A stretch of 64,000 nt of DNA from Diplonema japonicum. Taxonomy: Eukaryota > Protista > Euglenozoa: Diplonemea. The notes beneath the pieces are model-generated. The model was not told the DNA's origin and made no database searches. It saw nothing but the letters and a program-made list of their open reading frames with translations. The translations under genes and the position numbers were made by a program. The stretch covers positions 1 through 64,000 of the forward strand of contig OZ025715.1 of assembly GCA_964019335.1 (NCBI GenBank). Reading direction: 5' to 3'. Of the stretch, positions 1 to 64,000 are shown piece after piece. The first letter of the stretch is position 1. Every line of letters starts with the position of its first letter.

Positions 1-159
1 GGTTTGCGGGTTTGCGGGTTTGCGGGTTTGCGGGTTTGCGGGTTTGCGGGTTTGCGGGTTTGCGGGTTTGCGGGTTTGCGGGTTTGCGGGTTTGCGGGTT
101 TGCGGGTTTGCGGGTTTGCGGGTTTGCGGGTTTGCGGGTTTGCGGGTTTGCGGGTTTGC
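1..159. repeat. Perfect 8-bp tandem repeat (GGGTTTGC)n, about 20 units, running off the window edge; G-quadruplex-capable
   Basis: Directly visible. The G-rich strand points into the window, which is the wrong polarity for a left-end telomere. Confidence 0.97.
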
Positions 160-474
160 CTCCCCGAACCCCCCAAAGGTCTCCAACGCGAAAGGTACAA
201 AGGCCACGCGTGTCTTGGCGAGCTCCGCCTCATACTTCTGGCGCTTGTAGTGTTCCGCCTTCGCCGCTGCGTACCCCGCAGTCTTCGCCGCCTGGTTGAC
301 ACAAGACTCGTTCCTCGGGTGCACGATGACCACGTCCATAGCCATTAGGCGGGAACCCCCCACCCCACCTGGGAAGAATACGTCCGCCGGGCGCTGGGAC
401 GACCCCGGGATCAGCCCCGTCTTCTCCATCGTTGCGCTCACCCCGGCCCACTGACAGTGTCTGTGGATGATCTG
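160..474 (-). mobile_element. CRE/SLACS/CZAR-clade non-LTR retrotransposon fragment (restriction-like endonuclease domain), truncated at the 8-bp array
   Basis: Frame absent from the ORF track: QIIHRHCQWAGVSATMEKTGLIPGSSQRPADVFFPGGVGGSRLMAMDVVIVHPRNESCVNQAAKTAGYAAAKAEHYKRQKYEAELAKTRVAFVPFALETFGGFGE. RPAD...D, E-x2-K-x2-KY and F-x-PFALETFGGFG are REL motifs of CRE-clade elements. Confidence 0.85.
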
Positions 475-677
475 CGGTCACCTCCTCCTGCGAGTCGTCT
501 TGGATCCATTTTTTTTTTTTTTGTTTTATAGTGTGTGATGGGGGGGAGGGGATCCTTTCGTTGAGCGGCGGGCAGGCCGACGGGCAAAACAACCCCCCCG
601 GACGACGGCGACGACGAACGACGGACGCAGCGGCAAACCCAGGCAGAGGCGGCAGGCACCAGCAGAACACGAACGAC

Positions 678-716
678 CAATAAAGTACAGAAACTGTAGC
701 TTTAGAATCGTTGGAT
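678..716 (-). ncRNA. Full 39-nt diplonemid-type spliced-leader exon copy, probably from a retroposed trans-spliced mRNA rather than an SL RNA gene
   Basis: Minus strand reads ATCCAACGATTCTAAAGCTACAGTTTCTGTACTTTATTG, with the conserved CAGTTTCTGTACTTTATTG 3' half of euglenozoan SLs. It is followed by GTCGTT rather than the GTATG SL intron donor, and no Sm site is seen. Confidence 0.9.
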
Positions 717-899
717 AGGTGCTGCCCAAAAAAGAAGGGGAGTCGCACAAAAAGCCCCCTTAACTCCGAAGAGTGGGTGTTTTTTTTTTAGTCCAAGATA
801 TAGATTTTGATTTTGATGTGGTTAGCGTATGAAGGTTGTTTTAGTGCCTGCCAACATCAAAAACAAAAAGATACTTTGATTTAAAAAAAAACCTCTTTT

Positions 900-1221
900 C
901 ATTTTTTTGTTGTTGCTTTCTTTTTTTTGTTTTGTTTACTTTTTTTTTTTCTACTTCGTATTCAGCAACGGTCACAACGAAAGCGGATACACAGCACAGG
1001 GGGGAACCACGCACACACCAGCTACCTTACCCCCTCCGGCCATCAAGGCATACCAAGGACAGGGCGAATGGGTAACAGGGCCCGCTCTAAATCTAGCCCC
1101 GGCAAGGTTCACACACACACACACACACACACCACAGCTTGGGTACCTCTCACATTAGTTTCAGCCGAAGCTTACTTACAGGGGACGCCACGTGAAGGCT
1201 GTGAGTTGGATTTTGTCCCCC
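900..1221 (-). mobile_element. Short non-autonomous retroposon-like element: 5' HDV-like ribozyme, (TG)n, A-rich 3' tail
   Basis: About 190 bp are shared with 2690-2888. An A-rich tail lies at about 900-950 on the minus strand. No TSD was found and the 3' boundary is approximate. Confidence 0.55.
1149..1221 (-). ncRNA. HDV-like (nested double pseudoknot) self-cleaving ribozyme
   Basis: P1 GGGGGAC(1221-1215)/GTCCCCT(1186-1180) with G1.U wobble; P2 CTCACA(1205-1200)/TGTGAG(1154-1149); P3 GCC/GGC; L3 TTCACGT; P4 AGC-TTCG-GCT; J4/2 CTAA with the catalytic C. Confidence 0.85.
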
Positions 1222-1302
1222 AGAAGTCAGGCGTCGCCGTCAACCACGCCCCTGCATAGTGCATTGACTTTTTTTTTTTTTTTTTTTTTTCTTTTTTGAG
1301 TT

Positions 1303-1401
1303 TGACTCCGACATCAACCTCGCTCTCGAGCGTGCATCTGCTTTCGCCAAGAGGTCCTCCAGCGCCTTCTCATCAAGCACCCTAGAGAGCCACCTCTGGC
1401 T
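1303..1401 (-). mobile_element. Second CRE-clade retrotransposon fragment (region between RT and zinc knuckle), followed by a poly(A) run
   Basis: SQRWLSRVLDEKALEDLLAKADARSRARLMSES resembles the Q-x2-LS...LL...RARL-x-S segment upstream of the CRE REL domain. Confidence 0.6.
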
Positions 1402-1409
1402 GCAGATGT

Positions 1410-2282
1410 GGCCCATACACTGGGTGTACCTCTTCTCGATCCAGGACCTGCGGGCGGACGGGCCGTCCCTGTCGAGGGCCCGGTTCCAGCCCCCCAGCCC
1501 GGAGACCACGAACATCGACTCCCCGCGCGAGAGCTCCACCTTGTTGGGAGAACTGTTCAGCGACACTTCGAGGAGAAGCTGCTGAGGAGCTTCGTCCTGC
1601 TGTACAGGTGGTTGTGCCCCGCCACGATGAAGGCCCCGTTCCTCCGACAGGCGTCGAATGCCTGCGACAGCCCATAAACCTTGGGGTAGCGGTGGCCTGC
1701 CTGGTACGTCCCCTCGGGGCGGTGCCACATGCACACCCTCCAAGGCTCCGTGCTCCCTGCGAAAGACTTGTCGACGAAGTCCACAGCAGGCTTCGTGGTC
1801 CTCGAGTTCTCGTACCAGCTCCGGGGCCAGCTCGGAGAGAACTCGTCCCACCCGATCACCATGTGGACCCCTCGAAACCTGCACGACATCCACAACCCGT
1901 AGTCCGACTTCAGGTTGTTGCTCTGCGAGTCCCTCCCCGTGCACGCCTCCCGCAGCTCCTTCGTCATCTTGTTGTACAGCATGCTCTGGTAGCCGAAAGG
2001 CCCGCCCCACTTCGTGTCGTGGTTCCCGCTCGTCATCAACACGTGCTCCTTCCCGTGGCTGAACCAGTGCGAGTTCAGGAAGCGCTCCCAGTTTCCCGGG
2101 TTGTTCGTGTAGTCGAAGTCTCCGTTTTGCATCACGAGGTCAACCCCGTCCTCTCACATCAGCTTGTAGGCCAGCCCTGCACTTGACTTGTCGCTCGTGT
2201 CCCCGATGAAGCCTATTTTCAAGCAGCTGCAACTGGGCAGCAGCACCGACAGCAACGGGAGCAGCAGCACTGTGATTCGCAT
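1410..2282 (-). pseudogene. Secreted calcineurin-like metallophosphoesterase pseudogene (bacterial-like)
   Basis: Signal peptide MRITVLLLPLLSVLLP; motifs IGDT, NGDFDY, GNHD, MWH, AGHNHLYSRT, FVVSGLGG. In-frame TGA at 2154-2156, frameshift near 1565, and 3' end replaced by the CRE fragment. Confidence 0.85.
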
Positions 2283-2689
2283 TCTTGAAAAACAGTGGAA
2301 CAGAAAGGTGTGGGCATAAAACCTGTGATGCGGGTACAGTAGGGCTGCGCAGCGGAGCGATAAATTAAAAAAGAAACAAGAAAACAACACACACACCCCT
2401 CTCTCTCTCCTCCCTCTTAACCTCGCTTTCCCTTACTCGAAAGAAGGATAATAATACGGAGAACCGCAGTTATCAAAGATTGGTATAAAAGGGGATAAAA
2501 TAGATAAATAAATGTGTGTATGTGTACAAACAAACAAGGGTTCCTACGCGGAAGCAGGTTCGCTTGATAAAGGAAAATAGGAAAGGGACATTCCAGGGTC
2601 TTCTGGGGTATCCCCCGGGTTTGCTCCATCCAGTGGGCCAAGCGTTAGTAGCCTGTTGCTGTTGTTTCTCTTGAATCCGCTAGAACCTT

Positions 2690-2888
2690 TCCCTTACCTG
2701 TTCCTCCGACCATCAGCATCAAGACATGCCAAGGGCACGTCGAATAGGTAACAGGGCCGTTCTCATCTAGCCCCGGCAAGGTTCACACGTCACGCACACA
2801 TCACAGCTTGGGCACCAGTTTAGGCACTTATTAACCGAAGCTTACTTACAGGGGACGCTCCGTGAAGGCTGTGAATTGGATCTTGTGT
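2690..2888 (-). mobile_element. Decayed second copy of the ribozyme-headed element
   Basis: Shares CTAGCCCCGGCAAGGTTCACAC and CCGAAGCTTACTTACAGGGGACGC-x-CGTGAAGGCTGTGA with 1025-1215. The P1 5' strand, P3' and P2' are disrupted. Confidence 0.75.
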
Positions 2889-2950
2889 CTTCATTGGTCC
2901 TTTCGCATTGTGATTGTCTTTCTTTTTAGGTCCTTTGCTACCCTTCTTGT
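2885..2950 (-). pseudogene. Relic fragment of the repeat region of the CCCH/RBR gene
   Basis: KKGSKGPKKKDNHNAKGPMK versus KKGGKGPKKKDKHNAKGPKK in 5112-9461. Confidence 0.7.
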
Positions 2951-3555
2951 GCATTCGGCGTTCTAATGCTGAAATGAAGAGGGGGGGGAAAAAAAAAAGC
3001 TGAAAAGGAGAGAACAACAACTGTCCTTTATGAATGTGTTACATAAAAAACAGCAAAAGAGAAAAAAAGGGGGAATTGAAGAAAAGGGGCTCAAGGTAGA
3101 ATGAGGATTTGTTGAAGGTGTGGAGGGGAGATGGGGTGGGGGGCAAAGGGTAAAACAACGTGTGGCAGTGTTCAACTCCAAGTTTCGATAACTCCCAAGT
3201 CTCGATCCACCGAATACAGTAATTACGCACCTTTTTCTTTTTTCTGCTGCATGGAAGACAGGTTACAGTAAAACCCGAAGGTTACCAACAGCGTCTACCG
3301 AATGGGACTTGAGTTACAGATGGAGTGGAATTAAACATGAGGTTATCAATGGTGAATCTTGAAAACACAAGCACACAAACGACCGAAACCAACTAGTTTA
3401 GCATGAGCATTATTCTACCTACCTCTAACAAAATTACACGTTGCACTGTCAACAACCAGCTTTTGGTCCCGAAAATAAAGTGTGAATGAAAAAGAGAGAG
3501 AAAAATTGAACCAGTTCATCAAATCACGTTATTGAGGTGGGGGGAATCTTTTAGG

Positions 3556-3586
<31 letters not shown>

Positions 3587-3898
3587 CCACAAGTTACAAA
3601 AAACCCGCAAACTCAAGAAAGAATTATACTGTTCATTTCCTATAGGCGCCCTTGCAACGATCACCACAACCATCGCCAACGTGCCAAAAAATAGATGTGC
3701 AAAGGTAAAGAGATACAGACGGCGAACCGCGCATCTCCTAAAAAGGAAGTCGTTGACCTCCATGCAGAGATTTAAGAAATGTCTCGAACACTTAGAACTA
3801 GGGGGAGGGGGGTGTTTAAAAGGTTTGCTTTTTTTGTGATTTTCCCATCCTTTTATGGTAACGGGTTGAGGGGGGGGGGGGCAAACACTTAGAAGTCC

Positions 3899-4073
3899 GG
3901 CTATGCTGGCATGGAAACAACATTTCCATGCATTTTTTTTTAAAAAAAGGGAAACGGAAACGGAGACGGAACGTTTCCTTACGTTTCCTTTAAAGGAAAC
4001 GTGTTTCCATAAGAATTTTGAAAACATGGAAACGGAAACGGAAACGGAAACGTTTCCTGCCAGCATACCCCTA
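3899..4073. mobile_element. Deleted hAT-like MITE, same family as 19009-19623
   Basis: TIR GGCTATGCTGGCA...TGCCAGCATACCC; subterminal GGAAAC repeats. Confidence 0.75.
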
Positions 4074-4697
4074 GGCATAGTGGTGAAGCGAGTCGCATTC
4101 TCGCACAAAAAAAATCTGAGCCGATATTCTCGCAAAACGACTCGCATTCTCGCACATGCTGGTGTGCACTTCAGATGTGTCAAAATAACCCCCCCGCCCG
4201 CCCCTCGACCTTCATACTCCTCCCGAACCAACGCGATCGGTGCGTTCACGTCCGCCCGTGTGTGATTCACCCTCCTTGATGTCCAGGTGGAGGAAGAGTG
4301 GCTCCTCTGAGTATCCGACCAGAAATGTTTGGCACTGGTGGCGTCTGTGCTTTACGGCAACAAGGTCTTTTCGCTTTGCTTCGCTCTTCTCGAGCCCTTG
4401 TCTCCTTCTCGAATCCGGGCCCCTTTGTGTGTCTGGTGTCGGTATCTTCATGCGTGAGCTCCACCAATGGGATGCTGGGAAGGCGTGTTTGGTGGTTGGT
4501 GGTGCCTGCGACCAAACACGACAGCGCCCACCCGTCTATCAACTCCGGCCCCACCACGGGGCAAAGCACTGCCTGTTGAGGTCCTTCGAAGTTATTGACA
4601 CTCAGGCACCTGGTTACCAGTGTTTCCCTGTTGAAGTTTTCAGCCAAAAAAATTCTCGCATCATTCTCGCATGCAAGTCGTTTCACCACTATGCCTG
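4072..4697. mobile_element. TIR DNA transposon remnant (YAGG termini, hAT-like), with possible transposase relic inside
   Basis: TIR TAGGCATAGTGGTGAAGCGA / TCGTTTCACCACTATGCCTG; subterminal TTCTCGCA repeats; weak frameshifted hAT-like peptides (FLVG..PLFL..NHT..EEYE) on the minus strand. Confidence 0.7.
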
Positions 4698-4768
4698 GGG
4701 GGGGGGGGGGGGGGGGGGAGATAGAATAATGTGAAAAGTGGGGCTTCAAACACCTCTAAGAGGGTTTG

Positions 4769-4817
<49 letters not shown>

Positions 4818-5111
4818 CTCTCTTACACACGCAGTCACTCAAGCTTGGCATGACAGATTTCTTGAAACCCAACATCAGCAGCCTGGAAACACAAGGCCTC
4901 GGAATAGGCTCCCGTCTTTTTAGGAGTTAATCGAAAAAAGTGGTTTTGCATCACCTTTTTGGCCCCTCGCATCAAAATTGCATTTTCACATATTTCCGCA
5001 TCACGTACTGCGGCCCAAGGAAAAAGTTTATCTCACGGAGAAAGAAGAAAGAAAGGGTGGGGGTTTAAAGGTTTAAAAGTAGCTATTCATGCAATGCAAA
5101 CTACCTTGCCT

Positions 5112-8100
5112 TTAACGTTTTTTCAACGAAAAGAGTGAAAAGAAGTTGGTGACTGTTTTTGCTATTGTTCCCCAAAGGCCGTAAGAGTTGTACAGCTTCC
5201 CTTTGCAGCTACCACGTTCAAAGTGGGTGGAGATACATTCCTTTCCACACAGCCAGCACCAGTTGCAGCCACAGGGACAGTAAACAGCATTACACCCACC
5301 CCCATCCATCAGGGTTTTGGCCTTGCACCGTGGGCAACTCTTCAGTGTCTGCATGTACTTGTCTGCCTCCGCATTTTCTTTTTTGATTTCGTTATGTCTT
5401 TTTTCAAATTGTTCACACGAATCCCTTTCATCACGATGCTCTTGGTCTTGGCACTTCGGGCACAGCTTTTTTTCGCAACACGAGCACGGCACAAAACGGC
5501 CATTCGCCTTCCCCAGATCAATTTCAAGTATCCCAGGGCAATCAACAGTCAAAAAACAGTCCCTATGGGTAGTGTGATGCGTCTTGAGGAAGTACCTACG
5601 TGCCTTTTTGATCAGAGTGCTTGTATCCACATCAAAGGTGTTCGCTATGTTTTTAACTTCGTCAAAAAGTAGCATCTGCCCACATTCCTCCTTCTTTCCA
5701 TGGTCAACATGCATACATCTATAAGGGACTTCTTCTTGTATAAAGCTGCCTGCGCACTCGAAGCACATGATGTGCCCACAGTTGAGCTCAAACTTGTCCC
5801 CTTCAGAAGAACAGCACAGACACACAAAGCACACAGCTTCGCCTTCCTGCTTTTGCTTTGAGCTTTGCATCATCGACTTCAGGGCGTCTTTTATCACAAT
5901 GATCTCCTCGGCCGTGCTTTCCAACTCCACTTGCTTGCCTTTCTCTGAAAGCTTGAGATTAGAGAATCGCTTTTTCAGCTGGGTGCATGTCTCGTAGGGG
6001 ATATGGCGTGTGAAAGTAACAAGATGAGACTTGTCTTCAAGGGTTTTGCGAATGGCGACAGCTGCCTCCTCCTGCCTGGCTCCTTTGATCACAATACGTG
6101 CGAGGCGGTCGAAGCCCACCACAGCGCAGGACACTTTGAACTCATGGCGGACTGAGCCCATCTTTCGAGCGACGGCCGCACTGCGCATACGCATCCCATT
6201 GGCGTCAGCTTCAGAGAAGGTACTTACATTTCCCTCTTTGGCCCAAATGGCAACCCCTTGCACCACCTCCTTCACTCCTTTCACCGTCCTCCCAACGGCT
6301 TCCTCTGTCTGCCCTGTGATGTACACCGTCGAATTACGAGGGTGTGCGTTCAACACAGCACGTGTACTGTGTTCTGCTGCTTTCTTGTCGATCTCATTCT
6401 GCAAGTAATCGGCGATCATCATAACCTGCGATGTGTACACAGCAACACTAGCGTTGAAGCTACTGGTCGCAGTGACATGCATCTTGAGCTCAGGGATGTC
6501 TCTATAGAACACACCACGTGCTTCTCGAATGGCCTCCATCACATTCCTTGCAGTAGCATCTCTGTTCTTTGGAGTGAGGGTGGCGTGCTGCCAGTCGCAG
6601 CGGCCCACAGAAGAAATGTCAAATTTGTCTTCAGGGTCGGTGCATCCGAGACACTTTTGCAATTTTTGCACCGCGATCTTAGCATTGTGCTCCGTAGGAA
6701 GTGATTTGAAGATTTGCTGTACACACTTCAAACCCTTCACTCCAGCTTCACGTAGATCCTTTTCCACATACGAGCTGTGAACGAGGGTACTTGGGAGAAC
6801 AACATCTAGTTCGGTGTCATTGGTGTTGCTATTCCGAAGACAGTGTTTTCCTTTATAGTTGTGGGCCGCACGCTGTGCAGCAGCAGCTGAAGTGAACACT
6901 GCGACTGTCTCAGGCCTCGTGGCCTGCCAGTAGAGGTCAATCACACACCGCACCACCTGCGCCCCACCAATGCTTATTGGTTTAATGTCCAGCAGACACC
7001 CCCCCGCCCACACTGCGTCGTGTTCCCCTTCAAGGATCACTTTCTGTGCGGCTTGCGGTGTTCCGAAATATGCGAATCCCTCTACATCATAGTCCGTTAT
7101 CTTTGTTAACTTCACGAAATGTGCGTTCAACTCAAGCATTTTCTTACGAGTTGCTACTGAAAGGTTTTCTTTTTCGTACATCGCATCGGACTCTTCAAGA
7201 TCTCTCGAGACTGTGAAGGTGATGCCCAGTGTCTCGGAAGGGTCGGTGAGGATCTGTTGACACGTGTATCCCTTGCCGATGAGCAAGCGCAGAGCAGGAT
7301 GGTCTTCGCAGATGGAGGACTCCATCAGACAGTTCGAAAGGTACTCACGCACAAATTTTATCTCTCGATCAAGAATAGCTCTTATGTGTTTACAGTTCTC
7401 CGTTGTAGCAGAAATCGAGAGACTCCTTTCACCGGCATCAGTGAACACCTTGCCATACTTGGACACTTCAGACTGCCACCCTGAATGATGCATCCCAATG
7501 CGCACAACCTCATCGAACTCACGCTTCGTGAGCGGTGGAGTGCTGCGGAACTTTTTTGAGAACACCTTCAATCGATCGGGCGCCTGTTCGTGCATGAAAG
7601 AACACCCTTCGCCCTTATGACAGCAGCCTTCTGAGAAATACTTGCAAGGTTTCGTCTTTTCTTTGTTCGGTCGTGCCCTGCTGTCATTCAGGCATTCGGC
7701 ATCCATCTTCTGCTGCTGCATAGCTTTGGTGTTCTTCTTGGGCTTCTTATCCTTCTTGCAGTCATCTTTTGCAGGGTTTGCCTCGTAGTCATCTAGGTCT
7801 ATCTCTTGATGCTTGTCTTCGGTGTTCTTCTTATGTCCCTTCGCGTTGTGCTTGTCGTTCTTTTTGGATCCCTTGTAGTCATCTTTTGCAGGGTTTGCCT
7901 TGTAGTCATCGAGCCCAAGGTCCATCTCTTGATGCTGCTTGTCTTCGGTGTTCTTTTTGTGTCCATGTCCCTTCGCATTGTGCTTGTCGTTCTTCTTGTG
8001 TCCTTTGCCGCCCCCCTTGTAGTCACCTTTTGCAGGGCTTGCATCGTAGTCATCCAGGAGCCCAGGGTTCACGTTTTGATGCTGCTTGTCTTCTGTGTTC

Positions 8101-9461
8101 TTCTTGGATCCCTTCGCGTTGTGCTTGTCGTTCTTCTTGTGTCCTTTGCCGCCTCCCTTGTAGTCACCTTTTGCAGGGTTTGCACCGTAGTCATCCAAGA
8201 GCCCAGGGTTTACGTTTTGATACTGCTTGTCTTCGGTGTTCTTCTTGGGTCCCTTGCCACCTCCCTTGAAGTCATCTTTTGGGCTTGCATCGTAGTCTTT
8301 ATCAGGGTCCATCTCTTGATGCTGTTTGTCTTCGGTGTTCTTTTTGGGTCCCTTTGCATTGTGCTTGTCGTTGTTCTTGTGTCCTTTGCCTCCCCCCTTG
8401 TAGTCACCTTTTGCAGGGTTTGCACCGTAGTCATCCAAGAGCCCAGGGTTTACGTTTTGATACTGCTTGTCTTCGGTGTTCTTCTTGGGTCCCTTGCCAC
8501 CTCCTTTGTAGTCATCTTTTGTAGGGCTTGCACTGTAGTCATCTAAGTCCATAAGCCCAGGGTCCATCTTTTGCTGCTGCTTGTCGTCGGTGTTCTTTTT
8601 GGGTCCCTTCGCATTGTGCTTGTCGTTCTTCTTCTTGGGTCCCTTGCCGTCCTCACCTTTTGCGGGGCTTGTGTTGTAGTTATCTAGATCCAGGAGCCCA
8701 GGGTCCATCTTTTGATGCTGCTTGTCTTCGGTGTTCTTATGTCCCTTCGCGTTGTGCTTGTCGTTCTTCTTGTGTCCTTTGCCGCCTCCCTTGTAGTCAC
8801 CTCTTGCAGGGTTTGCACCGTAGTCATCCAAGAGCCCAGGGCTTACGTTTTGATACTGCTTGTCTTCGGTGTTCTTCTTGGGTCCCTTGCCACCTCCTTT
8901 GAAGTCATCTTTTGCAGGGCTTGCATCGTAGTCTTTATCAGGGTCCATCTCTTGATGCTGTTTGTCGTCGGTGTTCTTCTTATGTCCCTTCGTGTTGTGC
9001 TTGTCGTTCTTCTTGTGTCCCTTGCTGCACCCCCTGTAGTCGAGCTCTTTCATTTTTTCTTCGACCCTTTGTTGCACAAGTGCCTCTATCCTTTCTTCTT
9101 CTGTCAGTTGTGCAACATGTGGGTCTTGCATATCGGTGTTCTTCTTGGGCCCCTTCGCATCGTGCTTGTCGCTCTTCTTGGGTCCCTTCGCATTGTGTTT
9201 GTCTTTTTTCTTCGGTCCTTTGCCACCCTTCTTGTAGTCATCTAAATCCGCCAGGTTTTCGCTCAAGTTGGTCACTGGCAGCGTTGCCTTTTCAGATTCC
9301 TGCGACCTGGATTCGTGTATGAAAGAACACCCTTCGCCCTTATGACAGCTGCCTTTGGAGAAATACTTGCAAAGTTTGGTCTTTTCCTTGTTAGGCCGTG
9401 CTGTGTTGCTTTCAGTGGAACACTCCAGGTGTTCGGTCTTTCCTTTTCCTTCAAATTGCAT
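5112..9461 (-). CDS. Two CCCH zinc fingers + K/G/D/N/H-rich tandem repeats + C-terminal RING1-IBR-RING2 (RBR) E3 ubiquitin ligase, 1449 aa, intronless
   Basis: CKYFSKGSCHKGEGCSFIH and CKYFSEGCCHKGEGCSFMH; RING1 CFVC..CGHIMCFEC; IBR C..DC..CSCC..LCPKC..H..C; RING2 CPRC..GGGCNAVYCPCGCNWCWLC. ATG at 9461 follows a CACACAG acceptor. Confidence 0.88.
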   Translation of the reverse strand: MQFEGKGKTEHLECSTESNTARPNKEKTKLCKYFSKGSCHKGEGCSFIHESRSQESEKATLPVTNLSENLADLDDYKKGGKGPKKKDKHNAKGPKKSDKHDAKGPKKNTDMQDPHVAQLTEEERIEALVQQRVEEKMKELDYRGCSKGHKKNDKHNTKGHKKNTDDKQHQEMDPDKDYDASPAKDDFKGGGKGPKKNTEDKQYQNVSPGLLDDYGANPARGDYKGGGKGHKKNDKHNAKGHKNTEDKQHQKMDPGLLDLDNYNTSPAKGEDGKGPKKKNDKHNAKGPKKNTDDKQQQKMDPGLMDLDDYSASPTKDDYKGGGKGPKKNTEDKQYQNVNPGLLDDYGANPAKGDYKGGGKGHKNNDKHNAKGPKKNTEDKQHQEMDPDKDYDASPKDDFKGGGKGPKKNTEDKQYQNVNPGLLDDYGANPAKGDYKGGGKGHKKNDKHNAKGSKKNTEDKQHQNVNPGLLDDYDASPAKGDYKGGGKGHKKNDKHNAKGHGHKKNTEDKQHQEMDLGLDDYKANPAKDDYKGSKKNDKHNAKGHKKNTEDKHQEIDLDDYEANPAKDDCKKDKKPKKNTKAMQQQKMDAECLNDSRARPNKEKTKPCKYFSEGCCHKGEGCSFMHEQAPDRLKVFSKKFRSTPPLTKREFDEVVRIGMHHSGWQSEVSKYGKVFTDAGERSLSISATTENCKHIRAILDREIKFVREYLSNCLMESSICEDHPALRLLIGKGYTCQQILTDPSETLGITFTVSRDLEESDAMYEKENLSVATRKKMLELNAHFVKLTKITDYDVEGFAYFGTPQAAQKVILEGEHDAVWAGGCLLDIKPISIGGAQVVRCVIDLYWQATRPETVAVFTSAAAAQRAAHNYKGKHCLRNSNTNDTELDVVLPSTLVHSSYVEKDLREAGVKGLKCVQQIFKSLPTEHNAKIAVQKLQKCLGCTDPEDKFDISSVGRCDWQHATLTPKNRDATARNVMEAIREARGVFYRDIPELKMHVTATSSFNASVAVYTSQVMMIADYLQNEIDKKAAEHSTRAVLNAHPRNSTVYITGQTEEAVGRTVKGVKEVVQGVAIWAKEGNVSTFSEADANGMRMRSAAVARKMGSVRHEFKVSCAVVGFDRLARIVIKGARQEEAAVAIRKTLEDKSHLVTFTRHIPYETCTQLKKRFSNLKLSEKGKQVELESTAEEIIVIKDALKSMMQSSKQKQEGEAVCFVCLCCSSEGDKFELNCGHIMCFECAGSFIQEEVPYRCMHVDHGKKEECGQMLLFDEVKNIANTFDVDTSTLIKKARRYFLKTHHTTHRDCFLTVDCPGILEIDLGKANGRFVPCSCCEKKLCPKCQDQEHRDERDSCEQFEKRHNEIKKENAEADKYMQTLKSCPRCKAKTLMDGGGCNAVYCPCGCNWCWLCGKECISTHFERGSCKGKLYNSYGLWGTIAKTVTNFFSLFSLKKR
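7740..9240 (-). repeat. Coding tandem repeats (hierarchical units, near-identical 240-bp period in part)
   Basis: Repeated KGGGKGPKKNTEDKQYQNVNPGLLDDYGANPAKGDY / HKKNDKHNAKG peptides. Confidence 0.9.
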
Positions 9462-9768
9462 CTTTTCCTGTGTGAACGGAGAGAAAAGAACGTAGGAAAG
9501 GAATTTAAAAAAGGGGGGATACAAGCCTATTGAGAAAAGAGTGAAATGAGATTTCATCGAAGTTTAAGTGAGGGGGGGACAAAAAACTAGGTAACCCTCA
9601 GGAGCTTCCATAAGGATGTGCTTCAGTGTCAGGGTGTTGAAGCAGTTGGGTATGACCCCTTGGCCGAAAAATGGGACAAGAGGGGACAACATGGGACAAG
9701 AGGGGACACACCTGAAAACCCCCCTCTGGCCCAGAAATGATGTCAAAATGTGTCAAAACATGTTTTTA

Positions 9769-10575
9769 TTACTTTCCACCAAACTCCGGTTTTTCGCTGT
9801 TGCTCTTTTCTTCAGCCACGGGTGGTGTGAGAGGTGTGAGAACACCACTGCAAGTTGAATGTGGCTGTGAACAATGCAGCTCTTCCTGGAGATTCTTTAT
9901 TTTCTCCTCAAGATGCAACTTTGCCTGTGTGTCACACAGTAGATTTGGGCTGACACGGTTTGTTTCTTCGAGTGCAAACACCTTGTAACTCCCATCACAC
10001 ACTGGAGGGAAGAAGTGCATGTCACCAGGATCCTGTGCATACTCAACTGCTGCACCTGCCCCAGCAAGGTTACCAATAACAGTCCCATCCCATGCATTCA
10101 GGACATCATTGTCGTTGATTCAATGCCTGTTGTCCAGCTTTTTCCAGAACTGGACTTTAAAGGTGGACCCCACACCTTTGTCAGCAATAAACGCTAGCAT
10201 CTCTGCATATGCAAAGCCATTCTTCTTGCTAGTCCACATAAACATAGCAGCCTTTCAGGGTGTTTGGCTGTGCAGTTCACCAACTTTCTGGCTAAGCTGG
10301 GGTGAAGGGCTTCTTGATACTGATCCACTCCTTTTCCACTTTCGAATAGCCTGAGAATTCTTTGGTTTTGGTTTTGGATCCAGTTTGTCCTTTTTAACTG
10401 GGGGTTTTTTCTTCTCATGGAGGCAGGCTAGTTCCTTTCTAAAACCAGCACTCTCCTGCTCATAATGTTCATCTGCATGTGATGTGTCACCATGTGCAGA
10501 ACTGCCCTTGTCTCCATCTGGTGCAGCAAGGGCAGTTGAAAACATGCACAAACATATTACTACAAGCATAATCAT
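9769..10575 (-). pseudogene. Decayed ORF with signal-peptide-like N-terminus, interrupted by two in-frame TGA codons
   Basis: ORF-track pieces 10255-10575 and 9769-10020 are in one frame. Stops are at 10255-10257 and 10120-10122 (both TGA, consistent with CGA->TGA). The sequence is CpG-depleted. Confidence 0.6.
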
Positions 10576-11013
10576 CTTGTTTATGGTTTTTATCCTGTGG
10601 GCCTATCCTGTTGCTTAATGGTTAAAGTAAGAAAAGAGTTTAAAAAGAAACTAAGAAAACTCAGAAACCATAGCTAAGACCCCTATTTCAGTGATGGGTG
10701 AATCCTAATTAGGACTAGACCAGACTGGACTGGACCAGACCAGATCTGGTGTGAATTTCGACCCAATTATGCCAGACTGACCAGACTGACTGGACTGACC
10801 AGACTGGACCAGACCAGAGTGGACTGGACCAGACCAGACCAGACTGGACCAGACTGGACTGGACTGAACCGGCAGACAAGATACAACCACAACACCACAT
10901 CCCCCCCTTTTTTTTTTGCTGCAGAGTTCAAACGTATAAACAGATGTCTACAAGAAAAGATGTTACACAGGTACTGAGAGATGACAACAACAACAACAAT
11001 GAGAAACAAAGGG

Positions 11014-11049
<36 letters not shown>

Positions 11050-11174
11050 CTTCTTTTTCAGGTGGTGGGGATTACATGAAAATATAAGAAAAACATCAGA
11101 TGTGTTTGCTGTTGACCTCCTCATCAGTCATCACCAAGTAAACCACATGAGTGCAGAATCTTGGTTACCCAGGG

Positions 11175-12104
11175 CAGTGTTGTTACAGGAAAAAACCCAG
11201 GGGCATGGGGGGTGGGGGGGTGGGGGGGGCAAAAAAAATTTTTTTTCTAGGGACCCTCACTCATTTAGCACCCTCAAAACAGACTTTTTTGGAAATTTTT
11301 GGCCAAAAAAAAATTTTTTTTTCCCAGGGGACCCCTAACTTGGGGTCACTTTGGCAATTTTTGACCCCAAATTTTTTTTTTTCTGGAAATAGCCAGAAAT
11401 CATGAAATTTATATTAAATACACCTTAAAAACCCATTTCTGCAACCAAAAAGTTCAGAAAGGTGTTTAGGTGGAATACACATCTCTAAACAGTGTTGGTC
11501 AGTCCCGTCCCATCCCCTAAAACGGAATATGGGCCTGGACGGGACTCACAGGACTCATGGGACTCTCCCCAACACTGTCATTATTTTTGATAGTTTTGCA
11601 ACTTTTTTTTTTTTTTTTTTTTTTTTTCCCCTTTGGAAAAAAAAAAAAAAAATGGGGGAAAAAAAAGAGAAAAAAATCCTTGATTTTTTTTGACATACAT
11701 GATGTGTTTACCTTTTCTTTTTTTTTCCTTCTTTTTTCTTGTCTTCTCACATTTTTTCGCACACCTAAACCAAGCTGTTGTTTCTGCTTTCCGCATCAAA
11801 TGTTGTAGCTTCTTCTGCATTCTGTGGTCCTTAATCACCATGGCCGAGTTGTAGCTTTTTGTGTTCTGCATCATTTCCTTAATCACAATGGCTGGACGGC
11901 TGGGTTGTAGCTTCTTCTGTGTTCTGTGTCATGTCCTTAATGTGTGGTGTTCAGCTCAACCCCAGCCAGGGCACCCCAGGTAACTAAGATTCTGTGCTTG
12001 TGTGGTTTGCTCAGTGATGACAGATGAGGAGGTCAACAGCAAACAACACATCTGATGTTTTTCTTATATTTTCATGTTATCCCCACCACCTGAAAAAGAA
12101 GATA

Positions 12105-12140
<36 letters not shown>

Positions 12141-12505
12141 TATATTGTGCACCAGGAGGTGCACATTGTGACACCTGCTTTTTCCTGTGCAGCATAGTGA
12201 TACATGTTATAAAACATGTGCTGTGTTGTGCACCCTGTGTTGCATGCATCATGTGGAACATCAGGTATGCAAAATATGGTGTAAAATATGTCACAACACA
12301 CCACATGGTGTGGTGAAAATTTGGTGTTGGGGTGGTTTGTGGGCCAGACCCCTCAGACCCCACCAGTCTGGCAAACACTGCCCATCCCTTTTTTTATTTC
12401 TTTTTTTTTTTCTTTTTTTTTTTTTTTGCATTGTATTTTTCTTGCAAAGGCCTCTTTTTAATATATTTTTCAAAGCAGGTCTCCAAACCCCCTGACATTT
12501 TTTTT

Positions 12506-12544
<39 letters not shown>

Positions 12545-13128
12545 GTCACAACAAGGTAGTACCCAAACCTAGGACCTCTTTTTTTTGAACCTTTGAAACC
12601 AAAAGTACCAAAAAAATGCAAGCCCCAGCCTAAATTTGGGCCTTTGTAACACAAAAAACACAAAGAAATTTTTTGGTCCCAAGAGTCCCCTGAGTCCCCT
12701 GAGTCCCTTGAGTCCCTCCTGTCCTGTCCCTTGGAGTCCCCTGAGTCCCTCAAGGGTCTGGACCAACACTGTTTAGACCCTAAGGAAAAATTCCTAAAGT
12801 GATTTTTAAAAGATTCTTCAGTCTAAGTGGGGTCAAAACTTTCCATTGGCTGTTCAGAATTCCATTTTTGGGACAAAATTGGGTGTTCAAAAAAAAATTA
12901 TTTTTTTGCCCTCCTGGTGCTGTCATGAGGATGAGTTGCCCCCCTGAGATTTTCGGATTTTTACTTACTTTTTACTTCAGAATATAGTTTAGAGATGTGT
13001 ATTCCACCTAAACACCTTTCTGAACTTTTTGGTTTGCAGAAATGGGTTTTGAGGGTCCCTAGAAAAAAAAATTTTTTTTTGCCCCCCCACCCCCCTGCCC
13101 CCCTGGGTTTTTTCCCATAACAACACTG
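11175..13128. mobile_element. TIR element with CAGTGTTGTTA... termini and long imperfect inverted arms
   Basis: 11175-11258 and 11428-11490 are mirrored by 12987-13128. Confidence 0.75.
11490..12771. mobile_element. TIR element CAGTGTTGGTC...GACCAACACTG nested in the previous element
   Basis: 11-bp perfect TIR; GGGACTC subterminal repeats at both ends. Confidence 0.7.
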
Positions 13129-13548
13129 CCTGTAGCACCCTGAGTGGAAGAACAAATTGCAGATGCTCAGGGTGAGTAAACTACTTAGGGCACCAGCTGG
13201 GGTTGAGCTGCACACCGCATGCATTAAGGACACGATGTGGAATGCAGAAGCAGCTGAGGTGCACCCCCTGTCACTGGTCTCCTTTACCTCTTTCATGTTA
13301 TTTGGTGGTGGGGATCACAGAAATATGGAAATATAAGAAGTACATCAGATGTGTTCTGTTGACCTCCATGTTGGTCATCACTGGTAGTGCCTGAGTGGAG
13401 GAACGTATTGCAGATGCTCTGGTGTTGAGCTGCACACTGCACACATTAAGGACACGACATGGAATATTGTGCTGTCAGTGTTGTGGTGATATAGTCACCA
13501 CTTTCAACCTTGATGATGCAAAGAGGAAAAAAAAAGGGGGGGGGAAAA

Positions 13549-13660
13549 ACTAGTTTGACACTCCATTTGTTTGTGCACACAAGCGGAATAGGAACCTAAT
13601 AAAATAGCTCATTATGCTGCCATCAACTAGTTTTAGTCTTGACAATAATATTGTTAAAAC
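13549..13660. repeat. About 110-bp ACTAGT-bounded dispersed repeat, CpG-decayed copy
   Basis: Reverse complement of 49156-49336; absent from the duplicated segment near 17550-17590, so it is an insertion. Confidence 0.8.
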
Positions 13661-15247
13661 AAAAAAAAAAGTAAGGAATTCCCTGTTCCACCAAGTTCCG
13701 GTTCTGCTATTCTGCCAAGTTCAGTTTGGTGGAAGGGAATGGAACGACCCAATCCTGCACAAGCAGAATCTTGGTTACCCTGGAGGACGCCCCAGCTGGG
13801 GTTGAGCTGAACACCACACATTAAGGACATGACACAGAACACAGAAGAAGCTACAACTCAGCTGCCCTGTAATCAAGTAGTCTTGTGCAGGTCCTTTAAC
13901 TCATATATCTCTCACCGTGGCTGGGTTGTAGCTTCTTCTGCATTCCACGTCAATCCCAGGTGTGTCAAAAATTGCAGAAAATTTTCGAGTCCAGTCAGTC
14001 TGGTCAGTCTGGTAAATTGGGTACACCAGACTGGACCAGATTCTCAGGGGACTGGAGGGACTCAAGGGACTCTTGGGACCAAAAAATTTCTTTGTGTTTT
14101 TTGTGTTACAAAGGCCCAAATTTAGGCTGGGGCTTGCATTTTTTTGGTACTTTTGGTTTCAAAGGTTCAAAAAAAGAGGTCCTAGGTTTGGGTGGGATGT
14201 GAGGCAAGGCCAGTGATGGGTGAATCCAGTCTGGTCCAGTGTACCCATTTTACCAGACTGACCAGACTGACCAGATTGGCCAGACTGACTGGATCGGCCA
14301 GACTGACCAGACTCAAAAATTTTCTGCAATTTTTGACACACCTGCAAACACTTTTTTTTCAAATATTTTTGGACAATGATTTTTTTTTTTTTTTTTTTTT
14401 TTTTTCTTCTTCTTCATACCACACTGTGTGTGGTGTACAGCTCAACCCTAGCCAGAGTGTCCCAGGTAACCAAGATTCAACACTTGTGCAGTTTGCTGCC
14501 TGTTTGTCACCCTGAGCATCTGCATTATGCTCTTCCACTTGGGAGCTACCAAGAAAACCAACAGAATGTACCTAATCTTGCTCCAGTGAAGAAGCAAGTA
14601 GGCCCAGGCAGACCCAAAAACGGGTTTGTGATGAGTGACAACAGCTTTTCGACTTTTTTTTTTTTTTTTAAACCTCTTTTTTTTTCCTTTTTTTTTTCCT
14701 TAAACATGGGTAATATTTGGGTATTGTTAAATAAGGTTGCTGCTCACACTTTCTTTTCTCTTTCTTTTTTCTTTGTTCCTTTCTTTTTATTTTTTCTCTT
14801 CATGGCACTCTTCTTATTTCACACTTGTTCTCTTTTTTCCTCTTCTTCTTTTTCTGGGGGTAAACGAGTTGGGTTGTTTGGGTAAATGGGATTAGATAAG
14901 GCTGCTGCTCACAAACTTTTTTTTCTTCCTCTTTCTTCTCTTCATGGTGCTCTTCTTATCCATATTTATATTCCTACACTTGTTCTCTATTTTTCTTTTC
15001 CCTTTTCTTTTTCTTTTCTCCTTTGTCTCATTTGACTGTTATGCACCAGTCTGGAAACAACCACCCAGCAAGCACCCATTCTGAAATGGGGACTGAGGGG
15101 CCCAGGGAAGATGCCAGGCGCGGTGTTTTTTGTCCCTCCTGGGTGATGTATTTTCTTTTACACAAGTGTCATTCTATGGTTGCATGCTCAAGGATGTTTT
15201 AATTTTAGAAAATAAAAAAGTCGATGGTGACCTTTTTTTTGCCCAAA

Positions 15248-18200
15248 CAGTGATGGGTGAATCCTAATTAGGACTAGACCAGACTGGACCGGACCAGACC
15301 GGATCTGGTGTGAATTTCGACCCAATTATGCCAGACTGACCAGACTGACCAGACCAGACCAGACTGGACCAGACCGGACTGGACCAGACCAGACCAGACC
15401 AGACCAGACTGGAATGGACTGAACCGGACCGTACAAGATACAACCACAACACCACATCCCCCCCTTTTTTTTGCTGCAGAGTTCAAACATATAAACAGAT
15501 GTCTACAAGAAAAGATGTTACACAGGTACTGAGAGACAACAACAACAACAAAAACAACGAGAAACGAAAAAAAAAAAAAAAAACTTTTATCTTCTTTTTC
15601 AGGTGGTGGGGATTACATGAAAATATAAGAAAAACATCAGATGTGTTGTTTGCTGTTGACCTCCTCATTGGTCATCACCAAGCAAACCACACGAGTGCAG
15701 AATCTTGGTTACCCAGGGCACCCTGGCTAGGGTTGAGCTGAACCCTGCACACATTAAGGACACATTAAGGACACAACATGGAGCACAGAAGAAGCTACAA
15801 CTCGGCCGCAGTGATTAAGGACACGATGCAGAACACAGAAGAAGCTACAATCCGGCTGCTGTGCACCCCCTGTAATCAAGTAGACAGTTCTTGTGCAGGG
15901 CACTGCCAACACCGGCCTCCTTTAACTCTTGTATATTATTCCAAAGGTGGTGGGGATAGCATGAAAAAACATCAGATGTGTTGTTCACTGTTGACCTCCT
16001 CATCGGTCATCACCGGTAGCTCCCGAGTGGAAGAACATAATGCAGATGCTTAGGGTGACAAACAGGCAGCAAACTACACCCAAAAACCCCCATCCTTTAA
16101 TGGTTAAGGGTGTTTTTGGCCACTTTTTTTGGGAGGAAAAACAATTTTTTGGACATTCATTTTTTGGATATTTTTTTTTTTTTTCCAGCACCCCATGCAC
16201 CCAATAAAGTACAGCAAAAAAAAGGGGGGTAAATACAAAAAATGAGAAGGGTAAGTCATAAAGGCAAAAAAACCAACAGATAGACCATTACTAGGCCTGA
16301 TATAGGTACCCTTATGGAAAAAAAATCAATTTTTCTGAGGTAAAAAACCACTTTTCAGGTGTTTTTGACCACTTGTTCATGTGAAAAATAACTTTTTTTG
16401 GGCACCTTTTTTTTTGACCCCCAAACTTCTCACTTTCACCCCACTTCACAAAAGGCCTCTATTAAGGCCTAGGATAGGTACTTTTGAGAAAAAAACTTTT
16501 TTTTTTTTGGAAAAAAAATCAATTTTTGGGTGTCTTTGACAACTTTTTTTGGGTGGAAAAAAATTTTTTTTGGACACTATAAAAAAAATTTTTTTTTTGC
16601 CCCCCTGCCCCCCTGGATTTGCCCCCCTGTGCCCCCCCGAAAATCTCGGGGGGGCAACCCATTCTCGTAACAACACTGGACACGGAATGCAGAAGAAGCT
16701 ACAACTCGGTTGCGGTGCACCCCCTGTAATCAAGTAGACAGTTCTTGTGCAGGGCACCACCAACACCAGCCTCTTTTAACTCATATATATATCATTCAGG
16801 TGGTGGAGATTACATGGAAATATAAGAAGTACATCAGATGTGTTGTTCACTGTTGACCTCCATGTCAGTCATCACCAGTAGTGCCCAAGTGGGAGAACAT
16901 AATGCAGATGCTCAGGGTGATGAATTGGCAGCAAACTGCATGAGCACAGAATGTTGGTTACCCTGGGTTGTGTTGCTCTGGCTGGGGTTAAGCTGCACAC
17001 TGCACACATTAAGGACACAACGCAGAACACAGAAGAAGCTACAACTCGGCTGCAGTGCCCCCCTGTATCAAGTTAACAGTTCTTGTGCGGGTGCCACCAA
17101 CACGACGAACAGGCATTTTCCTCCATCCACTTGGCCGGTCATCACCTGTAGCACCCTGAGTGGAAGAACAAATTGCAGATGCTCAGGGTGAGTAAACTAC
17201 TTAGGGCACCAGCTGGGGTTGAGCTGCACACCGCATGCATTAAGGACACGACGCGGAACGCAGAAGCGGCCGAGGTGCACCCCCTGTCACTGGTCTCCTT
17301 TACCTCTTTCATGTTATTTGGTGGTGGGGATTACAGAAATATGGAAATATAAGAAGTACATCAGATGTGTTGTTCACTGTTGACCTCCACATCGGTCATC
17401 ACTGGTAGCGCCCGAGTGGAGGAACGTATTGCAGATGCTCTGGTGTTGAGCTGCACACTGCACACATTAAGGACACGACATGGAATATTGTGCTGTCAGT
17501 GTTGTGGTGATATAGTCACCACTTTCAACCTTGATGATGCAAAGAGGAAAAACAAAAAAAAAAAAAAAAAGAAAAAAAAAAAAAAAAGGTAAGGAATTCC
17601 CTGTTCTGCCAAGTTCCGGTTCCGCTGGTTCCGCCGTTCCACCAAGCTCCGACTTTTCAGTTTGGCGGAAGGGAACGGAATGACCCACCCCTGCATGAGC
17701 AGAATCTGGTTACCCGGGACGCCCCGGCTGGGGTTGAGCTGAACACCGCACACATTAAGGACACGACACGGAACGCAGAAGAAGCTACAACTCGGCTGTG
17801 GTGTACCCCCTGTAATCAAGTAGTCTTGTGCAGGTCCTTTAACTCATATATCTCTCACCACGGCCGGGTTGTAGCTTCTTCTGCGTTCCACGTCGATCAC
17901 CACAGCCGGGTTACATCCAAATACAACATTTCTGGACATATGTACATACCTGCAGCTGCAGTGCACTGGAGTAGATAGGTGCAAATGGCTTGATGGAGCT
18001 GTGCATGTCTGTGGTACAAAGAAGAAGAAGAAGAAGAAAAAAAAAAAAAAAAAAAGGAAAAAAATCATTGTCCAAAAATATTTGAAAAAAAAGTGTTTGC
18101 AGGCGTGTCAAAAATTGCAGAAAATTTTCGAGTCCGGTCAGTCCGGCCGATCCGGTCAGTCCGGTAAATTGGGTACACCGGACCGGACCGGATTCACCCA

Positions 18201-18503
18201 TCACTGCTTGATTACAGGGGGTGCACCACAGCCGGGTTGTAGCTTCTTCTGCGTTCTGCATCGTGTCCTTAATCACCGTGGCTGAGTTTTTTTTTTTTTT
18301 TAAATAGAGTTGTAGCTTCTTCTATGTTCCATGTCGTGTCCTTAATGTGTGGTGTTCAGCTCAACCCTAGCTGGGGTGCCCTGGGTAACCAAGATTCTGC
18401 ACTCATGTGGTTTGCTTGGTGATGACTGATGAGGAGGTCAACAGCAAACACATCTGATGTTTTTCTTATATTTTCATGTAATCCCCACCACCTGAAAAAG
18501 AAG

Positions 18504-18545
<42 letters not shown>

Positions 18546-18828
18546 CCCCCTTCGTTTCTTGTTGTTGTTGTTGTTGTCATCTCTCAGTACCTGTGTAACA
18601 TCTTTTCTTGTAGACATCTGTTTATACGTTTGAACTCTGCAGCAAAAAAAAAGGGTGGGGATGTGGTGTTGTGGTTGTATATTGTCTGCCAGTCCAGTCC
18701 AGTCCAGTCTGGTCTGGTCCCGTCTGGTCAGTCTGGTCAGTCCGGCATAATTGGGTCGAAATTCACACTGGATCCAGTCTGGTCCGGTCCAGTCCAGTCT
18801 AGTCCTAATTAGGATTCACCCATCACTG
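15248..18828. mobile_element. 3.6-kb composite element bounded by CAGTGATGGGTGAATCCTAATTAGG TIRs with a target-site duplication
   Basis: Flanks are gCCCAAA|CAGTG ... CACTG|CCCAAAc: a 6-bp TSD, or 8-bp GCCCAAAC if the termini are AGTG/CACT. Confidence 0.75.
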
Positions 18829-19008
18829 CCCAAACCCCCGTTTCCCAATGTTTTCCAGCCCCAGAAGTGCCCAGAATCATGTTCTAATTTTGGGGCCCCC
18901 ATTTGGTACTTTCCCTATGTAATCCTAGGGGCCCCTATTTTATGTTGTGAAGAGCCTGAAAAAGGGCAAAAAACGACCCCCTTATGACCCCCCCCCCCCC
19001 CCCCCCCC

Positions 19009-19623
19009 TAGGGCTATGCTGGCATGGAAATGCGTTTCCATGCATTTTTTGAAAAAAAGGGAAACGGAAACAGAAATGGCAACGTTTCCCTATTTTGGGG
19101 CCATTTCCTTGGGCAGAAACGTTTCCTTATTTTGGGGGTTTTAGAGACTTATTTTTTTGGGGGCAAATCACTTGGAAGAAATATACGAGACAAAGGGGGC
19201 CACTGTTGGTGGCACCCTGGGGAAATCTTCTGGGTTTCGATGAAGGATGTGATTGTGGCATCCATTTTTTGAACAGCGTCGTCAACCAGCCTTGGTGGGC
19301 GTGGAGTCTGCTGGTTGACGCTACTGTGAAGACCATATCACATATCACAGAAGCGACATTTTACTGTCTCCTTCCCATCCTCTGCCTGAACCTCCGCGCC
19401 TCCCAGGGGGTGCTTTCTCTGGACCATGTTTACTTTCGTTTTTGTAGAGACCGATGTGTGCTTAAAACCCCAAAAGTAAGTATCTTCAAAAACCCCAAAT
19501 ATATAAGGACCTTCTAAACAGTGTTTACCGAAATATACATAGCCGTTTCCATAACCATGAGAATTTTGAAAACATGGAAACGGAAACGGAAACGTTTCCA
19601 CGTTTCCTGCCAGCATAGCCCTA
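19009..19623 (-). mobile_element. Internally deleted hAT-like transposon carrying a BED zinc-finger relic
   Basis: TIR TAGGGCTATGCTGGCA...TGCCAGCATAGCCCTA. Minus-strand frameshifted peptides VKCRFCD...MVFTVASTSRLHAH are BED-like. Confidence 0.75.
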
Positions 19624-20147
19624 GGGGGGGGGGGGGGGGGGGGGCAATGTTTCCAACCTCCCTGTGGTGGTTCCTGGTAATTGTGGTTTGGAGAAACACG
19701 AGCGAAAGGGAAACTCTCGTTCTAAAGCCGTACACGTGGGGAAACCTGGACGGCCCACCCTATGCGTGGTGCCAGTTAACATCGCCCTCAACGGAGAGTC
19801 CCTTATCCCATTACATCAAACAAGGAGGTGGCTTCACCAGGTCAGGCAAGTAGCCTCCCCGCGGCATCGTGCCAGTGAAGCAAGCCTCCCACAACTCTCC
19901 AGTTGGTGTTTAATTGCTTCTGTGGCCCCTCTCCCTATTTCAATTTCCAAGCTTTCTTTACTTCTCCTTACGGGACCACAGGGGACTTGGGAGGCTTCGG
20001 GGCGAAGTTTCACAAGGGTGGTCGCTGTGTCACATACTGCATGGCACCACTAAAATCGAGACAACTTTTTCTCTTGAAAAGTAGTTTCTTGATTCGCTCT
20101 TGTTTACACTAAAATATAAATACCAGCACATATCAGGAAACTTAATA

Positions 20148-21077
20148 ATGGAAATAGAGGCATTCCTTGGGGCTCCTGTCAGCAAAGGGATCCTCCTTGG
20201 GTGCATTGTAGGCTCCTCGGTCACTAGGATGATGATGGCACCTATTAGCTTGGAGAGCATCGGCGCTGGTGAAGTTGCGAAACTGACTGGAAGTTGGTGG
20301 TGCTACACTTCAATGGGAGACTTGGTTCTTGGGAGTATACTGGTGTTGGCTCTGAAGAACATTGAGAAATGGTGCGGCTCCAGAAAGTTTGCAAGCTACA
20401 TATTAATTTCTGGCAGCCTGTCGATGATTGTGCACTTGCTGATTTTCAAAGTGCTTGGAGTTCAGAGTTACAGGCACGTGCGCCCGGGTCCTATTTCGCT
20501 GATCTTCACGCTGCTTGTTAAGTACTTCATCGAAGTACCATCGTCGTCGCTCTTTTCAGAAAAGGTGATGGTTTATGCATGTGCACTGTTGTACTGCCAG
20601 ACTGCTAGTGCTTTACCTCAGGCAACTAGCGGCGTGATTGGGGGCTTGCTGACAATCAGCACTGTACTGCCCTTTAAGGATTTTAGAATCCCAAAAGTGA
20701 TCAGCAATGCTGTGTGGGCGATTGGCAAGTACCTAGAGACAAAGCCCTCTGTCAAGGCCACTCCAGGTGAAATCATGGCACACCTGCATGGACAGGGGCC
20801 GCAAGATGGCCCTTATCAGGAACAACTACTTCCTGGTCACAACGAAGTGTGGGGTGGTATCAGGCGCCGTAGACCTGTACACGACCCGGAGCTGGAACAC
20901 GCTCTGAATGAGTCGCTAGCCATGACACAGCCGGAAGCGCAGCCACAACCTTCTTTTACAGGGGCCTCCCTCACATCGCTGACCGATATGGGGTTCGATG
21001 CTGCCTCTGCAAGGCAGGCCCTTACACAGGCACATGGCTCCGTTGAGCACGCCATTCAAATCTTGACAGGGGGGTGA
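20148..21077 (+). CDS. UBAC2/Dsc2-like rhomboid pseudoprotease with C-terminal UBA domain
   Basis: FLGAPVSKG N-terminus, IEKWCGSRKFASY, several TM segments, C-terminal LTDMGFDAASARQALTQAHGSVEHAIQIL. Confidence 0.82.
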   Translation: MEIEAFLGAPVSKGILLGCIVGSSVTRMMMAPISLESIGAGEVAKLTGSWWCYTSMGDLVLGSILVLALKNIEKWCGSRKFASYILISGSLSMIVHLLIFKVLGVQSYRHVRPGPISLIFTLLVKYFIEVPSSSLFSEKVMVYACALLYCQTASALPQATSGVIGGLLTISTVLPFKDFRIPKVISNAVWAIGKYLETKPSVKATPGEIMAHLHGQGPQDGPYQEQLLPGHNEVWGGIRRRRPVHDPELEHALNESLAMTQPEAQPQPSFTGASLTSLTDMGFDAASARQALTQAHGSVEHAIQILTGG

Positions 21078-21285
21078 GCATGGGTACATCAAGTGTGATT
21101 GAGAGACGACCTGTTAATAGGAAGTCAAGGTGCGCACAACACGCCCCTTCTTTCCAAACCACCGTTGAGGCCGTTCTAGCCATTTGAATGAACTTCATTG
21201 TTATTGAATTCTTTGTACTTAAACCGTTCTCAAGGTGCAAGAAAAAAAAAAGAAATACGATGTGCTTTCTCTTGTAAGACTTACT

Positions 21286-21807
21286 ATGAAGAGGAGGCTT
21301 ACACAGGATGCGGCAGGTAAGAGGTGCAGAATGAAGGTCTTTTGTGGGAGAAATAAGCCCATGACAAAGCAGGAGGTGACGAATTGTTTAGAAGAAGCCG
21401 GTGTTGAGGTTGGGTGGAAGGCTGTGGTGAGATTCAAGGTGAAGGGAACTGGAAATATGCAGACCGAGGTGGGGAGGTTTAGGTATATAGACGCAGAGCG
21501 TGACTCATACCTTATAAGTTACGATGTGTATACGTTCGACTGCTTCCTCCCACCGCAGGATCCCGACGTTACTATTTACGAGGTCAAACTGTTGGAGGGG
21601 TCGCTTGGGGCAGACAGCAGCCAAGACGTGTCAACTGACGAAGAGCGTGTAGAAGCTATCAAGGAATGGAACAATACTACATACCTACCTACTACCCAAG
21701 ACACAGCCACTCAAACAGAGCCTTCAGGGGTTACCTTGGAGCATGTGCATGCTGTCCAGCAGGACATCTTGAGGCTTTTAAAAGACCCGAAACCTGACTC
21801 GAACTAA
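21286..21807 (+). CDS. Hypothetical protein, 173 aa
   Basis: Clean ORF in the gene cluster with a small beta-rich domain ending CFLPPQDPDVTIYEV. Confidence 0.6.
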   Translation: MKRRLTQDAAGKRCRMKVFCGRNKPMTKQEVTNCLEEAGVEVGWKAVVRFKVKGTGNMQTEVGRFRYIDAERDSYLISYDVYTFDCFLPPQDPDVTIYEVKLLEGSLGADSSQDVSTDEERVEAIKEWNNTTYLPTTQDTATQTEPSGVTLEHVHAVQQDILRLLKDPKPDSN

Positions 21808-21943
21808 AAAAACAAAAAACAAAAAATGTGACTTTTGTATTTCTTTCTTTTTATTTTCCTTTTCTCCCTTTTTCACTTACCACAAAGCAGAGATATTCAA
21901 AATGATGCACTGACTCATTAATTCTTGAGAATCATCAGACTAA

Positions 21944-24590
21944 ATGTTGTCAGTAGTGCTGCACGTTTTGGCCTTAGGGGCCTGCGAGTACTTCGTCGAA
22001 GAGGCAGCACGATCTTGTGAGGAGACGAGTAGAACTAGCGGTGGCATTACACTCCCATCAAGTGCCGTGTGCTTGGAAAGAGCAAAGGAGCTTATGGCTA
22101 CAAAACCAACCCAAACTGATGTTGACCAAGAGAACAATATTCTCAATTGGCCCACAGGATGCTACATCAACCTCGGTAGCAATGCTCTCCCAACGTACAA
22201 TACCCGTGTTACAGGTGCCAAACAGCCTTACTGCACCGTAGACTCTTCAACACCGAAGGGCTGCACGGGGTCTTGCACAATGGCTGGTGTAAAGTGCATC
22301 TGCTCTACACCGGAATGTGCACCTACAGATGCACCATTAACGCCTTTCCCTGATACAGTGGCACCTCCTACAGCAACTCCGACCCAGCCACCGAACACCC
22401 CTTTCCCAGCCACAGCAGAGCCCACGATCGCACCTAAAACTCAACCCCCAGTCACAGCCGTACCCACAGCTATACCTACTGACATTCCTTCCACTGCCGT
22501 TCCGACAGCTGTACCCACAGCTGTTCCCACTGCTGAACCAACAGCCAGCCCCACTACTGCTACCCCCACCGCTGTTCCTACTGCTGTGCCTACTGCCGTC
22601 CCTACTGCTGAGCCTACTGATGTTCCGACAGCAAGCCCAACACAAGCTCCCACCGCTACCCCGACTGCTGCTCCCACTGCTACCCCGACTACTACACCCA
22701 CAGCTACCCCTACTGCACAACCTACGCAAACCCCAACTGCTGTTCCCACTGACACACCAACAGCAGTGCCCACCCAACCTACGCAAACCCCTACTGCACA
22801 ACCTACGCAAACCCCAACTGCTGTACCTACTGACACACCAACAGCAGTGCCTACATCGCCGTCCACCACCGAACCGACAGAGCCACCTGCCAACCAAACT
22901 GCTGTGCCTACTTCAGAGCCAACACCCGTGCCACCAACTGCCTTACCTGCGGTACCAACTACTGATGCACCCCCTCCCAACAACACTGCCATCGAGACAG
23001 TATTGGTATGGCCATTCACACGTCACACACCTCCAACAGAACGACATGACGGAAGACACTAGCTCCAATGTTGCCGCAGCCGCTGCCGTAGCAGGTATAG
23101 CAGCACCTGTCGCGTCAGTAGCTGCTGCACATGCTTCGATGATGGTGCTGATGTTCGACGGGCACTGCAGCAATGAGCCAAAGAAGCTTCCACCAGCTTT
23201 GCACCCGATGCAGATCTTCGGTCTGGACACTGTGTCAGGTTCACCAGACGCAGCTGTTATTGTGGGTAACCTGAGTATCATCATAGCAGTGTCAATCCTG
23301 TGTTTCTTAGCACTGTGCATCCTACGGCTGCTGGCTCCTGTTATGCCTAAAGCGTTGAAAGTTAAGGACATGATGGATGCACAAGGACTTCTGAGATTCC
23401 CTTCTGTTGCACTGTTTGTGCTGCTGTTTCTTTACCAAGGAACCATCTATTCGGCAATGAGACTGGTGGCCTACGCACCCACATATGAACTGAGGCTTGC
23501 GGGTGCGTTCAGTACCACCTTGCTAATCGTTGTGCCTCCTGTAGTTGGTTACATTGTTAAGACGTCGGTACCTCGATTGGGCTTCTATCGTAAGCTGGGA
23601 GTACAGCCAAAACCCAGGTGCGGCATGCCCAGCAAAGTTATACAAGCTATGATTGGTTCAGGTGAATGGGTAAGCACAAGGAAAGAAAATAAATTCGTCG
23701 CACGATACCAGACAATGGTTAGGAGCTTCAAGGAGGACTGGTCTTGGTTTATCTTGATCGACTTTGCAGCGATGTTCCTCTTGGCATGTGCGACCATGGC
23801 GAAGACACCTACGTGGAGCGACTGCGGGCATGTTAAACTGTTCTCTGCGTTGGTCTGCTTGGTGTCAATGGGCGTCAAAGCATACTTCAGGCCTTTTGCA
23901 AGGCACCGTGATAACGTACTCGACCCGCCACGGCTGTTCATTCAAGCACTGGCACTGTTCTTCATGGCTCTCGGTTTCTACAGTGGGTCGTCGGCGCACT
24001 TTGGCTTCAAAATTGCCCCGGTTTTAATCATGTTGGCTATCGCATTGCTGCTATTCAAGGTTCTACTTGACCTGTGCACTGAAGTGCTGGTCTTCAAAAG
24101 GAGGGCCAGACTGCAGACTATGACTTTCGACGAAATGGAGAATGACATGCAAAACGAGCTGTTGGCCTACAAGAAAGGTGTCGAGAACGAGAGGCGCTAT
24201 AGCTGCATTGAAGAGTCGCTGACCGTGAGCTCTGACGACAGACTGGAGTTACAGAAGGAACTAGTGAACACTTCGTCGTTGACAGAGGAGCAGTACCAGT
24301 CTCTTGAGAATCTTGAAAGCCCGCTGAGACCTTTGAACACAAACAGAAGAATTAGCAGACGCATGTCGCCTTCCCCGTCGGACTTCACCCGCATTGGCAG
24401 CATTTACCGATCTCCTTCCTGCGTTGCATCGTCAAGGAAGTCTGGAAGGAGGAAGTCCGTTCCCATGCTCCTCCCCCCTAACAGGCTTCACACCGTACAA
24501 GGCGACGGCGACATCAAGCGAGCTTCCCTGCAGTCCCTTCCCACCCCAGGGTCGAGAGCAGCATCGCCTACACGGCTTAGTTCCATTTGA
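21944..24590 (+). CDS. Surface membrane protein: signal peptide, Cys-rich domain, Thr/Pro mucin-like stalk, multi-pass TM domain, Ser/Arg-rich tail (870 aa)
   Basis: Exons 21944-23005 and 23040-24590. Intron 23006-23039 (GTATGG...AACAG) joins the two ORF-track frames. PTA/PTQ repeats at about 22320-22980. Confidence 0.85.
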
Positions 24591-25148
24591 AGGCTTATAA
24601 ATGCTGGATACAGAATAGAGATACAACCGGCCTGCTAACTAGCAAAAGATACTATAAACCCTATCCCATCCTGTCCCGTTCTATCCCACTCCCGTCTTAC
24701 GCCCGACCCCATGACCTTATGCGGCCCTCAACTGATCTCTTTGGTGCTACCTGAGGTGGCCATGGAGGCTTCCTCCTCGCCATCAATCACATGTATCCAA
24801 AGACATCACTTTGATTTGGTGTTTGTTGAGCTCTCGAATGGGGTCCGAAAGAAGCCATCAAGTGGTAGATCCGGGGCCATGCTGAGTGCACAACCCTTTC
24901 TTTGTGCGATAAAAATGACCGTCTCATTAAAGTATGCGGCGGTACAGCACAGAAGTTGCAACGTTGTTTTAATAAGCCTAAGAGGCTGCCGTGAGGTGCA
25001 CATTCTGAAACCTGCACCAAGCGTTTCGTACTATTTCTACAAAAGGCAAGTGATTTAGATGGCTCGGTGTCGGCTAACGTTAGAGGTGTTTTGAGCCACC
25101 CTGACACCCGACTGGTACAGACCATAACCCAGGGCCCTGCATGTTTTT

Positions 25149-25179
<31 letters not shown>

Positions 25180-25442
25180 GAGAGAACCCTGCAAACATGA
25201 TAGCAAATGAAGATTTTCCAGCGTTTGAGTCAACCTGTATCTCATTTCCACCAAACAGTGGAGACATTATTTGAGTTCCTGTAAAGAAACAGTTTTGAAA
25301 AAGAAAAGAAAAAAAAAATACAGAGGTTGGTACAAATTTAGATTTGCTTGTTGTGTATGTGGTTCTTAGAAAAAAAAAAGGAAGAAAAAAAAGGGTGCCC
25401 CATTGTGACCAGATCACAGGCTATGTTGTATCGTAAATTAAT

Positions 25443-25610
25443 TATATGAGCTCGTCCGGATTAAGCCAAGAACAAGCCATATTTTTTCTAATAAAGTACC
25501 GTCCTCGTAGTGGTGGAGTGGATCATTTTTTTACTTAGAAATTTGCCGGGTTTCTTTTTGTTGCACAAGAGAGTTATTTGTTCACATTTTTTCCCGGACG
25601 AGCTCACATA
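25443..25610. mobile_element. About 160-bp MITE with GAGCTCGTCCGG TIRs (Sola-like GAG terminus)
   Basis: atat|GAGCTCGTCCGG ... CCGGACGAGCTC|acat. Confidence 0.6.
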
Positions 25611-25772
25611 AAGGAATAAATAAAGGAATCATCTACAGGAAACTTGCGCTATTTTTTTTTTCTCTTTTTCTATTCTTTTCTTTACTAATGTGCTTATCCA
25701 TTCGTTGTCAGTTATATTTTTTAAAGCTTCGGTGCAGGATCCATACTCACAGCAGCGCAGGTGGGGTGCGAA

Positions 25773-28309
25773 ATGGGAACAGCTGAGAGCACCCCGATTG
25801 CCGACCCAGAGACATTGGGTACCGATGGCATGCTACCGTCACCAGGTGTTCTAAGCCATCAAATACTCTTTGACCAACACCAGTACGACTTCAACATGAA
25901 CCAAGACGCATTGCTTTCTACAGACTGCGCTATTGGTAGGAAGCCCGATCCACTGAATCCCAACATTACTGACGAGTATCTTGCTGTGGGGCTCCGCACA
26001 AAGTTCGACGGCAAGGGTGTCAAGAAGTACGGCAGGCCACCCATCAACCTCACCTTGGTTATCGATACATCGGGAAGCATGAAGGCTCACTTCAAATCTG
26101 CAAAAAACGGAGACCTCCGAAGCAAGCTAGACATAGTGAAGCAGATGGTCTTGGGTGCTGGGGGGCTACTCGAAATCCTGAACCCCAACGATAAAGTAGC
26201 AATTATAACCTTCAACACCGAGACGAAGATCTTGCAGGAGCTGGTGCCTGTGTCAAAACTGGTAAAAGATAGAGTCAACACAATGCTTGAAAACCAAAAG
26301 CCCATCGGGAACACCAACCTTAGCCAAGCAGTCGAAACAGCAGTAAAACTCATGCGAGGGTCGGCATCTGAGAGGAGGCACCCCTTACTGGGACTGTCAC
26401 CGCTACCGAGGCCACCACCTTTGGTGGACACAGGCAGCATAGCAGCAACCCATGCACCCATCGCTGCAACAGCTACCACGACTCCTGAAGATACTGATGC
26501 CCCTAAGAGGCTACGCAGAGCTGACACGATGTACTGCCAGAACCTTGTTGACCTTCCTGAGAGCCGCCTTATGATCATCACAGACGAGTACCTGTCTCAG
26601 GATGAGGACCATGAAAGGGCTCTCAACACTATTTTGAGGCATGCAGACGAATCCCAACTGCACACTACTTTTGTGGCTATGGGGGTGAACTACTCTCCGT
26701 TTATCAGCAAGCGCCTCTCCCTTGTAGCAGGATGCAATGTCATCTCTGTGCACTCCGCTGAGATGTTTCGGGAGAAAGTAATTACAGAATTTGACCACAT
26801 TTGTTCACCCATTGCCTACAATGTCACCGTCAGCGTCGAGACTGACCTACCAGAGATCGTGGAGACCTTCGGGACTGCCATGGGACGTGAGGTTATAAAG
26901 ATGAAGTCGGTTTTTGCTGGTGCTGGAGACGAGACCTCTGTGCATGTATGTCAGACAACTAACTTGTACACTTCACAGGGCAGTGTTGGTCTGTTGCGAC
27001 TGAAGAGCAAGATAGACAGCAGCAAGGTAAAGTGCACCACCTCGTTCATCGACAGGGTGGGCACGTATCACTCCGAAACTATTGAGTATGTCCATCAACT
27101 AACCCTTAGCACTGCAGGCTCGATATGACAGACCGCAGTGCTTGCAAAGCTTTCCGCAAAGTGGTGGTGCTCTCGAGGCTGGGTACCCTCCTCAAGGTCT
27201 TCCTCACTGATGAAACCTCAGACGAGGGAGATAAGCCCATGATCACAATGGAGTCGGGGATTGTGCCGTTGCCGAAAGATCTTAGAACAGAATGGGAAGG
27301 CGGCCTGCAGCCCTTGCTACCCCAGGTGGACATTGGAGCGCCCACTTATTCAGCTTCGGAAGGTGAGGAAGATGGCGAGGGTGAGGGTGCGGAGTTGCTT
27401 GGGCAAGATAAATCTCAAAAGGCATGGACGAGCACGCCGGTACAACGTGTGGGGTCTGCAAAAAGACTGTCATGCTCTCAACAGAGTGCACCTAAAGCTG
27501 TCCCACAGTCGCGAGTTTCTTCGCACTACAAGACAGTCCTGAAGGCTTTCTGTTTGTACTTAGCAGAGGAGTGCAAAGTGTTGCAGGACAAGACGCTGGG
27601 ACATTGGTTCGACTTCCTGGACGCCATTGTGCACTACATACCTGAACAGGAGGTGATACAAGCGGCAGAGGGACACCTCACAGCAAGAGTCATCTACACA
27701 GGGATTGACCCCGACAAGGTGTTCGACGTTCTGAATTGTGACAAATATAGCGGCAAGCTCAGAGAAAATCACAGGAGTGCTGTAAATGGGGTGTTTAACA
27801 AGAAGATGCAGGCCGCCATTTTGGGAATCGTGATGAAGTTGGTGGACACAAAACCTTCCTGGGTGGTAGCTACGGAAGAAGTGAAGAAGGCTTCCAGAGA
27901 TGAGGTGCGGGGTTGCTTCATGCATCTTGAGAGGGAGGAGGCTTGGGTTATGTGGAGAGAGAGGTGGGAGCCACTCGTCAACGCCACACTTAGGAACGTA
28001 CTACACAGCAGAGTGTTCAACATCACGAAGAGGCTGTATGGTACACTGAAGCCTGAAGAACTTGAACAGTGCCAACTGATGGATCACGTCATACTTGAGC
28101 TGTCGTCCCTCTGCCCCGAGCTGACAATTGAAGACGCCAACCACACTGACCATGTCCAAGATCTGCGGTCTTTCCTCTCAAGGTGGATCATCCCCGCCCT
28201 CGAGAAGCACAACACCGACTGCCGATGGTGCCCTGAGCAAGGCATCCCCATTTCGAACTCTGAGCAGGATGCCCCCGAGCTCACTGCCGCGCAGTGCCCG
28301 ACACAATAA
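25773..28309 (+). CDS. von Willebrand factor A domain protein with N-terminal MG (myristoylation-like) motif
   Basis: PINLTLVIDTSGSM MIDAS motif, GNTNL, IITDE. Intron 27086-27117 joins ORFs 25761-27128 and 27125-28309. Confidence 0.85.
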
Positions 28310-28586
28310 AACACTGTATCCCGTAAGGGCCTCTCTGCGGACAGGTGGTGTTTCATGTTGGCCAGTAAGAGTAAATTAGAGTAAGTGAGATTGTAAGCAG
28401 GTTGTGGTAGCCTATCTTTCCTCCGCATATCTGGATTACTAAACTACCTTTATTAAGTAAGCCCTGCACTATACGTGTTGGGTGCTTTTGGTCTGCCACT
28501 TTATAAAATAAAATAAACTTTTCTTTTTCTTGGATCTCGTTGTTTCCTTTGTAGCACTGCAATCCTCCCATGCATTCCAGGTGTTG

Positions 28587-29420
28587 ATGTCGCGGAAGAG
28601 GAAACATGCAAGTGAGCAGGATGCGTTGGATGAAGCCCTTAACTGGCTCCGGAGGAGCATGGCAGAGATCGCAAAAAGTCTGAATAGAGCTTCAGAGGAG
28701 AATATATTCGAGCCAAGCCCTGAAATCACTCTCGAGAAGTACGCTGAGAAAATCAAGGAGCCCATCTGCCTGCCTGACATCGAGGGAAGGTGCAGACGGA
28801 GATATCAGGGCATAGACGAATTCAGGGTTGACTTACAGTTGATGCATGACAATTGCGTGCAGTACAACGGTGTGCAGACTAAATGGGCAAAGTTCGCAGC
28901 GGCAGTGCTGCGAGACGGGAACAAGATGTTGGACAACTTGCAAGTAAAATACGATGAGTTCAAGGCAAACAAAATGGCAGCGCTCGACAAACCGCCGCCC
29001 ACCCACCGTGCTGGGACCAAGGTAGCAGTTCCCATTAAGATCCGCGACCTTCTCCGGGCAGACTGGGCAATGCGTGAGGCAGGCGGCATCGAGTTCCCGA
29101 CTAAGACTAAGGTGCAAAACATACTAGACGAGTTCATGCAATCAAAAAGTGGTGCAGTATTCAGCACAAGGGAGAGAGAAAACTACACCAGATACCTAGA
29201 CGCCATCAAGAGCGTCCTGACAGACCCCGAACTACAGGGCAAGCTGCTGTACACCCCGGAGGAGGATGCACAAGGCGTCAACGTTCTACTCAGGTTGCTT
29301 GTCATCATGCCGGACATAGTTAATATCAGGTCACCCGAAGAGGAGACCGCGCTCATCCTAGCCACAGAAGAGCTGTTGGGGTTCGTAGACTCTCGGTGGG
29401 ACGCTTATCTGAATTCTTAG
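28587..29420 (+). CDS. Bromodomain + MRG-like domain chromatin factor
   Basis: Y..KIKEPICL..I...YQGIDEFRVDLQLMHDNCVQYNG (bromodomain); VPIKIRDLLRADW...FPTKTKVQNILDEF...LLRLLVIMP (MRG-like). Confidence 0.8.
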   Translation: MSRKRKHASEQDALDEALNWLRRSMAEIAKSLNRASEENIFEPSPEITLEKYAEKIKEPICLPDIEGRCRRRYQGIDEFRVDLQLMHDNCVQYNGVQTKWAKFAAAVLRDGNKMLDNLQVKYDEFKANKMAALDKPPPTHRAGTKVAVPIKIRDLLRADWAMREAGGIEFPTKTKVQNILDEFMQSKSGAVFSTRERENYTRYLDAIKSVLTDPELQGKLLYTPEEDAQGVNVLLRLLVIMPDIVNIRSPEEETALILATEELLGFVDSRWDAYLNS

Positions 29421-29503
29421 TTACATTGCCCACCTCCTCGCAATTGATCATGCCACACAGCACTATTTACACAAACCGAAAAACAAAACAAGAAACAACA
29501 AAA

Positions 29504-29752
29504 ATGGGCCTTGCCAACGCAGCAAACCCCATCACTGTCTACAAGAAGGATGCTTATCAAGGCCTCGGCTGCACACAGCTGAACCTGTACGGCGAGTCAC
29601 AGGTATAAACACCATGATCAGGATGAATCCTCACACAGCACGAATACTACAAAGGCCAGGGTTACAAAAAGGGGACTTGTAACGGGCAGGGGTATGGCCG
29701 TTACGCTGGCTCGGCTGGGTCTGCTTCGCAGGGTTCTGTGTGGCTTCACTAA
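29504..29752 (+). CDS. Spliced 70-aa Gly/Tyr-rich microprotein
   Basis: Exons 29504-29602 and 29639-29752; intron 29603-29638 (GTATAA...CACACAG). Product MGLANAANPITVYKKDAYQGLGCTQLNLYGESQHEYYKGQGYKKGTCNGQGYGRYAGSAGSASQGSVWLH. Confidence 0.65.
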
Positions 29753-29868
29753 GCCCTGATTGTTGACACCCAACACATTCTAACACAACACACAATACTT
29801 TTTTTTTTTTTTTTTTTAAACTTTCCGAAGTTGTGCCATCTGTGAAGCATTCAAGGCGGGTGTCAAAA

Positions 29869-30170
29869 ATGGTCGATGACAAGCAGATCAAGCCAGAGCC
29901 CCCTGCGGGCGAGGTGGTATGCGTGTTATCACTCAAAACGCCACACAGGATCGCAAGCAGCAAGAAAAGCTCAAAAAACAAGTGCGACATTTAAAAGGAA
30001 ACACGCGAAACTATCAAGAGCAGGTATAACAAGAAGGCAAAACCTTGAGCATTTAACAGATCCAAAAAGAGATCCGCAGAATTGGGATCGAAAAGGAGAA
30101 CCTCAGAAAGGACAACGAGAGGTTGCGACAGGATGTATGCACATGCGAACACACCGCATTAATAATAATA

Positions 30171-30229
<59 letters not shown>

Positions 30230-31854
30230 TTTTGATGGCACCTTCTTTGAGCTGCAGAGAAAAGAACCCCAAGCTTGCAAGCAAGAACAAAGACCTGGAA
30301 CATAAGAAAGAACTGCTGTCAACCTTGGAACACAAGCTTGACATGGAAAAGCGAAAAGGACGAGCAAAAGAAGAGCAGCTTGACGTGTACAAGTTGAAGT
30401 TGGAGAAAAGTAGAGGCGACCCGAAAGCGAAAGACTCACGCAGCACTCCAGACTGGGGTCATGAAGTGATCTCCATAAACAGCACACACGAGAACAGATC
30501 GAAGATAGAGCGGCAAGTGAAGGTGTTGGAAAACAGGCTGGACAGAGCGTTGGTCAAGTTCAACGAAGCACTACACATCAACAAGCAGCTGCGTGAACAG
30601 ATTGACAACCTGAGGAGGGAAAGGAGTGTATTCGACGCCATTTACAAGAAGCTCGAGAAAGAGCTGCAGGAAAGGAAGAAGGAGATGGCCTTCATCATCG
30701 AGGTCTCGAACATCGCATACGAGGAAAAGGACAATGCAATCAGCGAACTCGAACAGCTGAAACTATATGCGAAGAAGGAGATGGAGAGCTTCAACGAGAC
30801 ATTCAAAGAACTCGACGAACTGTTGGAAGAAGACAGAAAGATGAAGGAGGCTATCAAGGCGAGGATGAACGAGAGAAAAGAGAAGCAAGCTTCCGAGTCG
30901 AAAGGTGCAAAGGACGAAGCAGCTATCAGGAAGAGGCTCCTGCAGCAACACCAAAAACCGCAAGCAGCGTCGCCCCCCTCGGCATCACAGTCGCAGCCAG
31001 ATGGGCAGATGACACTTGCCATGTACGAAGATGCCTTTCAGAAGATCCGCCAAGCCACACAGTGCGAGGACATTAGCAAGCTGGTGACTACGTTCTTGCA
31101 CAGCGAAGATGACAACTTTTCTCTTTTCAACTACGTCAATGAGCTCAACGGGGAGCTGGACCAACTGGAAGAGCAGAAGGCTGCCTACGTCCGTGAGATC
31201 GAGAAGGTCAAGGGTAACACCGGCAACCACGCAGACCTACAGAGGCAGAAGGTGCTCAAGGTATGTTGTAAAATAGCAAACACAATATCATCTTCACAGA
31301 ATCTTGAAGTACAGCTCAAGGAGGCGGAAGGGCAGAACTACAAGTATCGCGAGAACCTCGAGACCACACAAAAAGTTCTTGATGAGGTATTTAGCACGTG
31401 CAACACAACACACAACACACAGATTATGGCGCTCGTTGAAGTTGTGTTCGCTAAGTTGGACTGTCCTACTGACAAGATTGTAGGTCAATGTGGAGTGAGT
31501 GAAAAGGGCACTCCAGTTGGACCAAACTCAAGCAATCTTCTTCTGTATTTGGCCGCGATAGAACTAAGGACCGATGAGTTCCTCAGAGCGTGGCACAAGC
31601 AGGAGGCCCCTGGTGGGCAGGCCCATGTCATGCGCGGCCCGGCGAAGCCTTTCGGGCAGACGCAGATCCAGATCGACATCCCGTCCACGGGTGACGACTA
31701 CAACGACGACGATGACGATGATGAAGGTACCCATGTCATGTCGCGTGATGAGCTGGTTGAGAAGTCCCTGAAGAGGATCAAGCTCCAGCAAGCACAGACA
31801 GAAAAGGGGAAGTACACCACGAAGTGGGGGAAATCCAAACCTGTCAAAAAATGA
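29869..31854 (+). CDS. ODA1: Outer dynein arm docking complex subunit DC2 (ODA1/CCDC114/CCDC63 family)
   Basis: VLENRLDRALVKFNEALHINKQLREQIDNLRRER, SNIAYEE, EDDNFSLFNYVNELN. Introns 29917-29948, 30024-30059, 30135-30222, 31261-31299, 31387-31422. Confidence 0.88.
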
Positions 31855-32182
31855 TACGCCTTATTGTTTCCAAACCCCTCTTATTATGCCTATTGTATGC
31901 GTACCGTGGTTGCGTCCAAGACAGAACACCCCGTCCTGAAGAAGGACGAGATCCATCTACTCGATGACGCAGCCGCGAGTACTAAAGGACTGCTGGCTTC
32001 CTGCGTGCGTCTTCCAGCCACACTCCTCCCTGTCTTATACCTAATATGCATATGGTCCGTGTTAGTAGTGACCCTATATCCCCTGTCTGTATCCTTCTAG
32101 TTTAGTCTTCTTTGGTGCATTCTTGCTTTGCTTGTGCTGTTGTCAAATTATTTGAGTTTTCGTTCAGTTAACAAAATAAAAA

Positions 32183-33613
32183 ATGCAAAAAATCGATCCT
32201 AAGTACCTTACACCCGACTCTGTCCAGAAGGCTGTGGCATGGTGTGTTACAAACGGATTGACCGTTGCAAGAGGGCAGGGCGGTTATGACCACTGCCCTG
32301 TCATGTTGAGTGGGACACCTTTCCCTAAAGATCAACTCGAGTTAGGGAAGAGCCTATCCGAAGCGTTTAACACCATCGTTGACAAATGTGCAAGGGACAA
32401 GGAGTTCATAAAGAAGAGCCTGTCCAAGACCGCAGAGGCTGATCCCTTCACGGGGAAGTTGCTGGATATCTATGAAGAAGTGTACGGCAAGGACCGCGAC
32501 ACACAGAAATACATGATGGGGATCCACAGGTCCGACTACATGCTGGACGCCACGGACAAGGACGCACAGCACATCAAGCAGATCGAGATCAACACCATCG
32601 CTTCCGCCTTCGGAGGGCTGTCGCCACTTACCAACAAGTTCCATACATATATGTCGGGGAACGTGGGTGTGAGTGAAGCCGAACAACCAGTAAGCTGGAG
32701 TGACAAAGCTATTCCAGAGGTGATGGCGAAGGCAGTTGAGGTGGGTTGCCCCGGGTCGGTGGCATTGTTCATAGTGCAGGAAGGTGAGAGGAACACATCA
32801 GACCAGAGAATCCTCGAGCAGAACTTGTGGTCCATGCACAAAGTGCGCACCATCCGCAAATCCCTTCAGCAGGTAGCTACTGAGGGCAAGATTGACTCTG
32901 AGGGGTATCTTGCGATAAGTGGTGAGAGGTGCGGGATGGTATACTACCGCGCTGGGTATGGTCCTGGAGACTACCCCACCGACGCTTGCTGGACCGCAAG
33001 GATGATGATCGAGGAGTCCAGGGCTGTGAAGTGCCCGTCGGTGCCGTACCAGCTGATCGGAACCAAAAAGGTTCAACAGCTGTTGTGCGACTCGGAGATT
33101 TTGAAGAAGTACTGTCCTGCCGAGAAGCTGGAATCTGTACTTTCCGTCTTTGCTCAGATGAGCGGTTTGGAGGATGCACCGAAGCAGAACGCAGTCATCG
33201 CCGCAGCCATCGAGAACCCCGCGGACTGGTTGCTGAAGCCACAACGCGAGGGTGGCGGCTCGTTGATTTTTGACGAGGCAATGGTGCAAGTACTGAAGAA
33301 CCTGACGCTCCCTCAGAGAGCAGAGTTCATCTTGATGAAGAAGATCCGCCCTCCTGCCTTCCCTTCTGCTGTGCTGAGGAGTGAACAGCTTCACGAAGAT
33401 ACCTTCATCTCAGAATTAGGCATCTATGGCACTTACCTCGGCAACGGTGAATCCCTTCACAACGAGGTATGGGTGATTGCAAAATAATAAAAAAAAATAA
33501 GAACATTCACATAACAGTGTGGTGGCTTCTTGCTACGTTCTAAACCAGAGCACCAGCCTGACGGAGGGGTCGCTGCAGGGGTCGCTGCCCTCGACTCGCC
33601 GGTTCCGTATTAG
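32183..33613 (+). CDS. GSS: Glutathione synthetase (eukaryotic type)
   Basis: IHRSDYM, KQIEINTIAS, YYRAGY, TKKVQQ, LKPQREGGG, SELGIYG. Intron 33467-33517 restores the C-terminal GFLLRSK...GGVAAG...DSP. Confidence 0.95.
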
Positions 33614-33871
33614 TAGCCAAACTAAGATTTGCCAATAAAAAACATTGAAGCCTTTCGTTGCCATGGTTGTTTTTGATGGTAGTTTGTTTTTCGTGTTCGT
33701 GCACCACCATGACGAAGTCCTCACCAGCAATGCTCATGCCTGGGGGCCAGCATGCCTGGGGCTGGGGGCCAGTTGTGCATTACACGAGTTTTTTGTCTCC
33801 ATCCTTAGTTACTATTTACCACATGTTATCCGTAACACCATCTGCAGACCACATGAACAGTCAGGCTCCTG

Positions 33872-35383
33872 ATGGGTGTCCAAGGGCTTCGTGATTTGAT
33901 ACAAAGGAAGTATAGGGGACATGTAGGTGTGGCGAGTGGTGCCAGGGAAGGCTTCGATGTTGTTGCTATAGAGATAAACCCTCTGCTGCATAGCATGGTC
34001 GATACGAGTGTTGGAGACAAGTGCAGGAGGTTAGCAGAGTTGTTAGATGAGCTTACGGCAACATGCTCACTTCTAGAAGGGGCGAGGGTTGGGCTGTTCC
34101 TTGATGGGCCCGCGCCAGTGGGGAAGCTCCCTGTGCAGCGAACAAGGCGTGTGAAATACTGCACCAGCAGGCTTGATATCACACCTGGTACGACCTTCAT
34201 GGATGCTGTGGTTGAGGCACTGCTCGCATGGGCGGCAAGGACGTGTGAAAAGCGCGAAGACATTTCAGTTCTGGTTAGTTCCGCAAGGGTACCTGGCGAG
34301 GGTGAGACTAAGCTTATCAGGTGGATCAGGTCAGCGGAAATAGTTATCCAAAAGACCTCCCGCATCTGCTGTATAGGTGGCGACACCGACCTTCTCCTTG
34401 CAGCGCTGAGCCAGAGCCACCTGCACAATGTACTGGTCTACGACTCTATCGCACGAACAGCCACCAACCTGGGCACCATGGCATTCCATCTCACAAACCA
34501 CACCGCATGCGCACCCATAGTAGCAGTCACCGCTGCAAAGCTCGACTTCGCCGCTCTCAGCTTTTTCAATGGCAGTGACTACCTCCCTGCACTGCCATGC
34601 TTCGACACCACAGGAAGCTGGGCCGCATACTGCAAAAAGAAAACACCTCTAATATCAGATACAGACTTCTCCGTGAACCTACCTCTTCTCAGGTCAGTAC
34701 TTAAAAAAAAGGAAACCGGTCTTAAGAAGAAAAAAAAGAAGCGTGGAGGGGGAAACCCTAAGAAGTACCTTCTCACGTGGTTATGGAGTGTAAAGATGCT
34801 AGTGACGGGCACCTGTCCTTCTTACCGCCACTGCTACAGCTCGCTGCCTCCTGATTTCGACGAAATTATCGTGTTCCTGAAGAAGATGGAAGAGAAGTGC
34901 GAACTTTTGGAGATCCCGAGTAACGCAAACGACCTCCCCCCAACTCCCCTTCAATACCTGGCTTGCACCCTGCCGTGTGAGCACTACACCAACTACCTTC
35001 CTAAGAATGTTGCAAAGGCCATGTTGTCACAAGAAATCAGTCTCAGCGATTCTGGGGCTTCTGCTGATGAGGTCGTCTCTATTGTGGAGCAGTGCTTCGA
35101 TGATGCTGGCCGCAAAAGTAGCGGGTTCGAGAAGGAGGTCCGCGTCACCAGCACTTCAAAGGAGCGTATCAGCAGCAGCCCCTGTTCTGTCAATAGATTG
35201 CAGCACACGGATCCTGTAGCCTTCAGTGCACTCCTGGGTGTCGGCGACCCATGGACGAGCGAAAGCCTTGTACAGCAAAATGAAGTAACGGCCATTCCTC
35301 TCAAGGAATCCCTCAGGCCTCAGACAGGCATCTGTGCTGTTGCAGCTGTTCTTCTTGCGTTGACTCTCGGAGCCTTTCTGTAG
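33872..35383 (+). CDS. Divergent XRN-family 5'-3' exoribonuclease with C-terminal hydrophobic anchor
   Basis: MGV, LDGPAPVGKLPVQRTRR, ITPGTTFM, VPGEGETKL, GGDTDL, GSDYLP. C-terminus GICAVAAVLLALTLGAFL. Confidence 0.85.
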   Translation: MGVQGLRDLIQRKYRGHVGVASGAREGFDVVAIEINPLLHSMVDTSVGDKCRRLAELLDELTATCSLLEGARVGLFLDGPAPVGKLPVQRTRRVKYCTSRLDITPGTTFMDAVVEALLAWAARTCEKREDISVLVSSARVPGEGETKLIRWIRSAEIVIQKTSRICCIGGDTDLLLAALSQSHLHNVLVYDSIARTATNLGTMAFHLTNHTACAPIVAVTAAKLDFAALSFFNGSDYLPALPCFDTTGSWAAYCKKKTPLISDTDFSVNLPLLRSVLKKKETGLKKKKKKRGGGNPKKYLLTWLWSVKMLVTGTCPSYRHCYSSLPPDFDEIIVFLKKMEEKCELLEIPSNANDLPPTPLQYLACTLPCEHYTNYLPKNVAKAMLSQEISLSDSGASADEVVSIVEQCFDDAGRKSSGFEKEVRVTSTSKERISSSPCSVNRLQHTDPVAFSALLGVGDPWTSESLVQQNEVTAIPLKESLRPQTGICAVAAVLLALTLGAFL

Positions 35384-35449
35384 TTTGACACCCCGTTATT
35401 TGTCAAGTCACTTTTTATTACACGTCCACCTTAACCATTCCACTGCAGA

Positions 35450-36799
35450 ATGCCCACGTTCCTTGAAGCTGTGAGGGCAAAGTACTTGCCTTCAAAAGAT
35501 GACGTCGTCTCCAATGAGGAAGAGCTCATCGTTGCTGACGAAGGACAGAAGGAGACGAAGAAGTGGATCATGGTGGGGATGGACAAACTGAAGAAGAAGA
35601 CGATGCAGTTAGACAAATTAGTTAACATCGCCGTGGGAGGCGAAGATGTCGACCAGGTAGGGGACAGTGCTGAGGTCACTGCAGCGCTCCCTGTGCTGAA
35701 GCATCTAGATCTTGCAGGCTCGCCTTTCAAAGGATGGGAAATCCCTGCGGGCATCACTGCAGCCTTGCCGACGCTTGTTCATCTTGACCTCTCGCAAGTG
35801 CCCCTCCAAGGCGCTCTGCCATCGCCTGTTCTCTCCAAGCTGAAGACGCTCATCTTGAACAACACTGATATCACATGGAAGGAGATCTGCGACATGTCTG
35901 CAGGCGGCGGACTGCAGGGGCTAGAGGTACTTCACCTGGACAGCAACGCCATGGTGTCGCTCGAGGGCACTGCCGAGCTGCCGAACGTGTCGTACATTAG
36001 TTTCATCAAGAACAACATTAGTAACTGGGACGGCGTGGCACACCTGCTGGAGACTTGCCCTGTCAGGGAGCTGGTCTTAGATAGCAATGAGTTGCAGGAT
36101 CCAAGTGATGGGATTTGCGAAAGGATGGTGAAGTCGAACCTGACGGCGCTGACGGTGAGCAACAATAAGATGACGTCGATGGCGTGGCTGAAGGTACTGG
36201 GCACATCGCAGAAGCTCACATCTCTGAAACTTAGTTACCCTGTGTTGCCAGGGATTGCACCAAACCACGTGAGGCTCCTTGTGATCGCAGAAGTGCCAAG
36301 CTTACTGTCCTTGAACGCCAGCAGCGTCGGCACCAAGGAGAGAGGAGAAGCAGAGAAGTTCTACCTCCTCCGTGCCTACGGGACCCTCCCCCAGGGCACA
36401 AAGCACAGCGATGACTGCAGCGACCTTTCAGCTGAATTCCTTGCGACACATCACTACTACAAGGAATACGTGAAGAAGTGGCATAATCCGAGCACGACAC
36501 AGGCAGCAGGGGGGGGAGCTTCCCTAGGCGGCACTGTGGAGATCACCTTGAGGGACGTCACTAAAAGCGACAAGTACAAGCCAGACATGCAGAGGTCCCT
36601 TCCAGTGTCTATCAAAGTGGCTCAGCTGAAGGCAGTCATTAAGGCAGCGTACCAAATACCGCCCACCGAACAGTGCCTCACTTACAAGTCCCTGGAACAC
36701 GAGATCCCCATTCCCACGCCGCTTGACAACGATCTCGAGTCCTTACTTTACTACGGTATCGCAGGGGGCAAGGGGCTCATCGAAGTCTGTGCCAAGTGA
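35450..36799 (+). CDS. Tubulin-folding cofactor E-like protein (LRR + C-terminal Ubl, no CAP-Gly)
   Basis: TFLEAVRAKY N-terminus, LRRs, LNASSVGTKERGEAEKFYL, C-terminal LDNDLESLLYYGI ubiquitin-like domain. Confidence 0.8.
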   Translation: MPTFLEAVRAKYLPSKDDVVSNEEELIVADEGQKETKKWIMVGMDKLKKKTMQLDKLVNIAVGGEDVDQVGDSAEVTAALPVLKHLDLAGSPFKGWEIPAGITAALPTLVHLDLSQVPLQGALPSPVLSKLKTLILNNTDITWKEICDMSAGGGLQGLEVLHLDSNAMVSLEGTAELPNVSYISFIKNNISNWDGVAHLLETCPVRELVLDSNELQDPSDGICERMVKSNLTALTVSNNKMTSMAWLKVLGTSQKLTSLKLSYPVLPGIAPNHVRLLVIAEVPSLLSLNASSVGTKERGEAEKFYLLRAYGTLPQGTKHSDDCSDLSAEFLATHHYYKEYVKKWHNPSTTQAAGGGASLGGTVEITLRDVTKSDKYKPDMQRSLPVSIKVAQLKAVIKAAYQIPPTEQCLTYKSLEHEIPIPTPLDNDLESLLYYGIAGGKGLIEVCAK

Positions 36800-36917
36800 A
36801 AGCGGCAAAGCTCCCTAGCCTCATTGAACATATAGATTAGGTCACAAGCTACAAGTGCCACGAGTGTATTTATTTTAGACAGCAGTAGATCGCAATACAC
36901 ACAAGGAATAGGGAACA

Positions 36918-38833
36918 ATGGCAGATGGCCCCGACACGCTGTCCGTGGTGTCCGATATAGATGGGAAGAGATGCAAGTTGGTCATTAAGAGCGGGCTGCG
37001 GACGCTTACAGTTGCGAACATCAAGAAACACCTTGTGGGACCTACAGGAGTTCCTGTCTGCGACCAGGTGCTTTCCTTCAATGGCGAGGTGCTTGACGAT
37101 AAGCAGACAGGCGAGCAGCTGGGTCTAAGGAAAGGATCGTTGCTGAGGCTGTCAGCTGCTGGTGTGGGCCTGCCACCGCCTCCAGCACCTATGGCTGTGC
37201 AGATACAACAAGTACCTGTGCAACCTGTACAGGCACAGCATGAGCAGGCACCTCCCTATTATTCACCTTCAGAGTCGAGCATGGCGGCACCAACTCACCA
37301 GGTATGCTGCGTAAGTGTAATAAATCACAACAGGTGAGCACCGTGAGCAAAGAGTCGACAGCAGAACCAATGGGACGCCCTTTGCCGGCGCCTTATGCAA
37401 CCATCACCCCCCAGCCTGCAGGGCTCCAACCAGACATGAGGGGAAGGGAGCGTCAAAAGGAAAATGAGCTTTATGACTTGCAGAGGCGTGCGGACGAGAT
37501 GCATGCCGACCGATCTACCCTCAACCAAGCGGGGCTGAGGAACCAACCAGCGCAAGCATACCACCAGCAGCCTGCACACCAGGCACAGCAAACACCTGGA
37601 TACAGTCGCCCCAATCCGGCACGGATCGATCCCATGCTTGCTGGTCCAAACGACTATCAGGTATTAGCAACTTGTCCAAGCAAGCACACACAGGCTGCCC
37701 AAGAGCGAAAACACATTGAGAACCAAGTAGCCCTTTCGCAGCAGATAGAGATGGAAAAGAGCAGATTAAGCCAGATGCAGTCGAACACAACCGAGAGGCA
37801 AGGGAGGCACGAGAGGATGATCAACGGGAGCAGGAGGGAAAGGGAACTGGAGGAGAGGATAGCAGTACTGGAGCAGCACTGTGAGGTATGCAGTGCGTGA
37901 CCCAACGTTACACACAACAGAGGATGCAAGTGGCCAGTGAGACTTCGAAGAATAACGAGGTGGTGATGGAGCAGGTGTGCACGGCTATTCTGTTTCAACT
38001 TATTCCAGAATTTGACGAACTTAGAAAAGCAGCTGAACAACAAACATCAGGAAATCGAAGTCCTACGCGTGAAACTAGCACACGCCGAGGAAAGAAATGC
38101 TGAGATACAGATAGCGACCAACCAAAACGTTTGCGGTCTTGAGTTGGCCAGAAGGAACCTCATTGAGTTTGGTAAGGAGTTAGGCGTGGAGGCAGATCTG
38201 GACTTCGATGAGAACCTCACCTGCGTTGTGGGTGTTGAGCAGAAGTACACAGTGCTCCTGACGTACGACCAGGCTACGGAACGACTATACATGTACTCCA
38301 CGCTCCTCACGTACCTCCCTAAAGATATTCAGGCAAAGTTGAAGTTGTACGAGATCCTTTTAGAAGGTGCCCTTATGGGAAGGGAGATGGCAGGTGGTGG
38401 TGTGGGGCTGAGTATGAAAAACGAGCTACTGCTGATGTCAACTTCGGTTGACCTGAAGCACAGTGACGCCTTTGCCCTGAAGGCTACCGCACCTCACTTT
38501 GTGGACTGCCTTGCGAAGTGGCGGCAGACAGTGAGAGATTTCTTGTCAAGGGACCCACCCGTTCCCTCAGGACAGTCTCCATACCCTATCAGCCACGCCC
38601 CCAGCCAAGGGAGGATCAGTCCCTCTCCCATGGCCCCGTCTCCCGCAAACTACGCAGCAATGTACACTCAGCCACTACACACGCAATCACAACCACCGCA
38701 GCCACAGCCTCAACTCACAACCATAGACACACAAGCTTCTCTTCTTGCACAACAAATAGACGAACAAGAAAGACAAATAGCTCGGCAGCAGCTTCTCATT
38801 GAACGCCAAAGGAAACTGGCAACTACGTCGTGA
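36918..38833 (+). CDS. Ubiquitin-like domain + coiled coil + CesT/Slc1-like type III secretion chaperone domain protein
   Basis: Ubl TVANIKKHL..TGVPVCDQVLSFNG; CesT-like DFDENLTC...ERLYMYSTLL..LYEILLEGALMGREMAGGGVG. Introns 37302-37333, 37661-37693, 37886-37920, 37975-38008. Confidence 0.85.
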
Positions 38834-39006
38834 GATACTAGACTTAGATCCCCCCCTTTTTTTTAACATTTCATCCCTAGACCTGTGTAAACCTGGTGTG
38901 CCGAAGGACAGGGCGTACTGCTTCAGTACCCACTCGGCAGGCCATTTCAGTATTGTATACATTTGTGCACTGTGTTGTTTTACGCCACAAGCAGGACAGC
39001 AACCAA

Positions 39007-40967
39007 ATGACACAGGAGGTTTCTGTTGACGAGAGGCAAGCAAGAGGCGAGGACAGGGACAAGAAAGGAATTATGCAAAGAACAAAGTCAAGTGTGCGGC
39101 GGGCAAGGGAGTTTAAGCAATTCGGGGAGGTGGACCTGCTCGACGTAGATGCTGGCGACGGGTTCGACCTCCTGCAGCACCCTAAGAAAGAGGGCAAGGA
39201 CAAAGACAGCGGGAAGGAAGTACTTGCAGATTCCACCATGACTAATGCCCCTTCTGCCACACTCACTTTCAAGAAGCCTCTCTCCACCATTAGTGGCGCC
39301 CAGCGATCGCACACCAAGGAGAAAGTCCTTGCGGGTGCTTCCAAGGCATCGACAACCACCTTCTCCTCTGCGCGCAGAACAGCCACTACATCATCCACCT
39401 TCCAAAGAACAGCCACGGACCGCACTTCCAACAAAACCAGGCATGCCGACCCTATCGTAGCCAGCAGCAAGAAGGTAGCGGGCCAAAAGGGAAAAGCCTC
39501 ATCACAGATCGGCGAGATGAAGGAAGAGCTGATGAAGCTGAAGCACTCTCTGACAGAGGCACAAGATTCCCACCAAGAAAAAGAGCAAAAATGGAAAATG
39601 GAACGAGAAGGCCTCGTCTCTGGCATGCGAAGCGGTATGGCTTGCGTTGACACACCATCACACCATCACAGGAGGGAGAGAAATGGAGCGGGTAAGCGGG
39701 GAGCTTACGTCGGCACAAACGGAGCTGAAGGAGGCACTTGCGGAAACAGAAGTCCATAAAAAAGAAAGCGAAACAGCAATACAAAAACTGCAAGAGGTAT
39801 TCTATAACACAGACAACATTTTGACAGGCGCAAACTGCTCTTGCTGAATCGGAAAACAGGGAACGCGAAGTGAAGGCAGCGAATGCAGCCCGAGAGCATG
39901 AGCTGAAAGCAGTGAATGCAGCTCGAGAGCATGAGCTGAAGGCAGTGAATGCGGCTTTGGAGGAGAAAATAGCTGTGCTGACGAAGGCTAAGCAAACTGC
40001 GGTAGAGCAAGAGCACCTTGCGGTGGCCAGGGTCCAGTGCATGGTCGGCTCACATCAGGAGCTTGCGCGGCGTGCCGAGCTGGAGAGGACGACGCACCAG
40101 ACGGAGACACGCGCATTGGAAGCTGTCGTCAACAAGCTGACATCCTCCGTTGAAAAGCTCACATTGAACCTGAAGAAAGAGCAGGGCACAACACAGACAG
40201 CACGGCGTTCATTGGAAGCAGTGGAAGCAGTGAACAAGCGACTGGAAGCGGAGAAAGTACGCCTCGAGGGGACGGTACAGTCACAGGAACTAACATTGGA
40301 GAGGTCGCTGTCCACCCCCGTCGCCTCGCCTGGTCCTCTCTTCAAACCGCGTGCAGGCAGCGACACGGAAGAACTATGGGCGGTCATCAATGACATGGAG
40401 GCTGCAAAGAAAGACGCTGAAGAGAAGCACCAGGAGGAGCTGGGGAAACACACCGCAGAGAATGAGGAGATGTGGGCGGAATGCGAACGGCTGTCATCTG
40501 AGGTCGAGACTCTGAAACTGGAACTTATAGAAGCAGCTGCTTCTGTAGTTAGCGCAAATGAGAAAATCAAGTCATTAGACAAGGAGAACGAAGAAGTACC
40601 CGTGAGTGAAGAAACACCTATGAAGGAAGAAAGAAGAATAGATAGCCCACAGAACGTGTTCGAATACACAGAACCGGCACCCTTGAAGTCGTCCTCGCTG
40701 GCAGGGAAGCAGACGCGTTTTGGATTTGTACCGATGAAAGTGTTGTGTAACCCAGAGACACCGACCTCCTCGCGAACAGCAACGCCTTCCCCTACGCTGC
40801 CCGCAAGGCCTTCCATTGCAGACAGGAGACGCGATCTGCAGCAGGCGAGAAACGCACGAAAGGCGGAAGCAGGCCCGACGCTGGCAAGACAGCAGAGTAC
40901 TGTGTTCGATTCAATCATGGACGAAATGGGCGCCATGAAGAAGAACACACCCATGTCCCCTAGATAG
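39007..40967 (+). CDS. Coiled-coil protein with disordered Ser/Thr-rich ends
   Basis: Introns 39635-39671 and 39797-39827 join three ORF-track frames. The start could instead be ATG 39073. Confidence 0.75.
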
Positions 40968-41122
40968 ACCCGTACTCCTGTACGGTGTGCCATGCATACC
41001 ACACCTCCATGTTGAGTGCCAAGGGCACCTTTGTTGTAAAAGGCAGTTTGACTTTAGATACATTAGTTTCCGCAATATTAGTAATCCACATGTCGCTGTT
41101 ATTAACCCCCCAGCTCAGTAAC

Positions 41123-42258
41123 ATGTTGAGCACAGTCACCGACTTCTTGCAGGCCTTTGTTGAAGGGGGGCTTGAGACGGACTCAGAAGGGGAGAGCGAG
41201 AATGAAGAGGCGAAACTGGAGAATAGCACCAACAGCACAGGCGAGAAGAAAGCACTGGCCTTACCCTATCCCGGGAAGATCTTGAAGATACCGAAGAGCT
41301 GCTCGCAGATGCCGCCTGTCTCCATGCGGAGAAGGCATCCCGAGCCAGGGTCGAAGCTCACTAGGAAGAACACAGGTTCGAGAAAGCTGCCTGGCGGTGC
41401 AACGCTAGGGCATTGGATCCCTCCCGGGTGTGGATGTTGGTTGGATAGAAACAAACTTATGAAAAGTGTACGAGTTGGGAATAACTTCGTGAGGCCGAAG
41501 TGCATGCTCTCCCCGTGCCAGGTGCACATGTTAGTGGACTCGCTTCCCTTTCATTGCAGGTGGGTGCAGTGGTCTCTCGCATGCTCGACAGACGAACATG
41601 GGTTTTCGTTAAACACGCTGCGCGAGAAGATAGCGAACCGAACGCAGTTCCTGATGGTCATCAAGACGGTGGCAGGGGATGTCTTTGGTGCCTTTCTGTC
41701 GCACGCACCTGACTGGTCGCAGCCAGGGCGGTACATCGGTAGCGCAGGGACATATGTGTGGCGATTCAAGAAAGGGAGCCTGCAGTGCTACCACTGGACA
41801 GAGGAAAACCACTACTTTGTGTCAACAATGACAGACGGCTCCTTCGGTGTAGGAGGGGGGACAGACATGGCTTTTGTATGAACAGTACACAATGCTCAAC
41901 ACAACACAGTTCGTCGACTCGGAGTTGAGGGACGGCAGGACAGGGCCTTGTTCCACTTTCAGCTCCCCGCCCTTGGTAGGCGAGGCAGAGGGCAACACCA
42001 GCTTCACGGTTGCATCGATGGAGGTGTGGGACTTCGACTCTCACCTGCAGCCACTCTCCCCTGCAAACCTGAAGTATGCATCGCAAGCGAACCAACACAC
42101 TACTGCACAGGATATCACTCATCTCCGACCAGTCGGCAGGCTCGCCAGGGGTCTCACCGGCGACCTCCAGCGCAGAACTGGATGACATACAAGATGAATC
42201 TCTCTGCCAGTGGCATCTCCAAGACCCAGAGCACCACATGTGTCTTTTGCAATGTTGA
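41123..42258 (+). CDS. TLDc domain protein (OXR1/NCOA7-like)
   Basis: WSLACSTDEHGFSLNTL, VFGAF, YHWTEENHYF, GVGGG, CSTFSSPPL, EVW. Introns 41876-41909 and 42074-42110. Confidence 0.88.
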
Positions 42259-42378
42259 TTTTATATGTTTCTGTTTGGTTTCCCCCTTTTTTTTTCTTTT
42301 TTTTTTTTTAAAGTAGACTGCCTAGGCGCCAACACTAGCCTCCCTTATCTCTTTAAAAAAACTTTTTTTTTTAAAATA

Positions 42379-43925
42379 CTGTAAAACAAAAATCCACCGG
42401 AAGATAAAATATCCGGACCGCCGAAACATCCGGTGATTTTTTCTTCCGGACATTTTATCTTCCGGACATTCTTTTGGGCACTTTTCTAAGGGGGTACCTA
42501 GCCTGACCTACGCACTGCCCCCTCTGTCTGGAAAACTTATATTTCTGTTGCAAGAGTCTTAAGAACGGCAAAAATAAAATTCAAATTAACAGACGAAAGC
42601 TGCATGCTCTAAAAAGGGGAAGGACATATCTCGCGACCCCTCCAGGTGCTGACCTCTTCAGGTGACTGAAATGATATTGCAAGTGGGAATATCTTCAGGT
42701 GAGAGGCACCCTTCAATGGCTGCGTCCCAGCAGGTTGGAGAGTACTTTTCCCGACAATAGAACTAAAAAAGGGGGCGAGGAAAGGGCAGCATCTTACCTG
42801 TCCGCACGTCTGGCCGTCTTGTTTGCTGCCTTCGCAGCCTTGGCAGTGCGCCTGGCCTCGGCCTTAATGGCACAAATAGGTGAGGTCTGGGGGGACAAAC
42901 GCTAAGTGAACGTTTGTTTCTGAAAACAAGTTCACAAAAGCCTGCGTAGTGTGGACATTGTAGTCATCAATGATGAGTAGGATGGGCTCGGTGGGTGCTC
43001 AGCCCGATGACTCGATGAGGTTGTAGCAAAGGGGAGAAACAAATCTTTTACCCAGAGCCGAAGCGTTTCCTGGGTGGCCCAGTGAGATTTCGAAGCTGTT
43101 AAACTCCAGCCTTTTGGGGGGTGTGCAACACGAGGGACGGACCCGAGGTATTTCCTGCCGCGAGCTGGTTCTGTTTTTCCCGTGTAAATTAGCTGCGGGT
43201 GCAGTTTGCCACCAGTCAGGGAAACGCAAAACTGTCCGGTGACGGCGCCCTTGTCCTAAATCCCTAACCTTGACAACCTTGGGACCCCTTTTCGTCTTCT
43301 TCCCAGCGGCAGCAGCTGGTCCATGTTCCAGGTCAACCGGCCTGATCTTTGTGAACCTCCTCGCTGCTTGGGTGTCTTTGGGGCTGCTAGACTTCCCTAT
43401 TGTTGGGTGGCGGCTTGTGATGCCATGCTTGGAGCACAGCTGGTTGGCCCTCTGCATACAGGCAGATGTCCGACGCTGCTACCGACACCCCCCTTCCGTT
43501 CTGCATCTGGATCCAAACAAAGAGCCTTGTTGTTTCTTCCTAGTTCAGAAGAGCTTGCGACCCGCAGTAACGGGTGCGGCAGGGGGATCGACCTTGGAGC
43601 TACCAAAGCGGTGCTTCCAGTCTGATATACTGGACATTGGCTCCATGACGCAAACCCGCAAAAAATAAGAACAACCCTAAAGCAAGCACAAGAAGTGGTT
43701 TGGTTCAACAAGCTTGTGGTAGAAGCAAACAATCAGGATCTGAGGTGTCTTTTAGTTCTTGGAAAAGTCCGTAATTCAATTCTCTGATTTTTGTTTGATT
43801 TTCTCTTGCTATAGAAACTAGTTTCATCTGTTTTCGGGTCCGGACCGCCAGAGCTTCCGGACATTTTATCTTCCGGACATTTTTTCTTCCGGACATTTTA
43901 TCTTCCGGTGATTTTTGTTTTACAG
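42379..43925 (-). mobile_element. Decayed pogo/Tc2-like (Tc1-mariner superfamily) transposon with TA TSD
   Basis: TA|CTGTAAAACAAAAAT..CACCGGAAGATAAAAT TIRs at both ends. Minus-strand relics DKGAVTGQFCVSLTGGKLHPQLIYTGKT and PILLIIDDYNVHTT...FVPPDLT (DDE_1) carry stops and frameshifts. Confidence 0.88.
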
Positions 43926-44333
43926 TATATATTTTGGCTACACGTGCAGGGAAGGAGGGGAAAAAAAAAAGGAAACTAGCAAGGTGGTGAGGAGGGGAAA
44001 AAGGAAGAAAGGGAGGGCTAAACTTATTGGGGGGGGGGGGGAAGAAGGAAATACACCTCCCCCCGATTCTCCATTCTGACCCCCTTTTTTAAAATGATTT
44101 GTTGATTATTTGAGGTTTTTGTTTTCCTCTCCCCCTCCCCCCTCAGCAGTTGCACGCGATTCACCATCATCATCCTTCACACAGAATACACGTATTACAG
44201 AAATGTGATAAAGCCCTCGTTGGTACAAAAATACGTATTTAGAGCTCATTCTCAAAGAACGGGAGAAAGAAGAAACAAAACTATTTTTGCAATCTTGTAA
44301 CAAAAGAGAAGAAGGAACCAAAGAAGAGAAGTA

Positions 44334-44387
44334 AACAACAACAACAACAACAACAACAGCAACAACAGCAACAACAACAACAACAAC
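44334..44387. repeat. (CAA)n microsatellite upstream of PI4K
   Basis: Directly visible. Confidence 0.9.
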
Positions 44388-44416
44388 CCACCAACACCCT
44401 TCTTCTTGCAACCACG

Positions 44417-45571
44417 ATGACGGACTTCGACCACAGGTTCACAGGGCTCGAGATCTTCGAGACCTTTGAGGGCAGCGCTGAGACGGGGGACTTCGACTTT
44501 TGGGGTGATGCCGACAGCGTGGACCTGGGGATGGGGATGGGGATGGAGATGGACGGGGATCTCATCGACGTGCCGTCCTACGGACACGAGTCGGCGTTTA
44601 AAAAAGAACTGGACGAGCTAGCCGCTAGAGGTGTCTTGAACCTGAAGCTAGTAGGCGAGGACTGCGTTGGCGGGACGTACTTTGTGTTCGCAGGCCGCGA
44701 CAAGGTGGGTGTCTTCAAGCCTTGTGACGAGGAAGCCAGCCTGCCAGCGAACCCCAAGGGCATGGACTGCTCTACGGACATCCCAAAGACAGGCTTTGTA
44801 GCAGGGCAAGGCTACCTCCGTGAAATCGCCGCCTACGAGCTTGACCACAACGGCTTCGCTAACGTTCCAGAAACCATTCTGTACAACATGCCAGGCGCAC
44901 TGCTGGGGAGGGGGCCTGGAAGGGTGAAGGGCTCCTTGCAGAGGTTCAAACAACATGACCTCCAGTCATGGGATGTTCCGCCTGGTAGATTCTCGGCAGA
45001 GGACACAAGGAGGATCGCAGTGCTGGATCTCAGGCTTTTGAACTGTGACCGCCATGGAGGCAATATCCTTGTGAAGCAGGAAGGCCGTCTAGTCCCCATC
45101 GACCATGGCTACGTTCTACCTGTGTCGTCCTTGCAGGACCTGGACTTTGAATGGATGATGTGGCCTCAGGCAAAGACACACTTCACGCAAGCTGAGGAGC
45201 AGTACATCATGCAGTTGTCGCCTGTCAAGGACGCTGACATCCTGTCCAGGCTCAACTTCCCTGCGACGTCGATTTTGTACTGCCAGCTGGCGACGGTGGC
45301 CTTGCAGATAGCCGTTCAGAAGGGCCTCACACCGTATCAGGTTGGTACTTATTTTAGAAGGGAGCAGTTGGACGTTCCGTCTATGTTGGAGGAGGCAGTA
45401 GCACTCACAACGAGGAATGGGGCCGCTGACCTTGGGTATGGTTTAAAAAAAAAAAAAAAGTCTTTATGACTATATGTCTTTGTTGTTCGCACGAGCAAAA
45501 AAGGTTTTTTAAAAAGATGCGAAAGTTTTTTGCTCGGCACAAGTTGCATATAGTTATAAAATCATTTTTTG

Positions 45572-45606
<35 letters not shown>

Positions 45607-45651
45607 AGTTTGTTCAAACGTGTTGTCGGTAAGCAGCTTGAGGTACTTTAG
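44417..45651 (+). CDS. Phosphatidylinositol 4-kinase type II (gamma-like)
   Basis: GGTYF, VFKPCDEE, REIAAYELD, GSLQRF, LNCDRHGGNIL, PIDHGY. Probable intron 45436-45608 gives the C-terminus DLGLFKRVVGKQLEVL. Confidence 0.9.
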
Positions 45652-45895
45652 GAGGGAGGTTGTTTGTGTGGATTAACTTCATTTTTTTTTTTTTTCCCTG
45701 CCTCGGAAAAAGAGGGAGGAAAGGGAAGAAGAGGAAAATTAAAAAAAAAAAAGAAAAAAAAATCGCAAACGGTGTTACAAAACAAATATGAAAAAAAAAA
45801 GGGGGAACGAAATCCCGGAAAAAGTCTTTTTAGAAAAAAAAAAAGAAAAAAAAAAAAAAACTACGACCAGAGCACGTCCAATGCACTTTGCACAT

Positions 45896-45931
<36 letters not shown>

Positions 45932-46454
45932 AAAAAAAAAAAAAAAAAAAAAGCCTTGGAGCAACGTTTTTTTTTTTTTTTTTTTTCGTTTCTTTTTTTT
46001 TTCCAGGGTGCCAACACCTTCCTTTATCTCTTATATATATATATTTTGTCAATATTTGCCCTTCGCACCTCTTGTTAGTTACCCCCCCCCCCCCCCCCCC
46101 CCCCAGCCATTCCCAGCCATCGTTATTTTACTCCTCCAGACCTACAGTAGGAAGACTTTACGAGTCGGCTCGTCTAACCTCTTTTTTTTTTGTTTTTTTT
46201 TTGTTTCGTTTTAATTTTGGATGAATCATTCTCAGAGCAGTGTTTGCAGAAATAAGGGTACTTATAAGCACCTTTTTTTTTTCTCTTTAGCTTACAATAT
46301 TTGGTTTCTCAAGGCCTCTCGAAGAAGTATTCGTTGCCCATTCTGCCTGGGTGCTTTGGTACACCTAGCCACACCAGAGTGCTTGCTGCAGCAGCAACAG
46401 GAATTAAACTGGAATAAATAAAAAAGATTTTAAAAAAAAAAAGAAAAGAAGAAA

Positions 46455-46485
<31 letters not shown>

Positions 46486-48528
46486 CCACACCTTGTCCTT
46501 CTTTTTTATATTAATTTTTATCTCATCAATCATACTTTGACGTCTACCCCCCCCCCCCCCCCAACCCTTCTTTAACCCAACAAGGAAGCTGTCCTCACAC
46601 GAGGCTTTTAGTCCCAAATCGTTATGCTCTTTCCATAAAAAAAATGGTTGCTGTAAATCTCTTAACCTTTATCCCGGAAGAAATAAGTGGCCAGTTGAAT
46701 AAGTAAGATTCGGTTTTGGGGAATGGTCTTTCTTTTTTTTTTTTCTTCCGGGGAAGAATTAAGAGATTTTTACAGTAAGACTGAACCTCCTTCGAAGATT
46801 TTCTTAAGTTACCCCCCCCCCCCCCCCCACCCACCACAACCCATCATTCCAGTACCCGTCGTAGAATTAGAAAAAAATAATTGGAGGAAAAAAAGGGGGG
46901 GGTGTAACTTTGATGATTTCTTTTTTTTTAAATTAAATTTTTAAAATTTAATCTTAAGAAATAATGATACCAAAAAAAAAAAAGAAAAAAAAATAAATAA
47001 ATAAATAAGTACACAATTGTTGCAACTATGCTTTTTCTCTTTTTATTTTTATTTTTTCCTTTTTTTTAAAAAAATTTTTATTTGCTCACTTCGCTTCTGC
47101 AAAAATGGATGATGCCAGAAAGCCAAAAGAAAGAAGAAGAAGAAAAAAAAAGAAAAGAAAAAAAAAAAACACGGGGGAGGGGAAAGGGGGTGAGACGGTT
47201 AACCACACGTATTCATTTTTTTTCCCTTTTTTTTTTTCACCCCCATATTCTCTTTCTCTTCCCCCCAAATTCAAATATAGGCTGTGTTCGAGTGCCATAT
47301 TGTTTCATTTATGTTTTTTTTTTTTTTTTTTTTTTTTTTTTCTTCCACGTTAGGAATAAAAATAAAATAAAACTAGGAGGTGGGGAGGGGAAAGAAAAAA
47401 AATGTACAAGGGCGAGAAAGCCATTTGTACAAGAAGTTAGGGGACCGGGGGAAAAGACCAATTTCAACCCCCCTTAAAAAAGTAGAAGAAATAAACACGA
47501 GAAACTACTCTGGAATAACTCGTTTTTCTTTTCACCTTTTTTTTTTTTTTATTCGTGCACCCCTGCTGGGATAAAGAACTAAAGCTCCCAAAAAAAAAAA
47601 AAAAAAAAAAAGAAAACCCCTCCCTCCCTCCCTCATCTAGAATACTTTTTTCTCTTTTTTTCTCTTTTGTTATCAACGTGAGTTGTTCTTCTTTTTATCC
47701 CCCCCCCCTTTCCCGTCTTTTTTCTTTTTGTCGCTTTCCCTGGAGTCAAGTTGCGTGCATGAACAGAGTAAAGGAAAGGGGGGAAAAAAAAGAAGGAAAA
47801 AAAACTGAAGAAAAGTGGAAGAAAAGAAAAGAAGGGAAAAAAAAAAAAGAGAAAATAAGAGTCACATTCTTTTTTTCTTTTGCTCTGGGATTCTGGAAGG
47901 AAAAAAAAAATAAAAATACCGACAAAAAAAAAGAACAAAACTCTTTTTTTTTTTCTCATTTTCTTTTCTTCCCTTCTTTCATTTACCTTTTTTTTCTCCT
48001 CTTCCCTTTCTCTTTTTGACTCGCGGTGGGGAGGAGGGGACGGCACGGAGGAGAAAAGTTAAAATACTGCGAGGAAAAAAAAAAAAAGAAAAAAACGATG
48101 TAATTCAGGGGATGAAAGGGGGAAAGGGTAAAACAAATAAAAAGAAAAAAACAAAACCACATTCCAAAGAAAGAAAAAAAAAAAAAAAAAAAAAAAAAAC
48201 CAAAATACACTCTTTTTCTCTCTTTTTTCTCTTCTTAAATTCCACATTGATTTCTTTTTTTAAATTGAAAGAAAAAAAAAAGGAAAGCCTGCAAGTGTTT
48301 TCCAAAGCTAAATACAAACAAAGAAAAAAAAAAGATCCCAAATAAGTGGGTCAGAGCGAATTAAAGCACACGTTTTTTTCTTTCTTTCTTTTTTTTCTTT
48401 TTTGGTGGTCCTCAAGTAGAATCAGCCCTTAAACAATGTCTTCCCCCCCCTCTTTCTCTTTCTGGGAAAGATAAACAATAAAAGGCATATCTTTTTTCTC
48501 TTTTCTTTGAGTTGTTTGTAATTCTGGG

Positions 48529-48567
<39 letters not shown>

Positions 48568-49155
48568 ACGTTTTCTTCTTATTCTTATGACCAGCACGTG
48601 CGTTAAATAAAATAATTACTTTTTGATTTTTTTTTTCTTTTTCCTCTTCCTGGATTAGCTTCGCGTGTTCGATTTCTGTTTTTTTTTTTTTTTTTTTTTT
48701 TTTGTTTTTTTTTTTTTTTTTTTTTTTGTTAGAATTATTTTATTTAATGCCGACGAACAAAAGACACAGCTGGCCATAAGTCATAAAGAAACTTTTTTTT
48801 CCCCTTTTTTGTCTGGGTTCACAAACTTTTTTTTTCTCCTTTTTTGTCTAGGTTCAGGGATTGGATTCACATTTTTTTTTGTTTTATTATTATTAACATG
48901 TAGCCAAGGAGAAATGGTGTGAAATATTTTCCCTTTCTTTTTTTTACCCCCCTTTATTTTATTGTTCCATTATTTCTTTTTTCTCCATATTACCCCCAAC
49001 TCCCTTCTTTCTTTTTTTTTTCTTATTTCTCCCTCCTTCCCTCCTACAAAGAATTCGCAACACGCTTTTTGTTTTATTTTGTTTGAAAGCCACAAGATGG
49101 TGAGCGCGAAAACCGCAAACCTTAAGTTGTCTAGTTCTTTTTTTTTCCTTTTTTT

Positions 49156-49225
49156 GTTTTAACAATATTATTGTCGAGACTAAAAACTAGTTGATGGCAG
49201 CGTAATGAGCTATTTTATTAAATGT

Positions 49226-49283
<58 letters not shown>

Positions 49284-49336
49284 TTATTAGGTAAAATTCC
49301 GCTCGTGCGCACAAACAAATGGAGCGCCAAACTAGT
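49156..49336. repeat. CpG-intact copy of the ACTAGT-bounded repeat, split by a poly(T) insertion flanked by TTATTA
   Basis: Reverse complement matches 13549-13660. Confidence 0.8.
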
Positions 49337-49981
49337 TTTTTTTTTCTGACCTAAAAGAAAATAACAAGCTGTAAGTAGGAGCGAGGGATTGTAAGAGGAA
49401 AAAAAAAAAAAAAAAAAGAAGCTAAGAAAAAAAAAAAAGAAAGAAAAAAAACGAATAAGAATGGAGAAGGGAAACCAGAAAGAAAGAAGGAAAGAAAAGC
49501 TATTTATTCACAACGAATATAATAATGGAATTTTTTTTTTTCTGCTACTCTTGGGAAGGAGGAAGAAAAAAAAAAGAAAAACAGGGAGGAAATTAGGGGC
49601 GTGAATAATGGCGGGTTTGTCACACGTCTTTTCTCATTTTTATTTTTTTTTCTCTTATACCTTTGCATTCATTCCATACCCCCCCCCCCCCCCCCGATTT
49701 CCTTTGTTTACCCAAGGGACAATAACAATAAAAAATATTGGAAGAAGTAGAGTAAAAAAAAATTCTTAAAAAAAAGAAATTGAGAGGTAGTGCAACAATT
49801 TCACCCCCCCCCCCCATTCCTTTTCTGACAGTTCTTTCATTGCATAATGTGTGCTTGTCAGGCCTTTTTTTTTTCCCTTCTCTTTTTTTTTCTTCTTTCT
49901 TTATTTTCCTTTTTTTTTATTTTATTATTTTTTTTTTAACTACCTCAGCAACCCCACCCACAGGCATTGATAACAGTCAAC

Positions 49982-51936
49982 ATGAAGAGGAGTGTCAGGG
50001 CATTGGCGCAGCACAAGGTCACACAGGCCTACCCGATCATAGATCACACCTTCGATGCAGTTGTAGTGGGTGCTGGGGGTGCAGGGCTGAGGGCAGCCAT
50101 GGTATGAACGAGAATAACAAAAAAAGAAAACTTTTTTTTTTAAATCAGGGCATCAGTGCTGCTGGGTTCGACTGTGCTTGCATCACCAAGCTGTACCCCA
50201 CCAGGTCGCACACCATCGCGGCACAGGGAGGGATCAACGCAGCCCTCTCAAACGTTGCACAGGACGACTGGAGGTGGCACATGTACGACACGGTGAAGGG
50301 TGCCGACTGGCTGGGTGACCAAGATGCCATCCAGTACATGTGCCAAGAGGCTCCTGCCATTGTTGCGGAGCTCGAGCAGATGGGCGTTCCCTTCTCCAGA
50401 ACCCCCGAGGGTCTCATCTACCAGCGCCCCTTCGGAGGACAGTCCTTCAACTTCGGCAAAGAACAAGCCAGAAGGTGCTGCGCCGCCTCCGACCGTACCG
50501 GCCACGCCATGCTGCACACGCTGTATGGGCAGTCCTTCCAGTACGGCGTCAACTTCTTCAACGAGTACTTCGCGTTGGACCTTATTATGGACAGCGAGGG
50601 TGCTTGCAGGGGTGTCATCGCAATGTCCCTCGAGGACGGCTCCATGCACAGGTTCAGAGCGAAGCAGACCATCCTCGCCACCGGTGGCTACGGCAGGGCG
50701 TACTTCTCGTGCACCAGCGCCAAGTCGTGCACGGGTGATGGTATCGCCATGGCGTCCCGTGCAGGCCTCCCGAACTCTGACCTTGAGTTCGTGCAGTTCC
50801 ACCCTACCGGTATCTACGGGCCTGGTGTGCTGATGACGGAAGGGTGCCGTGGTGAGGGTGGTGTGCTCATCAACGGTGAGGGCGAGCGTTTCATGGAGAG
50901 GTACGCCCCGTCGGCGAAGGATCTTGCGTCGCGTGACGTTGTGAGCAGAGCCATGACCGTCGAGATCCTGGAGGGCCGTGGGTGCGGTCCCAAGAAGGAC
51001 CACGTCCACCTGCAGCTCCACCACCTCGAGCCCTCCGTGCTCCACGACAAGCTCCCCGGCATCAGCGAGAACGCGATGACCTTCGCGGGTGTGAATGTCG
51101 AGAAGGAGCCCGTGCCCGTTGTGCCAACAGTGCACTACACCATGGGCGGTATCCCCACCCTGTGGACGGGTGAGGTGGTCAACCCTAGGAACGGCGACTA
51201 CGAGGCCATCGTGCCCGGTTTGCTTGCTGCCGGTGAGACCGCATGTGCCAGTGTGCACGGTGCCAACAGGCTGGGGGCGAACTCGCTGCTCGACATCGTT
51301 ATCTTCGGTAAGAGCTGTGCCAACACTGCCGTCTTCGCCCTGACGAAGGAGGGGAGGGCGCAGGACGAGCTGCCCGCGGACGCCGGTGAGATGAGCATTG
51401 CCCGTGTGGACAAGATTCTGCACAACAAGGGCGACCTTCCCACGGCTAGGTTGAGGGAGTCGCTGAAGGGGACCATGGCACTGAACGCTGGTGTCTTCCG
51501 TACTCAAGAGCTGCTGGACGAAGGGTGCCAGAAGGTGAACAGCATGTACCAGCAGTTCGAAGATGTGGTTGTTGACGACAAGTCTCCTGTCTGGAACTCC
51601 AACCTTGTCGAGACGCTTGAGCTCCAGAACCTGCTGACCTGCGCTATCCAGACCATTGAGTCCGCCAGACCGAGGACAGAGTCCCGTGGTGCGCACGCGA
51701 GAGACGACTTCCCCGACAGGGATGACACCGAGTGGATGAAGCACACCCTTTCCTACATTGACGATCTTGACAAGGGTACCGTCAGGCTCGACTACAGACC
51801 CGTTCACAACTACACCCTCACCAACGAGGTATGTGAGATCATTTGATTTAAAAGAAGGGAGAGGGAATAAAAAATAATAATAATAACGCAACAACAACAG
51901 GTTGAGCCCTTCGAGCCTATGAAGCGTGTGTACTAG
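49982..51936 (+). CDS. SDH1: Succinate dehydrogenase flavoprotein subunit, mitochondrial
   Basis: [53 protein letters not shown]. Introns 50102-50148 and 51829-51900; ends MKRVY. Confidence 0.97.
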
Positions 51937-52712
51937 AGATTGTTGAAGGAAGGATGGAAGGAAAAAAAAAAAGAAAGAAAGGAGGAAAAAAAAATCAATG
52001 TCCGGTACGCTTTCGAGAATGTTAAGTACGGGTTCAGTACCCCCCCCCCCCCCCTCCTTGTCTGCTCTTCTCTTTTCTTCTTCTTTTTTTAATGGCCCTT
52101 TTTTTGTTTTTTTTAATTCTTTTTCTGTAAGACAGATGCAGAAAAATACATTGGTACCAATGGGGCCAAGTGGCATCTTCGAAGGTAGCAAGTGGTGGGC
52201 ATTGAAAAAAAAAAAGAATGGCAAAGGAGCGGGCTTTTTTTAAAATCTTAAAAAAAGAAACAGACAGAGGGACAATTAAAAAAAAACCCCCACCTAAATT
52301 TTATTTTATTTTTCAAGTGGTTATATTTGCCTGGGCTCTGGTAGGGGTCTTTATAGTTTTTTTTATTTTATTTTCTCTTTTTTATTTTACTTTTATTTTA
52401 GAGTGTCGTACAAGGAAAACCAAAAAAGGGTACTCTTTTCATCCCCCCCCCCCCCCTTTTTTACTTCTTGATCCCCCAGCCCTGTCCCCCAAACAGATTT
52501 AGTGTCCTCCACCCCCTCACTCCCTGGGCCCTTTTTTTTCTTTATTTCCTTTCCCCCTTTTTATTTTATGGATCGCACGATCCCCCTCCCAGGTTTTTCC
52601 ACGTTCGCCCCCCTGCGTATCCCGAGGCCTTTACTTTCACTTCTCGTCCTCCCTTGACACAGTTGTCTGCAAAGGAGGGAGAGGGGGGGGGGGGGGGGGG
52701 GGAAAGGAGGCA

Positions 52713-53684
52713 ATGACAAAGCCATCCTACAAAATAGTGCTTCTTTTATGCTGCGCAGTTGTGTGCATGGTGCAGAGCGGGAGGCAAAGCAGGAGGGCGG
52801 ATGAGGGGGCTGCCGCGAACTTAAAATTAATGGAGTTTTACAACAAGCTCGAGAGACAAGGCACATATGAGCAGGTTAGCCAACGACAAGTCGCAGAATT
52901 CGCGATAAGCCGAAAATTCTTCACCCTAGAGGAACAACGGTGGACTCCGAGCAAAGTACCATTCGGGACCGATTATGGCTTAGCTGTCTCGCTCCGTTCT
53001 GTGGCACCGCAGATGGACGGAATCATCGAGAACCTACGTAAGGTTGTTCCGGAAGAAGGTCTCTACCTTCCGCCAAATGGGCACCATGTCACCGTCCAGC
53101 ACCTCTGCAACATGGAGACCATCACAAAGAAGAAGCTGATCGGCAGGTATTTCAACAGCAAGGTGTTGGGGGAGTTCCTTCCCAGTGCTGCCGAGGTGCT
53201 CCGGTCACTTCAACCGAACAATGTTACCATCACATTTCGGAAAATCCTCATCGGCCCCACTGACGGTAGTGTCATGATGGTGGGCACAGTGGTCCCTTCA
53301 GATGTCCTGCCCACAGTCCGCCAGTTGCTGTGGGATGCGTACCAACCTTTAGGCGTACCTTCCCTCCGTGATGCGCCATGGGAGATCGTTCACACCACTG
53401 TCGGGCGATTGCTCCCGTCTGCCGACTCGGACGAAGTGCAGATGCACCTCACCCCAACCCACTACGCAGCGCTCAAGAACTTCATCGCCAGCTACAACGC
53501 ACTCCCCCCCTCGCAGCAGATCTCGATCACCGTTGATCTCTCCCACGCCATTTCCTTCATGCACAACAAGAAGCTTTTCTCCCTTGAAACCTTCCACGAC
53601 GTACCCCTCCGCGAATTGCACAGTACCTCCCCTCAACTAGCAAGCCTCCTCGCGGCCTTCAGGCAGCAGGATGCCATGGTGTAG
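52713..53684 (+). CDS. 2H phosphoesterase superfamily protein with N-terminal signal/anchor
   Basis: Two HxT motifs (GHHVTVQ, IVHTTVGR) about 100 aa apart; hydrophobic IVLLLCCAVVCMV. Confidence 0.72.
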   Translation: MTKPSYKIVLLLCCAVVCMVQSGRQSRRADEGAAANLKLMEFYNKLERQGTYEQVSQRQVAEFAISRKFFTLEEQRWTPSKVPFGTDYGLAVSLRSVAPQMDGIIENLRKVVPEEGLYLPPNGHHVTVQHLCNMETITKKKLIGRYFNSKVLGEFLPSAAEVLRSLQPNNVTITFRKILIGPTDGSVMMVGTVVPSDVLPTVRQLLWDAYQPLGVPSLRDAPWEIVHTTVGRLLPSADSDEVQMHLTPTHYAALKNFIASYNALPPSQQISITVDLSHAISFMHNKKLFSLETFHDVPLRELHSTSPQLASLLAAFRQQDAMV

Positions 53685-53748
53685 TTTTATATGTTACGCA
53701 CGGGCACGCCTCACTGCCTCCCAATACCAAACAGTATTCACAGCAAAA

Positions 53749-55122
53749 ATGATGTCCCGCATTGTCCTCCTGAGCCTTGCCGTGGCGTGCAAGGGTGAGA
53801 TGATCGGCTTCTGGGACTGGGACTGGGGCAGCGGGAGCGTGGGCCCCCCTAGCTCCAACACCAAGGTGGGCTTCACAGGCCTCATCGACGTCAATCAAGC
53901 ACTGTCGTACAGCCCGAAGCCTGCACCTGGGATGAACAACCTCGTGTCCATTGGAGGGGGGAACGCTGGGGGCATGTGGACCCCTGCTGCGCTGCAGGCC
54001 GTCAGCAACAAGACTTGGCACGCAGCTGTGCACGCAGCAGGCTTCCAAGGCATCGCCTTCGACATCGAGGTGTGCACGGGCACAATCCCCCCAGCAGACT
54101 TCTCCGCAGCCTTTGCTGCCCTCCGTGCTTCCAACCTCACAGTCATGGTGACCATCAGCCACACGGCGCCCTACGACTGCACCAACAAGGTCGACCTCAT
54201 GAACGCCTTCATCCCCGACGCGAACATCAACTACATGAGTCCGCAGCTCTACTCCAGCGGAACGGAACCGAAGCCTAGCTTTGCCTGGAAAGGCGTGCCG
54301 TTCTCAGCCTTCCAGAAGATGCCCCCTTCCATGCAAATGGTGCCCAGCATCGTGGACTACACGCAGTACCCTGCGGTGCAGACATTCTTTAAGAACCTGT
54401 CGATCCCCCTTCACGGGTACGTGCAGTGGGCGCAGGTGGCTAAGGTGGCGGCCGAGCCGAAAACAATCGGGTTCTGGGAGTGGTCGTGGGGGACGGGCGA
54501 CCACGGCCCTGCAGGGGCGAACCTGGCCCTGTCGTTCTCAGGGTGGGTGGACTTGGAAAAGGCGTTGAGCCAAAGCACGGTACACAAGGCCATGCCGACG
54601 ATGATGAGCATTGGGGGTGGGAACGCCAACGGAGCATGGAGCAACGCCGCAGTGCAGGGCATCAATGCGACGTATCTAGCACGCGTGAAGGCACGGGGGT
54701 TCGTGGGTGTTGCTTTCGACATCGAAGAGTGCAGCGAGGAGGTGGCACCGGAGGTCTTCAGCTCTTGCTTTACGAGGGTGAAGGCGGCAAACATGACAGT
54801 CATGGTCACGACCAGCCACAGCGCACCCTACGGGTGCAAGAATAAGAGAGAACTCATGCACGCCTTCATCCCCGACAGCAACGTCGACTACATCAGCCCA
54901 CAGCTGTACCACACAGGGACAGAGCCGCACCCACAGTTCGAACACTCTGAAGGCGTCACCTGGAAGGATTTCAAGAAGATGCCCGCCACCACGCAGTTTG
55001 TTCCTAGCATCGGGCAGTTCGCAGAGTACAGCGACGTCGTGACTTACTACTCCAAGCCTGAGCTAGCTATCCCCTGCAGTGGGTTCGTCCAGTGGCAGCA
55101 GAACACCACGTCGGTGCTTTAG
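53749..55122 (+). CDS. Secreted protein with two tandem GH18/chitinase-like TIM-barrel domains
   Basis: Signal peptide; SIGGGNA, G-x-AFDIE, VT.SH.APY and Y.SPQLY each occur twice. Confidence 0.75.
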   Translation: MMSRIVLLSLAVACKGEMIGFWDWDWGSGSVGPPSSNTKVGFTGLIDVNQALSYSPKPAPGMNNLVSIGGGNAGGMWTPAALQAVSNKTWHAAVHAAGFQGIAFDIEVCTGTIPPADFSAAFAALRASNLTVMVTISHTAPYDCTNKVDLMNAFIPDANINYMSPQLYSSGTEPKPSFAWKGVPFSAFQKMPPSMQMVPSIVDYTQYPAVQTFFKNLSIPLHGYVQWAQVAKVAAEPKTIGFWEWSWGTGDHGPAGANLALSFSGWVDLEKALSQSTVHKAMPTMMSIGGGNANGAWSNAAVQGINATYLARVKARGFVGVAFDIEECSEEVAPEVFSSCFTRVKAANMTVMVTTSHSAPYGCKNKRELMHAFIPDSNVDYISPQLYHTGTEPHPQFEHSEGVTWKDFKKMPATTQFVPSIGQFAEYSDVVTYYSKPELAIPCSGFVQWQQNTTSVL

Positions 55123-55546
55123 GTACCTCTTACTGTTGTGCGCGCGCTAAAAGTGTTTAGTTGAGAAGAAAAGAGAAACTGTGCAAAAGCAGCAACCGCG
55201 TCTCGAGAGGAGTACTGTGACAGCTGTCTTGCGAGACAAACGTTCAACGTCTCGCCTTGTCTTGTCTTCGTCTTGAGATGATATACCTTTTGCACCCTGT
55301 TTTTCTTTTCTTCTTCAGAATCTTTTGTTTCGCTTTTCTTTTTTTTTATATCCCCTTCTTGTTGTTTTCGATATGTGTGCTGAAGTAGCTAAACCCAACG
55401 AAAAAAAAAAAAAAAAAAAAAAAAAAAGTCGTACCAACTGTGCCACTTGATGTTTCACTCCTCCCCCCTCACTGCTGCTTTGTTTTGCCCCCTTCCCCCC
55501 CTTGTCTTTCCATTCGCACATAGCAACTCACAGTAATGCTTCGGTG

Positions 55547-56479
55547 ATGAGACGTGTGTTTAGGATTCCGAATGCTTTGACAGTTATAAAAGTCACGGTG
55601 GTAGCGCTGTTGGTGGCGGGGCTGTGTTTCGGGGTGTCCCATCAACCCGCGGAGGTAAAACCTGTGGCAACACCAATCCGGAGAGAGACCAACGTGCGAC
55701 CAGAGTACCTGGCAAAGCAGGCACAGAAGAGCGGTCTGCGTTCCAAACTGTGCGGACCTCACGACCACGAGGAAGAGTGGTTCAAGAAGCATCTCACAAA
55801 ACTAGACGGCAACAATATTCTCAGCAAACAATGGGGTGCTGCCGCCATGCTCCAGTCGTTGGACGAGGTGTCTATGATAAAAACAGGATGTCGCGCGCTG
55901 CTTTTCACGCGGCGATGGGATGTTGCCGTGCATCTTGTATCTCGTGGGTGCAGGGTGACGGTGGCACACTCACCAAGCGGACCGATCACTTCTGACAACT
56001 GGCAGGCTGCAGCTGTTGTTCCTGAGAAAATTGCAAAACCTGCTCGAGACATGTTGACATTCCGTCCTGTTGATCCCAGAGTGCTGCCAGTGGACTTGAT
56101 GCATGGTGATTTCGATTTCGTGTGGTCAGACGAGGTGGTGACTGGTGGCAGTGAGATACTCGAGTCAGAGTCTCACATTAAACAAACATTGAGATGCCTC
56201 TCGCGTGGCGGGGTCGCCTTCTTTACGTTCAGTTTTGACGTCACACATTATAGCTCGTCTGTGACCTCAGTTAAGCATCCTCGCAATGTTGAACTCGATT
56301 TGTGGAATGCAGCAGTGACCTCTATGAACTGCACGGTGCTCCCACTTGACCTTTCCGTGGACCCCGACTTTGCCAAGTACATCGGCACGCAAACGTGCTA
56401 CACTGAGAAACTTATATTTTTCACTAGCAACATCATCATCCCTATGCTTTATGTGCTGCAAGCTCCTACATATGGCTAG
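55547..56479 (+). CDS. Membrane-anchored degenerate class I SAM-methyltransferase-like protein
   Basis: N-terminal TM; SKQW, SRGCRV, DFDFVWS, RCLSRGGVAFFT; glycine-rich motif I is not recognisable. Confidence 0.6.
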   Translation: MRRVFRIPNALTVIKVTVVALLVAGLCFGVSHQPAEVKPVATPIRRETNVRPEYLAKQAQKSGLRSKLCGPHDHEEEWFKKHLTKLDGNNILSKQWGAAAMLQSLDEVSMIKTGCRALLFTRRWDVAVHLVSRGCRVTVAHSPSGPITSDNWQAAAVVPEKIAKPARDMLTFRPVDPRVLPVDLMHGDFDFVWSDEVVTGGSEILESESHIKQTLRCLSRGGVAFFTFSFDVTHYSSSVTSVKHPRNVELDLWNAAVTSMNCTVLPLDLSVDPDFAKYIGTQTCYTEKLIFFTSNIIIPMLYVLQAPTYG

Positions 56480-57033
56480 TTTTGTTTTTTTTTTTACCCA
56501 CCCCCCTTTTTTTATTTTATGTAATCGGGGTATCATTCTAAAGGGGGGGGTTTTTTTATGTGCAATTTCTTTTTTCCCCTTTTGCAATAATGAATGATTT
56601 TCACGCCCGGGCCTTAACAGGGGAAGCCCTGAGGAGAGTAATTTAAGACAGGCCATGCCAAGGGCTTGCATGGTGCAAATATATAGTATTCCCATGGCCC
56701 GTGTCAAAGCACTAGACTACATACACCAGGCGTTCATGTGCCTGGGCAACGTTACTGGCTGAGATATGTTGATCGGCAGCTTAGCATCCCGGTATTACCT
56801 TTTGAGTGATATCCCTTCTTGAATAAAACATCGTGTCATGCCGAAATCAGTGCCAGATGTCACTTGCGGGCCATAATAGGTTAACGAGAAACCGTGGGAC
56901 CCGCAAGTAAAGTCCGATTTTCTATCGATGATTTTTTTTTTTTTTTTTGTTTTTTTTTTTTTTTGTTTTCTCTTCTTTGTCCAGTGCGCGTCCAACGTTC
57001 CACGCAACACACCACACACAGGTTGCTCGCAAA

Positions 57034-59437
57034 ATGGGAATCGAAAGGCGTCCTGACCCTATCAGCAACGATGGGAAGCAGTACACCCTTGATGAGTTCA
57101 TAGAGTACTATGGCAAGGACAAGGGCATGATTCTTTGGGAAGGCGACAGGAGGGCCAACAGGCAGCAGAACCGAGCCCCCAGGGGTCCCAGGGGTCCAAG
57201 GTACGAGATCGGCAGCTCTGTCCGAGCTCTCGTGAGGCTCGAGGGTGACCGCAACCAGGTGGTGAAGATGGGTGCCATCGGGAAGGTGACCGCTCTGCCC
57301 GGAGCCAACAGCACTGTCGAGCACGGTGCTGTTGCGGAGGTTATCATCAACGGCGTGCGTTTCGACGCCCAGCCCGACATGATCGCACCCGCCGACAGGC
57401 CCGCCCCCAACACCAGGGACCAGCCCCGAAGAGACCAGGGTGGCCGTCCGGGCCCCGCTGGCAAGGAGGAGCGCCGCAAGGACCCCACAGACCCCAAGGG
57501 CCCCGCCTACAGCCTCAACGACTTCATCAGCCACTACGGCAAGGACAAGGGCACTACCATATGGAAAAACGCCGGCAGGCCTGCTGAGGTTGAAAAGCGT
57601 TCCGACCCCTCCGAGAAGAACGGCAAGATGTACACCAGGGAAGAGTTCATCGCCCACTACGGGCCCCAGGAGGGCGGCGCCAAGTGGAGGGACGGTGCCA
57701 AGAAGGACAAGAAGAAGGTTGAGAAGCCTGAGACCCGCCATGACCCCTCGGACCCTAACGGCAAGAAGACCTACACTCGTGAGGAATTCATCAAGTTCTA
57801 CGGTGAGAAGGAAGGTGCTATCATCTGGAAGAAGGCTGGTTCTAAGAAGGCCGCCCCCAAGCCCGCCAAGGTACCAGGCAATATTCTTTATTTACACACA
57901 CAGGCTGAGGCTCCCGAGAAGCGCTCCGACCCCAGCGAGCCCGAGAGCAAGAAGACCTACACCAAGAAGGAGTTCCTTGACCTTTACGGTGAGAAGAAGG
58001 GCACTAACATCTGGAAGAAGGCTGGCAAGGCCCTCGCTACTGTTGAGGTGAAGGCCCCCAAGAAGGTATGCCACAAGTACTTCACACACACACACAGGCT
58101 GACGGTCCCGAGAAGCGCCCCGACCCCAGCGAGCCCGGTAGCAAGAAGACCTACACCAAGAAGGAGTTCCTTGACCTTTACGGTGAGAAGAAGGGTGCCA
58201 ACGTCTGGAAGAAGGCTGGCAAGGCCATCGCTACTGTTGAGGCTAAGGCCCCCAAGAAGGTATGCCACAAGGTGCAATGAGAACTTGAACAGGCTGACGG
58301 TCCCGAGAAGCGCTCTGACCCCAGCGAGCCTGAGAGCAAGAAGACCTACACCAAGAAGGAGTTCCTTGACCTTTACGGTGAGAAGAAGGGCACTAACATC
58401 TGGAAGAAGGCTGGCAAGGCCCTTGCCTCCGTTGAAGAAAAGGCCCCTAAGAAGGTATTATTGAAACATTATGTAACGAACACACAGGCTGACGGTCCCG
58501 AGAAGCGCCCCGACCCCAGCGAGCCCGGTAGCAAGAAGACCTACACCAAGAAGGAATTCCTTGACCTTTACGGTGAGAAGAAGGGTGCCAACGTCTGGAA
58601 GAAGGCTGGCAAGGCCCTCGCTACTGTTGAGGTGAAGGCCCCCAAGAAGGTATGCTCCAAAATGCAACTGAGAACTTGAACAGGCTGACGGTCCCGAGAA
58701 GCGCTCCGACCCCAACGAGCCCGAGAGCAAGAAGACCTACACCAAGAAGGAGTTCCTTGACCTTTACGGTGAGAAGAAGGGTGCCAACATCTGGAAGAAG
58801 GCTGGCAAGGCCCTGAACGCTGAGGTATGCAGCAACAACAACAACAACAACAACAACAACACAGCCTAAGGAGGACAAGCGCTCCGACCCCAACGAGCCC
58901 GACAGCAAGAAGACCTACACCAAGAAGGAGTTCCTTGACCTTTACGGTGAGAAGAAGGGTGCCGCCATCTGGAAGAAGGCTGGGCAGGGTGCCAAGAAGG
59001 CTGAGAAGGAGAAGGCAGAGAAGCCGGTGAAGGTGACGGACGAGAAGAAGAAGTTCACGCTGAAGAGGGAGAGCGAGGAGGAGGCGATCGGGTGGTCGAG
59101 GGACCAGAAGTTCAACCTGATCGACGTGGATGAGGACTCAGTGGCGGCCAAGGCTGGGCTCACTGCTGGGCTCAGGGTGCTGTCCGTGAACGGGACCAGG
59201 GTGAACAAGAAGACCAACATCCCCAAGATCGTCAAGGAGGCAGGTCTGGAGGTAGAGCTCGAGGCTGTGGAGGTTCGCAAGGACAGCAACGAGTTCTTCA
59301 CCCGTAGGGAGTTCTCTGAGTACTACGCTGCAGACGGCGAGGCCAAGTGGGCCAAGGCCGGCAAGAAGAGGACCAAGAAGGTCAAGAAGGACACAGAGGC
59401 CACAGAAGAGAAGAAGGAGGCGGCTGCTGAGAACTGA
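57034..59437 (+). CDS. Lys-rich repeat protein with about 11 copies of an EKRxDPS..YTKKEFLDLYGE..W module and a PDZ-like domain
   Basis: Introns 57871-57903, 58066-58097, 58260-58292, 58455-58487, 58650-58683, 58825-58864 restore one frame. DSVAAKAGLTAGLRVLSVNG is PDZ-like. Confidence 0.88.
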
Positions 59438-61367
59438 GCATAACCTTTGACTGAAAAATAAAAAAAAAAAAATAATAACACACACTGAGATAGAGCACAA
59501 AGGGCAGCAAGGTTTAAGGGGAGCTACACCTGACTGAGAGAGAGAGTGTGAGAGAAAAATAATCTTTTTTTTTTTAAAGTGTTGGTTTATCCATCTTCCC
59601 CATTCCCCTCCCATTTTAAACAGCATTTGATTCCGTTTTTGAGGTGACGGGCATTGGTGGTGTTGGAAAAAAAAATTTTTTTTTCAAAAAAGAGAAAAAA
59701 AAAAAACTCAAGGAGGGAATGGTGGCAAAAAAAAATAAGGGGGAAAGAAAAAAAAAGAAGAAGAAAAAAAAAACCCATTGTATAAAAAAAAAAAAAAAAA
59801 AAAGAAAGTCACTCTTATAAAGAGGAGGGTGTTCGAATGGTAAAAATTAAAAAGAAAAAAAAAGGGGGAATATGGGGGGGGGAAAATGGGGGGCACGACG
59901 CATAAAGAAGACCCGAGGGGGAAAAAAGTGAAAAAGAGAAGCACGAAAAATAACTGTAGGCAATATGGGGTCTTTAGGCTAAAAAAGGGTAGGAACGGGA
60001 AAATATTTAAAAAAGGGAAGGGACAGCACAAGGTAGAAATGAGGAAAAAAAAAGAAAAAAAAGTAAGTGCTTGAGTCAGGGTGTTACATTTTCTTTTCTT
60101 TCTTTTTTTTTTAATGCACGGTAAGAGGCTATTCTTGCACTCATACGGGAGAGAAGAGGGAAAAAAAAAATCCCCTACAAAAATAAAGAAGTGAGGAGCC
60201 CTTGTAGTAGCCAATCTTTCCAAAAAGAAAAAAAGGAGAAAAAAAAAAAAGCACTCTGATTTCCTTCTTTTTTTTTAGTATTTTTTTCAATAACAAGATA
60301 GTTGTCCTTCCAAAAAAAAGAAAAAAAAAATGAACTTTTTTTTTCCCTTCTGCCTACCCAACTTAGTCGAAATGTACCCTCCACTGGCTACCTTCTTACT
60401 TTCGAAAAAAAAGTTTCTTTTTTTTTCTCTTTTTTTCCTCTTGCCTCTTTTGTTTTTTTTTAATTGCACACCCTCTTATTCCTCCCCCCTTTTTCATTTT
60501 TCTTTCTTTTTTTTTATCTGAGCCACCCCTCGGCAGCATTCCAATTTTCTTTTCTTTTTTTCTTCACCCCCGAAGCAGTGACACCCCCCTCCATCCTTCC
60601 CACCAAAATAAACACAGAAAATTTAAAAAAAAAAAAGTTAAAAATTTTTTTTAAAAAAGAAAGGAAAACACTTTGGCACATTTTGCGGCACAAAAGTAAA
60701 AGCAAGAAAGAGCGTAGAATTACGGAAGGTGGCGCATGAAGTGGGCGAAAAAAAATTTTTTTTTTTCTCTCCCCCCTTTTTTCTACCCCCAGAGTCTTCT
60801 ATTCTTGCTCTTCCTGGCTAAGCTTTAAGCCGTTTGTGTCTGTTTACTTTAAAATGGTTTACTGCAGCATTTCACCCCCATTTTTTCAACGCTACACACG
60901 CCTATTAAAAAAAAAAATGTTACAAATAAGGGGGGGGAAGGTACGAAGGGAAACCCCTCCTTTTTATTTTTGCTCTTTTTCCCCCCTCTTTTACAACCTC
61001 CCCTCTTTTTATCCCCCCTTTTTTTATTGGCAAATAATTAAAAAAAAAAAGAAAATCTGCGAAAATGAAAATAAATAAATAAAAGGGGCACATATGTTGT
61101 GGTGTAATCTTAACACGACTTTCGGCAAAAAGAGAAAAAAAGAGAAACCTTGAAATAAACAACCTAAGCCTGAAAACTATGTTAAGTCCATGCACAAGAC
61201 GAGAACCCTTTTATACATTTTTTTTTTTTTTTCCAATATTTTTTTTTTTTTTTACATCCCCCTCTTCACTCCCGTGACTATATAAATTAAAAAGAAAAAA
61301 AAAGTGTACACCTTATGCATAATTTTCCCTGTTTTTTTTTTTTTTGCTCTTTTTTTTTTCCCTCTTC

Positions 61368-61405
<38 letters not shown>

Positions 61406-62397
61406 CTTTATTTTTTTTTAAAAAAAAAATCTTTTGACACGGGCTCTTTCGCAATAGGGAGGGAGGAAATGAAAAGAGACCTACCAAGAGGGGGGAAAAA
61501 AAAAGGAAAAAGAGAAAAAAAAAAGAAGAGAATTGGTGACAAAACAAAGGAAGAGACATGCTTTCTTTTTTTTTTTTGTATGTGTGTTTGCTGGTGTAGT
61601 TCGTGCAAAGAAAAATGAGTAAGAAGGACATAGGGACAAAAGAGCTGACAACGGACTTAAAAAAAAAAAGCCTTCTTCTCACACGCACCCCCTCCCCTCC
61701 CTGTCCCTCCTCTTGATACCGACAAAATTCCTCCCTTTTGATAAGACGTTGATTGTTTCTTTATTTTATTTTTTCTCTCTTTCTCTCTCTATTATTTTCA
61801 TCGGGCGACACCAAGCCAGGTTCCCCTTAAGCCCCCTTTCTGCTCTTCTCCCTCTCCCTACTCCCCCAGCCAAGAAAAAAAAAAAAAAAAACCATTTTTG
61901 TCTAACTGTCTTGTCTCTTTACCCTGTCCAAAGCACTGACACAAAAGCATGCACACACACACTGATATTGATGAATGACATGAAGAAAAAAAAAAGAGAA
62001 AAAAAAAAGAAGAGCCCTCTACTTTTATTCTTGTTACCATTCTTCCTCTTTTTATTTCTCTCCTTTTTTTTTTTTCCCCTTGACACAACACATCTTCAAG
62101 GATTTTTTTTTTATCTTCCCCCACCTTTTCCGAATGATGAGCCTACAACAAAGTCTTAAAAAAAAAAAATTGGGAAATTTTGGAAAAAAAAAGAAGAAAA
62201 AAAGCGTTGAGGAGAAAAAAAAAAAAAAAACAAAACAAAAACAAAAAACCACCCTTTTTTTATCCCCACCACACTTCACAATTTTTCCCCCTCCCCCGCG
62301 CCCTTTTTTTTTTATATTTTTTTTCTCTTTTTTTCAGTTTTCCCATTTTGGAAAAGAAAAAAAAAAAAAACGCAGAAAAAAAAAAAAGAAAAAAAAA

Positions 62398-63343
62398 ATG
62401 CTTGAAGCCATACAGACACATGATTACAGGAAGATCGCGAGAGTGATGGAAGACAAGGTGGTGAAGCAGGAATGGGTCGACGAAGCAGTGGCGACAGGAA
62501 ACGCAATGGCCTTGACTCTGTTGAAGAAGCACGGTGCGGTAGTGGGCGAGGACGCCGTCGAAAAAATGGTGAAGCTGGGACACGTCGGTGTCTGCGTGCT
62601 GCTGGACAGCGATAACACCAACACCAAGGGGAAAGCCCTGGTAGCGATGGCCGCAGCCTCTGGCCACAACGACCTTGCAGAGGTTCTATTGGAAAGATCT
62701 TTCGACCCGAACGAGAAGGACGCCTCCGGCAACACCGCTCTGCACTATGCAGCAAAGAGCGAATCCTCCGACTTAGTAAAGAGCCTCATTCTCTTCAAAG
62801 CGAAAAACGATCTGAAAAATAAAGACGGGAAGGTACCCGCTGATCTCATCCCTGCAACAAACAAGCAGCTCATCAAGGAAGTCAACAAGACCCCCGTCAC
62901 AGGCGAGAAGGCTGCCGCCATGGCTGCACGTTTCAAGGCGCAGGGCAACAAGGTCTTCGCAGAAGGCGAGTTCTGCAAGGCGGCCAAGTTCTACACAGCC
63001 TCCATTTCTCACGATGCCGGCAACCACGTCCTCTACTCTAATAGATCCGCGTGCTTCTTCAACCAGAAGAAGTACACCCGAGGTCTTGCTGATGCTGCGC
63101 AGTGTGTGGCCCTGAACCCCTCGTGGGCCAAGGGGTACTTCCGAAAGGGGTCGTGCTTAGTCCAGCTTGAGCTTCCTGAAGCGGCGATGGAGGTGTGGAT
63201 TTGGGAGGGTAAAAGGGGGGGAAATCTTTTTTAAAAATAAAATAAAATAGACATATGAGGCTGGTCTGAAAATCGACAAGAAGAACAACGACCTTGTGAA
63301 AGCCAGAGACCAGCTGCTTAAGGACATGAAAAACAGGAAGTAG
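62398..63343 (+). CDS. Ankyrin repeat + TPR (STI1-like) protein
   Basis: GNTALHYAA; KAQGNKVF..YSNRSACF..PSWAKGYFRKG. Intron 63193-63250. Confidence 0.88.
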
Positions 63344-63764
63344 GAAGAGAATGAGAGAGAGAGAGAAAAAAAAAAAAAAAGAAGAAGAAGAAGAAGAATG
63401 GGGGGAAAAGGGAGAGTGCTCGTAGATTTTGACGTTACCCCCCTCCTTACCCCCTTCGTTTTTTGTTTTTTGTTTTAGATTAGTGTGTCACATTCCCCCA
63501 TCTTTTTTTACCCCCCCCTTTTTTTCTTTTAACCCAACCCAGTTTTTTTTTCGTTTCTCATTTTACCCTGTCCTTACGCTTCACAACCCCCTCTTTTTTT
63601 TTTCTTTCTTTCTTTTCTCGATGACATCACATCTTTTTTATTCCCTTTTTTTTTTTTTTTTGCCCCATCCTTCCCCTTCCATGTTATCCTTTCTTATAGG
63701 TTGGCCGAGCTTCTTTCTAGAGGGAAAAAAAAAAGAGAGAGAAAAAAAAAAAAAAAAAAAAAGA

Positions 63765-64000
63765 ATGCCATCAAATAAAGTCCTACTAACGGCCTTGCTC
63801 GGCTTCACAGTGGTAATGATGTTGAGGGTTATAGGGACCGGGCGGGGGGGAGAAAAGGGGTTACACTACACAGTTGGGATCTGTGCCTCTGTGAAGGACG
63901 ACGATAAGTGGTTGGAGGAGTGGATCGATTTCCACGAAAAAGTTGGCGTGGAACAAATATTTCTCATAGACGACGGGAGCACCGACAACACCGCCAGCAT
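63765..64000 (+). CDS. Partial type II membrane glycosyltransferase (GT2/GT92-like), runs off the window
   Basis: Not in the ORF track: MPSNKVLLTALLGFTVVMMLRV...GICASVKDDDKWLEEWIDFHEKVGVEQIFLIDDGSTDNT. Confidence 0.8.
   Translation, partial: MPSNKVLLTALLGFTVVMMLRVIGTGRGGEKGLHYTVGICASVKDDDKWLEEWIDFHEKVGVEQIFLIDDGSTDNTAS

What the first reader, a model, noticed from the sequence alone, without database searches (positions are those of the whole stretch)
900..1221. Intact HDV-like ribozyme heading a short A-tailed repeat: candidate new diplonemid SINE/SIDER-like family
Seen: all HDV elements in the correct order (P1 with G1.U, P2, P3, L3 UUCACGU, UUCG-capped P4, J4/2 CUAA); P1.1 is weak. A second decayed copy lies 1.7 kb away. 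Known: HDV-like ribozymes release the 5' ends of R2, RTE and trypanosomatid L1Tc/ingi-family retroposons. Inference: self-cleavage between 1222 and 1221 frees the element from read-through polycistronic RNA and could also cut host transcripts.
Basis: partly seen in the sequence, partly recalled or inferred. Interest (0 to 1): 0.9.

Follow-up and report, generated by a model that had tools for sequence, protein, structure and literature searches.

The report
HDV-like ribozyme heading a diplonemid retroposon
A 73-base RNA fold of the hepatitis-delta self-cleaving type sits at the exact front end of a roughly 600-base non-coding jumping element in the protist Diplonema japonicum.

Summary
Minus strand 1221->1149 has every HDV-like element in order, with C1158 as the candidate catalytic C. 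No Rfam family reaches its gathering score, but three HDV-class models align with G1 at 1221. The genome (62.5 Mb, very probably Diplonema japonicum) holds two families with this head. Family A is young: 8 full-length and about 7 5'-truncated copies. Family B is older, with about 25 copies. In both, homology between copies starts at G1. P1 differs between A and B by three compensatory double changes. The same core occurs in 29 phage contigs, and all four helices covary there (98% of cells paired, 0/500 shuffles).

The interpretation needs correcting. The A-rich stretch at 900-957 is internal, because the family A consensus runs about 600 nt. The window copy is cut at about 715 and fused to a DNA-encoded spliced leader that heads a deleted LINE. 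No tRNA or 5S head exists, so it is not a strict SINE. No autonomous partner shares its sequence. Cleavage, transcription and any effect on host transcripts are untested.

The scan had already found other ribozyme-headed retroposons elsewhere in this genome. This is a new member of a known kind, and the phage-type core is the unusual part.

The parts
1149..1221 (-). HDV-like ribozyme, 73 nt. Predicted self-cleavage is 5' of G1221, between 1222 and 1221.
   Evidence: Custom covariance model R1 scores 84.6 bits. Helices covary.
1215..1221 (-). P1 5' strand GGGGGAC. It pairs with 1180-1186 (GUCCCCU), with G1.U as the closing pair.
   Evidence: 7/7 pairs. Family B has GGGAGGU/ACCUCCU, which is three double compensatory changes.
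1200..1205 (-). P2 5' strand CUCACA. It pairs with 1149-1154 (UGUGAG), forming the pseudoknot with P1.
   Evidence: In every phage lineage a different 4-8 bp P2 occupies the same position.
1187..1199 (-). P3 GCC/GGC enclosing L3 UUCACGU.
   Evidence: P3 covaries to ACC/GGU and GCU/AGC in phage relatives.
1163..1172 (-). P4 AGC-UUCG-GCU, preceded by GUAAGUA (1173-1179). In GUAAGUA the leading GU is the 3' side of P1.1.
   Evidence: All three P4 pairs show double-sided changes across lineages.
1155..1162 (-). J4/2 GAAACUAA. C1158 is the candidate catalytic cytosine.
   Evidence: The CUAA aligns with the J4/2 of drz-agam-1 and HDV-F-prausnitzii.
1110..1135 (-). (TG)n microsatellite inside the element. 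Its length varies between copies.
715..1109 (-). Non-coding body of family A, including an internal A-rich stretch at 900-957. It is cut at about position 507 of a roughly 600-nt consensus.
678..714 (-). DNA-encoded spliced-leader exon, joined directly to the truncated family A body.
161..677 (-). Remnant of a spliced-leader-headed LINE. It has a 5' UTR, an A-run near 520, an ATG at 507, an internal deletion, and a C-terminal piece with a PADV...DVVIV motif.
   Evidence: Longer copies in L003, L005 and L007 encode what looks like an AlkB-type oxygenase motif (read by eye; no Pfam test was run on it).
1..160 (-). (CAAACCCG)n tandem repeat running to the contig end. It is probably the 3' tail of that LINE family.
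   Evidence: The same repeat follows a short spliced-leader-headed piece in L020.
2717..2893 (-). Decayed second copy of family A. The P1 5' strand and J4/2 are destroyed.

Best explanation
The stretch 1221->1149 (minus strand) is a genuine HDV-like self-cleaving ribozyme. It forms the head of a non-autonomous, non-coding retroposon, family A (about 600 nt), which has an older sister family B (about 780 nt).

Inferred life cycle. A source copy is transcribed as part of a longer transcript, because no promoter module travels with the element. The ribozyme cuts 5' of G1 and so defines the 5' end of the element RNA. A reverse transcriptase supplied in trans by a LINE then copies that RNA. Full-length copies therefore begin exactly at G1, and incomplete copies are 5'-truncated.

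The window copy is not a clean insertion. It is a 3'-truncated family A piece joined head-to-tail to a spliced-leader-headed LINE copy. The most economical reading is a template switch: the reverse transcriptase reached the 5' end of the LINE mRNA, moved onto a family A RNA, and ran to that RNA's 5' end at G1.

What is shown: the fold, its covariation, the coincidence of G1 with the family boundary, the copy numbers, and the fusion junctions. What is inferred: catalysis, read-through transcription, which LINE supplies the enzyme, and the template switch.
For: (1) All HDV elements are present in the right order, and three HDV-class Rfam models put G1 at 1221.
(2) There are 8 full-length family A copies. 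L005 and L007 are one duplicated locus, so there are 7 distinct flanks. Homology starts at G1, within 0-1 ambiguous bases, with unrelated upstream DNA. Family B also starts at its G1.
(3) P1 differs between A and B at three pairs, each changed on both sides (G-C>A-U, A-U>G-C, C-G>U-A), and G1.U is kept.
(4) All 29 IMG/VR phage contigs carrying the same unpaired core have a perfect P1 and P3, with 6 different P1 sequences. P2 (4-8 bp) and P4 also differ but still pair. Over P1, P3 and P4, 98.3% of cells pair against 64% in shuffles, 10 of 13 pairs change on both sides, and 0/500 shuffles reach the observed score. As a control, the same pattern hits 25 times in 596 Gb of prokaryote genomes. Only 2 of those hits fold, and both belong to one phage lineage.
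(5) The ribozyme has 0 variable sites in 76 nt across family A copies, against 8 in 150 nt of body. About 4 would be expected, giving P around 0.02.
(6) 5'-truncated family A copies with intact 3' parts exist. Family A ends in an A-run in L006, and family B ends in (A)10-13.
(7) At least three independent fusions join A or B to a spliced-leader LINE at different junctions, and each ends upstream at G1: L003, L005/L007 and L020. L001, the window copy, may share the L007 event, differing only by a short deletion at the junction.
Against: No cleavage assay exists, and no RNA reads show a 5' end at G1. The read tool returned assembled contigs only. No Rfam family reaches its gathering score. P1.1 has only one Watson-Crick pair. 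Target-site duplications could not be found for four family A copies or the family B copies inspected by eye. No source of reverse transcriptase is tied to the family by shared sequence. Within this genome the covariation rests on only two families, which is effectively one divergence event. Many family B copies carry L3 ACGU>ACAU, which should weaken the active site. This is read here as CpG decay after insertion.
Confidence: 0.8

Rival explanations
1. The G1 boundary is set by transcription initiation from an internal promoter in the first ~75 nt, as proposed for the Pr77 region of L1Tc. On this reading the ribozyme fold is secondary, or has a dual use.
For: In trypanosomatid L1Tc the same 77 nt act as both promoter and ribozyme (PMC3383444, PMC3185411). 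No upstream promoter module travels with A or B.
Against: Compensatory changes keep P1 paired between A and B. The same fold is conserved in phages, where a eukaryotic promoter role is meaningless. Selection is therefore on the RNA structure. A promoter role was not tested and is not excluded as an extra function.
Confidence: 0.08
2. Family A is not an independent element. It is the 5' module of a composite autonomous element, made of ribozyme, A body, spliced leader and LINE, which moves as one RNA cut at G1.
For: Half of the full-length family A copies are directly followed by the same spliced-leader-headed LINE (L001, L003, L005, L007). The L001 and L007 junctions lie only about 10 nt apart.
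Against: The junctions differ: family A positions of about 258, 430 and 507-516, and family B position of about 84. L002 and L006 carry the full ~600-nt family A ending in an A or T run with no LINE. 5'-truncated family A copies end with family A's own 3' part. L005 and L007 are one duplicated locus.
Confidence: 0.08
3. The fold is a dead relic with no activity at this locus. The family is extinct, and the reader's idea that it cuts host transcripts or acts like SIDER does not apply.
For: The window copy is 3'-truncated and chimeric. It sits among co-oriented retro-copies at a contig end. Family A has only about 15 copies and family B copies are decayed.
Against: Family A copies are 97-100% identical and the ribozyme is invariant, so the family moved recently. 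An intact ribozyme will cut any transcript that runs through it, whatever the state of the rest of the copy. This rival concerns this one locus, not the nature of the element.
Confidence: 0.03
4. The resemblance to an HDV-like ribozyme is a chance match.
For: The minimum-free-energy fold is no better than shuffled sequence (z = 0.24), and all Rfam hits are below threshold.
Against: The folding program cannot form pseudoknots. Covariation is seen in all four helices, the genome has 22 hits against 0 for the reversed control, and only 2 of 25 chance pattern hits in prokaryote genomes fold, both from one phage lineage.
Confidence: 0.01

Closest known systems
L1Tc / NARTc / ingi-RIME Pr77 ribozyme (L1TcRz) of trypanosomatids
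   Same: Also in Euglenozoa. It is an HDV-like ribozyme in the first ~77 nt of non-LTR retroposons, including non-autonomous ones, and is thought to free the element RNA from polycistronic co-transcripts (PMC3185411, PMC4035085).
   Different: There the head is shared between the autonomous L1Tc and its non-autonomous derivatives and doubles as a promoter. Here no reverse-transcriptase-bearing element with this head was found. Sequence relatedness to Pr77 was not tested.
R2, RTE and other metazoan retrotransposon HDV-like ribozymes
   Same: The 5'-terminal ribozyme processes the element out of a co-transcript, as cited in PMC10879173 (Eickbush & Eickbush 2010; Ruminski et al. 2011). From established knowledge, not tested here, R2-type reverse transcriptases jump between RNA templates end to end. 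That fits the head-to-tail chimeras seen here.
   Different: Those elements are autonomous. Families A and B are non-coding.
Phage HDV-like ribozymes (minimal drz / theta ribozymes, Kienbeck et al. 2024, PMC10879173)
   Same: These are the nearest sequence relatives found. 29 IMG/VR contigs share L3 UUCACGU, GUAAGUA and GAAACYAA with A and B. Two of the lineages start right after a tRNA 3' end.
   Different: The theta-ribozyme sequences visible in that paper's supplement have L3 U-CC-NCGY and a GG P1.1. This core has UUC and GU and keeps a P4, and 'TTCACGT' is absent from those supplementary lists, one of which was cut when stored. A and B have no neighbouring tRNA and sit in a eukaryotic retroposon.
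Mammalian CPEB3 ribozyme (RF00622)
   Same: It has an identical L3 (UUCACGU), the same GGGGG start of P1, CCCCU followed by GU, and so the same weak P1.1 (alignment).
   Different: The score of 17.3 bits is below the gathering score of 35. P2, P4 and J4/2 differ. CPEB3 is an intronic single-copy ribozyme, not a transposon head.
Other ribozyme-headed retroposons noted by this scan in the same genome
   Same: The strategy and the host are the same. Earlier notes report an element of about 320 nt with about 800 copies, a 523-nt element with about 20 copies, and LINEs inserted in T-tracts that have HDV-like heads (those reports were not checked here).
   Different: The exact core of A and B occurs only in these two families (22 hits). 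B copies lie behind A-runs rather than in T-tracts. No partner LINE was found.

Membership tests
HDV-like (delta-like) self-cleaving ribozyme fold | P1 of 6-7 bp starting at the cleavage-site G, closed by a G1.U wobble | tested here: met
   7/7 pairs in A and in B. G.U is invariant in 9/9 lineages, and 6 of 7 pairs change on both sides.
HDV-like (delta-like) self-cleaving ribozyme fold | P2 helix that forms a nested double pseudoknot with P1 | tested here: met
   CUCACA/UGUGAG in A and B. Each phage lineage has a different 4-8 bp helix within 0-2 nt of P3 and of J4/2.
HDV-like (delta-like) self-cleaving ribozyme fold | 3-bp P3 with a 7-8 nt L3, and a P4 hairpin | tested here: met
   P3 covaries at one pair and P4 at all three.
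HDV-like (delta-like) self-cleaving ribozyme fold | Two-pair P1.1 between L3 and the two bases after P1 | tested here: inconclusive
   There is only one C-G pair plus a U.U mismatch. The CPEB3 model has the same L3/GU combination.
HDV-like (delta-like) self-cleaving ribozyme fold | Catalytic C at the start of a C-N-R-A J4/2 | tested here: met
   C1158-U-A-A. It varies to CCAA in some B copies.
HDV-like (delta-like) self-cleaving ribozyme fold | Mg2+-dependent self-scission 5' of G1 | not testable with these tools
   No raw RNA reads were available. A bench assay is needed.
Rfam drz-agam-1 (RF01787), HDV-F-prausnitzii (RF02682), CPEB3 (RF00622) | Score at or above the family's gathering threshold | tested here: not met
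   21.8/37, 19.6/44 and 17.3/35 bits. It is not filed under any of these families.
Theta ribozymes (PMC10879173) | Core with L3 U-CC-NCGY and a GG P1.1, as seen in that paper's supplementary sequence lists | tested here: not met
   A and B have UUCACGU and GU. 'TTCACGT' is absent from the paper's supplementary lists, one file of which was cut when stored.
Theta ribozymes (PMC10879173) | Cleavage site within 5 nt of a tRNA 3' end | tested here: not met
   No tRNA lies in any of the 30 A/B loci.
SINE in the strict sense | Head derived from a tRNA, 7SL or 5S gene carrying an internal Pol III promoter | tested here: not met
   No such RNA family is found in the window or in 25 A/B loci, and no tRNA.
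Non-autonomous non-LTR retroposon (NARTc/RIME-like) | Dispersed non-coding copies with a fixed 5' end, 5'-truncated copies and an A-rich 3' end | tested here: met
Non-autonomous non-LTR retroposon (NARTc/RIME-like) | Target-site duplications and an identifiable autonomous partner | tested here: inconclusive
   No clear duplications were found. The one LINE family examined shares no sequence with A or B. Most LINE families could not be fetched.
L1Tc/ingi Pr77 hallmark | Sequence homology to the 77-nt Pr77 consensus | not tested

The most novel reading that the evidence does not exclude
The diplonemid ribozyme and a phage-borne subfamily of HDV-like ribozymes share one ancestor. They have identical unpaired cores (UUCACGU, GUAAGUA, GAAACUAA), and one aquatic phage lineage has the same P3 and P4 stems. 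On this reading a phage or bacterial ribozyme crossed into a bacterivorous, endosymbiont-bearing protist, or moved the other way, and was then recruited as the processing head of retroposons.
Probability: 0.2. Interest if true: 0.8.

Novelty: new member of a known kind. Interest (0 to 1): 0.5.

Why it matters
Ribozyme heads show how retroposons get a defined 5' end in organisms that transcribe genes in long polycistronic units. In Euglenozoa this was known only for trypanosomatids. The paper library holds nothing on ribozymes or transposons of diplonemids, although diplonemids are among the most abundant marine protists.

Families A and B give a clean, young and very small system of about 40 copies with an invariant 73-nt head. 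The head-to-tail fusions to spliced-leader-headed LINEs may record RNA 5' ends in DNA. That makes both the ribozyme and the template-switching behaviour of the LINE enzyme testable.

The shared core with phage ribozymes, which lies outside the theta-ribozyme sequences seen in the published lists, raises a question of origin. It also defines a compact ribozyme variant with a weak P1.1 that would be worth assaying.

Tried and rejected
(1) The minimum-free-energy fold is uninformative, because the fold is a pseudoknot.

(2) Rfam drz-agam-1 run genome-wide found nothing. RF02682 found a different family, C, and not A or B.

(3) Test of whether family B is the shell of an autonomous LINE. At C66 a B 5' fragment, a reverse-transcriptase ORF and a B 3' tail lie in order. 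But the LINE there is a 5'-truncated copy of a family whose intact member (L071) shares nothing with B, so the region is a nest of fragments.

The partner search is therefore incomplete.

(5) Test for a Pol III launch pad, prompted by earlier notes on tRNA- or 5S-plus-ribozyme cassettes. No tRNA or 5S gene lies within 1.5 kb of any A or B copy.

(6) RNA evidence. All four runs laid were assembled contigs. One run, guessed to be RNA, has a 252-nt contig covering 963-1218, which is compatible with a discrete RNA but proves nothing. Several contigs change flank at 1221/1222, which only restates the repeat boundary.

(7) Target-site duplications were searched by eye in L002, L004, L006, L008 and several B copies. 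None was convincing.

(8) L075 from the first viral scan is a chance match with no fold.

Full report
**The observation**

The minus strand from 1221 to 1149 reads:
- G1-GGGGAC (P1 5' strand);
- AAAAUCCAA (J1/2);
- CUCACA (P2 5' strand);
- GCC-UUCACGU-GGC (P3 and L3);
- GUCCCCU (P1 3' strand);
- GU-AAGUA;
- AGC-UUCG-GCU (P4);
- GAAA-C1158-UAA (J4/2);
- UGUGAG (P2 3' strand).

This is the full nested double-pseudoknot layout of an HDV-like ribozyme, with the G1.U closing pair and a C-U-A-A junction. It is the same L3/GU combination as the CPEB3 model.

Rfam at gathering thresholds reports nothing in the window. In E-value mode three HDV-class models match below threshold: drz-agam-1 at 21.8 bits, HDV-F-prausnitzii at 19.6 and CPEB3 at 17.3. 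The first two begin at 1221, and the CPEB3 alignment places its P1 there too. A plain energy fold is uninformative (z = 0.24), because it cannot form pseudoknots.

**The families in the genome**

The assembly is 62.5 Mb in 132 contigs. It carries a diplonemid-type spliced leader. Its size matches the published Diplonema japonicum YPF1604 assembly of 62.3 Mb (PMC13598402). An earlier follow-up of this scan reached the same identification.

BLAST, a custom covariance model and an exact core pattern all find the head in only two families. The pattern gives 22 exact matches, against 0 for the reversed control.

Family A, which includes the window copy:
- It has 8 full-length copies at 97-100% identity and about 7 copies that are 5'-truncated or fragmentary.
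- Homology between copies begins at G1, within 0-1 ambiguous bases, and the upstream DNA is unrelated in 7 distinct flanks. L005 and L007 are one duplicated locus.
- The consensus does not stop at the A-rich stretch 900-957. It continues to about 600 nt and ends ...UUAAUUAAAAUAUUUUUAAU, followed by an A-run in L006.

Family B:
- It is about 780 nt long, with about 17 close copies and older relatives of its 3' end. It ends GAGGUUUAUUUAA(A)n.
- It starts one base further 5' than a naive alignment suggests, at G-GGAGGU. It is often preceded by long pure A-runs.

Neither family has an ORF. None of the 30 A/B loci scanned holds a tRNA, and no 5S or 7SL match was found in the window or the 25 loci scanned against Rfam.

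**Covariation**

Within the genome, P1 is GGGGGAC/GUCCCCU in A and GGGAGGU/ACCUCCU in B. Three pairs are changed on both sides and G1.U is kept. That is only one divergence event, so relatives were sought elsewhere.

- An exact-pattern scan of JGI metagenomes found three contigs with the same unpaired core. Their P1 is GUCAUGC/GCAUGAU and their P2 is AAGAAAA/UUUUCUU. The same lineage is present in IMG/VR viral contigs.
- A looser pattern fixed only L3, GUAAGUA and AAACYAA. It hit 29 IMG/VR contigs of 22-185 kb. All 29 have a perfect P1 with G1.U and a perfect P3, with 6 different P1 sequences. P2 (4-8 bp) lies against P3 and J4/2, and P4 is different but paired in each lineage.
- On a model-guided alignment of A, B and seven phage sequences, 98.3% of cells pair against 64% in shuffles. 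10 of 13 pairs change on both sides, and 0 of 500 shuffles reach the observed score. Sliding the 3' partners by 1-3 columns drops pairing to 36-53%.
- As a control, the same pattern hits 25 places in 596 Gb of bacterial and archaeal genomes. Only 2 of those fold, and both belong to one phage lineage. The helices are therefore not a by-product of the pattern.

The invariance of the three motifs among phage hits is by construction. The helices were unconstrained.

Among family A copies the 76-nt head has no variable site, against 8 in 150 nt of body. This is weak support for selection on source copies.

**What lies in the window**

Every piece in the first 3 kb is on the minus strand. Reading that strand from 2282 towards position 1:
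- a Metallophos retro-pseudogene with in-frame stops and a poly(A) at 1296-1268;
- 46 nt of spacer (1267-1222);
- the family A copy from G1221 to about 715;
- joined to it without a gap, the spliced-leader exon (714-678);
- a 5' UTR, an ATG at 507 and an internally deleted LINE ORF;
- (CAAACCCG)n to the contig end.

Longer copies of that LINE in L003, L005 and L007 carry what looks like an AlkB-type motif. That was read by eye from the translation and was not run against Pfam.

The same kind of fusion occurs in other loci, at other positions in the element: L003 (family A position about 258), L005/L007 (about 430 and 516) and L020 (family B position about 84). In L004 a full family A copy follows the first ~300 nt of such a LINE.

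In each fusion the A or B piece keeps its 5' end at G1 and loses a variable amount of its 3' part. That is what a reverse transcriptase would produce if it reached the 5' end of a LINE mRNA, switched onto an A or B RNA and ran to that RNA's 5' end. The triple repeat of the first 14 spliced-leader bases separated by A-runs in L005 also looks like repeated switching at A-runs. An insertion of the LINE into pre-existing family A copies is not excluded.

**The partner search**

The genome has at least 150 reverse-transcriptase matches, many in intact ORFs.
- None lies behind an A/B-type head.
- One suggestive arrangement at C66 proved to be a nest of fragments.
- Earlier follow-ups of this scan report LINEs with HDV-like heads elsewhere in this genome. 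Their heads do not carry this core.

**Expression**

The runs available were assembled contigs, which cannot show RNA ends. One run, guessed to be RNA, holds a 252-nt contig covering 963-1218. Contigs of two other runs change flank at 1221/1222. Neither observation tests cleavage.

**Mechanism and rivals**

Best reading (0.8): this is a genuine ribozyme that defines the 5' end of a non-autonomous retroposon RNA, which a LINE enzyme mobilises in trans. The window copy is a chimeric, 3'-truncated by-product.

Rivals:
- an internal promoter sets the G1 boundary (0.08);
- a composite element of family A plus LINE moves as one unit (0.08);
- the locus is inert, which is compatible with the main reading as far as the nature of the element goes (0.03);
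- chance (0.01).

**Comparison with what is known**

Functionally the closest system is L1Tc/NARTc Pr77 of trypanosomatids (PMC3185411, PMC4035085). The next closest are the R2- and RTE-type heads.

By sequence, the closest relatives found are phage HDV-like ribozymes. They do not fit the theta-ribozyme sequences visible in the published supplement, which have a U-CC L3 and a GG P1.1. Families A and B also lack the tRNA neighbour. The element fails the strict SINE definition.

**Novelty**

The library holds no paper on ribozymes or retroposons in diplonemids. The scan itself had already found and followed up other ribozyme-headed retroposons on other DNA of this genome. This is therefore a further member of a known kind.

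Its particular points are the very strong cross-lineage covariation, the phage-type core and the recorded fusions to spliced-leader-headed LINEs. Interest is scored at 0.5. The most novel reading not excluded is shared ancestry with, or transfer from, phage ribozymes (about 0.2).

Noticed in passing
L076-L104 (IMG/VR contigs), L072-L074 (metagenome contigs): A phage-borne HDV-like ribozyme subfamily with an invariant L3 UUCACGU, GUAAGUA and GAAACYAA, and a weak CPEB3-like P1.1. There are seven lineages. Two start directly after a tRNA 3' end, and one aquatic lineage lies upstream of a 102-aa ORF. The core lies outside the theta-ribozyme sequences visible in the published supplement.
   Followed up: partly
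L062-L069 (G000 C38:60035, C74:116786, C61:112283, C38:46698, C74:300043, C14:695887, C14:772124, C2:219389): Another repeat family with a core like the HDV ribozyme as I recall it (GGGCAAC, GGCUAAGAG). It scores 24-28 bits to RF02682. Homology between copies extends upstream of the putative cleavage site, and P1 carries a U.C mismatch. Whether it is a working ribozyme is unclear.
   Followed up: partly
window 161-714 (minus), also L003, L004, L005, L006, L007, L020, L027: LINE copies whose DNA begins with the full spliced-leader exon. The leader is joined to at least three different downstream acceptor points of the same element (compare L001, L006 and L004). This suggests the copies were made from trans-spliced mRNAs. 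The scan has already noted it elsewhere.
   Followed up: partly
window 1-160: About 20 tandem copies of CAAACCCG (minus strand) at the contig end. The same repeat follows a short spliced-leader-headed piece in L020, so it may be the 3' tail of that LINE family rather than a telomere.
   Followed up: no
window 1268-2282 (minus): A calcineurin-like phosphoesterase (Metallophos, 37 bits) retro-pseudogene with in-frame stops and a 29-nt poly(A). It is co-oriented with the ribozyme element and lies 46 nt upstream of it.
   Followed up: partly
L035:2617-2724 and L036:2618-2725: A U5 snRNA (82 bits) lies 1.1 kb downstream of a duplicated family B copy, on the same strand. It could be the real gene or another retro-copied RNA in a chimera.
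   Followed up: no
family B copies, e.g. L033, L037, L039, L044: The CpG in L3 (ACGU>ACAU) is lost in many B copies, and the CpG of family A's P4 loop (UUCG) is UUUG throughout family B. This is consistent with CpG-directed decay of transposon copies, as noted elsewhere in this window by the scan.
   Followed up: no
L006:700-1010 (G000 C63:2722-3032): A 149-bp repeat with more than 160 candidate copies at 95-99% identity lies just beyond the 3' end of a family A copy. It is an unrelated high-copy short element.
   Followed up: no
L071 (G000 C52:155000-163600): An intact LINE with a 1429-aa ORF, preceded in the same frame by an open frame of at least 984 aa and separated from it by a single stop codon. 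The pair may form a read-through polyprotein.
   Followed up: no

What the first reader, a model, noticed from the sequence alone, without database searches (positions are those of the whole stretch)
10689..18828. Strong CpG-directed hypermutation of the transposon island
Seen: paralogous copies differ mostly by CG->TG/CA. At 17251 ACGCGGAACGCAGAAGCGGCCGAGG versus 13235 ATGTGGAATGCAGAAGCAGCTGAGG, all 5 changes are at CpG. Subterminal CCGGA arrays decay to CTGGA/CCAGA, and neighbouring pseudogene stops are all TGA. Known: this is the signature of 5mC deamination or RIP-like processes, and CpG methylation of TEs is not an established feature of kinetoplastids. Inference: this diplonemid has a repeat-targeted cytosine methylation/mutation defence.
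Basis: partly seen in the sequence, partly recalled or inferred. Interest (0 to 1): 0.8.

Follow-up and report, generated by a model that had tools for sequence, protein, structure and literature searches.

The report
CpG decay in diplonemid transposon cluster
In a marine diplonemid protist, copies within one cluster of transposon-like repeats differ mostly by CG-to-TG/CA changes while repeats among nearby genes do not, which is likely the scar of cytosine methylation in a lineage where I found no measured methylome.

Summary
The host is a diplonemid other than D. papillatum. The island is a nest of TIR-bounded, non-coding, high-copy repeats. CpG observed/expected is 0.30 (left half 0.15) against 0.67-0.74 in genes, and the depletion starts near 9,600. 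In paralogue alignments 88 of 137 CpG cytosines vary C/T, against 76 of 1,820 other cytosines. In the youngest pairs the CpG rate is about 60-140 times the non-CpG rate (at least 27 times).

The pattern is not RIP-like: CpG only, both strands hit equally, no strand clustering, and coding tandem repeats largely spared. It is limited to the domain: a copy of an island element at 49.2 kb keeps 6 of 6 CpGs, and a pogo-like relic is untouched.

Best reading: deamination of symmetric CG methylation, likely laid by DNMT5, which a published table lists for 3 of 3 diplonemids. Neither 5mC nor the enzyme was shown in this organism. The mechanism is known; the lineage looks new. This scan noted similar decay in fungi and diatoms, not diplonemids.

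The parts
9600..18828 (.). CpG-depleted repeat domain (strongest about 9.7-16.6 kb; longest CpG-free gap 11897-12954)
   Evidence: CpG counts per 200 bp and o/e by region
9772..10602 (-). Broken 277-codon frame with two in-frame TGA (10257, 10122), CpG o/e 0.16, apparently low-copy repeat; no homologue found
   Evidence: summed depth 3-12 times the bin at 9400-9576 in run X1
10689..11176 (+). Type-A element end (terminal inverted repeat beginning CAGTGATGGG, then a decayed GACCG-unit array)
11175..13128 (.). Nested unit bounded by inverted CAGTGTTGTTA termini (a further such end at 16678); no target duplication found
11490..12771 (.). Nested unit bounded by inverted CAGTGTTGGTC termini; no direct target duplication found
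13129..14043 (+). Decayed copy of the collinear internal block plus truncated type-B end; holds the 13235 example
13548..13667 (+). Short inserted element that has lost 5 of 6 CpGs relative to its isolated copy at 49149-49337
14211..14415 (+). Type-B element end, 8 of 9 aligned CpGs lost
15248..18828 (.). 3,581-bp composite bounded by two inverted type-A ends and flanked by a 6-bp direct repeat (CCCAAA); likely the youngest insertion
   Evidence: the only one of 14 candidate terminus pairs with a direct flanking repeat
17145..18206 (+). CpG-retaining copy of the collinear block and intact type-B end; holds the 17251 example
42379..43925 (-). Control outside the island: frameshifted pogo/Tc1-like relic with TA flanks, all 10 subterminal CCGG intact, CpG o/e 0.69
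   Evidence: DDE_1 match is weak (E 0.026, below the curated cut-off)
49149..49337 (-). Control outside the island: isolated copy of the short element, 6 of 6 CpGs kept

Best explanation
This cluster of nested non-coding transposon-like repeats has lost CpG sites one by one on both strands, likely because it is a silenced domain carrying symmetric CG methylation whose 5-methylcytosines deaminate to thymine. Shown: CpG specificity, strand symmetry, independence of strand choice between neighbouring sites, and confinement to the island within this window. Inferred: the mark is 5mC, the writer is a DNMT5-type CG methyltransferase, and CpG-rich copies are recent arrivals from, or sit in, unmethylated sequence. 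Mutation would be a by-product of silencing that, over time, would also erode the CCGG-rich terminal arrays.
For: CpG cytosines vary C/T at 88 of 137 sites; CpA 38 of 755, CpC 19 of 538, CpT 19 of 527 (a stricter filter gives 75/129, 28/699, 16/470, 15/507). Of 277 inferred ancestral CpG sites, 89 read TG, 106 CA and 82 CG (TG vs CA p = 0.25). Neighbouring lost sites share a strand in 72 of 144 pairs, against 72.2 by permutation. Three copies of the B end chose TG or CA independently at the same sites. Controls outside the island: CpG/non-CpG ratio 1.4 and 2.8 in two coding tandem arrays and 0.9 in other dispersed pairs, against 15.4 inside. Contigs of public runs laid on the left part show a C or G that restores CpG in 11 of the 40 displayed rows and lose a CpG in 2. 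Literature: DNMT5 listed in 3 of 3 diplonemids, with no DNMT1 or DNMT4 in any (PMC12344493 Table S1); fungal Dnmt5 is CG-specific and guided by H3K9me (10.1101/149385); 5mC marks young TEs in the discoban Naegleria.
Against: No methylation data, and no methyltransferase gene was seen for this organism (no genome held). The rate contrast in young pairs (about 60-140 fold, lower bound 27) is above the roughly 10-15 fold I recall for mammals, though it rests on 5 non-CpG transitions in pairs I picked. Cryptococcus Dnmt5 has only maintenance activity, so the source of new methylation is unexplained. One 64-kb window and one island only. Genes are also mildly CpG-poor (0.67-0.74), and one coding tandem array shows a 2.8-fold CpG bias (p = 0.0007).
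Confidence: 0.75

Rival explanations
1. An accelerated mutator works on the silenced domain: methylated CpGs are deaminated enzymatically (by the methyltransferase itself or a deaminase), or T:G mismatches go unrepaired, so that mutation is the defence. This would be a functional analogue of RIP with CpG specificity and no strand processivity.
For: Very high contrast in young pairs: 47 of 60 CpG columns differ against 5 transitions and 5 transversions in 1,212 other columns. Losses are lopsided between partners, 32 on the left copies and 6 on the right (p = 2e-5). Two single copies are strand-skewed (8:1 and 1:7).
Against: No strand clustering over the whole island (72 of 144 vs 72.2; 66 of 124 vs 61.7 without arrays, p = 0.25). 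With all ten pair segments the contrast drops to roughly 17-39 fold (hand arithmetic: 65 of 83 CpG columns, 33 transitions in 1,850 others; CpG is saturated there). The lopsidedness is explained as well by a young copy from an unmethylated master. No DNMT4/RID listed in 3 diplonemids.
Confidence: 0.13
2. The mark is CG methylation but the writer is not DNMT5: a DNMT3-like, orphan, or transposon- or virus-borne methyltransferase acts on these families.
For: Hemistasia is listed with 2 DNMT3 and 1 orphan DNMT; DNMTs carried by retrotransposons are known in other protists. A de novo writer is needed somewhere.
Against: DNMT5 is the only predicted DNA-directed family shared by the three diplonemids listed. 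No Pfam domain of any kind in six frames of 9500-19300.
Confidence: 0.07
3. Methylation-independent CpG mutability acts everywhere and simply shows most in old neutral sequence.
For: Genes and intergenic DNA are mildly CpG-poor (0.66-0.74).
Against: Non-coding and transposon-like sequence outside the island keeps its CpGs: frameshifted pogo-like relic 0.69 with 10 of 10 CCGG, element at 4073-4696 0.90, AT-rich spacer 0.71, isolated copy at 49.2 kb 6 of 6. Dispersed pairs at 79-90% identity outside the island show no CpG bias (11 of 71 vs 66 of 384; that set also includes many poly-A matches).
Confidence: 0.03
4. The differences are base-calling or polishing errors of the assembly.
For: Methylated motifs can be miscalled in long reads (own knowledge); no laid contig spans the whole stretch.
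Against: Contigs from runs X1, X2 and X5 (two studies) match parts of the CpG-poor flank with no difference, and 4,545 of 21,604 laid records in X1 are at least 99% alike. TG and CA outcomes are balanced and differ between copies. The best run may be the source of the window, and only the left part was laid.
Confidence: 0.02

Closest known systems
CpG decay of CG-methylated transposons (5mC deamination) in vertebrates, plants and fungi; review PMC9246332, passages read
   Same: CG>TG/CA transitions, both strands, site by site, concentrated in repeats.
   Different: Here inferred from sequence only, in Euglenozoa; the contrast in young pairs may be larger than in mammals (comparison recalled, not sourced).
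Dnmt5-dependent CG methylation of transposon-rich repeats in Cryptococcus neoformans (10.1101/149385, passages read)
   Same: CG-only specificity, confinement to transposon-dense domains; relatives of this host list DNMT5 without DNMT1.
   Different: Enzyme not shown in this organism; island sits among ordinary gene arrays; de novo source unknown.
Repressive 5mC on transposons in Naegleria gruberi, the nearest lineage with a methylome that I found (PMC12344493 section 7)
   Same: Discoban, repeat-confined methylation.
   Different: Naegleria uses DNMT1 and methylates all four dinucleotide contexts; the footprint here is CpG only.
[quoted passage not shown]
   Same: C-to-T transitions concentrated in repeats.
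   Different: No CpA excess, no strand-coordinated clusters, coding tandem repeats mostly spared, partner copies hit unequally.
Trypanosomatids (Leishmania donovani, Trypanosoma brucei; PMC7463849, passages read)
   Same: Sister euglenozoan lineage.
   Different: DNMT6 only and no detectable 5mC by whole-genome bisulfite sequencing; the diplonemid footprint points the other way.

Membership tests
5mC-deamination CpG decay of methylated repeats | C>T excess specific to CpG | tested here: met
   88/137 vs 76/1,820
5mC-deamination CpG decay of methylated repeats | Both strands hit equally and independently (symmetric mark) | tested here: met
   89 TG vs 106 CA; adjacency 72/144 vs 72.2
5mC-deamination CpG decay of methylated repeats | Confined to repeat-dense domains | tested here: met
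   o/e and spectrum controls in one window
5mC-deamination CpG decay of methylated repeats | 5mC physically present on the DNA | not testable with these tools
   only assembled contigs available
DNMT5-type CG methylation | DNMT5 gene (C5 methyltransferase plus SNF2 ATPase) in the organism | not testable with these tools
   no genome held; listed for 3 of 3 other diplonemids in PMC12344493 Table S1
DNMT5-type CG methylation | Nucleosome-linker periodicity (algal form) | tested here: inconclusive
   retention is correlated only within about 60 bp, no peak at 150-210 bp; 277 sites, low power
Fungal RIP | CpA (ascomycete) target context; feature recalled | tested here: not met
   CpA 28/699 vs CpC 16/470 and CpT 15/507
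Fungal RIP | Strand-coordinated clusters of C>T; feature recalled | tested here: not met
Fungal RIP | Acts on any long duplication, both partners; feature recalled | tested here: not met
   coding tandem arrays ratio 1.4 and 2.8 (selection confounds); partner losses 32 vs 6
Fungal RIP | RID/DNMT4 enzyme and a premeiotic window | not testable with these tools
   0 DNMT4 listed in 3 diplonemids
hAT-like DNA transposon (for the CAGTG-ended elements) | 8-bp target duplication and hAT transposase; features recalled | tested here: not met
   one 6-bp flanking repeat only; no Pfam match in six frames; superfamily left unassigned

The most novel reading that the evidence does not exclude
Diplonemids run a CpG-specific mutator confined to silenced repeat domains, in which DNMT5-type methylation is coupled to enzymatic deamination or to loss of T:G repair, destroying CpGs some 50-100 times faster than other sites: a RIP analogue outside fungi that works without strand processivity.
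Probability: 0.13. Interest if true: 0.8.

Novelty: new member of a known kind. Interest (0 to 1): 0.45.

Why it matters
It is indirect genomic evidence that a euglenozoan methylates CpG in transposon clusters, whereas trypanosomatids have no detectable 5mC. That supports repeat-directed CG methylation as older than the kinetoplastid loss and gives the predicted diplonemid DNMT5 a likely job. Two of the three diplonemids in the published table have DNMT5 without DNMT1 or DNMT3, so they offer a second system, beside Cryptococcus, for asking how a maintenance-type enzyme finds new insertions. It also shows how domain-limited silencing could work in a genome transcribed as long gene clusters. The mechanism itself is textbook.

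Tried and rejected
Whole-genome analysis and a methyltransferase search in this organism: no genome held.
Strand-coordinated (RIP- or kataegis-like) clustering: none at 30, 60 or 100 bp, with or without arrays.
5' neighbour preference: flat, 0.29-0.43.
CpA excess, CG>TA double hits and TpA purging, suggested by earlier scan notes on other genomes: no TA-versus-CG column was listed, 11 positions show TA versus CA/TG, CpA rate matches CpC and CpT, TpA o/e 0.54 vs 0.64 in genes.
Nucleosome periodicity: none seen.
Transposase relics in the island: 0 Pfam families in 6 of 6 frames. RNA families: 0.
Homologues of the broken flank frame: 0 Pfam, 1 weak hit at E 5e-4 among 1.84 billion proteins.
Relatives of the element by its 17-nt terminus: 60 metagenome and 4 viral loci; 3 of 64 matched the window over 24 or more bases, one of them not at the terminus, and the two terminus matches lie in bacterial FtsZ-like and ABC-transporter-like genes, so chance.
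Sequencing runs: no RNA holder listed. Small-share holders in organisms B and C are not used as evidence.
Literature: 'Diplonema + DNMT' returned meiosis papers; 'diplonemid + CpG' 6 papers, 3 listed, none on this; 'Paradiplonema + methylation' 3; searches showed no diplonemid methylome; the search for a sourced CpG rate ratio returned 0.
Full report
Host. The succinate dehydrogenase flavoprotein at 50248-51834 is 90% identical to the Diplonema papillatum protein and 73% to a named Trypanosoma protein; an unnamed transcriptome protein matches at 100%. The host is therefore a diplonemid other than D. papillatum. No whole genome is held, so all counts come from this 64-kb window plus contigs of public runs.

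Observation. The two quoted 25-mers are at the stated places and differ at five CpGs. The duplicate that holds them differs at 9 of 13 CpG columns and 1 of 367 others. CpG o/e is 0.30 in 10689-18828 (0.15 left of 15248, 0.46 right), 0.16 in the flank 9700-10688, and 0.66-0.87 in genes and spacers elsewhere; GpC is not comparably reduced (island CG:GC 112:288, genes 963:1515, p = 3e-5). Counting each island cytosine once, 88 of 137 in CpG vary C/T with a paralogue, against 38 of 755 CpA, 19 of 538 CpC and 19 of 527 CpT. These sites are not fully independent, because copies share ancestry.

Rate contrast. I aligned ten pair segments. All ten: 65 of 83 CpG columns differ; 33 transitions and 15 transversions in 1,850 other columns (about 17-39 fold by hand arithmetic, CpG saturated). 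I then dropped four segments, two older ones and two with no CpG column. The six left give 47 of 60 CpG columns against 5 transitions and 5 transversions in 1,212 others, a per-cytosine contrast of 63-144 fold with a lower bound of 27. Picking young pairs can inflate this, and the mammalian figure of about 10-15 fold is recalled; a search for a source returned nothing.

Anatomy. The island is a nest of non-coding elements with inverted termini beginning CAGTG. One family has an A end (10689+, 15248+, 18828-) and a B end (14211+, 18206-, truncated near 14043), both with GACCG-unit arrays. 13129-14043 and 17145-18206 are collinear copies. 15248-18828 is flanked by a 6-bp direct repeat, the only one among 14 candidate terminus pairs, and is likely the latest insertion. 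It retains 67 of 168 inferred CpG sites against 15 of 109 to its left (p = 2e-6). No Pfam or Rfam family matches the region, so the superfamily is unassigned. Contigs of four runs laid on 9400-14700 give summed depths of 75,000-1,030,000 in all but one island bin, against 460 in the gene-side bin of run X1. The tool warns that this is no copy number, but it shows that these are abundant families. In X1 the differing places are T>C 39, A>G 33, C>T 22 and G>A 19 of 134. Of the 40 rows shown (117 hidden), 11 restore a CpG, 2 lose one, 6 look like halves of CA/TG swaps and 21 are other. So CG is the ancestral state and the left island copies are the decayed ones.

Mechanism tests. Of 277 inferred ancestral CpG sites, 89 read TG, 106 CA and 82 CG. 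Neighbouring losses share a strand no more than by chance (72 of 144 vs 72.2; 66 of 124 vs 61.7 without arrays), and there is no 5' neighbour preference. Two single copies look strand-skewed (8:1, 1:7), which is what chance gives among many copies. There is no CpA excess and no TA-versus-CG column was listed. Retention is patchy over about 60 bp, without nucleosome-scale periodicity. This is the footprint of a symmetric CG mark decaying site by site, not of RIP.

Domain, not every repeat. A short element inside the island has lost 5 of 6 CpGs while its isolated copy at 49149-49337 keeps all 6. A frameshifted pogo-like relic at 42379-43925 keeps 10 of 10 CCGG and has o/e 0.69; an element at 4073-4696 has 0.90. 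CpG/non-CpG ratios are 1.4 and 2.8 in two coding tandem arrays and 0.9 in other dispersed pairs, against 15.4 in the island. Selection confounds the coding controls, and age confounds the transposon controls. Within three collinear pairs the left copies carry 32 losses and the right copies 6, which fits either young copies from an unmethylated master or a domain edge; I could not separate these.

The pseudogene claim. The flank frame 9772-10602 has two in-frame TGA stops, consistent with CGA>TGA, but no homologue was found, so neither gene status nor the ancestral codon is shown.

What is known. Valach et al. 2023 (PMC10161547; passages read, supplements 2-8 searched, Additional file 1 too large to open) report DNA methyltransferase homologues in D. 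papillatum and infer a 5mC pathway; the passages give no measurement. Sarre et al. 2025 (PMC12344493; abstract, sections 5 and 7, passages, Table S1 rows) list DNMT5 in Sulcionema specki (2), Rhynchopus humris (2) and Hemistasia phaeocysticola (1), no DNMT1, 3 or 5 in five kinetoplastids, and repeat-confined 5mC in Naegleria. Cuypers et al. 2020 (PMC7463849; passages) found no 5mC in L. donovani or T. brucei. Catania et al. (10.1101/149385; passages; author names of these two papers recalled) show Cryptococcus Dnmt5 is CG-specific and maintenance-only. A review (PMC9246332; passages) calls RIP the only known exploitation of 5mC mutagenicity and says it may exist outside fungi. PMC9998398 was seen as one passage. 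Nine searches of the held library showed no diplonemid methylome or CpG-decay report; subscription papers are mostly not covered. Earlier scan notes hold nothing for this genome and six similar cases in fungi and diatoms.

Verdict. A real, strong, CpG-specific and domain-limited decay. Most likely (0.75) it is deamination of DNMT5-type CG methylation on a silenced transposon cluster: a known mechanism in a lineage where it appears not to have been measured. An accelerated mutator stays possible (0.13) because of the high contrast in young pairs. Interest 0.45.

Noticed in passing
window 42379-43925: Pogo/Tc1-like transposon relic with TA flanks, CCGGA-rich inverted termini and a frameshifted DDE_1-like frame; trypanosomatid mobilomes are reported to hold only retrotransposons (abstract listing).
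   Followed up: partly
window 5112-9563 (-): 1,483-codon frame with CCCH zinc fingers, a long K/D/H-rich tandem repeat and a C-terminal RING-IBR-like region; its start is duplicated internally (7587-7691 vs 9312-9415) and a fragment recurs at 2888-2950.
   Followed up: partly
window 3897-4075 and 19010-19625: Small family with GGAAAC(G) arrays and CCCTAGG-type ends, one copy abutting the right edge of the island; CpGs mostly kept.
   Followed up: partly
window 4073-4696: Element with inverted AGGCATAGTGGTG termini and TTCTCGCA repeats, CpG o/e 0.90.
   Followed up: partly
window 11484-11490 and 12771-12777: The nested element's flanks are inverted (TCTAAA / TTTAGA) rather than direct, and the same TCTAAA-CAGTG junction recurs near 19513-19524; either a longer terminus or a palindromic target.
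   Followed up: no
window 20085-45470 and 50000-59400: Genes are mildly CpG-poor (o/e 0.67-0.74) with raised TpG/CpA; low-level methylation or codon usage not separated.
   Followed up: no
window 56932-59437: Protein built of tandem 'KRSDPSEP..KKTYTKKEFLDLYGEKKG' repeats separated by short introns or spacers; 2.8-fold CpG bias among its repeat units.
   Followed up: partly
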